Positions 1 to 64,000 of a stretch of 64,000 nt of DNA are shown in pieces. The number at the start of each line of letters is the position of its first letter. Position 1 is the first letter of the stretch. The DNA lies in assembly GCA_964509365.1 (NCBI GenBank), contig CAZDWN010000003.1:134412-198411 (forward strand), read 5' to 3'. This DNA comes from an uncultured Pseudomonadales bacterium. GTDB taxonomy: Bacteria > Patescibacteriota > Microgenomatia > UBA1400 > UBA12028. The position numbers and the translations under genes are program-made. The notes below the pieces were generated by a model. The model saw only the letters and a list, made by a program, of their open reading frames with translations. It searched no databases and was not told the origin of the DNA.

Positions 1-372
1 TAATTTGATGGAGAGCACGATCGTGCTCGCGAGTACAAATATCCCCACAAGTCCAAGTATCGGTGAGCGAAGTCCAAAGAACAGGATCGACCACAGGAAG
101 TTAAAAAACAACTGCGCATAGAATGCCTTGAGCGCTTGCTTCACCTGTGGTTTCTTGTGTCCTTTTTTCCAAATGAGAAACAGCGAGATGCCCATGAGCG
201 CATAGAGCGTCGTCCACACGGGTCCAAAGACCCAGTTTGGAGGAGCAAAGAATGGCTTCGTAAGATGTGCGTACCACGTCGGGATGTTTGCGGTGGTGAA
301 CGGTGTGCCGGCAAGACCAACCAATTCACAGAACAGGATTGCGATGATGCCTTGCACGTACTTGTTTTTCAT
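1..372 (-). CDS. TspO/MBR family tryptophan-rich sensory protein, partial (C-terminal part runs off the window start)
   Basis: The reverse-strand frame is open from the ATG at 370-372 to the window edge. The translation MKNKYVQGIIAILFCELVGLAGTPFTTANIPTWYAHLTKPFFAPPNWVFGPVWTTLYALMGISLFLIWKKG... carries the TspO/MBR tryptophan-rich signature. It is absent from the ORF track only because it is truncated by the window edge; the two listed ORFs at 136-432(+) and 141-329(-) are shadow frames. Confidence 0.6.
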   Translation of the reverse strand, partial: MKNKYVQGIIAILFCELVGLAGTPFTTANIPTWYAHLTKPFFAPPNWVFGPVWTTLYALMGISLFLIWKKGHKKPQVKQALKAFYAQLFFNFLWSILFFGLRSPILGLVGIFVLASTIVLSIKL

Positions 373-415
373 ATCTTCAGTATACCGCTGGGTGTAAAAT
401 ATTGGCTAGAACCTT

Positions 416-955
416 ATGAATGCTATCGATGAAGAAGAATTGATCGAACAAGAATTTCACGTCTCGTGGTATATCATCACCTACAAGCTCCTCTTTGGGA
501 TCTTCGAAGTGGTACTGGCGACATTGCTCGCACTCTACGGACGAGCCGCTGCCGTGTGGTATCACGATTTTGCTCTTCGCGAGATCACTGAAGACCCCCA
601 CGATCTGTTGATCTACATGACGACGAAAGTCCTCCCAAACGTCCTCAATCATCGGACATTTTTGATCATCTACTTACTTACACTTGGGAGCGCCAAGATC
701 GCTGGCTCCATCGGTCTCATGTATCAAAAAAATTGGGGAGTCGATCTCCTCGTCGGCGTCACTTTGCTCATGTTTCCGTTTCAGCTCGTTCAGTTCCTAC
801 TTCATCCGACGTTCATGGATTTTGCATATATTTTCATTGGACTCTCTATCGCCATGTACTTGATCAACTTCAAACCTCACGTCTGGGCGAAGAAAATGGC
901 CCAAAAAGGCAAGCGTCATACGAGATTCTTACGAACTTCACACGACGAAGACTAA
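416..955 (+). CDS. DUF2127-like multi-pass membrane protein
   Basis: ATG at 416. Hydrophobic segments and a YIITYKLLFGIFEVVLATLLALYG-type N-terminus typical of DUF2127 membrane proteins. Confidence 0.4.
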   Translation: MNAIDEEELIEQEFHVSWYIITYKLLFGIFEVVLATLLALYGRAAAVWYHDFALREITEDPHDLLIYMTTKVLPNVLNHRTFLIIYLLTLGSAKIAGSIGLMYQKNWGVDLLVGVTLLMFPFQLVQFLLHPTFMDFAYIFIGLSIAMYLINFKPHVWAKKMAQKGKRHTRFLRTSHDED

Positions 956-1012
956 CCCTTGGCGGTATCCTATTCCTCAGTACATCAGTATATATTGTCC
1001 AAAGGAGAACCT

Positions 1013-1159
1013 ATGGGTATCTTAGATATCATCATTTTAGTTTTAGTCATTTCTTGGCTTGGAGGATTTGCACTTCACGTCGGTGGCGGATTGATTCACT
1101 TACTCTTGGTGGTCGCGTTGATCGTCCTCGTACTTCGCGCACTTGGCGTCAATGTCTAG
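1013..1159 (+). CDS. small membrane protein (lmo0937/DUF5670-like)
   Basis: MGILDIIILVLVISWLGGFALHVGGGLIHLLLVVALIVLVLRALG. A GGAG Shine-Dalgarno lies 6 nt upstream of the internal ATG at 1013. The upstream part of the listed ORF (959-) lacks an RBS. Confidence 0.45.
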   Translation: MGILDIIILVLVISWLGGFALHVGGGLIHLLLVVALIVLVLRALGVNV

Positions 1160-1508
1160 ACGATTTCCAATACGCAAAGAATGGGAGCACAAACGTGACG
1201 GTGTAGTAGATATACACATCGAGCTTGTAGTATCCGTCGGCTGGGTGCAAGAGTTTGAGGATGCCGATGTAGTCCATCACGATGGCGGTAAGCGTCCAGG
1301 CTACGGAGATGTAAAGCGCTTTTTGCCAACCCGACGGTTTCATTTTTTTGAAAAGTACCCACAGAGTCATTGCAATACCGATGGGCATGATGAGCCAACC
1401 GATGCTACCTGGCGGGACGACAAAGAAAAACACAAACCCTAAAATATACCCGACGAGCCAGAGGAGAAATCCCCAGACTGCGATCGATATGATGTCCTTG
1501 CGGTTCAT
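1149..1508 (-). CDS. integral membrane protein, unknown function
   Basis: 119-aa ORF with 3-4 predicted TM helices; no recognisable motif. Confidence 0.4.
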   Translation of the reverse strand: MNRKDIISIAVWGFLLWLVGYILGFVFFFVVPPGSIGWLIMPIGIAMTLWVLFKKMKPSGWQKALYISVAWTLTAIVMDYIGILKLLHPADGYYKLDVYIYYTVTFVLPFFAYWKSSRH

Positions 1509-1675
1509 ACTTTCAAAAACTCAAGTGCTTTGAAGACGATAAATGCTGGCCAAAAGAATGCTTTGATGATGCCGAACACGACCATCGTAGCGGTCGGAGC
1601 TGTTTGGATAAAGTACACCATCGCGCCGATGACTCCGAGACCATAAAAAGCGTTTGCACAGGGCTTATTTTTCAT
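1505..1675 (-). CDS. small membrane protein
   Basis: Internal start MKNKPCANAFYGLGVIGAMVYF...; 56 aa with two hydrophobic helices. The upstream extension of the listed ORF overlaps the neighbouring gene and is not supported. Confidence 0.3.
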   Translation of the reverse strand: MKNKPCANAFYGLGVIGAMVYFIQTAPTATMVVFGIIKAFFWPAFIVFKALEFLKV

Positions 1676-1718
1676 ACCTATAGAATACAATTTTTGTAGA
1701 TATATTCTGTGATCTTGA

Positions 1719-2108
1719 TCACTCATGAACTCTTCGTGTCTGTGAATTTGGGTACTCTTGTACATCAGCGATAGCCGACGCGATTTGGCTACTCAATTCT
1801 TCGACATTGAGAGGAGATTTTGATTCAAGCGATGCGAATTGGATTTCACGATCCGGACTAACGATGTCATAGATGACATCAAAGGCTGGTAACTTTGTAT
1901 TGCCAGACGGGTACATCAGAATCGTGCAAATATGTTCGCGTCCATGGGTTACAACGTGAGTCACATGTGTAAAATCTCCATTTGGCCTCTTTTCATACGG
2001 CACAGTACGAAGTGTGTACCCTTTCAAGGCTCTCTCAATTGGTCTACGAAATGTTTCAGGAAAACTTGTGTGTTCGCGTGATAGTGCTTCTCGGTTCTCT
2101 ACTTGCAT
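1719..2108 (-). CDS. hypothetical protein
   Basis: 129-aa ORF; no recognisable motif. Confidence 0.3.
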   Translation of the reverse strand: MQVENREALSREHTSFPETFRRPIERALKGYTLRTVPYEKRPNGDFTHVTHVVTHGREHICTILMYPSGNTKLPAFDVIYDIVSPDREIQFASLESKSPLNVEELSSQIASAIADVQEYPNSQTRRVHE

Positions 2109-2123
2109 AGAAGATCTTTCAAG

Positions 2124-2765
2124 TTAATCAAACTGAAAGCTCGCGAGGACGTGCTCCAAGATACTGTCAGTCTCCTTGGCTCCGACCGCGTACTCACTTT
2201 CGATATCATACAAGTACTCGTCGCGCTCAAAAAAGAATGCTCGTCGATCGACATTGCCTCGTCCATTGCGGACACTTACTTGTGTGCCGATGATATCACC
2301 AATTGTCCGAGGATAGACCTCAGGCGCCGAACCGCCAGTCACGGCCGGGTAGAGTTCGATCAAATGATTCAGGGTATTTTGCTTGCTTTTTTTGATGATA
2401 TTGACTGAGAAGACACCGCTGAGCATCGGATGATCGATCTGATCTCCGTCTTCCGGTGCAGTGATGGCGACGAGGTTGGCGATGTCTGGAGTGATCTCAG
2501 GTGGCGCTGGCTTTGCCACGTTCCAATTTTCAGGATACACAAACGAGAAATGATACTGCGCATTGGTGTAGGTCTTTTGTCCGACGCCATCGGCGACGGG
2601 TTCACTGTCTACCGGCACAGGTGAAGCATCCAGTGAAATGACAGGCGTCGGCTCGGGAGCAGTGAAACGCACGCGAGCAAAGATTGCCTGACCATAGACT
2701 GCGAGGATCACTACAAGGATGGTGACACTGACTCCAATGACTGCTTGTGGACTGAGGTGAGTCAT
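2124..2765 (-). CDS. membrane-anchored exported protein, unknown function
   Basis: N-terminal signal-anchor (VIGVSVTILVVILAVYG) followed by a Pro/Thr-rich linker and a soluble domain. Confidence 0.4.
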   Translation of the reverse strand: MTHLSPQAVIGVSVTILVVILAVYGQAIFARVRFTAPEPTPVISLDASPVPVDSEPVADGVGQKTYTNAQYHFSFVYPENWNVAKPAPPEITPDIANLVAITAPEDGDQIDHPMLSGVFSVNIIKKSKQNTLNHLIELYPAVTGGSAPEVYPRTIGDIIGTQVSVRNGRGNVDRRAFFFERDEYLYDIESEYAVGAKETDSILEHVLASFQFD

Positions 2766-2787
2766 GCCTCCATCCTACCACTCTTGA

Positions 2788-3396
2788 GTGATATATACTT
2801 ACCTGATGGGACGTATCAGTGTCTGGATCATCTTTGTACTAAACATCTTTCTTGGGTTTGCGGTCGTCATTTCTCCGTACGTCACTGGAGTAGATTGGAA
2901 GATGATAGGCAATCAGCTTGGGGACATCTCGGTGATCGCTTTTGGTCTCACGCTCGTGCCAGGGATACTCCTGCGCTTTGGAGCCGTCCGGCGCTATGCC
3001 CCGATCTACGCATTTTTGAAATTGATTCGTCGTCAACTTGGCATTTTCGTCTTTGTCACGGCGCTTGCGCACACAGTGTGGAGCTTTGTCTTGCCCTCGC
3101 ATACACTGATTCCTATCCGTATGTCTGATTGGATGGGAGCGGTCGCCCTCGCTGTCTTCTTTGTGTTATTCCTGACTTCAAATGATCAGTTACAATCTCG
3201 TCTGTCGCATGCATGGAATACACTTCATAGTTTAGTACATGTGATGATTTGGCTGGTGCTGCTTCATATAGTGCTGAAGGCAAATATCCAATGGTCGCTG
3301 ATCACCGGGATGGTGATCCTCGCAGATGTCGGATCGTGGGGATGGTATCTCTCACACTCAGAGCAAGTATTCGGCGACGTAGAGCAGCGCTCCTGA
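2788..3396 (+). CDS. ferric-reductase-like transmembrane domain protein (MsrQ/YedZ-like heme-binding membrane subunit)
   Basis: About 200 aa with 6 predicted TM helices and paired conserved His residues (TALAHTVWSF, LHSLVHVMIW), as in the ferric reductase / MsrQ family. Confidence 0.4.
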   Translation: MIYTYLMGRISVWIIFVLNIFLGFAVVISPYVTGVDWKMIGNQLGDISVIAFGLTLVPGILLRFGAVRRYAPIYAFLKLIRRQLGIFVFVTALAHTVWSFVLPSHTLIPIRMSDWMGAVALAVFFVLFLTSNDQLQSRLSHAWNTLHSLVHVMIWLVLLHIVLKANIQWSLITGMVILADVGSWGWYLSHSEQVFGDVEQRS

Positions 3397-3774
3397 AAAG
3401 ACAGAGATGAGCCAAAAGATCATGAACGTGATCGTCGTTTTCTTGTGGGTCTGGAAATAGTTCTCACCTTTTTTGTATTTGAAATATGCATTTGCGAAAA
3501 ACCAAATCAGTGCGACAAACATAATGAGGGAGAGGATCCCGTGGGTGATCGCGAGTCCAGTCTTCCAGGTAAATGCGCCTGTGTGAGTCTCTTTTTGACT
3601 GGAGCTATAAACCATGTAGCTGATGTTAAAGATGATCTCGTAGGCGAGCGTCCCAAAGGCAAGCATTTTTGGGAAGACTGCAGTCTTGATACTTTTCCAA
3701 AATACCGTGATCACCGCCGCGGTGACGAAGAATTCTGTGATGAGGGTGATGGTACTAAAAAGTGGTGCAGTCAT
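3358..3774 (-). CDS. integral membrane protein, unknown function
   Basis: 138 aa with 4 predicted TM helices. Confidence 0.35.
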   Translation of the reverse strand: MTAPLFSTITLITEFFVTAAVITVFWKSIKTAVFPKMLAFGTLAYEIIFNISYMVYSSSQKETHTGAFTWKTGLAITHGILSLIMFVALIWFFANAYFKYKKGENYFQTHKKTTITFMIFWLISVFSGALLYVAEYLL

Positions 3775-3775
3775 A

Positions 3776-4321
3776 TTATTTTCTCTTTCGAATTTCCTTC
3801 CAAAAGAATACAGTGCCGGACAACAAAAAGAGCATGCCTAAAACCCATGTGAACAAGACCGTGATACCGAATATTGCATGTGTTATCAGACCCTTGGTCG
3901 TGCGAGAGTACATCATGTCTCCACCAGCAAACCCCATCTTGCTTCCCGCTATCGTCGCAGTCGGGTCACATCCACTCATTCGTTTTCCCATCGCAATATG
4001 CATATTCTTCTCACCGTCGTCACCGAGACGGTCACTCATGCGCGCATTCATATCGGCGTGATTTGCGCCCAGCATAGAGCCCATGAAATAGTCACCGAGG
4101 ACGTCAAAGTCATCATCAGTGAGTTCATTGCACGTCACTGTTTTATTTTGTAACTTCTCCCATACAGCTTTGCCTTCCGCTTCATCTTGAGCAGTCTGAG
4201 TGACTGCTTCAGACGATGCAGACGAACTGGGCGCAGCATAGCGTCCCATCATTTGTGCGTGGACAGGGGCAGCAGCGAGAAAGAATGCGATGAGTGAGAG
4301 TATGAGTTGGCGAGTAGTCAT
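3776..4321 (-). CDS. exported protein with C-terminal membrane anchor
   Basis: Signal peptide MTTRQLILSLIAFFLAAAPVHA; Met/Gly/Asp-rich middle; C-terminal TM plus KRK stop-transfer. Confidence 0.4.
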   Translation of the reverse strand: MTTRQLILSLIAFFLAAAPVHAQMMGRYAAPSSSASSEAVTQTAQDEAEGKAVWEKLQNKTVTCNELTDDDFDVLGDYFMGSMLGANHADMNARMSDRLGDDGEKNMHIAMGKRMSGCDPTATIAGSKMGFAGGDMMYSRTTKGLITHAIFGITVLFTWVLGMLFLLSGTVFFWKEIRKRK

Positions 4322-4352
4322 CCATCAACTATACAACATAGCTTGAAGATAT

Positions 4353-5567
4353 TCATTTCGTTGCTAAGAGAGGGTACGTTGAAAGTATCTCAAGTAGTGG
4401 ATCGCCGGCAACGATATCATAGTTACAGATTTTAGATGTTCCATTTGTAAAATCCCATGGGAGATATCCTACTATTCCTGCCTGAAATTGTAAGTTCATT
4501 TTTGCTCTCATCTTATTGGCTCGTTCGCCTAACTTCATACAGCCAATGCCATTTTCTGAAGCTTTTATTCCTGCCTCACCGATAAAGAGTGGTTTTTGTA
4601 TGAGCTTCATTTGATTTAAGCGTTTTTGCAGTCCATTCCATTGATCACCCGGCATCACTTGTGTCTCTCGTCCATAGTCATGAAAACTTGCAATATCAAT
4701 GCCAGGGCTTTGATGGACATATTGATAATCTTCAAAAACCGTACCGCACTGTCCGTCTCCTATGGTACCTGAACTCACCATATGATTTGGATCAATTTTC
4801 TTTATTTCGCCTCCGACCGTGTCAAAAAATGTACGAAGAGCCTTGCGGCTCCGAGACTCATTTGAGCAGGTAATCGCAGAGAAGCATTGAGAGCCTTTTC
4901 CCTTGGCGCAGTCGACGGCGATCGGTTCATTGATTGGCTCCCACATTGCAATTGACTTGGAGTCTTTATACCGACTGACAATGGCTTTCACATAGTCAAA
5001 ATATGACAGCGGAGTCAGACCGTTTCCAAGATCATTCACGATTGTGCGGAATCCACCTTCGTACCAAGCGATGTCTCGCCAATGGCCATCATCGCACGTG
5101 CCCGACTGATCTCCGATAGTGAGGATCAATCTTGTCCCGCTTTTCGACGCTTCATTGACAAGCCTGTCCAGGCCGGTCCAGTCGATCTGTTTGGTTTTTG
5201 TATTTACTGCCATACCGCCTTGAAATGCCCAAGTACGGACGACGGAGTTTGGTCTCAACGAAGACAGGAACTGATTAATGTCTTTCTCCATGCCGCCACA
5301 CCCTGCACTCACGCCCTCCATACCTCCGAGATGATACGCATTCACCCCAACGAATCGATATGGATCACCATTAAGGTAGACTTTGGTGCCGTACGCGCTG
5401 AGGAACGGGGTGTTTTTGACTGGGCTTGTGGGGTTAGGCTGGGTGGAAATCCCTAAAATATTTGAATGATGAGTCAGCGTGAACCCTATCGAGATGTATG
5501 CAAGCAGCAAGAAGAATGTTCCCACAAAGAGAACTGGCACGTAGACACTGGTTTTTTTCTTTTTCAT
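4353..5567 (-). CDS. glycoside hydrolase family 5 (clan GH-A, beta-mannanase/cellulase-like), secreted
   Basis: N-terminal signal/TM. Conserved acid/base motif WEPINEP and nucleophile motif FIGEAG, characteristic of GH5. Start taken at MKKKKTS (second Met). Confidence 0.6.
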   Translation of the reverse strand: MKKKKTSVYVPVLFVGTFFLLLAYISIGFTLTHHSNILGISTQPNPTSPVKNTPFLSAYGTKVYLNGDPYRFVGVNAYHLGGMEGVSAGCGGMEKDINQFLSSLRPNSVVRTWAFQGGMAVNTKTKQIDWTGLDRLVNEASKSGTRLILTIGDQSGTCDDGHWRDIAWYEGGFRTIVNDLGNGLTPLSYFDYVKAIVSRYKDSKSIAMWEPINEPIAVDCAKGKGSQCFSAITCSNESRSRKALRTFFDTVGGEIKKIDPNHMVSSGTIGDGQCGTVFEDYQYVHQSPGIDIASFHDYGRETQVMPGDQWNGLQKRLNQMKLIQKPLFIGEAGIKASENGIGCMKLGERANKMRAKMNLQFQAGIVGYLPWDFTNGTSKICNYDIVAGDPLLEILSTYPLLATK

Positions 5568-5645
5568 GAAGCAAAAGTGTATCATCTAGTCTCGATAGTG
5601 AAGGTAAGAAAAGATACTTACTGATTGCTTACAATTTTTTTACAC

Positions 5646-5674
5646 TTGTTCTCACGTCCGTACTTTAGTATGAT
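5646..5674 (+). promoter_or_regulatory. sigma70-like promoter of the glycan operon (TTGTTC-N17-TATGAT)
   Basis: -35 TTGTTC at 5646-5651, a 17-nt spacer, and -10 TATGAT at 5669-5674, about 48 nt upstream of the ATG at 5723. Confidence 0.35.
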
Positions 5675-5722
5675 ATAGGTCTATCTCGAGTTGAGCTATC
5701 CCACAAGCTAGAAAATCTGCCC

Positions 5723-7936
5723 ATGTCATCTCCGCAACTTTCAATTGTCATTCCAGTTTTTAATGAAGAACTCACGATTCACACTTTATTGAAACGATTG
5801 GACACTTCTTTGCGTCAAGCAAATATTTCCTATGAAGTGATCGTTGTCGATGACAATTCATCGGATCAAACTATTGAGATACTCGGCCAACTACGCCATA
5901 AATATCCACTCACTGTCTTTCGAAAAACAAATGTTCAAACGCAAGGGAAAGGGTATTCGCTCGTGTATGGGTTTACGCAGGCGAGAGGCGAATTCTTTGC
6001 CATGATTGACGCGGATTTATCCTACCCACCCGAAGCAATTCCGCTCATGGTTGAAAGAATCAAAGCTGGTGCCGGAGTTGTCATCGCAGACCGTGAGAAA
6101 AAAAATACGGGATTTGTTCGGAAACTGATGAGCTCGACCTTTCACACACTCTTTCTACGTGGCTTGCATGGCGTAGATCTGGATGTCCAGTCTGGATTGA
6201 AAGTTTTTCGATCAGAAATATTGCGTCGCGTGCAGTTGCATCCGACGGCATGGGCATTTGATCTAGAGCTCTTACTTCAAGCCCAGCGAGGCGGATACTC
6301 TATTGAGTCAGTACCCATCGTATTCGAAAAGCGCTCCCATCGCAGATCGACAACCAACCGCACAAAACAGGCGTATCAAATCGGTTCAAATTCCATTCAG
6401 CTTAAATCCAAAGAGATCGAACCTATCTTATTTACTTCAGAAATGGAAAAGAAGGAAGGCCACGGCTTCCATTACAATGGCGATAAATATATCCCACATA
6501 CACATCTGCCGTCGCATGAGACAGCCTTATACCGTCTCTCACGAAATCAAAAAACATTCCTATTTGTCTCTTTCATTCTCTTGTCGCTCTGTCTCTTTTA
6601 TTTTTGGCACACGACCTTCACGATCCTTATCGCTATCTTGACCTCGGTCTACTTTGCAGATCTGCTCTTCAATTTGTATCTTATCTATCGGAGTTTTTCG
6701 AAGCCACCTGAATTGACGGTGAGTAAGAAAGAAATTGATGAAGTGCCCGATCATATGTGGCCGACATACACAATCTTCTGTCCGTTGTATAAAGAGCCTG
6801 AGGTCATCCCTCAATTTGTGACTGCGATGAGTCAGCTCGATTATCCCAAAGATAAATTACAGATCATGCTTCTTTTAGAAGCGGACGATACCGAGACAAT
6901 CAATAAGGCAAGGATGATGATGTTACCTCCGTATTTTGAGATTGTCGTCGTACCACATTCATTGCCGAAGACAAAGCCAAAAGCATGCAACTATGGATTA
7001 CTGTATGCAAAAGGGGAACTCGTCGTCATTTACGACGCCGAAGATGTCCCTGACCATGATCAATTGAAAAAAGCGGCAATCGCATTTCGCAAGAGCCCGG
7101 GAAATATCGCCTGCGTCCAAGCGAAGCTCAATTTTTATAATCCCCATCAGAATATCTTGACGAGAGCGTTTACCGCGGAATACTCACTTTGGTTTGATCT
7201 TGTGCTGACGGGCTTACAATCGATCAACGCTCCAATTCCACTTGGCGGTACTTCAAATCATTTCCGCACGAAACAGCTCCGTGCGTTTCATGGATGGGAT
7301 GCATTTAATGTGACTGAAGATTGCGACCTCGGAATACGATTGATTAAACGAGGGTTTTATACTGGTGTCCTCGATTCCACCACACTCGAAGAAGCAAATA
7401 GTGATTTGCCGAATTGGTTCAGTCAACGATCTCGTTGGATCAAAGGCTATATGCAGACCTACCTGGTGCATATGAGACGTCCCGGAGAATTTATCCGAAG
7501 TTGGCGCGAGCCTCACGCGATCACGTTTCAACTCGTCGTCGGTGGGAAAATCCTCTCAATGTTTATCAATCCCTTTATGTGGATGCTCACGATCGCGTAT
7601 TTTGCGTTACGTCCGATCGTCGGTCCTGCGATCGAATCCTTCTATCCGACGCCAGTACTGTATATGGCGGTGTTTTCACTCGTCATCGGAAATTTCTTGT
7701 ATGCCTATTACTACATGATCGGATGTGCGAAACGAGATCATGATGAACTCATCAAATATGTTTTCTTGGTCCCACTGTACTGGCTGGCGATGAGTCTCGC
7801 TGCGTGGAAAGCGTTTCGTGAGCTCATCGTCCGTCCTCATCACTGGGCAAAAACGAAACATGGTTTGCATCTCATCAGTAAGAAAGGTCTCGCACAAACA
7901 ACAGAACGGATCGGGGAGAACATACGCTTTGCGTAA
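5723..7936 (+). CDS. fused dual-domain family-2 glycosyltransferase: N-terminal DPM1-like GT2, transmembrane core, C-terminal processive synthase-like GT2 (QxxRW)
   Basis: N-terminus LSIVIPVFNEELTIHTLLKRL...VIVVDDNSSDQT...IDADLSYPPE is polyprenol-phosphate-sugar-synthase-like. Residues about 340-737 carry IFCPLYKEPEV, DAED, TEDCDLG and QRSRWIKGY (QxxRW) with flanking TM helices, as in cellulose/chitin/hyaluronan-synthase-like enzymes. Confidence 0.7.
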   Translation: MSSPQLSIVIPVFNEELTIHTLLKRLDTSLRQANISYEVIVVDDNSSDQTIEILGQLRHKYPLTVFRKTNVQTQGKGYSLVYGFTQARGEFFAMIDADLSYPPEAIPLMVERIKAGAGVVIADREKKNTGFVRKLMSSTFHTLFLRGLHGVDLDVQSGLKVFRSEILRRVQLHPTAWAFDLELLLQAQRGGYSIESVPIVFEKRSHRRSTTNRTKQAYQIGSNSIQLKSKEIEPILFTSEMEKKEGHGFHYNGDKYIPHTHLPSHETALYRLSRNQKTFLFVSFILLSLCLFYFWHTTFTILIAILTSVYFADLLFNLYLIYRSFSKPPELTVSKKEIDEVPDHMWPTYTIFCPLYKEPEVIPQFVTAMSQLDYPKDKLQIMLLLEADDTETINKARMMMLPPYFEIVVVPHSLPKTKPKACNYGLLYAKGELVVIYDAEDVPDHDQLKKAAIAFRKSPGNIACVQAKLNFYNPHQNILTRAFTAEYSLWFDLVLTGLQSINAPIPLGGTSNHFRTKQLRAFHGWDAFNVTEDCDLGIRLIKRGFYTGVLDSTTLEEANSDLPNWFSQRSRWIKGYMQTYLVHMRRPGEFIRSWREPHAITFQLVVGGKILSMFINPFMWMLTIAYFALRPIVGPAIESFYPTPVLYMAVFSLVIGNFLYAYYYMIGCAKRDHDELIKYVFLVPLYWLAMSLAAWKAFRELIVRPHHWAKTKHGLHLISKKGLAQTTERIGENIRFA

Positions 7937-7948
7937 CAAAAAAATCAC

Positions 7949-9196
7949 ATGAAAATTCACTCAAAACACGTCCTCAGTGGCAGCTTTCTCGTTTCAGCCG
8001 TAATTGGCTCAAACTTTCTCAACTTTTTATTTAACGCCTTGCTGGGTCGTTGGCTCTCATTTGAAAACTTTGGACTGATCACGCTTATCATCACCTTTTA
8101 TTACGTTTCCTCAATATTCACCAATGCTCTCTCAGGGACTATCAATTTTTCAGTCTCGACGATGGAAGGAAACAATGAGCAAGACAGGGCAGAGGTGTTT
8201 TATCCAATGGTCGTCAAAAAAAGTTTGATGGCAGCACTCATCGGGAGCGGTCTGTGGGCAATTTGCATTCCACTCCTGATGACATTTTTTCATTCTGGTT
8301 CTCCGTGGCCATTTCTCGCTTTTATACCGATACTCATCGGCAGTGTCTACGCGTATGCCACGATCGGATATTTCCAAGGTTCACTTCGATTTGGAAGTGC
8401 CGGTGCTGTCATGATCGCGGAGCCGATTGTCAAACTCATCGCAGGAATAGCCCTCACTCTCGTTGGGCTCGGTGTCCTTGCTTACCTTTCGCTCCCGCTC
8501 TCACTCGTCGGCGCGGCGGCGATCGGTTTCATCCTCATCCAGAAAACGAACACTCGATCAAAGTCGGTCTCTTCAAAGTCTTTTGCTTTTCCTTGGCATT
8601 TCTTTCTGACTTCGCTGGCAGCCGGTATTGGATCGACAGTCTTTTTTAGTCTCGATATTTTCTTAGTGCGACACTACTTTAGTTCTACGTTGAGTGGTCA
8701 ATATGCGTTAGTCTCTTTGATCGGGAAGATGGTGTACTTTTTTGCCGTGCTTCCAAATATATTTACGCTTCCGATTGTAGCCAGGACAAGAGATGAGAGT
8801 GAGATCATGCGACTTTTTTTGATCGTCCTCGGATCGACGATCGCCCTTTGTGTCGTCGCTTGGGTTGGACTTGTCGGCCTGGGTTGGTTGTTCGTGCCGT
8901 TACTCTTTGGAGCAAAAGCAAATGCAATCCTCACGCTCCTGCCACAGTATGTATTGGGAATTTCGCTCTATTCTATTGCAAGTGTCATCATTGGATTTCA
9001 GGTCGTGAAGAAACGGTACATTTTTGGATATATTTCACTTCTTACTGGAATCATATTTGCGATCTTGATGATGATGGGGCATTCATCTCTCTCTGTAGTG
9101 ATCTCGAACCTTGTTCTTACTTGTCTATTACTTTTGTCAGGTGTAATAGTCCTATATTTATTCTACCCAAGGAGGGCCGTGTCTCATGCAAAATAA
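7949..9196 (+). CDS. polysaccharide biosynthesis protein / oligosaccharide flippase (Wzx/MOP superfamily)
   Basis: 415 aa with about 12-14 TM helices; sits within the glycan gene cluster. Confidence 0.55.
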   Translation: MKIHSKHVLSGSFLVSAVIGSNFLNFLFNALLGRWLSFENFGLITLIITFYYVSSIFTNALSGTINFSVSTMEGNNEQDRAEVFYPMVVKKSLMAALIGSGLWAICIPLLMTFFHSGSPWPFLAFIPILIGSVYAYATIGYFQGSLRFGSAGAVMIAEPIVKLIAGIALTLVGLGVLAYLSLPLSLVGAAAIGFILIQKTNTRSKSVSSKSFAFPWHFFLTSLAAGIGSTVFFSLDIFLVRHYFSSTLSGQYALVSLIGKMVYFFAVLPNIFTLPIVARTRDESEIMRLFLIVLGSTIALCVVAWVGLVGLGWLFVPLLFGAKANAILTLLPQYVLGISLYSIASVIIGFQVVKKRYIFGYISLLTGIIFAILMMMGHSSLSVVISNLVLTCLLLLSGVIVLYLFYPRRAVSHAK

Positions 9197-10124
9197 ACTA
9201 CCAATCTCCATCTGCGTACCTGCGTATAACGAAGGTAAAAACATCTCACTGATTTTGGAAGCGTTGACGAGTCAAGTGACAGATCGTGTGCAGATCAATA
9301 AGATTGTAGTAGTTTCCTCTGGGAGTACTGATAGCACTGAGGATCTCGTGACGCAGTTCATGCGTACAGACAAACGGGTCTTTTTAATTCGTCAACAAAA
9401 ACGCGCTGGCAAAGCGTCAGCGATCAATGCATTTTTAAAAATTATCGATGATCCAGTCGTCGTGATCGAGAGTGCAGATACGATCCCGAATCCAGATGCG
9501 ATCGAGCTGCTCTGTCAGCCTTTTCTGGACAATCCAGAAATCGGGATGACCGGTGGGGCACCAATCCCAGTCAATGATGAAAACACGTTTACCGGATACA
9601 TTGTGCATACCTGGTGGTGGTTCCATCGAAACATTCCTCGTTTTGGAGAAATTATTGCCTATCGCAATCTTTTACCTTCGATCTCAGAGACCACCGCGGT
9701 CGACGAGGCATTTATCCAAGCCAAGCTCATCCAATTGGGGTATAAAGCCGTACATGTCGACCAAGCTATTGTTCGCAATAAAGGACCGGAAACGGTCAAA
9801 GATTTGATCAAGCAACGTCGAAGGATATTCAACGGACACTCACGACTGTACCACGAGGAGGGCGTCAAGATTGACAACATGACCAAGTCAAGTCTGCATC
9901 TTCTCAGTGTCTACAAACCAAAAAGCTTCAAACATTTTTGCTGGTTAATTGGCGGTGTAGGGATCGAAGTCTATGCGAGACTGCTGGGTACCTATGATGC
10001 GAAAGTACTCAATATCAATCCTTTTGTGTGGGACACTGCAAAAAGCACAAAGAATGTCGCGAAGAAACATGGTGACGAAAGTAACGTTCATTCACTTGCA
10101 CTCTCGCAGGAACTTGCCCAATGA
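9186..10124 (+). CDS. glycosyltransferase family 2
   Basis: ISICVPAYNEGKNISLILEAL...VVVSSGSTDST... GT-A fold signature. The start overlaps the flippase stop by 11 nt. Confidence 0.65.
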   Translation: MQNKLPISICVPAYNEGKNISLILEALTSQVTDRVQINKIVVVSSGSTDSTEDLVTQFMRTDKRVFLIRQQKRAGKASAINAFLKIIDDPVVVIESADTIPNPDAIELLCQPFLDNPEIGMTGGAPIPVNDENTFTGYIVHTWWWFHRNIPRFGEIIAYRNLLPSISETTAVDEAFIQAKLIQLGYKAVHVDQAIVRNKGPETVKDLIKQRRRIFNGHSRLYHEEGVKIDNMTKSSLHLLSVYKPKSFKHFCWLIGGVGIEVYARLLGTYDAKVLNINPFVWDTAKSTKNVAKKHGDESNVHSLALSQELAQ

Positions 10125-11230
10125 TTGTCTTCTTAAATTTTGCACCGCTATCTTTTGGTGGAGGAGCCGAGCGCTGGATGGCATCTGTCGCATCAAGCCT
10201 CTCGAATGAAGAAGCAATCGAAGTCTTGCAGGTCGATCACTCCATCTCAAATATTTACTCTCGATTTGTGCTACATCGGAATTTTGATATTCGAGTCGAT
10301 ACATCAAGACTCGCATTCACACAGCGTTTGATCTCACTCTCGAGTTTTATTCCGTTCACCAGTTCTTGGCGACAGCTGCGACGCTCGATACGAGATGCAC
10401 GGACGATCTACACGCGCCTGGAACTCAATGAAATTTTGATCTTGTGCTATTTTGGTGGGTATGAAGTCATACGAAAGACTGTCATCGGACTCCACTCACC
10501 ACTCGAATATAACGCTGATGCGATCTCACTGTTAGGGAAATTTCATAATGCCGTCTACGGCTCGAGATTTATCCGAGCGGTTTTACGGGACGCCAAGCAT
10601 ATCCATGTACTCAATCCGGATCAGGAACGAAAAATGATGGTGACCTATCAGCTTCGCAATGTCGTCAGGATCCCAAACTTTATTGATGATGTGTCTGGAA
10701 AGATGAAAGACTCCGATCCGAGGTATCTCAATGTGTGTTTCCTAGGAGAGTTGGACAAACGCAAAGGAGCAGATGTCTTACTCGAACTCATAGAGAGAAG
10801 CCCAGACTTCATTCGCTATACCATCGCAGGTGACGGATATTTGAAGCAAGAGTATCAAAGACTTCCGAAGCCACAAGTAAAATATCTTGGATACTTGCAG
10901 CATGACAAAATCAGCGAGGTGCTCGAATCTACTGATGTGCTGTTCATGCCATCGCGGGCCGAAAGCTTTTCGCTCGTCTCGCTTGAAGCACTGGCTCATG
11001 GAGTGATCGTCGTATGCTCTTCAAAGATTTCCCCAAATACTTTGGAAGATTACCTCGTCATCAGTAAGAAAAATACCATTGAAGATTATGTAAAGATCCT
11101 CAGTGACTTGCACAAAGAGAAGAAAAAAGGTACGTTGCACTCTCGTCGCGCGAAAATCGCCAAAGAAATCAACAACAAATTTTCAAAAACAGCCACGATA
11201 AATAGACTCAAGAAAGAAATTTTTGATTGA
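10121..11230 (+). CDS. glycosyltransferase family 4 (GT1-like, retaining)
   Basis: C-terminal E..E motif region FMPSRAESFSLVSLEALAHGVIVVCS typical of GT4. 4-nt overlap with the upstream gene. Confidence 0.6.
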   Translation: MIVFLNFAPLSFGGGAERWMASVASSLSNEEAIEVLQVDHSISNIYSRFVLHRNFDIRVDTSRLAFTQRLISLSSFIPFTSSWRQLRRSIRDARTIYTRLELNEILILCYFGGYEVIRKTVIGLHSPLEYNADAISLLGKFHNAVYGSRFIRAVLRDAKHIHVLNPDQERKMMVTYQLRNVVRIPNFIDDVSGKMKDSDPRYLNVCFLGELDKRKGADVLLELIERSPDFIRYTIAGDGYLKQEYQRLPKPQVKYLGYLQHDKISEVLESTDVLFMPSRAESFSLVSLEALAHGVIVVCSSKISPNTLEDYLVISKKNTIEDYVKILSDLHKEKKKGTLHSRRAKIAKEINNKFSKTATINRLKKEIFD

Positions 11231-12044
11231 ACTCATGAAACCAAAATTAAGCATCATCATGTCTACTTACAATGACGAGAAATACATTCGTCAGGCATTA
11301 CAAAGTATTTTGGATCAGACTCTTCAAGAGTGGGAACTCATAATCATAAACGACAAATCTACAGATTCGACTGAATCAATCATTTTTGAAATGTTTAAAA
11401 ATGATAAGCGACTGAAATATCTGAAAAACTCCGAACAAAAGGGAGTTACGATAAATATTATCAAATGCATGGAAATGGCAAAGACTGAGCTAGTCGCTCG
11501 CCTTGATGGTGATGATTATTGGCTCAGTCCGAGGAAATTGGAACGACAATACAAAATAATGGTTGGAGACCCATCAATTGGAATATTAGGTACTTGGGCT
11601 AAAGTGGTAGATCCAGATGGAAAAACTCTGTACAAAATAGAGTATCCCATCGCTGATGAGCGTATGAGACCACGAATCCTTCGTGAAAATCCATTTGTCA
11701 CGAGCAGCATCATGTTTCGAAAGCCCAGTAACTATGAGCTGAGTTTCTTTGACCAAGTGAATAGATATGCCGATGATTTCAATCTAGTACTTCACATAGG
11801 ATTGAAAAAGAAGTTTCAAAATCTAAATCGATATTACTCAGCTTATAGAATGAATCCCGCTGGCATCAGTCAAAGTAAACATAAACTGCAGATTGATGAC
11901 ACCATGAGGACAGCAAAAGCTTTCAAAAAAGATTATGACGGGTACAGGTTTGCGAAGTTACTTTGGACACTCCGTAAACATTACCCCGTTTGGCTTAAAG
12001 GAAAACTGTCCATGCGAATAAAGAAACTCATGAAATTTTATTAA
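11223..12044 (+). CDS. glycosyltransferase family 2
   Basis: LSIIMSTYNDEKYIRQALQSILDQTLQEWELIIINDKSTDST...RLDGDDYW (DxD). Confidence 0.65.
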   Translation: MIELMKPKLSIIMSTYNDEKYIRQALQSILDQTLQEWELIIINDKSTDSTESIIFEMFKNDKRLKYLKNSEQKGVTINIIKCMEMAKTELVARLDGDDYWLSPRKLERQYKIMVGDPSIGILGTWAKVVDPDGKTLYKIEYPIADERMRPRILRENPFVTSSIMFRKPSNYELSFFDQVNRYADDFNLVLHIGLKKKFQNLNRYYSAYRMNPAGISQSKHKLQIDDTMRTAKAFKKDYDGYRFAKLLWTLRKHYPVWLKGKLSMRIKKLMKFY

Positions 12045-12061
12045 TTTGGAGTGGAGATTTT

Positions 12062-12907
12062 ATGAAAATGACTAAAAGAGACAGGATGTTCAGTTTTTTG
12101 GAAAATTTACTACAGTGCGCCAAATTCAACGGTATCTTAATTGCATTTCGAATACATTTCCATTATGTAGTAAGTAGTTTTTCTCTCTCTAAAGATTCCA
12201 AAAAGTACCGTTTTTTGAAGTTCGATGTTGAGTTTATGGATGTTCAGTCTCTTCGAAATATGTTGTTTGAGCTTTTTGGCTTTAACTCTTACTTCTTTAA
12301 GTCGGAACAAATCAATCCAGTAATAATAGATATTGGAGCAAACATTGGGGATTCCATTTTTTACTTCAAATGGCTATATCCCGAAGCTGAAATATTTGCA
12401 TTTGAGCCTCATCCCGAAGCGTTTGCAATGCTAAAAAGAAATATTAAAAAAAATTCCTTCTCCAAAATTCATCCCTACAATGTTGGACTTTCTGATAAGA
12501 AACAGATTGTTGAGTTATTTGTGGGTGAGAGTAGTATTTTAGGTTCCTCAACGATTTTATCCGACGTAAAAAGAATGGATGGAATGAAAGAAGTCAGAAA
12601 GATAAGATTGGAGAAAGTGAGTACTCTAAAAGAGATCACTAAGTTAAAAAGGATAGATTTAATAAAAATTGATATCGAAGGAGCAGAATCTTCACTTTTT
12701 AATGACCTTCAGAAACTTTTCCCAGTTACAAAAAAGGTAATTATAGAATTTCATTTAGTCCCTGAAATCAGAAATAACTCTTTCGATAATATTGTAAATC
12801 TTCTTCGTAAACATGGATTAGAACCGAATATTGCGGGATTTTATCGTAGTGAAAAGAATGAAGCTACTCCTTTTGGCTCGTTATTGATTGCTGATAGAAA
12901 AGTATGA
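12062..12907 (+). CDS. FkbM family methyltransferase
   Basis: [15 protein letters not shown]...[10 protein letters not shown]...[12 protein letters not shown] motif set of FkbM-type SAM methyltransferases. Confidence 0.6.
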
Positions 12908-13425
12908 TGCAAATCCTAAAAAAAATTGAATACATCCCATCATACATTCGAGCGCGCATTCTAAGTGTGAGGTTTGGCACGATTGGAAATACGGTTTTTA
13001 TCAGAGAAAATTTCACCTATAGTTCGCCAAAAAATATTAGATTGGGTCATCATATCTACATAAATCACCATGTTGATTTGGGTGCCGACGCCTCTGGAAT
13101 TGAAATTGGAAATTTTGTCCAAATTGCACCTTACGTGACAATTATGAGCGCTATGCATGAACATGAGAGAACTGATATCCCAATGTACGAGCAGAAAGGT
13201 TATATATCCAAGAAAGTGATAATTGAAGATGATGTCTGGATTGGGTTGCGAGCGATAATTTTACCTGGAGTTAAAATTGGGAAGGGAGCAATAGTGGGAG
13301 CTGGATCAGTCGTCACCAAGAATGTGGAGAGTTACTCCGTTGTGGGAGGAGTTCCTGCAAAATTTATTCGCTCCAGATTGGTATCAAGAAATAATGGAAT
13401 TAAAGTGAGCATGAAGAAAACTTGA
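12904..13425 (+). CDS. sugar O-acetyltransferase, hexapeptide-repeat (left-handed beta-helix) family
   Basis: Repeated hexapeptides: [33 protein letters not shown]. Confidence 0.6.
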
Positions 13426-13548
13426 AGACATTTCAGGCGTGCGCTTGGTTACTTACCAAGCTCTTACAGTCAAAATGCCACAATAGTTCATAATTGATCA
13501 GTTATCTACAAGAGTATTTCATACGAGTAAAGATTGGACAGTGAACCG

Positions 13549-15153
13549 ATGTTTAATAAATTTTTTGCAAAACAACGTGAATCTGAGTACACACTTCCAG
13601 TAATGCTTTTTCTGGTTATCTTAAGTATTGTTGTCTTCCTCGTATATTTTAACCTCGGGAAACATCTGCCATACGCAGACTCGATGTCAAGGTTAGATAT
13701 TGCACGTAAAGTTGTTGATAATCTCAATCCTGGATTAGCGCAACTAGGATCCGTTTGGTTGCCACTACCTCAACTTCTAATGGTTCCTTTTGTCTGGAAT
13801 AATTATTTGTGGCAGAGCGGAATTGCAGGTGCGATAATGTCAATGAGTTCATTTATACTTGGAGGCTTCTTCCTTTATAAGTCTGCATTTCTTATAAGTA
13901 AAAGGTTTATCCCATCTTTTTTCACACTTTGTATTTATGCTTTGAATGTCAATGCTTTATACCTACAGACCACTGCCCTTTCTGAATGCGTTTTTATGTG
14001 TGCGCTATTCGGCGTCATGTATTTTTTCTTGCTATGGATAAATACTTATAAGCGCAGGCATCTACTTTTTGCTGCAATGGCAGTTTCTGCAATCACACTC
14101 ATTCGTTACGAGGGTATCGCTTTACTATTAGCTTCAATCGGCTTTGTTGCTGTCTACAGCTACTATCATGACCGCAGTTACAAGAAACTTGAGGGACAAC
14201 TTATCATGTACTGCTGTGTCGCGTGTCTGGGCTTTGCTCTCTGGACACTCTATTTGACTGCAATTTTCGGCGATCCCTTATTCTGGCTTCGTTATTATGG
14301 ATTCGGTCCAAAAATAATAATTCCTGGTGCAACTGTGTCGGTTCCAACCCAGGCGAAACCATTTATGGCCGCTGTATGGCAGTACTTTACATCGGTGACG
14401 TGGATGTCGGGCATCATACCAATTGTATTTGCCGTCGTAGGAGTTTGGATTGGATTAATACGATCGTACTTTTCCAAGTCATGGAATATTTTAGTGATTC
14501 TCATTCCAATGTCGATCTACTTGCTCATGGTCATGACTCTTCGAAGAAACACTCCTATCGTGCAACCGAATCTCAGTATGGAAAACATCATGTCTACGAA
14601 GACAAGCACAATGACGGGATTCAATATCCGCTACGGGATCATGATGCTGCCTATGGTCGCGTTACTTACTATTTATGTTTTTGATATCAAAAAAACATAT
14701 TACATACCAGCAATAGTCTTGTTCGCGATTTTCACGATTCAAGTGGTAAATACGTACGTCCCTAGATTTTCTCCAATCTACGAGATTCCCTTCGCAATTG
14801 GGAAGAAACCGGACATTAGCATGGTTAAGTGGATGCAAAAAAACTATACGGGGGGATATATCATGATGAGCGCTTCAGGCTTTGAAGATCAAATGTTTTT
14901 AATGGGTTTTCCATACCGTACGTATATCCATGAAGGAGCAGGGAAATACTGGACTGAAGCGCTGGATCGTCCGGCACGATATGCCGACTACATAATAATC
15001 GATTTTAGCCGTGAATCAGACACATTAGCGAAGGAATTTAAGAATAAACAATACTGGAACTGGGACTACAATCTTGTGTGGGAAGAAAAGGGTAGCAATG
15101 CAAAAATCTATAAGATTAAGACTCATCCAGATATAATTATTCAAGCTAACTAG
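13549..15153 (+). CDS. GT-C-fold-like polytopic membrane glycosyltransferase candidate, paralog 1 of 3
   Basis: About 11 TM helices with a first-loop acidic motif YADSMSRLDIARK, then GLAQLGSVWLPLPQ. C-terminal periplasmic-type domain with YIHEGAGKYW. First ATG is at 13549; the track start at 13534 is TTG. Confidence 0.55.
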   Translation: MFNKFFAKQRESEYTLPVMLFLVILSIVVFLVYFNLGKHLPYADSMSRLDIARKVVDNLNPGLAQLGSVWLPLPQLLMVPFVWNNYLWQSGIAGAIMSMSSFILGGFFLYKSAFLISKRFIPSFFTLCIYALNVNALYLQTTALSECVFMCALFGVMYFFLLWINTYKRRHLLFAAMAVSAITLIRYEGIALLLASIGFVAVYSYYHDRSYKKLEGQLIMYCCVACLGFALWTLYLTAIFGDPLFWLRYYGFGPKIIIPGATVSVPTQAKPFMAAVWQYFTSVTWMSGIIPIVFAVVGVWIGLIRSYFSKSWNILVILIPMSIYLLMVMTLRRNTPIVQPNLSMENIMSTKTSTMTGFNIRYGIMMLPMVALLTIYVFDIKKTYYIPAIVLFAIFTIQVVNTYVPRFSPIYEIPFAIGKKPDISMVKWMQKNYTGGYIMMSASGFEDQMFLMGFPYRTYIHEGAGKYWTEALDRPARYADYIIIDFSRESDTLAKEFKNKQYWNWDYNLVWEEKGSNAKIYKIKTHPDIIIQAN

Positions 15154-15259
15154 TTTTTTAACTTATCATAAAATGTAAGGATCTTGTAAGAGAAGCTCAT
15201 GTAAAGTATGCTGAACTCCTAAAGTGTTTGTTCCATTCACTTCCCAGGGTAGCGCACTT

Positions 15260-16876
15260 ATGAGTTCTTTTTTCTCTACCTGTAAGGGTCATTTTAATAA
15301 ATATTTTGATCTTTACGTTGTAAGCTTTCTCCTTCTCATAAGCCTCTTTTGCACCTGGCATTTCTTTCGATCCGAAAAAATACTCCTCTATGGTGATTCA
15401 CTCTCACGGCTGAATATATCAAGAAAGATTTTTGACAATATAACTCCGGGATTAGCTCAAATTGGAAATGTTTGGCTGCCGCTACCTCAGTTGGCAATGA
15501 TGCCTTTCGTAGCTAACAACTTTCTTTGGCACACTGGACTAGCAGGATCGATTGTATCGGCACTCACTTTCGTTTTAGGCGGACTTTACTTATATCGTTC
15601 AATTTTTCTGCTATCTAAATCTAAAATCACAGGAGCTATATCAATATGCATTTATGCTCTTAACATTAATTTAATGTACTTACAGACTACAGCAATGTCA
15701 GAATCATTTTTCTTGTGTGCAGTCAGTGCATCAATTTACTACTTCATTAAATGGCTAAAGACGGGTAATAAGATTCATTTAATCCCAGCTGCGATTGCAG
15801 TAAGCGCTATGACATTGATTCGTTATGAAGCCTTGGGGTTCTTATTTGCCTCAATTCCAATGGTATTTATTTTTACACTTTATGAGAAAAGAAATTACCA
15901 TAAGGCGGAAGGCAATGCCATTGTCTACGCTAGTCTAGCCTGCCTGGGATTTGCTCTTTGGTCTTTATATTTGGCTGCCATTTTTGGTGATCCGCTATTT
16001 TGGAAAAACTACTATATTGGTACTCATGTACTTGGGGACAGTAATACTCAGCTACATATATTTACTCATCATTTAAACTTTATTGAGGCTGTTTGGAAAT
16101 ATTTAACGGCAGTAGTTTGGATGAACGGACTGATTCCAACCGCAATTGCTACTTTAGGAATTCCAATTCTTCTGTGGAAATCATACAAGCAAAAAAACTA
16201 TTACTTTCTCCCCGTATTGCTTTCATTCTCAATGTTCGCATTTATGGTGTTAACATTGCAACGTAACACTCCGATAGATCAACCTCAACTTAGTATTCAG
16301 GCTCTGCGCTCAGACAGTACAAGTAATTTCCCCGAATTCAACATCAGTTATGGCTTGCTCATGCTTCCGGTTATTGTTTTACTATTTTCTTACGCTTTTA
16401 ATACACAATACAAGCTGGTCAAAGTACTGCTTGTTCTGCTATTCTCCGTACAGGTTTACTCATATTTTTATCCGACTTATTCGGTCATTTACCAAATTCC
16501 AATAAGTATTGGTGATAACATCACTCAAGGTACACTTAAGGAAAAGCAGATGGTCGAATGGATGAAAACTAATTATGACAATGGCTACATCATGATAAGT
16601 GCCCTTAAACATGATCCTCAAATGTTACAGTTTGGATTAGATTACAGAAACTATATTCATGAAGGAACTGGAAAATATTGGAAAGAATCAACTAGAGATC
16701 CTCAGCGATATGCAAAATGGATAATATTTGATTCGTATAATAAAGATGATCAAGTTACGAAATATTTGTTTAAATCATTAAATCTGGACTTTTTTTACAT
16801 CAAAGTATATGACAATGATGGAATGTTCGTTTATAAGATTAAGACTCATCCTGACATCATAATTCCACAGAATTGA
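15260..16876 (+). CDS. GT-C-fold-like polytopic membrane glycosyltransferase candidate, paralog 2 of 3
   Basis: Colinear with paralog 1: YGDSLSRLNISRK, GLAQIGNVWLPLPQ, YIHEGTGKYW, and C-terminus KIKTHPDIII shared with paralog 1. First ATG is at 15260. Confidence 0.55.
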   Translation: MSSFFSTCKGHFNKYFDLYVVSFLLLISLFCTWHFFRSEKILLYGDSLSRLNISRKIFDNITPGLAQIGNVWLPLPQLAMMPFVANNFLWHTGLAGSIVSALTFVLGGLYLYRSIFLLSKSKITGAISICIYALNINLMYLQTTAMSESFFLCAVSASIYYFIKWLKTGNKIHLIPAAIAVSAMTLIRYEALGFLFASIPMVFIFTLYEKRNYHKAEGNAIVYASLACLGFALWSLYLAAIFGDPLFWKNYYIGTHVLGDSNTQLHIFTHHLNFIEAVWKYLTAVVWMNGLIPTAIATLGIPILLWKSYKQKNYYFLPVLLSFSMFAFMVLTLQRNTPIDQPQLSIQALRSDSTSNFPEFNISYGLLMLPVIVLLFSYAFNTQYKLVKVLLVLLFSVQVYSYFYPTYSVIYQIPISIGDNITQGTLKEKQMVEWMKTNYDNGYIMISALKHDPQMLQFGLDYRNYIHEGTGKYWKESTRDPQRYAKWIIFDSYNKDDQVTKYLFKSLNLDFFYIKVYDNDGMFVYKIKTHPDIIIPQN

Positions 16877-16880
16877 CGAT

Positions 16881-18407
16881 ATGAATATCGGGGAGAAAGT
16901 ATCGGAAGCTTTTAACGCAAAAATCATCTTCATCATTGCTTTCATTCTCTCCGTCTCCGCGTGGTGGATATCGTATTCTCACAACCTCGTCCTCGTGTAT
17001 AACGACGGTGCTTCGCATCTCAATATCGCTCGACGGATCCTCGATAACTACACTCCAGGTGTCGCTCAAATCGGTACCGTGTGGCTACCATTTCCTCACG
17101 TCATGATGTTTTTCCTGGCATGGAATGATTATCTGTGGCATACGGCACTCGCAGGCAGTCTCGTCTCAATGTCGGCATATATTCTCTGTGTTGTCTTCAC
17201 CTACAAGATGATCGTCGAGATCACCAATAAAAAAATTGCGGGTCTAGTCGGCTCGCTAGTGATCGCTCTCAACCCCAATTTGCTCTATTTGCAAACGACT
17301 CCGATGACGGAGACGCTGCTCCTCGCGACATTTGTCATGACTGGATATTATCTGTCTCGGTATATGAATACGAAGAAAGTGTCGTATTTGATCGCGACGG
17401 GGATCGCGGTGATGTTTTCGACACTCATCCGCTATGACGGATGGTTTTTATTTGCGTCATTACTCCTGCTCATCCCGATTTGGGAAGTGATCGGTCCGGG
17501 GAAAAAGAAAGCGGAAGGCAGTTTCTTTTTGTTCGCCTCTGTGGGAGGACTCGGTATCCTCCTATGGATCGTATGGAATTGGGCGATCTTTGGTCAGCCA
17601 TTGTATTTCCTTTTTGGAGAGTACTCAGCGTATGCACAACAGCGAGTCCTCAGTGGTGTCGGCCAGCTCCCGACGGAAAAAAATATCGTCAATGCATTCA
17701 CCTATTTCATGTGGGCAGTGGTCGATAACAATGGGATCGTCCTCGTCATCTCGTCACTCATCTCACTGGTGCTGATCCCATTTTTCATGGCAAATAAAAA
17801 ATACTTGCATGTGATCTTGGCTGTCCTCTCTCCGTTTGTCTTTAATATCATCGCCCTCTACGCGGGCCAGTCAGCCATGAACGTCCCACAAGCCGCAGTC
17901 AATCCTGGACTTTTTAATATCCGCTACGGTCTCGTCATGATCCCTGGGATAGCGGTGATCTTGGGAGTATTGGCAGGGAAGCTCAAATATTCTTGGATAC
18001 TCGTCGTGTTGGTATTGGTCGCGCAATCGTATCTGTTTGTGCAAGCAGGCAAGCCAATCACGCTCGTCGACGGACAGAACGGCCTCATCAACACCTACTA
18101 TACGGTGGAGGCAAGTAAGTGGCTCGCAGTAAATTATCAGGGAGGATTAATTCTCACGAGTCTCGCGAGTCATGATGCATTCGTCGCACGCGCTGGCATC
18201 CCCATGCGAAACTATATCCATGAAGGGAATGCTGGGTATTGGGAAAAGGCACTGGTAAGACCATCAGACACCATAGAATATATTACGGTCCTCACATTTC
18301 CTCCGGATAGTGTCTACAAAAAACTTGCTGACAATCTCGACTTTCAGACCAATTATGTGAAGATACACAATTATGAAAAATTTGAAATTTATAAGCGTCG
18401 TTGGTAG
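16881..18407 (+). CDS. GT-C-fold-like polytopic membrane glycosyltransferase candidate, paralog 3 of 3
   Basis: YNDGASHLNIARR, GVAQIGTVWLPFPH, YIHEGNAGYW; more diverged than paralogs 1 and 2. Confidence 0.55.
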   Translation: MNIGEKVSEAFNAKIIFIIAFILSVSAWWISYSHNLVLVYNDGASHLNIARRILDNYTPGVAQIGTVWLPFPHVMMFFLAWNDYLWHTALAGSLVSMSAYILCVVFTYKMIVEITNKKIAGLVGSLVIALNPNLLYLQTTPMTETLLLATFVMTGYYLSRYMNTKKVSYLIATGIAVMFSTLIRYDGWFLFASLLLLIPIWEVIGPGKKKAEGSFFLFASVGGLGILLWIVWNWAIFGQPLYFLFGEYSAYAQQRVLSGVGQLPTEKNIVNAFTYFMWAVVDNNGIVLVISSLISLVLIPFFMANKKYLHVILAVLSPFVFNIIALYAGQSAMNVPQAAVNPGLFNIRYGLVMIPGIAVILGVLAGKLKYSWILVVLVLVAQSYLFVQAGKPITLVDGQNGLINTYYTVEASKWLAVNYQGGLILTSLASHDAFVARAGIPMRNYIHEGNAGYWEKALVRPSDTIEYITVLTFPPDSVYKKLADNLDFQTNYVKIHNYEKFEIYKRRW

Positions 18408-19626
18408 CATTTTCATCTGCTTGTTTGTCTTTACGCTGCGACCGGCATACGCCGATGAGTCGCCGGCAATTTGGAGCGTCCGCTCGGTAGATACGATGAA
18501 GCTCTCGCGCGATAAGGCTCGCGCCAAGAAAGATGACAAATCTTTCGATGATGTGATACGCCGTGAGGTCAGTGAGATCAAAGATCTGGGGGCAAATTAT
18601 GTCGCCCTCGGAACTCCCTATGATGATGAGTTCTTGCCGTATCTACGTCGATGGGTGGCTATCGCACGTGAGAATGGACTCCACGTATGGTATCGAGGAA
18701 CGTTTTCATCCTACGAAGGTTGGTTTGATCATAGTAAAAGCCTTTCACCAAACAATCTCCTAGAAGCAGGCAAGAAATTTATCGCAAAGAATCAAGACTT
18801 ATTTGAAGATGGAGATATCTTTGACCTGTGTCCGGAATGTGAAAATGGCGGGTATTGGCCGCAGCCAAGAAAAGATGGAGACTTCAATCAGTTTATACAG
18901 GAAAAAAACAAAGTCCTCACCGAAGCTTTTGCCAGCATCAACAAAAAAGTAATCGTCAATTATCCTTCTATCATTGGAGGACGATCAAAAGATGTGCTTA
19001 CACAAGACACGTTTGACGCACTTGGAAATGTCACTGCGATTGATCATTATGCCAACGATGCCAAAAGCTATGATGAGTACATGCACTATTTTATGGATGA
19101 GCATCGCACAAAAGTGTTGTTTAGTGAGTTTGGCGCACCGATCCCGGATTTGCATGGAAAGATGACACAAGCATCACAAGCAGCCTTTGTCCGGAGCGTA
19201 TTTGAGACACTGTATGCACATGGAAAGGATGTCATAGGAGTAAATTATTGGGTACTCTCTGGTGGTACCACATCTCTGTATGACGAGACGGCTCCCAGAG
19301 AAGTCGTGGAAGTAATAAAAGATTACTATCAACCTGGAGTACTGAGTGGAACAGTCAAAAATAGCCTGCGACAACCGCTCGCCCACATCGCCATACAGAT
19401 TGACGATCATGAGCAAGGTGAAACTGATGCTACAGGAAGTTTTGCGGTCGCAGTGCCCGCTGGCGAGCATACATTCTCGACTGACTCGGTTTCGTATCGA
19501 CCATATAGTCTGCACGTATCTTCAAAAAGGAATGAGAAGCAGAGCCAGGATATTATTTTGTATCCGACAGCGAAGTCTCTGTGGTACTCTATTCGAGAGC
19601 GATTTTTACTTTTTACAAACCTATGA
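18373..19626 (+). CDS. secreted TIM-barrel glycoside hydrolase candidate (clan GH-A-like) with C-terminal carboxypeptidase-regulatory-like beta-sandwich
   Basis: Signal peptide MKNLKFISVVGSIFICLFVFTLRPAYA. CPECENGG (acid/base-like) and FSEFGAP (nucleophile-like TEFG motif). C-terminal GTVKN...DATGSFAVAVPAGEHTF domain. Confidence 0.4.
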   Translation: MKNLKFISVVGSIFICLFVFTLRPAYADESPAIWSVRSVDTMKLSRDKARAKKDDKSFDDVIRREVSEIKDLGANYVALGTPYDDEFLPYLRRWVAIARENGLHVWYRGTFSSYEGWFDHSKSLSPNNLLEAGKKFIAKNQDLFEDGDIFDLCPECENGGYWPQPRKDGDFNQFIQEKNKVLTEAFASINKKVIVNYPSIIGGRSKDVLTQDTFDALGNVTAIDHYANDAKSYDEYMHYFMDEHRTKVLFSEFGAPIPDLHGKMTQASQAAFVRSVFETLYAHGKDVIGVNYWVLSGGTTSLYDETAPREVVEVIKDYYQPGVLSGTVKNSLRQPLAHIAIQIDDHEQGETDATGSFAVAVPAGEHTFSTDSVSYRPYSLHVSSKRNEKQSQDIILYPTAKSLWYSIRERFLLFTNL

Positions 19627-19916
19627 AAAACAGTCTTGAAACAGACATGGCACTCATGATGTTTTCGTTTACTCTTCGACACGGAGGGGAGAAACAAATA
19701 CCAGTCTTGTATAGCATGCTGATATCAAAAGATGGACCTGAGTTTATCGAAGATATGGTGAATCTCTATATCAAGAGAGATACGGTGTTGAGAAAATACT
19801 TAGTGAAAAATTATGGCGAGAGTCCGATAGAGGTATACAAACCGTATTTGCTCAATACGCTCGCACAAATATCGAGAAACTATCTCAATGCAAATGCACG
19901 AAGAAAAAGAAGTTGA
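19623..19916 (+). CDS. hypothetical protein
   Basis: Internal Met (MKNSLETD...) of the listed ORF, chosen to avoid a long overlap with the upstream gene; no motif. Confidence 0.2.
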   Translation: MKNSLETDMALMMFSFTLRHGGEKQIPVLYSMLISKDGPEFIEDMVNLYIKRDTVLRKYLVKNYGESPIEVYKPYLLNTLAQISRNYLNANARRKRS

Positions 19917-36742: not shown

Positions 36743-37459
36743 ATGAAAGGTATTATTCTCGCTGGCGGAGCTGGCACTCGATTGGCTCCTCTCACCAAAG
36801 TGACGAGCAAACAATTGCTTCCGATCTACAACAAGCCAATGATCTATTATCCATTGGAGACACTTCGCAGCGCCGGGATCACTGATATTTTGATCATCAT
36901 CGCTCCAGATCACGCTGGAGACTTTTTGAAGCTATTAGGCTCTGGTCGCGAATTTGGATGCCGCTTTTCATATGAAGTGCAGGAAAAACCGGATGGTCTT
37001 GCGCAAGCATTTATCATCGGTGAAAAATTCATTGCGGGAGACGACGTCACCCTCATTCTTGGTGACAATTTGTTCCAGGACGACTTCTCCGAATCGATCA
37101 AATCATTTCAATCTGGCGCTCGCGTGTTTGCGAAGCAAGTCCCGGATCCAAAACGATTTGGTGTCGTCGCATTTGATGAGAATCGAAAAGCGACGTCAAT
37201 CGTCGAAAAGCCAACAGAGCCAGCCTCTGATTATGCGGTGACCGGACTCTATATCTATGATAAGACCGTCGTGGAAAAAGCCAAAGCGTTGAAGCCATCG
37301 GCTCGCGGTGAGCTTGAGATCACTGATCTCAATAACGTTTACTTGCAGGAAGGCTCGCTCGATGTCGCCTTTGTCGAAGGCAAGTGGCTCGACACCGGGA
37401 CTTTCGAAAGTCTCTTTGAAGCAATCACCTTGGCAAGAGAAAAAGAACTAGGCAAGTAA
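36743..37459 (+). CDS. sugar-1-phosphate nucleotidyltransferase (short RmlA/glucose-1-phosphate thymidylyltransferase-like)
   Basis: [41 protein letters not shown] nucleotidyltransferase N-terminus; 238 aa. Confidence 0.65.
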
Positions 37460-37461
37460 TA

Positions 37462-37480
37462 ATTTGTCATTGGTCATTTG
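37462..37480 (+). repeat. 19-nt exact repeat copy A (ATTTGTCATTGGTCATTTG) within a TTGNCAT heptad array
   Basis: Intergenic AATTTGTCAT TGGTCAT TTGAACAT TTGTCAT GTTTTCAT immediately upstream of the four-helix-bundle gene. Identical 19-mer at 41246-41264. Confidence 0.5.
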
Positions 37481-37498
37481 AACATTTGTCATGTTTTC

Positions 37499-37894
37499 AT
37501 GAGTAATGAACTCAAATCAGTTTCGAGACAAAAAACAGAGCAACTCCTCGATCGCTGCACCACCTTCGCTGAGAGCGTTGTCTCAGTTCTTCGAAGTATA
37601 AAAGTTAACCCAGTTAACAGAAGGATAATTGAGCAATGCGCTGCGTCAGCTGGCTCAATAGGGGCAAATTATTGTGAAGCAACTGAAGCTGAAAGCAAAC
37701 GTGACTTCGTCCATAAGATTGGCATCGCCAGTAAAGAAATAAAGGAAACTCGTCATTGGCTTCGAATTTTAGCTACGACAAATCCTGAGGAGCTTGCCAA
37801 TTGGAGAAGACTCTGGAAAGAGGCGACAGAATTACTTCTTATATTTTCCTCAATTCTTTGGACATCGAAGAAAAAAATGGCAAATGAAAAGTGA
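37499..37894 (+). CDS. four-helix-bundle protein (TIGR02436 / 23S rRNA intervening-sequence protein family)
   Basis: IGANYCEATEAESKRDFVHKIGIASKEIKETRHWLRIL matches the family motif GxAxNIxEG...KEarET.yWL. Confidence 0.6.
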   Translation: MSNELKSVSRQKTEQLLDRCTTFAESVVSVLRSIKVNPVNRRIIEQCAASAGSIGANYCEATEAESKRDFVHKIGIASKEIKETRHWLRILATTNPEELANWRRLWKEATELLLIFSSILWTSKKKMANEK

Positions 37895-37913
37895 TCAACT
37901 GATCAAATAGCCT

Positions 37914-38855
37914 CTATCCAATTCCGTAGATTAAGAGCATGGTTGCGGCGCCCCAGAGGCCTGCAGTGATGAGAAGTGGGCGATCGCGAAGAAGTACACG
38001 CTCTGGACTCTCACCTTCATTACTTTCGTACACGAGTTGCAGGTAACGCATCACTCCAAAAATCACGAGTGGGACAGTGATCATCAGCCATTTCTCCGAG
38101 ACAAAAGTCCGTGGCAGTCGAGCGAATAAGCTCACAAACAGCACACCTTGCGGCTTAAACTCATTGCGCTGAAATGTATACAGCGCGTACGTAAGCCAAG
38201 TCGTATTAGCAAACATACCCACATAGACATCAAGTAGTCGCTGCGTGTAGTGAGACAGCGTCTCGCGATGTTTTGAGAGATCTTCGCCATATCCGCGAAG
38301 GAGCGTTCGTTCGCTTTGGCGTTTGCCGACGGCAAGAAAGAGTGACGCTGAGATGACCGTGAGCAGGAACCACACACTCATATGCAAGTTCACGACGACA
38401 GCTCCAGCATAGACTCTGATCAAGAAACCAGCGGCGATGATCATCACATCAATAATAGGGACGTGCTTGAGTTTGTAGGTGTATGCCAGATGCAACAAGA
38501 TGTACGCAATTCCGAGGAAAAAGAAAAACGTCGAGATCATAAACGCCCAGATCATAGCGACGGTGATGAGCGCGATGGCCAATCCCCATGCGACTTTCGC
38601 TGAGAGCTGTCCCGATGCAATCGGACGCTTTTTCTTAAACGGATGGAGGCGATCTTGCGGTGCATCGATAATGTCGTTGATCAAATACACGCTCGACGAG
38701 AGCATACAAAAGATCACGACGCCAATCGACACAAATTGGAAATATCCGGGTTCAAAGAAAAAGCCAGAAAACACGAGTGCCGCGTAGAGGGAGAAGTTCT
38801 TTATCCACTGTCGCGGTCTGATCTCACGAAGAATGATAACCCCAAGCGAAGCCAT
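37914..38855 (-). CDS. UbiA-family prenyl-phosphate phosphoribosyltransferase (decaprenyl-phosphate phosphoribosyltransferase / DPPR-synthase-like)
   Basis: YLINDIIDAPQDRLHPFKKKRPIASGQLS matches the DPPR-synthase motif NDxxDxxxDRxHPxKxxRPIAxG; about 8 TM helices. Start at the internal MASLGVII (38855) overlaps the upstream gene by 55 nt. Confidence 0.55.
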   Translation of the reverse strand: MASLGVIILREIRPRQWIKNFSLYAALVFSGFFFEPGYFQFVSIGVVIFCMLSSSVYLINDIIDAPQDRLHPFKKKRPIASGQLSAKVAWGLAIALITVAMIWAFMISTFFFFLGIAYILLHLAYTYKLKHVPIIDVMIIAAGFLIRVYAGAVVVNLHMSVWFLLTVISASLFLAVGKRQSERTLLRGYGEDLSKHRETLSHYTQRLLDVYVGMFANTTWLTYALYTFQRNEFKPQGVLFVSLFARLPRTFVSEKWLMITVPLVIFGVMRYLQLVYESNEGESPERVLLRDRPLLITAGLWGAATMLLIYGIG

Positions 38856-39841
38856 GTGCCAATCATACACACGATCGCTAGAATTAGCAAAATAGTGAAT
38901 ATTTTTTGCCCGCTCGTCAGCTGCAATGAGATCAAACCGAGTATAAAAGCACTCAACCAATACAACATGGCTACTTGGTTTTTGCTGTAGCCGCGATCCA
39001 GCAGCGCGTGATGCAGATGAGAACGATCTCCCCAAAACGGTGATTTTTTGTGAGCTATACGCCTAGCTATCACATAGACAGCGTCAGCCATTGGGACGGC
39101 GAGGACGAGCATCGCGGTCGCAAGCTTAGCTCCCGAGAGAATAGAAAGGACAGCGAGTAAGAAACCTGCCAATGTGCTGGCTCCAAATCCTGCCATCATT
39201 TTTTGAGGGAATTTATTCCAGTATAAAAATCCAAGGTATGCTCCGGCTGTCAGAATCGAAAACGTGAAAACGACATGCTGCTTTGGATCCGGGAAAAAAC
39301 GAGTGGAGAGTGCTGCGATCGTCAACGCAGCGATGGCGACGTAGCCTGGCATCTGTCCATCGAGCCCAGTCGAAAAATTCACTATGTTCATGCACCACAC
39401 AATCCAGACGACCGCGAGTACTGATGAGATGAGTGCTACTTGCGAGAAGACGATGACTCCTCCAAATGGGTTGGTAATGTATGGGATCGTCAGCCCAAAT
39501 AAAATGGGGATGACTGCAGCGACAATTTGAAAGCCAAGGCGAAGGATCGGATGCGGATCGGCAATATCATCCCAAGTACCGATGAGAATAAGTAGCAGAA
39601 TTGAGAGACAAATGCCGATGATGAGTGGAGAGATTGGTATGAAGAACGGAATGCTTGCAAGGATAGCGATGCCAGCGACGAGACCGCCACCACGCGCCAA
39701 CGGTCGCGTGTGAATCACTTTTGGATGATTCGTCTTTGTTGGATCATCGAGCCAGTGATGTTTGGTGTAGATGCGAATGACGAGAGGACCGAGGAGGAGG
39801 GCAAAAATCAGTGGGACTAGAAAAGAGAGAACAAGTATCAT
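38801..39841 (-). CDS. MraY/WecA-family polyprenyl-phosphate N-acetylhexosamine-1-phosphate transferase (glycosyltransferase family 4, initiating enzyme)
   Basis: HPKVIHTRPLARGGGLVAGI, IGTWDDIADP and NIVNFSTGLDG motifs; about 10 TM helices. Start at MILVLSF with an ATGA start/stop overlap to the upstream gene. Confidence 0.65.
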   Translation of the reverse strand: MILVLSFLVPLIFALLLGPLVIRIYTKHHWLDDPTKTNHPKVIHTRPLARGGGLVAGIAILASIPFFIPISPLIIGICLSILLLILIGTWDDIADPHPILRLGFQIVAAVIPILFGLTIPYITNPFGGVIVFSQVALISSVLAVVWIVWCMNIVNFSTGLDGQMPGYVAIAALTIAALSTRFFPDPKQHVVFTFSILTAGAYLGFLYWNKFPQKMMAGFGASTLAGFLLAVLSILSGAKLATAMLVLAVPMADAVYVIARRIAHKKSPFWGDRSHLHHALLDRGYSKNQVAMLYWLSAFILGLISLQLTSGQKIFTILLILAIVCMIGTWLRLGLSFFVRSDRDSG

Positions 39842-40158
39842 ATGGTGATCACCACAATATGGATGAGTGCAACGACTAAAATTGCGAGGGGTACCAGTGA
39901 TGACCACAAAATAATTCGACCAAATGTCGCATCCATTTTTTTTGTTAGTCGGATAAAAAAGACGTGAAGCAGTGCAATGAAGATCACCGCAACTGGAAAT
40001 ACAAACAAAAATGCTTTTTGATCAAGCTGTTGTTCCGAGACTGGGAGTGAGTACCACAAAGGGATTTGATTTGGTCCAAAGAAGAAACCAACGGCGCTGA
40101 CCGCGAGCGTGAGCACTGAGACGAAAATGAACACTACCTCTTTTGAGTTCCATTTCAT
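39838..40158 (-). CDS. small membrane protein
   Basis: 106 aa with 3 TM helices; translationally coupled (ATGA) to the MraY-like gene. Confidence 0.35.
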   Translation of the reverse strand: MKWNSKEVVFIFVSVLTLAVSAVGFFFGPNQIPLWYSLPVSEQQLDQKAFLFVFPVAVIFIALLHVFFIRLTKKMDATFGRIILWSSLVPLAILVVALIHIVVITI

Positions 40159-40178
40159 AGTGAATCTCTAGAGTATAC

Positions 40179-41753
40179 CTAGTGGAGGTCTATTTTGCGA
40201 TAGGTCACGAATGGGGCGATCGAAGCGACTTGCACGTATTGACCGGTCATGTACGCAGCCAATCCCGGATAGGGAGTCTTGTAGTTTGTATCGATGACAA
40301 TATATTTTGGCTTCATTTTTTCAAGGGCTTCGGTCGTCACATCAAATCCATTGAAATCTTGGATGTGGTAACTACTCGTATATTTCCCCGGTGGCAATCT
40401 TCTCGAGAGTGCATAGATCATCGGATAATCTCCCCACACAAAAATCCGATCGTCGGGAGTCGTCTGCGCTGCAATTCGCTCTGACGTCGCATACATCGCT
40501 GGAAGATTTGGATCAAAATGCGCATAGTATCGGTCTTTTGTCTGCCTGCGCGTGACAAACGAAATGTAGTTTTGATAGTACGGCATCAATGGATAGTACC
40601 AGAATTTGATCGCCCAAATCCCATAGATCCCGATGACCAGCGCGGTCACTGCAGTAAGGATTGGAAGGAGTCGTACTCCTTTGGAGTGCTGCAAGAGAGA
40701 TTGTCCAAGAAAGACGACGAGCAACGAAGCTGGAGGGATCACTTGGATCAAGTAGTGAGGATAGGGCCGCTCAGCTAAGAAAGCTCCAAAAAGAGTCGCC
40801 GCAAACCACATTGCTAAAAATGTGAGTTTGTTTCCGTTCTTTTTTGAGAGAAGTAGCAATGCAATCATCGCGATCCCAAATCCCACCGCTCGATTTTTCA
40901 GTCCTGATGATCCGACATTGCTTGCGGCATGCGTGCCAGTCGCCCAAGATGATAAGTATCCGATGTTTTGAGCAAATGCAGCACTCACATATTCTTTGCC
41001 GACACCCTTGGCACTGTAATACGCAAAGGAGAGGAGAATAGGAAGGAGGAAGGCCATCGAAAAAGAGATAAGTGGCAAGAGATAAGAGCCAAGATGAAAA
41101 TCTCTTTTTTGTACACGCCAAACAGTGAATGGCACAACGATCAAAAAGAAAAAGCCGGCGGCAAACGCATCAAAGAGCGATGGAACTTTGATCAAAAATG
41201 CAAGCGAAAAAAAGAAACCGGAGAGCACAATATTTTTCATTTGCCATTTGTCATTGGTCATTTGTCTCCATAGGAGGTACATCCCGACTATGGCAGGCAT
41301 CACCATGAAGATCTCCCCATTGGCGATTGCGCCTTCCGCGAAAAACGGGATGATCGCAAAAAGCACAGTTGCGATCGTAGAGTAAGTCACTCTTGGAAAT
41401 TGGATTCCCCCGATACTCGTAAACCCAGGGTGATCTGCGTCATCCAATAGCAGATGTGCCAGTCGTTCAAATGCGACGATCGCGACGCTATTCCATGCGA
41501 GTAAAAAAAATCGAAACCAGAAGACGGAACCAGTGAGCGCCGCCATGAAGTAGATCACCGGTGGCTTGTTGTCATGAATATCTTTGTACAGTGTCAGCCC
41601 ATGTCGGATCGCATTGCCGAGCGTGAGATAGATCCCTTCGTCACCGTACCAATAGGGTTCGAGGAGGCTCGGGAGCCTCAGGATCGCACACGCACACAGT
41701 ATCCAAATCAAATATTCATGTCGAAGTAAGAAAGCTTTTATTTTTAGAGGCAT
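40179..41753 (-). CDS. GT-C family membrane glycosyltransferase (ArnT/PMT-like, GT39/GT83-type)
   Basis: First-loop motif WYGDEGIYLTLGNAI (the DE motif of ArnT/PMT enzymes) and 11-13 TM helices. Confidence 0.6.
   Translation of the reverse strand: MPLKIKAFLLRHEYLIWILCACAILRLPSLLEPYWYGDEGIYLTLGNAIRHGLTLYKDIHDNKPPVIYFMAALTGSVFWFRFFLLAWNSVAIVAFERLAHLLLDDADHPGFTSIGGIQFPRVTYSTIATVLFAIIPFFAEGAIANGEIFMVMPAIVGMYLLWRQMTNDKWQMKNIVLSGFFFSLAFLIKVPSLFDAFAAGFFFLIVVPFTVWRVQKRDFHLGSYLLPLISFSMAFLLPILLSFAYYSAKGVGKEYVSAAFAQNIGYLSSWATGTHAASNVGSSGLKNRAVGFGIAMIALLLLSKKNGNKLTFLAMWFAATLFGAFLAERPYPHYLIQVIPPASLLVVFLGQSLLQHSKGVRLLPILTAVTALVIGIYGIWAIKFWYYPLMPYYQNYISFVTRRQTKDRYYAHFDPNLPAMYATSERIAAQTTPDDRIFVWGDYPMIYALSRRLPPGKYTSSYHIQDFNGFDVTTEALEKMKPKYIVIDTNYKTPYPGLAAYMTGQYVQVASIAPFVTYRKIDLH
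41246..41264 (+). repeat. 19-nt exact repeat copy B (ATTTGTCATTGGTCATTTG) within a TTGNCAT heptad array, inside coding sequence
   Basis: TTTTTCAT TTGCCAT TTGTCAT TGGTCAT TTGTCTCCAT. The reverse complement encodes QMTNDKWQM of the GT-C protein. Confidence 0.5.
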
Positions 41754-41768
41754 AGTGAACAGTTGTGA

Positions 41769-42290
41769 CTACGATTCTTCAATAATTTGCACTATTTCAA
41801 CTTTAGTTGAAAGTCTTGTGTTAGGCAAATAGAAAACGATCACTCTCACTGGTAGAGGAGAGGGTAGAGTTGCGAAGCTCATTAGTCTATCGTACTGGAA
41901 CTTTGAAATATGAACGCGAATGGGTTTAGACAAGTCTTGGAGCTTGATAAAATATTGCTGAAAAGTTCTTCCACCTCCTCCATGTATGACTTCCACAACA
42001 CCTTCATATCGTTGTTCAGAAGAAAATAGGTCTGCGAAGCCATTCTTTACTTGATTGGCTAGCAAGATAATAAACGTCAGAAGTACCGCAAAACCTAGGA
42101 GCGGACCTTGTGCATTCAGAAGTACAACAAAGAGTGATATGGCAGTAATAGAAGTTGCAAATGCTTCGATCCCTACGAGTGTTTTTAGACTGTCTGTAGA
42201 TATTTTCCCCAATATAAATGCAAAAACTATATCAAATATAAAATTTGTGAAAAAACCGAGTATGAAAAGTAAGTAAAACAGCTCGGTCAT
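41769..42290 (-). CDS. membrane-anchored hypothetical protein
   Basis: N-terminal hydrophobic region plus a soluble domain; 4-nt overlap with the upstream GT2. Confidence 0.35.
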   Translation of the reverse strand: MTELFYLLFILGFFTNFIFDIVFAFILGKISTDSLKTLVGIEAFATSITAISLFVVLLNAQGPLLGFAVLLTFIILLANQVKNGFADLFSSEQRYEGVVEVIHGGGGRTFQQYFIKLQDLSKPIRVHISKFQYDRLMSFATLPSPLPVRVIVFYLPNTRLSTKVEIVQIIEES

Positions 42291-43783
42291 ATCTTTTCAG
42301 TGACACGATATTCGAGGTACTTCCCGAGCATGAGTCGCGTGTGAGCGTCCAATCCAGGAAGGGCGGAGAAGAAGAACCCAAGGACAGGCAGCAGTAAAAA
42401 CTCAAACGGCTGCAAAATGCGATGGATGATTGATACTTCTTTTGGACGAGCGGGTCGGGAAAGCGCATCAATGATAAAGATGACGACAAGTGAGATCAAA
42501 GAGATTGTCATCAACGCACTACTGACTTGTGGGAGACGTTTGCCGATCGTAAAGCGATTGAACTCCTGGTTGAGAAGTGGCGGCAGAAGCGCTCCGATCG
42601 TGATCGCGAACCAGTTCACTGGCCAGAGGAAATGATCTTCGATCGTCTTAAACACCCGGATGGTCTTATCCCAAAATGGGACTCCTTCTGCTGTCGCCCA
42701 CATCTTGATGATGTATGCGTCATCACTCACCCCCCAAGCCCAACGTTTGATTTGTTCGTATTGATTGACCATGGTCGCCCAAAATCCGTGACTTTCGGCC
42801 GCATCAGCCATGATCGGTAAAAAGATCGGTTCGACTTCCAGGTCTCCTTTTTTCGCAAAATAGGCTTTGAAGAAAAATCGGTAATCCTCAGGGACCACAT
42901 CGACGTCCCAGTAGCCGATCTCGTCGACGAGCTTGAGTGACGTCGAGTAGGTCGAGAAATTGACCAAGCGATCTTGTCTCATCAAAATAAACATTTGAGT
43001 GACTGAGAACACAGAAGACATGACTCGGACGGGCGCGGGGACTACCCAAATATTGTTATAAAATCTGATACTTCCTTGCCAGATGCGATTGAATCGTTTT
43101 GGATTGCTGATGAAGTCGTATGTCAGACAGGCAAAGTATGAAGGGTGAAATAGCGCGTCTGCGTCTTCACTGGTGATCGTGATACTCTCGATCGGAAAGT
43201 GACGTTCATCGACGAGAATTTTCTTTGCGTGCCGTGCACCCCAGGCTGTATTTGAAGACTTTCCTTTCACTTCGCCATAGATATCAGGATGATAGGTCAT
43301 CCACAAATCACCAAAATATTTTCCAAATTTATCATTGAGTGCGTTGGCTTTTTCACGAGCTGGATCGCCTTCGCGATCTTCAAACGAGAGCATGACATGG
43401 ATGTTTTTGAGTGGATACGTTTGTTTGGTGAGCTCGGTAAGCGTGCGATCCAAAGTGTGCAAAGGTTCTTTGTACGTCGGGATGACAATAATGTGATGGA
43501 AATCCTTCCAATTGGAATATTTCTTCAGATCTGCTATCCAGTCAAATCTCGAGGCTGCGCGGATCTTGTAATATGCGATCGCTGCCAAAAAAGCGACGGA
43601 GAGCGAGCGAAACAGCCAATACACCGAGAACGCAATAATATAGTAGGCGACGATCTCAGGGACGAGGAACGAGCCCCAGACGGGAAAGAGGATTAATGAC
43701 CATGAGACAAACCCTGGAAGGATCTCCAGAAACCTTTGGCTTTTGACTGGATGACGATGAATGTACTGCTTTAGAGGCCACAT
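42287..43783 (-). CDS. membrane family-2 glycosyltransferase, processive synthase-like (QxxRW)
   Basis: IVIPTYKEPLHTLDRTL...SFEDREGD...QYEQIKRWAWG with flanking TM helices. Paralogous to the C-terminal domain of the 5723-7936 fusion protein. Confidence 0.6.
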   Translation of the reverse strand: MWPLKQYIHRHPVKSQRFLEILPGFVSWSLILFPVWGSFLVPEIVAYYIIAFSVYWLFRSLSVAFLAAIAYYKIRAASRFDWIADLKKYSNWKDFHHIIVIPTYKEPLHTLDRTLTELTKQTYPLKNIHVMLSFEDREGDPAREKANALNDKFGKYFGDLWMTYHPDIYGEVKGKSSNTAWGARHAKKILVDERHFPIESITITSEDADALFHPSYFACLTYDFISNPKRFNRIWQGSIRFYNNIWVVPAPVRVMSSVFSVTQMFILMRQDRLVNFSTYSTSLKLVDEIGYWDVDVVPEDYRFFFKAYFAKKGDLEVEPIFLPIMADAAESHGFWATMVNQYEQIKRWAWGVSDDAYIIKMWATAEGVPFWDKTIRVFKTIEDHFLWPVNWFAITIGALLPPLLNQEFNRFTIGKRLPQVSSALMTISLISLVVIFIIDALSRPARPKEVSIIHRILQPFEFLLLPVLGFFFSALPGLDAHTRLMLGKYLEYRVTEKI

Positions 43784-43801
43784 GAGTTCATTGTACTTCG
43801 T

Positions 43802-44254
43802 TTATTGTTTTTTTTCTGCTGACTTTGTGGCGTCGATGAGGACTTGCGTGCAGTACGCGACTTTCGCTTGGTTGACGACTGCGGCTGGAAGTTTCTCCAT
43901 TTGGGCACCAATCTGATCAGAGATCTTTTGGACATCAATCGTCACTTTAGGGTCGTTTGCATCTGTGGTGATGAGCGACGAAAGAGCAGAAGCGATCCCT
44001 GATCCCTTGTCTGAGATCGTCTGTCCGACGGCGCCGATTTTTTGAGTCGAGATACCTGCAACTTTGCCGGCAGCCGGAGTCGCACTTGCAGTACTATTTG
44101 CGATCTCGGCCAGTGATTTGATCGCAGGTTGCTTTGGAGCAAACTTTGAGGTCACCGACGAGAGTGAAAGATTTGGTGCCTTCACGACATGAAAGTGAAC
44201 TGCGGCAAACGCACCTCCACCGATGAGTGCCAAGACGATAAGGAGTTTGAGCAT
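43802..44254 (-). CDS. secreted hypothetical protein
   Basis: Signal peptide MLKLLIVLALIGGGAFA; Ala/Ser/Thr-rich. Confidence 0.35.
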   Translation of the reverse strand: MLKLLIVLALIGGGAFAAVHFHVVKAPNLSLSSVTSKFAPKQPAIKSLAEIANSTASATPAAGKVAGISTQKIGAVGQTISDKGSGIASALSSLITTDANDPKVTIDVQKISDQIGAQMEKLPAAVVNQAKVAYCTQVLIDATKSAEKKQ

Positions 44255-44269
44255 GGACTCACTCTATCA

Positions 44270-44545
44270 TTACCACACGAGTTTCTTCAATGGCTTGCCT
44301 GATTTGAAGTTGATGACTTTGTGACCTTTGATCGTCAGGCGTTTGTCTGACTTCCCAAATGGCACCACTTCTTTGTCTTTCACCTTTCCGAGCGAGAATG
44401 TGCCGAAGCCTGAAAGGACGACTTTTTCTCCTTTTTTGAGTGCTCGAGTCACCTCTTCCAAGAAGATCACGATAGCTTCTTCAGATGCTCGCTTTGGCAT
44501 ATGTGCTCGCTTCGAGACGATACCGATAAGTTGCGATTGGGTCAT
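44270..44545 (-). CDS. HU-family DNA-binding protein
   Basis: About 90 aa with LSGFGTFSLGKVKDKE beta-arm region. GGGAGGG RBS 8 nt upstream. Confidence 0.6.
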   Translation of the reverse strand: MTQSQLIGIVSKRAHMPKRASEEAIVIFLEEVTRALKKGEKVVLSGFGTFSLGKVKDKEVVPFGKSDKRLTIKGHKVINFKSGKPLKKLVW

Positions 44546-44591
44546 ATATTTACCCTCCCATACTAAAAATTACACTGTCACTCAATCCATT

Positions 44592-44620
44592 GGAGGACAG
44601 GTATATCATAATAAATTCAA
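44592..44620 (-). promoter_or_regulatory. sigma70-like promoter of the HU gene (TTGCAT-N17-TATACC)
   Basis: Read on the minus strand upstream of the HU RBS. Confidence 0.35.
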
Positions 44621-44689
44621 CGATGCAAATGTGAGAAAGGTGAGCTCATCAGCTAAATCTCAGCATTGATTCTCGATTGCTTCAGAAAT

Positions 44690-44736
44690 TAAAAAAGCCC
44701 CTTGGATCATTGCTGACCCTTGGGGCTTTTTTTGTT
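44690..44736. terminator. bidirectional intrinsic terminator (A-run / GC-rich stem / U-run)
   Basis: AAAAAAGCCCC...GGGGCTTTTTTTG. On the minus strand it serves the RRM-protein gene ending at 44761. Confidence 0.55.
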
Positions 44737-44760
44737 CAGTTCGAATGAAAAAACGAAGTA

Positions 44761-45183
44761 TTAGTTACTCCATCCTCCGCGGTCTCCACCTCGATCGGAA
44801 CGTCGGAAGTCACGACTTCCTCCATTTCCTCCTCGGTTATAACCACTTCCTCCACCACGACTGCCTCCGTTACTATATCCACCTCCGAAACCTCCGCGAT
44901 TTTCTCGTGGGGCTCGTGGTCGAGCAACGTTAACAACCATGTTTCGACCATCCCATTCCGTTTCGTTGAGAGCAGTGACTGCGGCGTTAGCCTCATCTGC
45001 TGATCCCATTGTCACGAAAGCGAAGCCTTTAGAACGACCGGTAAATTTATCGGTCATCACCATTGCTTCAACAACTGTACCAAATTGAGCGAATTTCTCG
45101 TTAATTTGATCGGTTGTGATGTTGTAAGACAAATTGCCAACAAAAAGTTTTGCTGGGTTTGCTGCTTGTGCATTTGCGTCCAT
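44761..45183 (-). CDS. RRM-domain RNA-binding protein with Gly/Arg-rich tail
   Basis: RNP-2 LFVGNLSYN and RNP-1 KGFAFVTM; C-terminal RGG/GGY repeats. AGGTGGTG RBS. Confidence 0.65.
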   Translation of the reverse strand: MDANAQAANPAKLFVGNLSYNITTDQINEKFAQFGTVVEAMVMTDKFTGRSKGFAFVTMGSADEANAAVTALNETEWDGRNMVVNVARPRAPRENRGGFGGGYSNGGSRGGGSGYNRGGNGGSRDFRRSDRGGDRGGWSN

Positions 45184-45307
45184 TATGTGTTCACCACCTT
45201 TCCTGTCAGACTTGTACTGGCTTCACACATCTTGGGCGCAAAAGCGCGAGGAGTAGAAAGCACACGAATACTAGCGATAGTATAGCATATTTGCTACCAT
45301 TACCCCT

Positions 45308-46078
45308 ATGGTACTCTTTGCACGTCTGTTTCTAGCCCTCGGTTTGGTCAGTTTGGTCTACGCCCAGAGCCCAAATGTGGCCATTTATACCGATCAATAT
45401 CGCCAACAACTCGAGAAGTATCGACTTCAGTCCGATTCGACTTCTATTGCCATCACCCAATACACCAACCTCAAAACATTGGCCGCTCAGGAGGAGGCGG
45501 TGAAGAGCATGCGTGACTTTCTGCTGATCCGAGCTGATGTCATCACCACGCATCTCAACCTCCTAAACGAAGTATTGGCTGATCGACAAAGCCTGGACGG
45601 AGCCTGGGTCGCTAGCGGGTCGGCGCTCCTGGCTCAGCAAAAAGCCGATATTGCGTCTCACCGTGCTCGAAGTGACATAGCAGTTGATCGTATCAAGGCT
45701 GACCAAGAAGCACTTTGGTTTCAGACGAATCAGAAACCGCTCCTTTTGAGTGCTGATCGAGCCCAGAGTCTCATTGGAATCGGTCGAGTCGGAGAGTCGA
45801 TTATGGCGTTGGAAACGATCAAAAGCCATGTCGACACCTGGATCGCAGATACAGCCATGAGTGAGACGAGCAGAGTGGAAAAGCGCCGAGGGAGTGATGA
45901 ACTGGGTCGGACAATCCAATCTGCAAAGCAAAATCTAGATGATGCAAAGCAAGTGTATGCCGATGCAGATCGAAATTCGAGTTCAGCACTCAATTATGAG
46001 CAAATTCGTCCAAAGTTGCTGAGCGCGTATACGAATGTCATTCGAGGCGTCGGATTTGCAAAGGAGCTGACACAATGA
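45308..46078 (+). CDS. secreted hypothetical protein
   Basis: Signal peptide MVLFARLFLALGLVSLVYA; helical Gln/Ala-rich body. Confidence 0.4.
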   Translation: MVLFARLFLALGLVSLVYAQSPNVAIYTDQYRQQLEKYRLQSDSTSIAITQYTNLKTLAAQEEAVKSMRDFLLIRADVITTHLNLLNEVLADRQSLDGAWVASGSALLAQQKADIASHRARSDIAVDRIKADQEALWFQTNQKPLLLSADRAQSLIGIGRVGESIMALETIKSHVDTWIADTAMSETSRVEKRRGSDELGRTIQSAKQNLDDAKQVYADADRNSSSALNYEQIRPKLLSAYTNVIRGVGFAKELTQ

Positions 46079-46458
46079 GCGATACCATCAATCAAACCGA
46101 GTTTACTGAAAATGCACCGACTCAATCAGAACCGGTGACTCCTCAGATTCAGACCCCTCCGGATCTTCCGACAGCAAACGTCAAACGTTCGAAAAGTGCT
46201 CTTATTTTTGTAGTAGCGGGAGTTTTCATCATCATACTCGTGCTGGTAGGTGCACTGACCTATTCAAAAAGTCAAACTTCCACGGTCGATGTCACTCCAA
46301 CACCCAGTGCAAGTGAGGCTCCAGTAGAGACCAAAGGAATTCGAGATGAAATTGCTCCGTTTCTCAAGATAATTGAACAATCAAATCCTGAAGAAGACGA
46401 TCACCCGTTCCCGCCAGTCAACTTCGATGTGCGAATAAAAGATCCAAACAGTCGGTAA
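46075..46458 (+). CDS. membrane-anchored hypothetical protein
   Basis: ATGA overlap with the upstream gene; single TM helix. Confidence 0.35.
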   Translation: MSDTINQTEFTENAPTQSEPVTPQIQTPPDLPTANVKRSKSALIFVVAGVFIIILVLVGALTYSKSQTSTVDVTPTPSASEAPVETKGIRDEIAPFLKIIEQSNPEEDDHPFPPVNFDVRIKDPNSR

Positions 46459-46489
46459 TACGGAGATTTCTTGATACAATACTACCTTC

Positions 46490-47245
46490 ATGGCTACTTT
46501 ACCGTTAATCATCGCTCACCGAGGTGCTTCGCAAGATGCTTCTGAAAATACCCCCGAATCGATCCAGTTGGCGGTCAGTCAGGGCGCAGACATGGTTGAG
46601 ATGGATGTACGCATTACAAAAGATCAGATTCTCGTGCTCAATCATGATGATCGATTGAAGATGTTTCGACCAACGATCAAAATCAGTCAGTTCACCTATG
46701 ACGAGCTGGTGCAAAAAGGATTTGTCCTCCCTAGACTCATCGATATCTTGGATGAACTTCCCAAGCGAGTGCTCATCAATTTGGATCTCAAAGACTCCAC
46801 CATGGATTTGGCATTAGCGCGCGTGCTCACAAATAAAAAAATCGAAGGACGGATTGTCTTTGATTCAAATAACCTCGCTTTGCTGAATCGATACTCCATT
46901 CATTTCCCAAACTCGCTGCAATCGTACAGCACAGGGACTACTTACAACCCACTCAATATTCTCGACACGTTTTTTGGCCGTATGATGCTGTTCTTGGCGA
47001 CGAGTTTGCTCTCGTATCCAGCGAGATTTATGGCCAAGCGCCGCGTCAATCGATTGTTACCAGAATACGTCTCTCTTCATTCTCGATTTTGCTCAGCACA
47101 AGATGTCGACTTCTATCACTCGTTGGGAGTAAAAGTCTTGGTCTTTGTGGTGAACAAAGAAGAAAACATGAGAAAATTTATCGCCATGGGTGTCGACGGG
47201 ATAAAAACTGACAATCCAGCGTTACTGGCGACTATTTTGAAGTAA
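46490..47245 (+). CDS. glycerophosphodiester phosphodiesterase family protein
   Basis: LIIAHRGASQDASENTPESI...ADMVEMDVRITKDQILVLNHDD GDPD signature. Confidence 0.6.
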   Translation: MATLPLIIAHRGASQDASENTPESIQLAVSQGADMVEMDVRITKDQILVLNHDDRLKMFRPTIKISQFTYDELVQKGFVLPRLIDILDELPKRVLINLDLKDSTMDLALARVLTNKKIEGRIVFDSNNLALLNRYSIHFPNSLQSYSTGTTYNPLNILDTFFGRMMLFLATSLLSYPARFMAKRRVNRLLPEYVSLHSRFCSAQDVDFYHSLGVKVLVFVVNKEENMRKFIAMGVDGIKTDNPALLATILK

Positions 47246-47849
47246 TGCCTTTGATGGCGTCACCGATCGCTACTTTTTTCGCAATATCCAAACCTTTGAT
47301 CACTTTTCCAAAGTTGGTGTACTGTCCATCGAGCCATCCACAATCAGCGGTACAGATAAAGAACTGACTGTCATTGCTGACTTTGATGTCACCACCGCGA
47401 GCGACGCCGAGACTTCCATCCACAAATGGGACGTCATTGAGTTCGGTTGTCATCTTGCCACCGCCTGTGCCGTTCCCAAGTGGATCACCACCTTGGATCA
47501 CCCAGTCTTCGACGCGATGGAATTTCAAACCTTTGTAGTAGCCTGAGGCAGCTTTATCTAGGAAGTTCTTTACAGTATTTGGAGCTTTTTCAGGATAGAG
47601 TTCGACTTCGATAATCCCTTTGTCGGTCTCGATTTGAGCGATTGGTTTTGATTGATCCATAGTTTTTCCTTTACTAGTTGTGGTTGGTTTTGCTGATGCA
47701 GTCGAGATAGGAGTCGCCGATGACGTTGCGACTGGTGTGGCTGAACCGTAGAGGTCAGCCGCTGGCATATTTTCGTCCTGTGTCGGCGCACAGGCAGACA
47801 GCAAGATCGTGGAGGCGAAGAGGAGTGTGATGAGAGATGTGCGTTTCAT
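47232..47849 (-). CDS. cyclophilin-type peptidyl-prolyl cis-trans isomerase, lipoprotein
   Basis: Lipobox LLSAC after the internal start MKRTSLITLLF. GIIEVELYPEKAPNTVKNF...GKMTTELNDVPFV...FFICTA cyclophilin motifs. Confidence 0.7.
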   Translation of the reverse strand: MKRTSLITLLFASTILLSACAPTQDENMPAADLYGSATPVATSSATPISTASAKPTTTSKGKTMDQSKPIAQIETDKGIIEVELYPEKAPNTVKNFLDKAASGYYKGLKFHRVEDWVIQGGDPLGNGTGGGKMTTELNDVPFVDGSLGVARGGDIKVSNDSQFFICTADCGWLDGQYTNFGKVIKGLDIAKKVAIGDAIKGITSK

Positions 47850-47855
47850 AAGATC

Positions 47856-48641
47856 ATGAGTATAATTGATTCCATGCCTATTATTCAAGTCGCAGGACTG
47901 GCTACAAATTACGAGCGGATTGGCAGCGGTCCAGCACTCGTACTTTTGCACGGGTGGGCAAACGCTTGGGAAGCTTGGCTTCCAGTGATTCCCTATCTTT
48001 CAGACCACTTCACACTCATCATGCCAGATCTTCCTGGGTGCGGCGCGACGCAGACGCCGAAGGTGGGTTGGTCCACACCTCAGCATGCCAAGTGGCTACA
48101 TGATTTTCTCACTCAACTGACGTCTCTTGACTCTAGTCTCTTGTCTCTTTCGCTCGTAGGTCATTCATATGGTGGGAAAATTCTTCTCGAGTACTGCAGT
48201 GGTAACTATGGCTTGCAGCCAAAAAAAATTGTATTGATCGATGCCTCAGGTATCCCAGCGGTGCTCAACAAAAAGCAGCAAACGTTGGCCAAGTTGGCAG
48301 CATTGACGCCGAGTTTCCTCAAAAGCAAACTCAACGCAAAGATGCGTTCGACACTTTACGAACAATTTGGTGCTGATAGCGACTATATCAGTGCAAATGC
48401 ATTCCAATCGAAGACTTTGCAGTTGGTGTTGAAGGAAGATTACACTGGGAATCTGGCGCATATTCAGCAACAGGCCCTGTTGCTCTGGGGTAAGAGTGAT
48501 GACGCGACTCCACTTTGGCAGGCGGAATCCATGCATCAGTTGATCCCTCAAAACAAGTTGGTGACCTCTGATGCGGGACATTTTCCCCACCATACGCATC
48601 CGAAAGAAGTTTCAGATGAGATAATCAGATTTCTTCTATGA
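47856..48641 (+). CDS. alpha/beta-fold hydrolase
   Basis: ALVLLHGW oxyanion region and GHSYGG nucleophile elbow. Confidence 0.55.
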   Translation: MSIIDSMPIIQVAGLATNYERIGSGPALVLLHGWANAWEAWLPVIPYLSDHFTLIMPDLPGCGATQTPKVGWSTPQHAKWLHDFLTQLTSLDSSLLSLSLVGHSYGGKILLEYCSGNYGLQPKKIVLIDASGIPAVLNKKQQTLAKLAALTPSFLKSKLNAKMRSTLYEQFGADSDYISANAFQSKTLQLVLKEDYTGNLAHIQQQALLLWGKSDDATPLWQAESMHQLIPQNKLVTSDAGHFPHHTHPKEVSDEIIRFLL

Positions 48642-49876
48642 TAACTTTAGAGACCAAATTAGCGATCCTGCAGCAATGTGAGTATGAGTGGCCACGGTAC
48701 CAAAAGTGGCTTACCGAAAATTCAGCGTCAGCGGTAGTAGTGAAGCCCAAAAAATGGACCACAAAATTAAAACTGCTCAAAGCTCTTGCTCCATTCTTGA
48801 CACTGCACGGTGCTTTGAACCTTCTTGTGTTGCCTCAATATTTGATTATTGGTTCATTGGTCTTGGCAGCAACAATCAAATTACGCTATTTGCAGTCAAA
48901 AGGCCTCATCGTCGTCGCGATCGCAGGATCGTATGCCAAAACGTCGACGAAATACATCGCTACGCATCTGCTCCAAGGATCCAAACGAGTGGTGATGACT
49001 CCAGAAAATATCAATACGCCGATCGGAATCGCCAGATTTATCTTGAATCGACTCACTGGAAGCGATGAAGTTTTTATCGCAGAGCTCGGTGAGTACTATC
49101 CTGGTGATATAGCCAGTCTTGTCAGATTTCTGTCTCCTGATTTTAAAATTTTGACGCCAGTCGGTTACGCTCATCTCGAACGGTTTGGCAGTGAGTCCGC
49201 ACTCAAAGATGGCTTGCAAGAATTGGTGACTACGCAACCTCACAAAGGCAAATCGTTTGTCTTTGGGTCGGAGTACGATGAGTCAAAGCTCACGAACGTA
49301 TCTGTCACTCGTGCAGGGACTGAATTTGAGTATCAAGGAAATAGGTATTTTATTCCATTGTTTGGGACTCACAACGCAGTGAACAGTTTGCCTGGACTTT
49401 GGCTCGCAAACGAGCTGGGTATCGATGCGAAAACTTCACAATCTCGACTTTCCTCGGTCAACTATGTACCGCATCGATTGGAGCCGACGCAACTTGAGCA
49501 TAATATTCTCTTGCTTGATAACGGCTACAACTCAAATCCCGCCAGCGCTCGTGAGTCACTCGCTGTGCTCAAAGCACTCGATTCGCCTCAAAAAATTGTC
49601 AGCACACCGGGGTTTATTGAACTCGGTCCGACACAAGACACTGAAAACGAGTCACTTGGGAAGGAAATTGCGGATGTAGCTGATCTCTGTATCGTGATCA
49701 AGAGTGTGAACGCCCAAGCAATCAAGCGAGGATTGGTGTCAGGTGGATTTACGAAAGATCAGATCATCGAAGCCAGCGGTGAAGAAGAAGGGATGAACCT
49801 CGTCTCAAGTCTCACCAAACCGTCAGCAATTATTCTCTTTGAAAATTCCGTCCCTGAGCTCTACAAAAAAGCTTAA
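48638..49876 (+). CDS. Mur ligase family protein (MurF-like), with N-terminal membrane segment
   Basis: P-loop-like VAIAGSYAKTSTK and the Mur ligase middle/C-terminal domain layout. Confidence 0.5.
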   Translation: MITLETKLAILQQCEYEWPRYQKWLTENSASAVVVKPKKWTTKLKLLKALAPFLTLHGALNLLVLPQYLIIGSLVLAATIKLRYLQSKGLIVVAIAGSYAKTSTKYIATHLLQGSKRVVMTPENINTPIGIARFILNRLTGSDEVFIAELGEYYPGDIASLVRFLSPDFKILTPVGYAHLERFGSESALKDGLQELVTTQPHKGKSFVFGSEYDESKLTNVSVTRAGTEFEYQGNRYFIPLFGTHNAVNSLPGLWLANELGIDAKTSQSRLSSVNYVPHRLEPTQLEHNILLLDNGYNSNPASARESLAVLKALDSPQKIVSTPGFIELGPTQDTENESLGKEIADVADLCIVIKSVNAQAIKRGLVSGGFTKDQIIEASGEEEGMNLVSSLTKPSAIILFENSVPELYKKA

Positions 49877-51345
49877 AATATTTGCTTGCGCTCGATGCGA
49901 TACGTCTTGATCGCTTGGAGGAAAATAGCGGGACTTTCTTTGACGAGCAATCGTTGGAATTCTTGATAGTTGAGCTTGCGTTCTTCTTTGTCCGTCGCCT
50001 TTCTTCCGTCCTCAAGAAGTTTATCGACTCTCGCATTTTTGTAATGAGTAAAGTTGGTCGATTGCGTCGAATGCCAGAGCGAGTATTGGTCCGGGTCAAT
50101 CGGAATTTGTTGACCAATGAGTAAGACTTGATAGTCTGAGAGGTCTGGTGTATTGCGAATGCGAATGTTGACTTTGATGCCGATTTGATCGCAATTTGAC
50201 GTCGTTTTTTCTTGAATACATTGTGCTTGTGCGGTCGCCCCGAGGTCTTCCCAACTCTTTGCGATCACTTGCGCTTGCTCACTATACGTAGGGATCGTCG
50301 TCAGCTCGATCGTCAGTGGTGTAAACACGTTCGCTTTCAGATAGTCTTCCGACGCCAATTTCATATCTTGCTCAAAGGGGTCAAGGTCTTCGATATTCCC
50401 GACATACGCCCACGATTTTTTGTGTATCGGTGAGAGAATTCGATCATTACCCTGAGGTTTTTGGATCGCGAGGTTAAGCGCCTGGCGCAACTGTTTGTTG
50501 GTGTACGGATGATCGTCACCAACTTGAAATGCAAAATTGAAAAAGACACCAACGTACTGATCTGTCCGAGCGTTGATTCGTTTGGTGACGTTTGACCACG
50601 ATGAGAGATCTTCAAGATTTTGCATGTCCTCGAGAATATCCACTTCTCCAAGTTTAAATGCGATAACGGCATCATGCTCTGTCGGGTAAAAGCGATAAAT
50701 CTTGCGATCTTTTACGGAATCGAGTGTCAGCTCCTGAATGCCAGTCCCTTTATAGACGATATCGGTGATCGTGTACTGACCAAGCCCATAGATGAGTGTT
50801 TTTGATCGAGAGAAAATAGAATTATTTTTCACTTGTTTGAAGAGTGGTTGCGAGACCACCGTGGGGAACGATGAAGGGAGGAATGACTCTTGTGTCCCAT
50901 TGTCATCCTTCGATTTCGACTGCAATTTGAAGACGACATCGTTGGGTGAACGGACGATATCAATATCAGAGAAGTTGTAATTGACGTCTTGCGGCGTGAC
51001 CGTTTGACCATCTTGCCAGGTTATGGTGTTTTTGAGAGTGAAGCGATACGTCTTGCCATCTTCCTCTGGGCCAAATGTACTGGCCAGGCCAGGGACACTT
51101 TGACCGTCATCAGCGACCTTCGTGAGTCCATAACTGACTGATTCTTGGATATCACGAGGCAGTCGCGAAAGCGGGAAGTTACCGACTCTTCCGATGTATT
51201 GAGTGGGTTTGCCGAACGGGACGATGGTGAGCAAACTCGGGAGAATGACCATCATGGCGATGCCGCCGATGATACTGACTGCGATGACAGTCTTATATTT
51301 CTTTAAAAAACCTTGCGCGTACCAGACGTAGCGTTGTCTCGACAT
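49873..51345 (-). CDS. ABC transporter substrate-binding protein, family 5 (peptide/nickel-type)
   Basis: Internal start MSRQRY followed by a TM/signal-anchor; SBP_bac_5-like length and motifs. The 111-codon upstream extension is rejected. Confidence 0.55.
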   Translation of the reverse strand: MSRQRYVWYAQGFLKKYKTVIAVSIIGGIAMMVILPSLLTIVPFGKPTQYIGRVGNFPLSRLPRDIQESVSYGLTKVADDGQSVPGLASTFGPEEDGKTYRFTLKNTITWQDGQTVTPQDVNYNFSDIDIVRSPNDVVFKLQSKSKDDNGTQESFLPSSFPTVVSQPLFKQVKNNSIFSRSKTLIYGLGQYTITDIVYKGTGIQELTLDSVKDRKIYRFYPTEHDAVIAFKLGEVDILEDMQNLEDLSSWSNVTKRINARTDQYVGVFFNFAFQVGDDHPYTNKQLRQALNLAIQKPQGNDRILSPIHKKSWAYVGNIEDLDPFEQDMKLASEDYLKANVFTPLTIELTTIPTYSEQAQVIAKSWEDLGATAQAQCIQEKTTSNCDQIGIKVNIRIRNTPDLSDYQVLLIGQQIPIDPDQYSLWHSTQSTNFTHYKNARVDKLLEDGRKATDKEERKLNYQEFQRLLVKESPAIFLQAIKTYRIERKQIF

Positions 51346-51368
51346 AATGCTTGATACTAGTACCTCAA

Positions 51369-51593
51369 TTACGAGAGGATGACGGTTAGGAGCGAAATAA
51401 TAAGAAACAGCACTGCGAGCACGATTGTCGACGCAAACAATGTCTTTTCGACTCCACGCTTCGTGTGGTAACTTTCTCCGCCTCCACCCCAAGTAGACCC
51501 AAGTCCGGCACCTTGTGCTTGCAGGAGAATTGTCGCGATGAGCAGTAAAGAGATGATGATCTGTCCTGATAACAGAACTGAAGAGAGATTCAT
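51369..51593 (-). CDS. secG: preprotein translocase subunit SecG
   Basis: 74 aa, two TM helices, LLQAQGAGLGSTWGGGGESYHTKRG motif. Confidence 0.65.
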   Translation of the reverse strand: MNLSSVLLSGQIIISLLLIATILLQAQGAGLGSTWGGGGESYHTKRGVEKTLFASTIVLAVLFLIISLLTVILS

Positions 51594-51604
51594 GATGGCA
51601 ATAT

Positions 51605-51621
51605 TGTATCATATCGATACA
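51605..51621. promoter_or_regulatory. palindromic operator-like site TGTATC-N5-GATACA in the secG / tatD divergent intergenic region
   Basis: Perfect 6-bp inverted repeat arms with a 5-nt spacer. Confidence 0.25.
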
Positions 51622-51657
51622 GGGTAAAAGGCAAAGGGAAAAGGGAAATGCATCACT

Positions 51658-52452
51658 ATGATTGACACTCACACTCACTTAAATATTGATCCACTTTTCG
51701 AAGAAAGTGACTCGTATATACAGAATGCGCTTACTTTGGGTGTCACGAGGATGATGATCGTGGGAGTGAATCTGGAATCGAGTAAAAAGGCGATTGAGCT
51801 TGCACACAAACATCCAGAGCTGTGGGCAGCAGTGGGAGTACATCCAGAGGAAGCAGGTGATCAGGCGATCAGGAGATCAGTGGGATCAGAGCTGGAAAAA
51901 CTTATTCAATCAGGAAAAGTATCGGCTATTGGTGAATGTGGGTTAGATTACTCAGGGGATGTCGACCATGACGCTCAAAAAGAGTTTTTTGTGATGCAGG
52001 CACAGCTCGCTGCCGATCATGACTTGCCACTACTCATTCATTGTCGCAATACACGGCGAAATGACGAAGTCGTCCCGTATAGTGCGTACGATGAGCTGCT
52101 CGTACTTTTGCGATCGCTGCCCAAACTCCCTCGATTTGTCTTGCACTGCGCTTCTGGTCCAGTCTCTTATGTGCAAGCAGCACTTGAGATGGGGGCGTAT
52201 GTCAGTTTTGCAGGTAATGTCACCTATCCCAATGCCAGCTCGATCCGCGATCTTCTGAAGATCACTCCACTCGATCGCTTGCTCGTCGAGACCGATGCTC
52301 CATTTTTATCTCCCCAGTCCAAGCGTGGGAGTCAAAATGAGCCTGCCAATGTCATCGAGACTGGGGAATTTGTAGCAAATTTTTTGGGAATGAGTTTTGA
52401 AGAAATAGACAGCATCACCACCGAAAATGCACTGAAACTGTTTTCCAGATAG
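51658..52452 (+). CDS. tatD: TatD family metal-dependent hydrolase
   Basis: MIDTHTHLN N-terminus and conserved His/Glu/Asp metal ligands. Confidence 0.75.
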   Translation: MIDTHTHLNIDPLFEESDSYIQNALTLGVTRMMIVGVNLESSKKAIELAHKHPELWAAVGVHPEEAGDQAIRRSVGSELEKLIQSGKVSAIGECGLDYSGDVDHDAQKEFFVMQAQLAADHDLPLLIHCRNTRRNDEVVPYSAYDELLVLLRSLPKLPRFVLHCASGPVSYVQAALEMGAYVSFAGNVTYPNASSIRDLLKITPLDRLLVETDAPFLSPQSKRGSQNEPANVIETGEFVANFLGMSFEEIDSITTENALKLFSR

Positions 52453-52467
52453 GATATACTACCTGTC

Positions 52468-53562
52468 ATGATTGCCTCAGAAGAAATCACCAAGCGCGAA
52501 GAACTCCACGAACGATTCCTGCGGATCCAAGAACGATTGAAGATCCCAGAAAAGCAGACGAGATTACTGGAAGTCAATAAACTCCAGGAAGATCCAAACC
52601 TGTGGAATGACCAGGAACAAGCAAAAAAAGTCAGTCAGGAACAAGTCAGATTGACCAAGTTTTTGGCGGATAACCAAAAGATCGTTCAAAGTTTTGAAGA
52701 TCTTCACAGTATTGAAGAGCTCGTGGCGACTATTGATGACGCAGGGCTTGAATCAGAGTACAAACAAAAAATTTCTCATCTGTCCAAAGAAGTTGATCAA
52801 GTCGAGATTCAAGTGTTTTTATCGGGTACCTACGATGATCATGATGCAATCTTGACGATTCATGCAGGGCAAGGGGGAGATGAAGCGAATGATTGGGCGA
52901 GTATGGTCCTGCGAATGTACCAACGATATTTTGAGCGAAAAGGTTGGTCGACGGAATTTGTCGACGAGTCACGTACTGATGCTGGGGTAAAATCCGCGAC
53001 CCTTATCGTCCACGGTGAGTTCGTGTACGGAATGCTCAAAAATGAAGCAGGCGCACATCGGTTGGTGCGTCTCTCTCCATTCAATGCTGATAGTTTGCGC
53101 CAGACATCGTTTGTCGGTGTCGAAGTCCTCCCACTGGTCAGTGATGATGATAAAACTATTGAGATCAATCCTGATGATTTGGAATGGGCGTTCACGCGAG
53201 CTGGTGGACATGGAGGTCAAAACGTCAACAAAGTAAACTCCGCAGTGATCCTCAAGCATATCCCGACGGGAATCATCGTCGAATGTAGACAAGAGCGCTA
53301 TCAAGAGCAAAACAAAAAGACCGCTCTCTCTATACTCAAATCCAAACTTGCATTGATGGAAGAAGAGAAGCGACGTGATGAACTCGCGAAAGTCAAAGGC
53401 GAGTACAAGATCGCAGGTTGGGGCAATCAAATCCGCAACTATGTCCTACATCCGTATCATCACGTCAAGGACACTCGTACAAAGATAGAGACGAGTGATA
53501 CCCAAGGTGTCTTGGACGGAGATTTAGATCTCTTCACCGAGTCATGTTTGCGGATGTTGTGA
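52468..53562 (+). CDS. prfB: peptide chain release factor 2
   Basis: SPF tripeptide (LSPFNADS), GGQ motif ([11 protein letters not shown]), 364 aa in one continuous frame. Confidence 0.8.
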
Positions 53563-53594
53563 GTGCGATAAAACATCTGTATACTTCTTGGTAT

Positions 53595-54194
53595 ATGTCT
53601 GACACTCCACAAGCACCTCTCAACTCCACCTGGCAACAAGGGACGACAGCTCCGCAGTCGACTGCTCCATTTGCCGCAAGTTTGAAAAAGGAAAACTCCA
53701 CTATGAAATCAAAAAAAATGTTTGTCCCGGCATTGGTAGGAGTGATCGTCCTCGGACTGGGTACTGGCTTGGTGGCAGCAAAAATGACTGCACCCGCTCA
53801 CGTGACGCAAGTCGAAGCGCCGAGTGATACCACAACTGCTGACTCAGCTGACACGAGTGCCGCAGCCGCTGTCAAAGTAGGCCAAGTCTTCGGTGCAAAA
53901 GACGCGACAGCATTCAAAGACAGTGTCGAAGGTGTGTTGGTCGCTGGTGGAATTGGTGGAGAAGGATCGCACCACATCATCAGACCGGGTGGTGATTCTC
54001 AAAGTGTGTATTTGACTTCTTCAGTTGTCGATCTCAAGCTATTCGAAGGTTCAAAAGTAAAGGTCTCGGGCGAGACGTTTAAGGGACAAAAAGCTGGTTG
54101 GCTCATGGACGTCGGTAGAGTCGAAGTCGAGCAGCTCAATGCTCCACTTCCAGACGGAGCCAAAGCACCTGCAGCCGCAGCTGGTGATGAGTAA
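53595..54194 (+). CDS. membrane-anchored hypothetical protein
   Basis: Start at the internal MSDTPQ to avoid prfB; single TM; Ala/Thr/Ser-rich. Confidence 0.35.
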   Translation: MSDTPQAPLNSTWQQGTTAPQSTAPFAASLKKENSTMKSKKMFVPALVGVIVLGLGTGLVAAKMTAPAHVTQVEAPSDTTTADSADTSAAAAVKVGQVFGAKDATAFKDSVEGVLVAGGIGGEGSHHIIRPGGDSQSVYLTSSVVDLKLFEGSKVKVSGETFKGQKAGWLMDVGRVEVEQLNAPLPDGAKAPAAAAGDE

Positions 54195-54236
54195 TTGCGC
54201 TTCACAATCTTCATGGTTTCCGGTACCATGGAGGCT

Positions 54237-54971
54237 ATGGTTTCTTTCAAGAACGTAGCGAAAAAATACGGTTCCCAAGTCATCTTTGAAGATGTTTCGT
54301 TTGATGTGAGTCCAGGCGAATTTGTGTTTGTGATCGGAAAATCCGGATCTGGGAAAACAACCCTCATGCGCATGTTGACGCAACAGACCGTCCCTGACGA
54401 CGGCGAGATCATCGTCGAGGATGTCAAAATCGGCAAACTTTCCAAAAGAGAAGTCCAAGATCTTCGTCGCCTCGTTGGCGTCATTTACCAAGACTACAAA
54501 CTATTGACTGAGCGAACCGTCGCAGAAAATATTGCCTTGGGGCTTGAGATTATCGGCAAATCAAAAGCAGAGATAGATTTACGTACGACTGATCTCCTCG
54601 GGCTCATCGGTCTTCCAGATAAAGCGAATGTCTTTCCAAATCAACTCTCAGGTGGTGAAGCGCAACGAGTCTGTATTGCCAGAGCACTTGCGACGGCACC
54701 TCGGATGCTCTTTGCCGATGAACCCACTGGAAACTTAGATGAGGAGACAGCTAGTTCTATCGTCAGGTTGCTTGCGAAAATAAATGAACTCGGGACGACG
54801 ATCCTCATGGCGACTCACAATCAAAATCTCGTTGAGAAAATTGAGAAGCGTGTCATCTCATTGGAAAATGGAAAAGCAGTAGAAAAAAGGAAATCAACTC
54901 AGCGGAAGTCTACTGAAAAAGCAACGAAAGAAACTGTGAAAGAAGAATCAGTCGGGAAAGAGGAGAAATAG
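54237..54971 (+). CDS. ftsE: cell division ATP-binding protein FtsE
   Basis: MVSFKNVAKKY aligns to the FtsE N-terminus. Walker A GKSGSGKTT, signature LSGGEAQR, Walker B LFADEPTGNLD. Confidence 0.75.
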   Translation: MVSFKNVAKKYGSQVIFEDVSFDVSPGEFVFVIGKSGSGKTTLMRMLTQQTVPDDGEIIVEDVKIGKLSKREVQDLRRLVGVIYQDYKLLTERTVAENIALGLEIIGKSKAEIDLRTTDLLGLIGLPDKANVFPNQLSGGEAQRVCIARALATAPRMLFADEPTGNLDEETASSIVRLLAKINELGTTILMATHNQNLVEKIEKRVISLENGKAVEKRKSTQRKSTEKATKETVKEESVGKEEK

Positions 54972-54974
54972 ACT

Positions 54975-55847
54975 ATGCCACGAGCACTCACCACAAGTCT
55001 CAAGACCATGCGACGTAGTCCATATCAGGCGTTGCTCGCAATCGTGATGATGTCACTCTCCTTCTTTGTCACTACAAATTTCTTGAGTGTCCTGTTTGTG
55101 GCCAATAAAGCGATCTCATATATAGAGACCCGACCACAAGTCATCGGCTATTTTGAAGTGAAAGCGACGGAAGAACAAATTCAAAAAGTGCGCGATGCGA
55201 TGGCCTCAAAAGCATATGTCGCAGAGACGAAATTTGTCAGTAAGGACGATGCTCTCAAAATCTTCAAGCAAGAAAATCAAAAAGATCCACTCCTCTCGGA
55301 GCTCGTGACCGCTGACATTTTGCCAGCGAGTGTCGAGGTGAGCGCAAAGACGGTGGGAGACCTTGAGACGATCAGTAACGATCTCAAGAAATTACCTGGT
55401 GTCGAAGAGGTGGTCTATCAAAAAGATATCATCCAAAACCTCTCACGGTGGACCAAGACGTTGCGTCAAAGCGCTGTGGTCGTCACGAGTGCTCTTTTTG
55501 CTATCACGTTACTGCTCGTCGTCGTCATCTTAAGCTTGCGTGTCGCCGTCAAACGCAAAGAAATTGGGATCATGAATCTTTTGGGAGCCAGCCGTTGGTA
55601 TATTCGTGCGCCATTCTTGATTGAGGGAATTCTGTATGGAGTCATCGGAGCATTCTTCGGTTGGGTTGGCGGTTTTATCGTCCTCCTCTATGCGACGCCC
55701 GCGATTGTCGGATTTTTTGGCTCCATTCCAGTGCTTCCCATTCCACCACTTTTTATGGCCGCGTCACTTGGCATTGAGTTAGCCATCGGACTGCTTCTGG
55801 GCCTGGTCTCAAGTTTTGTTGCGGTCGCTCGTTTTATAAAGCAATAA
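54975..55847 (+). CDS. ftsX: cell division permease FtsX
   Basis: Four TM helices with a large first extracellular loop, immediately downstream of ftsE. AGGAG RBS. Confidence 0.65.
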   Translation: MPRALTTSLKTMRRSPYQALLAIVMMSLSFFVTTNFLSVLFVANKAISYIETRPQVIGYFEVKATEEQIQKVRDAMASKAYVAETKFVSKDDALKIFKQENQKDPLLSELVTADILPASVEVSAKTVGDLETISNDLKKLPGVEEVVYQKDIIQNLSRWTKTLRQSAVVVTSALFAITLLLVVVILSLRVAVKRKEIGIMNLLGASRWYIRAPFLIEGILYGVIGAFFGWVGGFIVLLYATPAIVGFFGSIPVLPIPPLFMAASLGIELAIGLLLGLVSSFVAVARFIKQ

Positions 55848-55856
55848 AAAAAGTGT

Positions 55857-64000: not shown

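Follow-up and report, generated by a model that had tools for sequence, protein, structure and literature searches.

A single membrane protein that combines a lipid-sugar-synthase-like enzyme with a cellulose-synthase-like enzyme, from a large uncharacterised family of Patescibacteria

At positions 5723..7936 (+) of the 64,000-nucleotide stretch of DNA that we analysed (the window), one ATG-started open reading frame with no internal stops encodes a protein of 737 amino acids, in which an N-terminal GT2 domain, a transmembrane (TM) hairpin and a synthase-type GT2 domain follow one another. Pfam placed PF00535 on the N-terminal half (residues 7-168, E=4e-38) and both PF13641 (residues 347-575, E=9e-35) and PF13632 (residues 434-629, E=3.5e-25) on the C-terminal half, and the AF2 model of the whole protein had a mean pLDDT of 87.8 and a pTM of 0.86. 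Pfam, AF2 and Foldseek bore out the order of parts proposed in a first-pass annotation: a DPM1-like GT-A domain, a membrane segment, and a synthase-type GT2 with QRSRW and more TM helices. That annotation had also named a hidden frameshift or stop between the domains as a way in which the fusion could prove false. The best 120 database relatives (54-79% identity, 94-100% query coverage) are all full-length fusions with the same Pfam pair, which excludes an assembly or frameshift artefact. The product is a single membrane protein composed of a lipid-sugar-synthase-like enzyme and a cellulose-synthase-like enzyme, and belongs to a very large uncharacterised family.

The N-module (residues 1-235; 5723..6427 (+)) is a polyprenol-phosphate (Pol-P) glycosyltransferase-like GT-A domain with two interface-type helices (residues 131-149 and 213-229), as judged from its motifs and its similarity to PfDPMS. 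Lacking a TM anchor, it stops just past the second of these helices, near residue 235. Its closest solved relative is PfDPMS (5mlz; E=8e-30, 31% identity, rmsd 2.3 Å over 234 columns), followed by ArnC and GtrB, and it scores under every NCBIfam equivalog cutoff. We mapped the metal-site, Dol-P phosphate-site and A-loop residues of PfDPMS (PMC5526996) onto the motif D96ADL(S/Q)Y101PP and the rest of the domain. D96 and D98 are each present in 70/70 homologues; R124 (70/70), R133 (67/70) and S137 (50/70, with Thr in 4 others) align with R117, R131 and S135 of the Dol-P phosphate site, and R204 (70/70) with the A-loop Arg R202. Given these relatives and the conserved metal-site and phosphate-site residues, the module looks like a Pol-P glycosyltransferase and is predicted to form a Pol-P-sugar. 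The earlier worry that this domain might be degenerate was not borne out, as D96-A-D98 and the other catalytic and lipid-phosphate residues are kept. The window copy does read DADLSYPP, with S100 in place of the metal-ligand Gln of 67/70 homologues and G118 in place of the Asp of 65/70; with four substitutions in all (Q100S, D118G, G207R and K210T), its N-half may be impaired or changed.

The first-pass annotation put the start of the C-module near residue 340; it lies at about 240 instead, and the single TM segment previously placed after the N-domain is made of two helices. Model, hydropathy and conservation define the start of this mobile module (6428..6757 (+)) as a linker with a beta-hairpin (G246xGFHxxG253, L262, A268), followed by TM1 (about 278-296) and TM2 (about 298-316, with invariant Y310, F311, D313 and N317). 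We assigned the TM hairpin to the C-module because stand-alone homologues, which begin at query residues 222-265, include it together with the conserved beta-hairpin. As two TM helices lie between them, both GT domains are on the cytoplasmic side. The synthase-type GT-A domain (residues 346-597; 6758..7513 (+)), recognised by Pfam, conservation, a BcsA profile match and Foldseek, carries the motifs C353PLYxE, E386/D389, K416TKPKA, D438AED441, G508GTSNHF, N529VTEDxDLG and Q568RSRW572. Across 70 fused homologues and 27 CPR plus non-CPR C-modules, E386/D389, D438AED441, T531ED533 and Q568RSRW572 are fully or almost fully conserved, and DAED, GGTSNHF, NVTEDxDLG and QRSRW are invariant. Q568RSRW572 sits on an interface helix, and its Q568, R569, R571 and W572 are invariant in the family.

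The second membrane part (residues 598-737; 7514..7936 (+)), delimited by conservation, model and hydropathy, holds TM3 (about 604-628; K609, N616, W620, T623, Y626) and TM4 (about 643-666; N657, Y660, Y662-664). These are followed by a hydrophobic interface-type helix (676-698; Y686, W687, S691), a W708xKTxHG714 loop and a basic tail. The C-terminus must be cytoplasmic, since relatives with direct C-terminal GT4 fusions require it. Many invariant polar and aromatic residues lie in TM2-4 and the last helix, and none in TM1. The profile of the C-module matched BcsA at E=7e-23, over the GT domain, past the QxxRW helix and on into the membrane part, and a Foldseek search with the fusion model returned BcsA (E=2e-17) and HAS (TM-score, relative to target, up to 0.59). 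Scores of 89 bits for NCBIfam CelA (cutoff 699) and 99 bits for PgaC (cutoff 422) showed that it is neither a CelA nor a PgaC equivalog. On sequence and motif grounds we read the C-module as a BcsA/HAS-like membrane GT2 synthase. Since only four TM helices are clear, the pattern of a minimal synthase, a glycan channel is a prediction from the conserved TM residues. The stand-alone GT2 at 42287-43783, which had been taken for a paralogue of the C-module, is not a close one. BLASTP found 12/39 identities and hhalign gave a probability of 10% (E=0.003) with a shared order of PxYKEP / DAD / ED / QxxRW, indicating common GT2-synthase ancestry at the superfamily level only.

Relatives of the protein are encoded in at least 594 species-level genomes. 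Most of the best 120 full-length matches are 54-63% identical and labelled Woesebacteria, Levybacteria, Roizmanbacteria or Saccharimonadales, and the nearest named homologue, from Candidatus Woesebacteria, is 71% identical. The search for the same fusion in other genomes, which had been suggested as a check, thus found it, as an abundant rather than an unusual arrangement. Judged from these matches, the fusion is among the commonest large glycosyltransferases of Patescibacteria and not rare, and the family apparently forms the centre of a surface-polysaccharide system of the CPR. In line with the earlier remark that this exact arrangement was not known to have been characterised, we found no published description of it in the literature, and no paper on the family or on the pairing of such a synthase with a GT-C enzyme. 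The JGI label XagB was uninformative for the family, XagB being defined only genetically.

The conserved core of the family is the C-module, which is found by itself or with one of several partners attached (a Wzx-like flippase, a GT4, a GT-C enzyme); the fusion types were C~GT-C, N~C~GT-C, N~C~Wzx(~GT4) and GT2~GT-C~GH5. Wzx is joined to the C-module in 17/150 representatives and GT-C in 21/150, and GT4 domains are fused to it in P0121, P0122, P0124, P0127, P0137 and P0140. The N-module is absent from about three-quarters of the representatives, including all that are MshEN-regulated; where present it may be N-terminal, C-terminal, a separate gene or joined to GT-C. Relatives outside the CPR (Chloroflexota, Actinomycetota, Bacillota) carry between one and five N-terminal MshEN (c-di-GMP-binding) domains before the C-module, as expected of regulated exopolysaccharide synthases (PMC5013675; NfrB precedent, PMC8669469). 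The window protein itself has no MshEN match in Pfam.

In the window, the fusion gene is flanked by a divergently transcribed gene for a GH5-like hydrolase with an N-terminal membrane anchor (4353..5585 (-)). The NEP and GEAG catalytic motifs are present, and all eight of its PDB matches (8/8) are beta-mannanases or mannosidases, the best being 1rh9 (E=4e-9). Only 12 bp downstream of the fusion gene begins a gene for a Wzx-like flippase of the MOP family (7949..9196 (+); 415 amino acids; PF01943, E=9.5e-8, above the gathering score), which is of the MOP/Wzx type and not the canonical GtrA type. It is followed by a soluble-type GT2 recognised by Pfam (9186..10124 (+); 312 amino acids), a conserved cluster member whose orthologues (63-67% identity) occupy the corresponding place in four other loci (L028, L011, L030 and L032), and by a GT4 glycosyltransferase (10121..11230 (+); 369 amino acids; PF00534, PF13692). 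Pfam identified the next three genes as a GT2 (11223-12044 (+)), an FkbM-type methyltransferase (12062-12907 (+)) and a hexapeptide acyltransferase (12904-13425 (+)). They lie on one strand, overlapping or with short gaps, and are likely to be glycan-tailoring genes of the same operon-like array; the methyltransferase and the acyltransferase are not conserved in other loci. Three tandem GT-C-fold paralogues complete the set (13534-15153, 15224-16876 and 16881-18407, all (+)), seen through weak PMT_2 matches. PF13231/PF02366 is found in their homologues, which are annotated as GT39 or ArnT-like. A sequence-profile search of this family against the PDB gave no match, and the fold was settled by predicted structure and fold search: the AF2 model had a pLDDT of 92.7, and all top Foldseek matches were GT-C, lipid-linked-donor transferases (STT3, ArnT, ALG9/12, PglB, PMT, Aft, Emb and PimE). 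The partners that relatives fuse to the C-module (Wzx-like, GT4 and GT-C) are encoded downstream of it in the window.

A GT-C or Wzx gene lies directly downstream of the synthase in most of the 80 loci that we compared. Tblastn places a Wzx homologue beside the C-module, or joined to it, in 29 loci and profile gene-order analysis in about 30, and a GT-C adjoins or is joined to the synthase in about 30 of the 80; the two types of neighbour often occur in different loci and not together. Mannanase-type hydrolases accompany the synthase as GH5 in the window and in L047, L058, L062 and L080, in which the GH5-homologous domain forms the C-terminus of the GT-C protein, and as GH113 in L057, L060, L055 and L056.

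We propose, with what we judge to be an even chance of being right, that the protein is the hub of a cell-surface glycan system that combines two established mechanisms in one chain: the C-half polymerises and exports a beta-glycan while the Pol-P-sugar made by the N-half is flipped and used by GT-C enzymes outside. The C-module would be a processive GT2 whose cytoplasmic GT-A domain extends a beta-linked chain from an NDP-sugar and passes it outward along a path that TM2-TM4 and the interface helices create between them. The N-module, held at the membrane by the TM hairpin of the synthase, would attach one sugar to polyprenol phosphate at the cytoplasmic side. This Pol-P-sugar would be flipped, probably by the neighbouring Wzx-like protein, and would serve as donor for the three downstream GT-C paralogues, which, on the outer side of the membrane, would decorate or build further on the exported polymer or some other surface acceptor. 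The membrane-anchored, mannanase-like GH5 may trim or process the polymer. We infer the synthase role and polymer export from the invariant motifs, the BcsA profile and Foldseek matches, the TM2-4 residues, the MshEN-bearing relatives and the mannanase-type hydrolases; the use of the N-module product by GT-C enzymes is suggested by the genes downstream in most of the 80 loci, by the fusions and by the GT-C fold. As to the sugars, a beta-mannan-like backbone is only a lead. The first-pass annotation had suggested that the fusion couples donor formation to polymerisation. Its first half stands, in that the N-half looks like a lipid-linked-sugar synthase; the context points to GT-C and Wzx-like proteins as users rather than to the fused synthase, which has a cytoplasmic, NDP-sugar-type active site. 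Several observations weaken our own proposal. A relay from N-module through Wzx to GT-C is not a unit everywhere, since Wzx and GT-C neighbours are often in separate loci; the non-CPR pairs of C-module and GT-C have no Pol-P glycosyltransferase or flippase nearby; a synthase that exports its own product would not be expected to be fused to Wzx; and in the window copy the N-module carries the four substitutions given above.

The N-module might instead make a Pol-P-hexose primer (compare archaeal AglJ) that the C-module and the downstream GT2 and GT4 extend in the cytoplasm, with the Wzx-like protein flipping the lipid-linked glycan and GT-C transferring or polymerising it outside. The fusion would then truly link primer formation with elongation. 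The NCBIfam AglJ model does span the whole N-module (residues 6-239, E=1.6e-18, under cutoff), Pfam revealed no WecA/WbaP-type initiating enzyme in the window cluster, single-chain N~C~Wzx and N~C~Wzx~GT4 fusions are frequent, and the pTM of the model suggests that the two GT domains may be packed in a fixed way. We nevertheless regard this as unlikely, since about three-quarters of representatives, with all the MshEN-regulated ones among them, have no N-module, so that the C-module can start chains by itself, since the N-module also occurs C-terminal to the C-module or fused to GT-C, and since the invariant polar and aromatic TM residues are more in keeping with a route for translocation than with simple anchoring. 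Moreover, the characterised QxxRW/TED synthases, to our knowledge, need no Pol-P-monosaccharide primer. Distinctly unlikely, in our estimate, is that the pair of synthase-type GT2 and GT-C, with its optional modules (Pol-P glycosyltransferase, Wzx, GT4, GH5 and MshEN), forms an undescribed hybrid polysaccharide-assembly route, in which the synthase chain is built on or handed to a Pol-P carrier primed by the fused N-domain and GT-C completes or attaches it outside. If true, such a route would be neither classical synthase-dependent nor Wzx/Wzy-dependent, and would be a core envelope pathway of the CPR that is c-di-GMP-controlled in Chloroflexota and Actinomycetota.

GT21 ceramide/DAG glucosyltransferases also carry D, D, D and QxxRW, and the C-module could accordingly be a GT21-like membrane synthase of a glycolipid or lipid-linked sugar whose product goes to GT-C, with the N-module supplying a second lipid-sugar. 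A weak PF13506 (GT21) match at residues 408-573 (E=8e-6), the resemblance of the GT-C pairing to classical gene pairs of lipid-sugar synthase and GT-C, the Foldseek similarity to the minimal fold of PcManGT (TM-score 0.62-0.66 relative to target) and the count of four clear TM helices all agree with this reading. We hold it to be very doubtful in view of the much stronger BcsA profile similarity, the gating-loop-like WxKTxHG motif, the associated endo-acting GH5 and GH113 hydrolases and the c-di-GMP receptor domains typical of polymer synthases. The two-sugar repeat once suggested for this protein, with two GT2 domains alternating different sugars as in K4CP/PmHAS, is highly improbable: both GT-A active sites are intact and cytoplasmic and Foldseek aligns the whole model with K4CP, albeit poorly (TM-score 0.23-0.26, rmsd about 19 Å), but the nearest relatives of the N-module are all lipid-phosphate glycosyltransferases whose phosphate-binding triad it keeps, its conservation is far below that of the C-half, most of the family does without it, and its position varies.

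Surface construction in CPR/Patescibacteria is, as far as we know, poorly understood. These cells are tiny and mostly episymbiotic, and host attachment depends on the surface. The fusion family is widespread and strongly conserved and heads a glycan operon, and its repeated fusions to flippase, GT4, GT-C and hydrolase would amount to an unusually explicit wiring diagram of a pathway, encoded in sequence. In Chloroflexota, Actinomycetota and Bacillota the core is linked to c-di-GMP, which suggests that a regulated exopolysaccharide system there has gone unrecognised, and the protein would offer a compact subject for the coupling of a synthase-dependent polymer with lipid-linked decoration.

Among known systems, the C-half is built like BcsA and class I HAS, with a GT-A domain between TM helices, the D, DxD, TED and QxxRW motifs and interface helices, and its WxKTxH(G) gating-loop-like motif resembles FxVTxK. 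As with BcsA, relatives are linked to c-di-GMP, but through MshEN rather than PilZ. The C-half has about four TM helices plus interface helices where BcsA has eight, and neither a PilZ domain nor a BcsB partner. The fusion family is partnered with GT-C, a Wzx-like flippase and a Pol-P glycosyltransferase; we know of no canonical synthase system with such partners. Escherichia coli NfrB, which makes the phage N4 receptor glycan, combines a GT2 carrying DxD/TED/QxxRW with MshEN as the non-CPR relatives do (PMC8669469), although MshEN is C-terminal in NfrB and N-terminal in the C-module family, and the NfrA/YbcH context is absent. We rejected membership in the NfrB family for the window protein, which has no MshEN and is 22% identical over 186 residues (E=0.002). 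K4CP and PmHAS (class II) likewise place two GT-A domains in one chain, but these enzymes are soluble or peripheral, have no TM core and use both domains on the same chain; the fusion fails to fit that class by its TM core, its poor structural alignment and its dispensable N-module.

The N-half shares with PfDPMS, GtrB and ArnC the DADLQxPP motif, the phosphate-site residues, the A-loop Arg and two interface-type helices, yet lacks a TM domain and is anchored by fusion to another enzyme. Human DPM1 likewise lacks such an anchor and depends on a partner for it. The sugar-contacting residue after DADLQ is an invariant Tyr in the N-half and His in DPMS; the same position is Asp in GtrB (PMC5526996) and, in our alignment, Asn in ArnC. 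K178 is not conserved, and the invariant D180 has no equivalent in DPMS. The Pol-P GT-A enzyme, the GT-C and the putative flippase would together follow three-component logic (PMC13390465). In GtrA/B/C, CsbB-GtcA-YfhO and ArnC-ArnEF-ArnT, a Pol-P glycosyltransferase, a flippase and a GT-C are encoded together. GacI-GacK-GacL and the archaeal AglD-AglR-AglS are three-component systems with Wzx-type flippases. The locus described here differs from these systems in that its putative flippase is of the MOP/Wzx and not the GtrA type, relatives also fuse the flippase, GT-C and GT4, and the Pol-P glycosyltransferase is covalently joined to the synthase that is proposed to make the acceptor polymer.

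The gene at 5723-7936 (+) is a single ORF that opens with ATG, contains no internal stop and encodes 737 amino acids, in which Pfam recognizes two separate GT2 regions: PF00535 at residues 7-168 (E=4e-38), and PF13641 at 347-575 (E=9e-35) with PF13632 at 434-629. The single polypeptide with two GT2 modules described in the first-pass annotation thus stands; we refer to residues 1-235 as the N-module and to about 240-737 as the C-module. When the protein was searched against a 5.8-billion-protein database, the best 120 matches covered 94-100% of it at 54-79% identity, were mostly 725-770 aa long and were all full-length fusions with the same Pfam pair; the fusion is neither an assembly nor a frameshift artefact. 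The nearest named relative comes from a Candidatus Woesebacteria MAG (71% identity), and further labels among these 120 include Levybacteria, Roizmanbacteria, Saccharimonadales and 'Patescibacteria group'. Judging by these labels, the window most likely derives from a CPR (candidate phyla radiation) genome of Microgenomatia type. When GTDB was scanned with a single genome for each species, at least 600 stretches matched, of which at least 594 encode a relative. The N-C arrangement is real and very common.

We examined 80 genomic loci that carry relatives of the gene. One Saccharimonadales MAG (L005) holds three N-C fusion genes in 12.8 kb, a local cassette amplification in which two copies are each followed by a GT-C gene. 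Many loci (L003, L007, L010-L014, L017, L018, L021-L024 and others) have record titles naming an 'uncultured Gammaproteobacteria' or 'Bdellovibrionales'. Their fusion genes are full-length and 48-55% identical in a CPR-like gene order, and the titles look like taxonomic mislabels, not true occurrences in Proteobacteria.

An AlphaFold2 model of the fusion protein from 70 homologues (pLDDT 87.8, pTM 0.86) predicts that the N-module is a GT-A domain followed by helices 131-149 and 213-229; the module itself lacks a TM anchor. Among solved structures, its closest relatives are without exception polyprenol-phosphate glycosyltransferases: P. furiosus Dol-P-Man synthase comes first (PfDPMS; 31% identity, E=8e-30, rmsd 2.3 A over 234 columns), then ArnC and GtrB. 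We mapped its residues by alignment onto the PfDPMS structure, in which D89ADLQH94 is the metal/donor motif, R117, R131 and S135 position the Dol-P phosphate and R202 lies in the A-loop (PMC5526996). The counterparts are D96ADL(Q)Y101, R124/R133/S137 and R204. D96, D98, R124 and R204 are present in 70/70 homologues, Q100 and R133 in 67/70 and S137 in 50/70; with the DxD and phosphate site intact, the module is not degenerate, a possibility that the first-pass annotation had raised. The residue after the motif Gln is a sugar-contacting His in DPMS but an invariant Tyr in the N-module family, so the transferred sugar is not readable from this sequence. Counting positions that 85% or more of family members conserve, the window copy deviates at 5 of 65 in the N-half (G77, S100, G118, R207 and T210) and at only 2 of 211 in the C-half. 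Relative to the family consensus it carries Q100S, D118G, G207R and K210T; two of these, D118G and Q100S (the latter at the Gln that is a metal ligand in DPMS), are missing even from a 79%-identical relative. To judge by these substitutions, the activity of this copy's N-module may be altered, weakened or re-specified.

The C-module begins with a conserved beta-hairpin (G246xGFHxxG253) and two TM helices (about 278-296 and 298-316), followed by GT-A motifs C353PLYxE, D438AED441, G508GTSNHF, N529VTEDxDLG and Q568RSRW572, TM helices at about 604-628 and 643-666, a hydrophobic interface-type helix (676-698), and an invariant W708xKTxHG714 loop with a basic tail. The layout proposed at first, a GT-A domain, a membrane segment and a synthase-type GT2 with QRSRW, is retained, except that two helices replace the single TM segment and the C-module starts at about 240. 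Because two helices separate the GT domains, both active sites face the cytoplasm. The C-terminus should lie there too, as the basic tail indicates and as relatives with a GT4 fused shortly after the C-module (P0137) require. The first TM helix has no invariant residue, and later helices carry invariant polar or aromatic ones (Y310, D313, N317, K609, N616, W620, T623, Y626, N657, Y660, Y662-664, Y686 and W687), indirectly suggesting a sugar-conducting path. Column identity is roughly 0.8-0.9 in the C-half versus 0.5-0.7 in the N-half. A C-module-only profile finds BcsA closest (E=7e-23), then PcManGT and HAS, and Foldseek agrees; the fusion protein reaches no NCBIfam equivalog cutoff.

A second, unrelated set lies on the - strand at 40179-43783. 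It comprises a stand-alone TM GT2 (42287-43783), a 173-aa membrane protein (41769-42290) and a 524-aa multi-TM protein (40179-41753) whose N-terminus (YWYGDEGIY...HDNKPPVIY) looks GT-C-like; the last matches the GT-C family at an hhalign probability of only 22% and has no PDB match. The GT2 shares the C-module's motif order (PTYKEP, EDAD, PEDY, QIKRW), and the paralogy once suggested between them reduces to superfamily level (12/39 BLASTP identities, hhalign probability 10%). At 22488-28483 (-), ORFs of 1,096 and 948 aa, both very large, overlap by about 140 bp beside a PEGA+SH3 protein; the 1,096-aa ORF has no Pfam match, and the pair may be surface proteins.

N and C are fused in about 45 of the 80 loci, the others having a C-module without N (46-68% identity). 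Among the hosts of these N-less loci are Chloroflexota, Bacillota, Omnitrophota and Actinomycetota, the last with, for instance, a complete Paraconexibacter genome. When 1.84 billion cluster representatives were searched exhaustively, 2,657 matched at E<=1e-30, and we classified the best 150 by local profiles, spot-checked with Pfam. C stood alone in 48, some possibly metagenomic fragments, and followed 1-5 copies of the c-di-GMP receptor domain MshEN (PMC5013675) in 40; the remainder were N-C (20), C-GT-C (17), N-C-Wzx (10; about 1,560-1,610 aa, some with GT4), C-Wzx (7), the reversed C-N (4), N-C-GT-C (3) and GT-C-C (1). In a neighbour-joining C-module tree the MshEN forms and GT-C fusions group together and the N-C, N-C-Wzx, C-Wzx and C-only forms interleave, indicating repeated fusion and fission. 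The conserved core is the C-module, which fuses promiscuously with other modules. Seven representatives (P0121, P0122, P0126, P0130-P0132 and P0139; 1,560-1,611 aa) are single chains that unite N-GT2, synthase module, Wzx-like flippase and GT4, so that one polypeptide effectively carries a complete glycan pathway.

In the window the fusion gene is the first of a run of (+)-strand genes that overlap or are separated by short gaps; after it come a Wzx-like flippase (7949-9196), GT2 (9186-10124), GT4 (10121-11230), GT2 (11223-12044), FkbM methyltransferase (12062-12907), acyltransferase (12904-13425) and three GT-C paralogues (13534-18407). The paralogues are 28-30% identical, which suggests three distinct extracytoplasmic transfer steps or acceptor specificities. 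GC drops to 0.35 at 12001-14000 (0.42-0.54 elsewhere), across the methyltransferase, the acyltransferase and the first GT-C paralogue; as the two former genes lack counterparts in the other 80 loci, this tailoring cassette may be a recent acquisition. Non-CPR loci almost invariably encode MshEN-C followed by GT-C, and CPR loci encode N-C then GT-C, N-C-Wzx then GT2 (sometimes GT4), or both, as here. Five Chloroflexota loci (L057, L060, L061, L055 and L056) have C-module and GT-C protein in one ORF. The GT-C family gives only marginal PMT_2 matches in Pfam and no PDB relative by sequence; homologues carry PF13231/PF02366 and GT39 or ArnT-like names, and its first loop has an invariant Asp (D42). 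Top Foldseek matches of its AF2 model (pLDDT 92.7) are all GT-C enzymes using polyprenol-linked donors (STT3/OST, DPY19, ALG9/12, ArnT, PglB, AglB, PMT, Aft, Emb and PimE).

The divergent neighbour of the fusion gene (4353-5585, -) encodes a membrane-anchored GH5-like protein whose PDB matches are all beta-mannanases or mannosidases (8/8; best tomato 1rh9, E=4e-9). Such a gene rarely adjoins the synthase separately; at L058, L080, L047 and L062 a homologous domain forms the C-terminus of a GT-C protein. In L062, a 'Candidatus Nephthysia' (Dormibacterota) MAG, the C-module gene is followed immediately by one 1,106-aa stop-to-stop ORF (7290-10607 of that locus) that joins a Pol-P (polyprenol phosphate)-type GT2, GT-C and mannanase-like GH5. 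At four Chloroflexota loci a gene resembling GH113, another beta-mannanase family, adjoins the synthase. Sugar-nucleotide genes at 60222-63539 encode an enzyme of the UDP-Glc/GDP-Man dehydrogenase family, an epimerase/dehydratase resembling UXS and a GDP-mannose 4,6-dehydratase (a strong match, PF16363, E=1.9e-134), so the organism has GDP-mannose and a 6-deoxyhexose pathway. Given the hydrolase links, this dehydratase and the DPMS-like N-module, a mannose-containing beta-glycan is a reasonable lead and no more.

QxxRW/TED synthases build a chain out of NDP-sugars in the cytoplasm and translocate it, DPMS/GtrB/ArnC-type enzymes produce Pol-P-monosaccharides, and Wzx-type flippases serve in GacIKL and AglD/R/S. 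GT-C enzymes of three-component systems use flipped lipid-linked donors outside the membrane (PMC13390465). Fusions and synteny are read most economically as the following scheme, to which we give an even chance: the C-half would synthesize and export a backbone, the N-half would make a Pol-P-sugar, the Wzx-like protein would flip this lipid-sugar, the GT-C paralogues would draw on it in decorating or elaborating the polymer or a different surface acceptor, and the GH5 protein would process the polymer. Against it, Wzx-type and GT-C-type neighbours are often at separate loci, and a flippase fused to a self-exporting synthase is odd. Primer-coupled lipid-linked assembly, in which N primes, C and other GTs extend, Wzx flips and GT-C transfers, seems unlikely, and that the C-module is a glycolipid or lipid-sugar synthase is harder still to credit. 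Least probable is the two-sugar repeat proposed at first, made by a true co-polymerase, since the N-module is absent from most of the family and varies in position.

Full-text literature searches found no paper on the N-C fusion, MshEN-C-module proteins or the synthase and GT-C pairing, in keeping with the initial view that the arrangement is uncharacterized. Relatives are named 'glycosyltransferase', 'cellulose synthase/PNAG synthase-like' or 'XagB', and XagB is defined only genetically (PMC3609779). Taken singly, the modules are all of known kinds; their combination, with the modular system around it, is an uncharacterized variant. The fusion is ordinary as a sequence object, yet a good place from which to approach CPR envelope biogenesis, as the C-module family is for a possibly unrecognized c-di-GMP-linked polysaccharide system. 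MshEN also occurs in the exopolysaccharide synthase NfrB (PMC8669469), a remote relative of the C-module family (22% identity over 186 aa).

Follow-up and report, generated by a model that had tools for sequence, protein, structure and literature searches.

Six minus-strand genes in the 64-kb window (the whole stretch of 64,000 nucleotides that was analysed) include what is judged with moderate confidence to be a housekeeping gene cassette for cell-envelope glycans in Microgenomates (Patescibacteria), making and using a lipid-linked ribofuranose donor. The cassette probably produces a lipid-linked ribose donor that would serve, on the outside of the cell, in making or modifying a surface polysaccharide, a function that we infer from family membership, conserved residues, fold and gene linkage.

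Gene content and organisation

As the sequence-only reading described, six abutting or overlapping minus-strand orfs occupy positions 37914-43783. In the order of transcription they encode a membrane-integrated synthase-type (processive-like) glycosyltransferase of 498 aa (GT2, 42287-43783), recognised by its motifs and predicted fold; a protein of 173 aa (orf173, 41769-42290) with no family match; a glycosyltransferase of 524 aa (GT-C, 40179-41753) with a membrane domain like that of ArnT/PMT_2 and a soluble alpha/beta domain at the C terminus; a conserved 106-aa protein with three predicted transmembrane (TM) helices (39838-40158), placed by its position between the GT-C and GT4 genes; an MraY/WecA-family polyprenyl-phosphate sugar-1-phosphate transferase of 346 aa (GT4, 38801-39841), placed by PF00953; and a putative UbiA-superfamily polyprenyl-phosphate 5-phosphoribosyltransferase (DPPR/PPPR synthase) of 313 aa (37914-38855), placed by NF008978 and its match to Rv3806c. 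The GT4 start was corrected to position 39841, and a longer orf of 373 aa was rejected as the UbiA gene in favour of the 313-aa frame, which starts MASLGV.

The sequence ATGA is common to the GT2 stop and the orf173 start, and again to the stop of the 106-aa gene and the GT4 start; the GT-C gene is flanked by gaps of 15 nt towards orf173 and 20 nt towards the 106-aa gene, and the GT4 and UbiA genes overlap by 55 nt, an overlap called identically in relatives. The two ATGA overlaps and the 55-nt overlap suggest co-translation or translational coupling of the cassette. Its GC content is normal and its neighbours are housekeeping genes.

The earlier description of a six-gene operon holds for five of the genes, which are conserved across relatives, but orf173 is a lineage-specific insert. 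It has no match in Pfam or NCBIfam, nor by tblastn over 2.3 Mb of related loci (more than 100 cassettes with roughly 10 kb of flanking sequence on either side), and relatives with a 94-96% identical GT2 have the GT-C gene directly after the GT2 gene with no orf173 between them. Orf173 is specific to this genome and lies outside the conserved cassette.

The putative phosphoribosyltransferase

The UbiA protein matches the general Pfam family PF01040 and contains exactly the signature quoted in the sequence-only reading, as NDIIDAPQDRLHPFKKKRPIASG. It scores 230.1 bits against the DPPR synthase model NF008978, above the NCBIfam curated cutoff of 207, and 219.7 bits against a second model, NF008977, under its cutoff of 234; no quinone, heme-o or GGGP model exceeds 58 bits, which places the protein in the phosphoribosyltransferase clade as had been proposed and not with the quinone or heme-o enzymes. 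Comparison with the Rv3806c structure 8j8j gave E=9.7e-38 and 133 bits, with the next UbiA among PDB sequences at 35 bits, and the contact residues are largely kept. The Rhodococcus orthologue is about 35% identical. The protein has no additional domain.

With residue roles taken from the study of Rv3806c (PMC10994848), the Mg2+ and pyrophosphate ligands N73, D77, R22, K87, R90, K143 and Y138 correspond to N60, D64, R13, K74, R77, K130 and Y125; across 163 CPR homologues only the K143 equivalent varies (K in 153, R in 10). The ribose and 5-phosphate contacts K28 and Y70 correspond to K19 and Y57, both invariant in the same 163 homologues. Y157 is replaced by F, a change also found in some mycobacteria (PMC10994848), and Q135 by H, at a position where family members have Q, H or N.

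Public sources name the homologues decaprenyl-phosphate phosphoribosyltransferase, and JGI calls some of them 4-hydroxybenzoate polyprenyltransferase. That label and the general UbiA family match are what could be said for an ordinary prenyltransferase of quinone, heme O or ether-lipid synthesis; against it stand the gap between 230 bits for DPPR synthase and at most 58 for the other UbiA models, and the invariance of the PRPP-binding K/R cluster and of the K28 and Y70 equivalents, features that are not conserved in prenyltransferases (PMC10994848). The model scores, the Rv3806c match and the contact residues effectively refute this alternative, which is left with a very small probability. The protein belongs, by sequence, to the polyprenyl-phosphate 5-phosphoribosyltransferase (DPPR synthase) clade, with putative catalysis of that reaction.

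Conservation and variants

The order GT2, GT-C, 106-aa membrane protein, GT4, UbiA is kept across Microgenomates, and the full set is present in 43 of the 58 genome loci centred on GT2 and in 31 of the 35 metagenome loci centred on UbiA. The GT4-UbiA pair is found in every UbiA-centred locus; in the 48 whose upstream sequence reaches 3 kb or more, GT4 is without exception the gene immediately upstream of UbiA. Dozens of divergent genomes show this order on the same strand, more than chance would give.

It is nevertheless conceivable, if unlikely, that these genes are neighbours and not one pathway, with GT2 making an independent exopolysaccharide, GT-C using another polyprenyl-phosphate sugar, and the UbiA product feeding another acceptor or enzyme. 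Ten of the 58 GT2 loci have no other cassette genes within 7-10 kb downstream, and GT2 is far more conserved than GT-C (median identity 57% versus 32%), so GT2 may serve a separate function; four UbiA-centred loci (L091, L092, L096 and L102, three of which fall among the 35 counted above) keep GT4-UbiA with neither a GT-C nor a GT2 of the window type; and none of the known pentofuranosyltransferases compared is related in sequence to the GT-C. Against separate pathways, most loci show the full order whether the search starts from GT2 or from UbiA, and reading frames overlap; in L096 UbiA is followed by another multi-TM protein, of 540 aa, for which profile comparison found no relation to the window GT-C family; and the cassette encodes no polyprenyl-phosphate-hexose synthase (GtrB/DPM1-like). 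Other variant cassettes have extra GT-C genes (PMT_2, PMT, DUF2079) or a different multi-TM protein, and retain GT4-UbiA.

Glycosyltransferases and the small membrane protein

The 524-aa protein was correctly taken for a GT-C enzyme: it has the GT-C fold and is similar to solved GT-C enzymes. The assignment is by fold, from a multi-TM core whose first extracytoplasmic loop bears acidic residues, and an invariant acidic motif follows TM1. No sequence relation was found between this family and AftB or the 533-aa neighbour of the Lactococcus DPPR synthase, nor by profile with a GT-C-like neighbour in Rhizobium sp. CCGE531, which is a GT136-type candidate and not the founding ORF12. Because the family has no sequence tie to the GT-Cs compared, its donor is assigned through gene linkage.

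The homologues match PF13231 (PMT_2), and some variant cassettes have a true PMT-family gene after UbiA, observations that would fit a protein acceptor such as type IV pilin or S-layer, with the GT-C acting like Pseudomonas TfpW or PMT and the WecA-like enzyme and GT2 serving another glycan; there is precedent in the pilin arabinosylation that a DPPRS-dependent GT-C carries out. A protein acceptor is nonetheless doubtful, as no pilin or S-layer gene was found among the genes neighbouring the cassette, and the invariant linkage to a polyprenyl-phosphate sugar-phosphate transferase and frequent linkage to a synthase favour a glycan.

GT2 was rightly identified as synthase-type, having the DxD, ED and QxxRW motifs (invariant residues D207xD209, E299-D300 and Q344xxR347W348) and a predicted fold like that of HAS and BcsA. 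It weakly matches PF00535, has no sequence-level match to solved synthases, and keeps 68-96% identity over more than 120 clusters. The best structural matches of the predicted model (pLDDT 83) are Chlorella virus hyaluronan synthase (TM 0.58-0.60), BcsA, XlHAS1 and Chs1. On this model GT2 is hyaluronan/cellulose-synthase-like, with TM helices packed against the GT-A domain, and putatively processive.

GT4 is a member of the MraY/WecA family, as had been read from the sequence (PF00953, E=3.5e-23). Its best NCBIfam match, TIGR02380 (wecA), reaches 69 bits against a cutoff of 326, and TIGR00445 (mraY) 47.7 bits against 192; by these scores it is classed in the PNPT superfamily as neither an MraY nor a WecA equivalog.

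The 106-aa protein is found between GT-C and GT4 in 54 loci. It has a single conserved loop motif, LPPQxPLFYSxP, and its three TM helices are predicted from hydropathy. Pfam returned nothing beyond a weak RDD match (E=0.022), with no SMR, GtrA or MATE match, and direct comparison with GtrA found no similarity. It is possibly an accessory of the GT-C or a part of donor translocation.

Nature of the donor

The absence of a DprE1/DprE2 pair from the window was confirmed by tblastn of Rhodococcus queries over all 64 kb, and the 2.3 Mb of related loci gave one weak match of 22% to an FAD domain. As no epimerase is linked to the cassette, the most likely donor is polyprenyl-phospho-ribofuranose, not the arabinofuranose equivalent. 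This preference, already voiced in the sequence-only reading, now has a direct precedent in systems that lack an epimerase and whose GT-C enzymes use undP-Ribf donors (PMC11127046, Kelly et al. PNAS 2024); its list of occurrences for such pathways (Corynebacterineae, Pseudomonas pilin, rhizobial Nod factor) is outdated, such systems now being known as widespread.

An arabinofuranose or xylofuranose donor of the same pathway type, with DprE1/DprE2- or ORF13-type epimerases encoded elsewhere in the genome, is quite unlikely. All known pentofuranose donors share the UbiA step, linkage is not obligatory since DprE1/E2 of Rhodococcus lie about 33 kb from ubiA, and the scanned loci extended no more than about 10 kb from the cassette in either direction. 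However, more than 100 cassettes yielded no epimerase save that one weak match, Kelly et al. place epimerases inside candidate Araf/Xylf modification systems (PMC11127046), and CPR genomes are streamlined, at about 1 Mb.

Other partners of a ribofuranose pathway were also sought. Tblastn with the Rhodococcus PAP2 and Lactococcus HAD-IB proteins found no phosphoribose phosphatase in the window or the roughly 2.3 Mb of loci, where GtrA flippases (tblastn and Pfam) and LCP homologues were likewise not found; Pfam searches of a subset of orfs found no SMR or MATE flippase in or near the cassette. The polyprenyl diphosphate synthase pointed out earlier at 33416-34483 is a trans-type PF00348 enzyme, but scores below all equivalog cutoffs and is syntenic only in close relatives, and so adds little.

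Comparison with known systems

The nearest precedent is the three-component extracytoplasmic pentofuranose glycosylation system of Citrobacter youngae O1/O2 (ORF15, ORF14 and ORF12; PMC11127046). In both, a UbiA-family phosphoribosyltransferase is linked to a GT-C (in the Microgenomates cassette, in the 43 and 31 loci with the full set), PRPP would be converted to lipid-P-Ribf for transfer outside the membrane, and there is no DprE-type epimerase, which in PMC11127046 denotes a ribofuranose donor. The Microgenomates cassette differs in having neither a fused HAD phosphatase domain nor a separate phosphatase; a 106-aa three-TM protein in place of a MATE, SMR or GtrA flippase; a GT-C with no detectable relation to the GT136-type candidate listed in PMC11127046; a WecA-like transferase as constant partner and a HAS-like synthase as a usual one; and a conserved housekeeping position instead of a variable O-antigen locus. 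Patescibacteria are absent from the systems listed in PMC11127046.

The DPA/arabinogalactan pathway of Mycobacteriales (Rv3806c, Rv3807c, DprE1/E2, AftA/B/D, Emb, WecA, GlfT2) shares the UbiA active-site residues and the combination of WecA-type primer, GT2 polymerase, lipid-phosphate-pentose donor and GT-C, and in Rhodococcus ubiA adjoins genes for a GT-C (AftB, a solved GT-C) and a GT2 (GlfT2); it differs in its DprE1 and DprE2 pair, not found in the window. The polysaccharide cluster of Lactococcus plasmid pLLF27D, from a Gram-positive-type cell, has no epimerase, and its DPPR synthase, which shares about 36% identity with the window UbiA, lies beside a large membrane protein (unclassified, 533 aa). 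However, that protein and the window GT-C have no sequence relationship, and pLLF27D encodes a HAD-IB phosphatase, a GtrA flippase and an LCP ligase that have no homologues near CPR cassettes.

In WecA-primed synthase-dependent O-antigen synthesis, exemplified by WbbF of Salmonella O:54, a polyprenyl-phosphate HexNAc-1-phosphate transferase works with a membrane-embedded processive GT2 bearing QxxRW. The cassette resembles this system, and HAS and BcsA, in its initiating transferase and membrane-embedded QxxRW GT2, for which processivity and priming are putative; its GT2 differs from HAS/BcsA-type synthases in matching the solved ones by fold and not by sequence.

Proposed pathway

At the cytoplasmic face, UbiA is predicted from its family and contact residues to move 5-phosphoribose from PRPP onto polyprenyl phosphate. 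The product would probably be dephosphorylated by an enzyme encoded outside the cassette to give polyprenyl-P-ribofuranose; no phosphatase or known flippase type lies in or near the cassette, which weighs against the pathway. With the donor at the outer face, the GT-C, judging from its fold and gene linkage, would pass the pentofuranose to an extracytoplasmic acceptor. By analogy with WecA-primed synthase-dependent O-antigen synthesis, the co-translated WecA-like enzyme may supply a polyprenyl-PP-sugar primer for that acceptor, and the HAS/cellulose-synthase-like GT2 may polymerise and export the backbone, with the 106-aa membrane protein as a possible accessory. Synthase-type GT2 enzymes often work without a lipid primer, a point against lipid priming of this one.

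The cassette thus differs from known systems in its unrelated GT-C family, its lack of a recognisable phosphatase or flippase, and its coupling to a WecA-like enzyme and a synthase. It offers a first handle on the cell-envelope glycans of the ultra-small Patescibacteria.

Organization of the glycosylation cassette

All six minus-strand genes that the sequence-only reading had placed at 37914-43783 were found there, encoding, in order of transcription, a GT2 protein (498 aa), a 173-aa ORF, a GT-C protein (524 aa), a 106-aa protein, a GT4 protein of the MraY/WecA type (346 aa) and a UbiA-family protein. The stop codon of the GT2 gene and the start codon of the 173-aa ORF have the sequence ATGA in common, as read directly at the junction; the 524-aa gene is preceded by a gap of 15 nt and the 106-aa gene by a gap of 20 nt. 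A second ATGA is common to the stop of the 106-aa gene and the start of the GT4 gene, which fixes the true start of the latter at position 39841 and not at an upstream GTG. The GT4 and UbiA reading frames share 55 nt, an overlap that gene callers gave identically in two relatives, and the UbiA gene (37914-38855) encodes 313 aa, as do the genes called in relatives. The GC content of the cassette (0.46-0.48) equals that of its flanks, and a scan for promoters and terminators gave signals no better than chance.

The 173-aa ORF (41769-42290, minus strand), which lies between the GT2 and GT-C genes and has hydrophobic N-terminal segments, was rejected as a member of the cassette: no homologue of it turned up in related loci totalling 2.3 Mb, and in relatives with a 94-96% identical GT2 protein the GT-C gene directly follows the GT2 gene. 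The insert is specific to this lineage, being either an orphan insertion or a gene of very recent origin. The polyprenyl diphosphate synthase (33416-34483) previously cited in support of the cassette was dropped as supporting evidence, as it is trans-type, scores under all equivalog cutoffs and is syntenic in close relatives only.

The closest proteins are from MAGs named Candidatus Woesebacteria, Pacebacteria, Curtissbacteria, Shapirobacteria, Cerribacteria and "Patescibacteria group", and the neighbours of the cassette are usual for Microgenomates-type genomes (RRM protein, HU, PEGA-SH3 protein, GAPDH, PGK, TatD, RF and FtsEX); both place the window in a Microgenomates-type bacterium of the Candidate Phyla Radiation. 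Many contigs whose gene content is clearly that of Microgenomates (L005, L007-L009, L042, L068, L076 and others among the loci collected for comparison) bear the titles "uncultured Pseudomonadales", "uncultured Gammaproteobacteria" or "Candidatus Bathyarchaeia archaeon" in public TPA assemblies, labels that look wrong.

The UbiA-family protein

The UbiA motif reported by the sequence-only reading matches the window letter for letter (NDIIDAPQDRLHPFKKKRPIASG). The protein scores 230.1 bits against the decaprenyl-phosphate phosphoribosyltransferase model NF008978 of NCBIfam (cutoff 207) but at most 58 bits against every quinone, heme-o, chlorophyll or GGGP UbiA model. It belongs, as had been claimed, to the phosphoribosyltransferase clade and not to the quinone or heme-o clades, the placement named beforehand as the refuting test. 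Among PDB sequences, the best match is the structure of the Mycobacterium tuberculosis decaprenyl-phosphate 5-phosphoribosyltransferase (DPPR synthase) Rv3806c (8j8j, E=9.7e-38), followed by the next UbiA-family structure at E=8e-8. The substrate contacts of Rv3806c are R22, K28, Y70, N73, D77, K87, R90, Q135, Y138, K143 and Y157 (PMC10994848). When 163 homologues from the Candidate Phyla Radiation (CPR, Patescibacteria) were aligned with an Rv3806c fragment, the equivalents of R22, K28, Y70, N73, D77, K87, R90 and Y138 were invariant; at K143 the family has K or R, at Q135 it has Q, H or N (H in the window protein), and Y157 is F, a substitution noted in some mycobacteria (PMC10994848). NCBI and JGI already name CPR homologues decaprenyl-phosphate phosphoribosyltransferase.

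Conservation of the cassette in Microgenomates

Conservation was assessed from both ends of the cassette. A scan centred on GT2, limited to a single genome for each species, yielded 80 loci (L005-L084), of which 58 extend at least 7 kb past GT2 on its downstream side. GT-C, GT4 and UbiA genes follow on the same strand in 43 of these 58; five have a subset, and ten have none of the three within 7-10 kb downstream. A scan of metagenome contigs centred on UbiA returned 80 further loci; GT2, GT-C and GT4 genes are found upstream in that order in 31 of the 35 that reach 7 kb or more upstream, and the GT4 gene is directly upstream of the UbiA gene in all loci with enough sequence. These two scans from opposite ends identify GT4-UbiA as the invariant core, to which GT-C and the 106-aa protein are nearly always attached and GT2 usually. 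In full cassettes, the median identity to the window proteins is 57% for GT2, 52% for UbiA, 44% for GT4 and 32% for GT-C.

Variant cassettes contain additional GT-C genes (PMT_2, 20 loci; a gene of the PMT family following UbiA, ten loci; and DUF2079) or a GH18 hydrolase gene (four loci). In the lineage of locus L096, which is without the usual GT2 and GT-C genes, GT4-UbiA is followed by a gene for a different multi-TM protein of 540 aa (L096 9947-11569, plus strand). In this protein TM1 is followed by an HDGENH motif, and the C-terminal region is soluble; the next gene encodes a 400-aa protein without a Pfam match; L091, L092 and L102, grouped with L096, also have GT4-UbiA without the usual GT2 and GT-C genes. 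Should the 540-aa protein also be of the GT-C type, the donor synthase would have been retained and the transferase swapped. Elsewhere among the relatives, locus L169, with a 96% identical GT2 protein, has a DarT-Macro (DarTG-like) pair beside a Mur-ligase gene (L169 136-1815, minus strand); the equivalent place in the window has no such pair.

The GT4 and 106-aa proteins

The GT4 protein matches PF00953 (E=3.5e-23), bearing out its proposed membership of the MraY/WecA-like family, and scores far under the WecA and MraY equivalog cutoffs. By these scores it is a predicted polyprenyl-phosphate sugar-1-phosphate transferase, placed at family level, and not the MraY of the cell. The 106-aa protein shows three hydrophobic segments and a single conserved loop motif, and 54 loci keep its gene between those for GT-C and GT4. 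Pfam placed it in no known family, relaxed thresholds giving only a weak RDD match, and BLASTP gave no match to GtrA.

The GT-C protein

Neither Pfam nor NCBIfam matched the 524-aa protein of the window, though PF13231 (PMT_2) is present in some homologues, and a sequence search of the PDB with the family profile found nothing, so that only the fold comparison was informative. An AlphaFold model built with 37 homologues (pLDDT 91.8, pTM 0.91) most closely resembles ALG3 (score 21.9) and GPI mannosyltransferase I (21.8), then Pmt4 (19.4), ArnT (18.3, with 381 residues aligned), AftA (14.2), AftB (12.3) and AftD (12.1). The catalytic acidic residues of GT-C enzymes are located after the first TM helix, and a motif E32-P-x-x-Y-x-D38-E39 right after TM helix 1 is invariant in this family. 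The fold matches of the model uphold the earlier assignment as a GT-C enzyme, and by the same modelled comparison the arabinofuranosyltransferases are no nearer to it than other GT-C families. Profile comparisons showed no relation of the family to Rhodococcus AftB, to the Lactococcus neighbour of DPPR synthase, to a candidate of Rhizobium CCGE531 from the list of Kelly et al. (PMC11127046) or to the 540-aa protein of L096.

The GT2 protein

The GT2 protein has a sub-threshold PF00535 match and nothing else in Pfam, and a sequence search of the PDB gave no match. Its model (pLDDT 83) is best matched by Chlorella virus hyaluronan synthase (TM 0.58-0.60), then BcsA, Xenopus HAS1 and yeast Chs1. 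The motifs DxD, ED and QxxRW are signatures of membrane-integrated processive synthases, and D207xD209, E299-D300 and Q344xxR347W348 are invariant in the family alignment; motifs and HAS/BcsA-like model agree with the synthase type first proposed. GT2 proteins are 68-96% identical over more than 120 clusters (cut at 90% identity), which is unusually high for a CPR membrane protein, the neighbouring GT-C proteins being just 38-70% identical. In L046, L047, L051 and L063, a GH18 (chitinase-like) gene lies between the GT2 and GT-C genes. Because synthase operons often include a hydrolase acting on their own polymer, this proximity hints by analogy at a GlcNAc-containing product of GT2.

Search for epimerase, phosphatase and flippase genes

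The sequence-only reading saw no DprE1/DprE2 epimerase pair in the window, and tblastn with the Rhodococcus proteins likewise found none there. The search was extended to a Rv3789-like GtrA, a PAP2 phosphatase and AftB from the Rhodococcus records and to a HAD-IB phosphatase, GtrA and LCP from a Lactococcus record; except for one weak FAD-domain match, none of the reference proteins had a match in the 64-kb window or in the related loci (1.39 Mb from genomes and 0.90 Mb from metagenomes). Pfam scans of 68 orfs of the window revealed no epimerase, phosphatase, GtrA or LCP-type genes.

One Rhodococcus ruber reference record, NZ_CP145323.1 (L086/L087, "plasmid pmega_4", 74 kb), carries glf, glfT2, PAP2, ubiA, aftB, fadD32, pks13, emb, aftA, dprE2 and dprE1, the gene set of the core chromosomal arabinogalactan and mycolate region, and labels AftB "flagellar motor control protein ZomB"; both the assignment of the replicon and the name given to AftB are probably wrong.

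Other loci of the window

An RmlA-like nucleotidyltransferase gene (36743-37459, plus strand) is convergent with the cassette at its UbiA end, and after it comes a gene for a 23S rRNA intervening-sequence protein (37478-37894, plus strand). Farther along the window are genes for a UDP-glucose 6-dehydrogenase (60222-61586, plus strand) and a 4,6-dehydratase/epimerase-family enzyme (62565-63539, plus strand). One of the two glycan loci of the window may draw its substrates from the products of these nucleotide-sugar genes. The second, separate locus (5723-19626, plus strand; GC partly low, 0.35-0.42 at 12-18 kb) encodes a GT2-GT2 fusion, a Wzx-like flippase, a GT2, a GT1-fold enzyme, a GT2, an FkbM methyltransferase, a hexapeptide acyltransferase, a 539-aa protein without a Pfam match, two GT-C proteins of the PMT_2 type and a CarboxypepD_reg protein, and has the appearance of a variable surface-polysaccharide island. 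A 1096-aa ORF (22488-25778, minus strand) and several of its neighbours have no Pfam match at E<=0.001.

A putative lipid-phospho-pentofuranose pathway

Taken as a whole, the interpretation of the genes as a lipid-linked glycosylation cassette is supported, with function assigned by prediction. The UbiA-family protein is predicted, from family membership and active-site conservation, to convert PRPP to polyprenyl-P-5-phosphoribose on the cytoplasmic face of the membrane. Fold, gene linkage and analogy suggest the later steps: the product would probably be dephosphorylated by an unlinked enzyme, the donor would move to the outer face, and the GT-C enzyme would transfer the pentofuranose onto an acceptor, in the making of which the WecA-like primer enzyme (GT4) and the synthase-type GT2 would take part. 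Since no epimerase is linked to the cassette, ribofuranose is the most likely sugar. Kelly et al. (PMC11127046) showed that a GT-C enzyme can directly use the undecaprenyl-P-Ribf that a UbiA-family synthase makes, and they reported epimerase genes within the candidate systems identified for glycans bearing Araf or Xylf.

In a less likely reading, the lack of a linked phosphatase in more than 100 cassettes may mean that the donor retains its 5-phosphate, in which case GT-C would install ribose-5-phosphate, giving an anionic, teichoic-acid-like polymer by an arabinogalactan-like route. In its fullest form this would be an undescribed wall-glycopolymer route in Microgenomates, making a conserved and probably essential polymer: a HAS-like backbone built on polyprenyl-PP-sugar and extended or decorated by GT-C from polyprenyl-phospho-ribose, possibly still 5-phosphorylated, with the 106-aa protein as a new donor-translocation or GT-C accessory subunit. 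That combination is improbable in our estimation. An unexpected mechanism is implied only if ribose-5-phosphate is indeed transferred or the 106-aa protein is such an accessory.

In its logic the cassette resembles the mycobacterial DPA pathway as well as the three-component pentofuranose systems, but several features that define membership of both are absent: no phosphatase, epimerase or flippase of a known type was found with the cassette, and its GT-C enzyme is unrelated in sequence to AftB, the Lactococcus neighbour and one Rhizobium candidate from the list of Kelly et al. (PMC11127046). With an apparently new GT-C family and without the usual phosphatase and flippase, the cassette points to pathway parts that are either missing or novel. 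Distinctive of the cassette are its invariant WecA-like coupling, its frequent HAS-like synthase coupling and its housekeeping position. Patescibacteria are absent from the candidate systems of Kelly et al. (PMC11127046), and a literature search found no paper tying Patescibacteria or CPR to DPPR synthase, pentofuranoses or the cassette; a mention of "hyaluronan synthase" in one Microgenomates paper concerns Parcubacteria and is unrelated.

Gene order and reading-frame coupling kept over many Microgenomates lineages, in housekeeping surroundings, make the cassette a strong candidate core pathway for an envelope glycan. The advance is incremental, since public annotation pipelines already give the individual genes correct names and the logic of the pathway is not new. 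The prediction that ribofuranose is attached to polyprenyl phosphate and transferred outside the membrane is testable by heterologous expression without cultivation, and would extend lipid-phospho-pentofuranose systems to a new phylum with an apparently new GT-C family. CPR bacteria account for a large share of bacterial diversity, and we know of no experimental findings on their secondary cell-wall polymers; the cassette offers a hypothesis on the envelope glycans of a major uncultured lineage.
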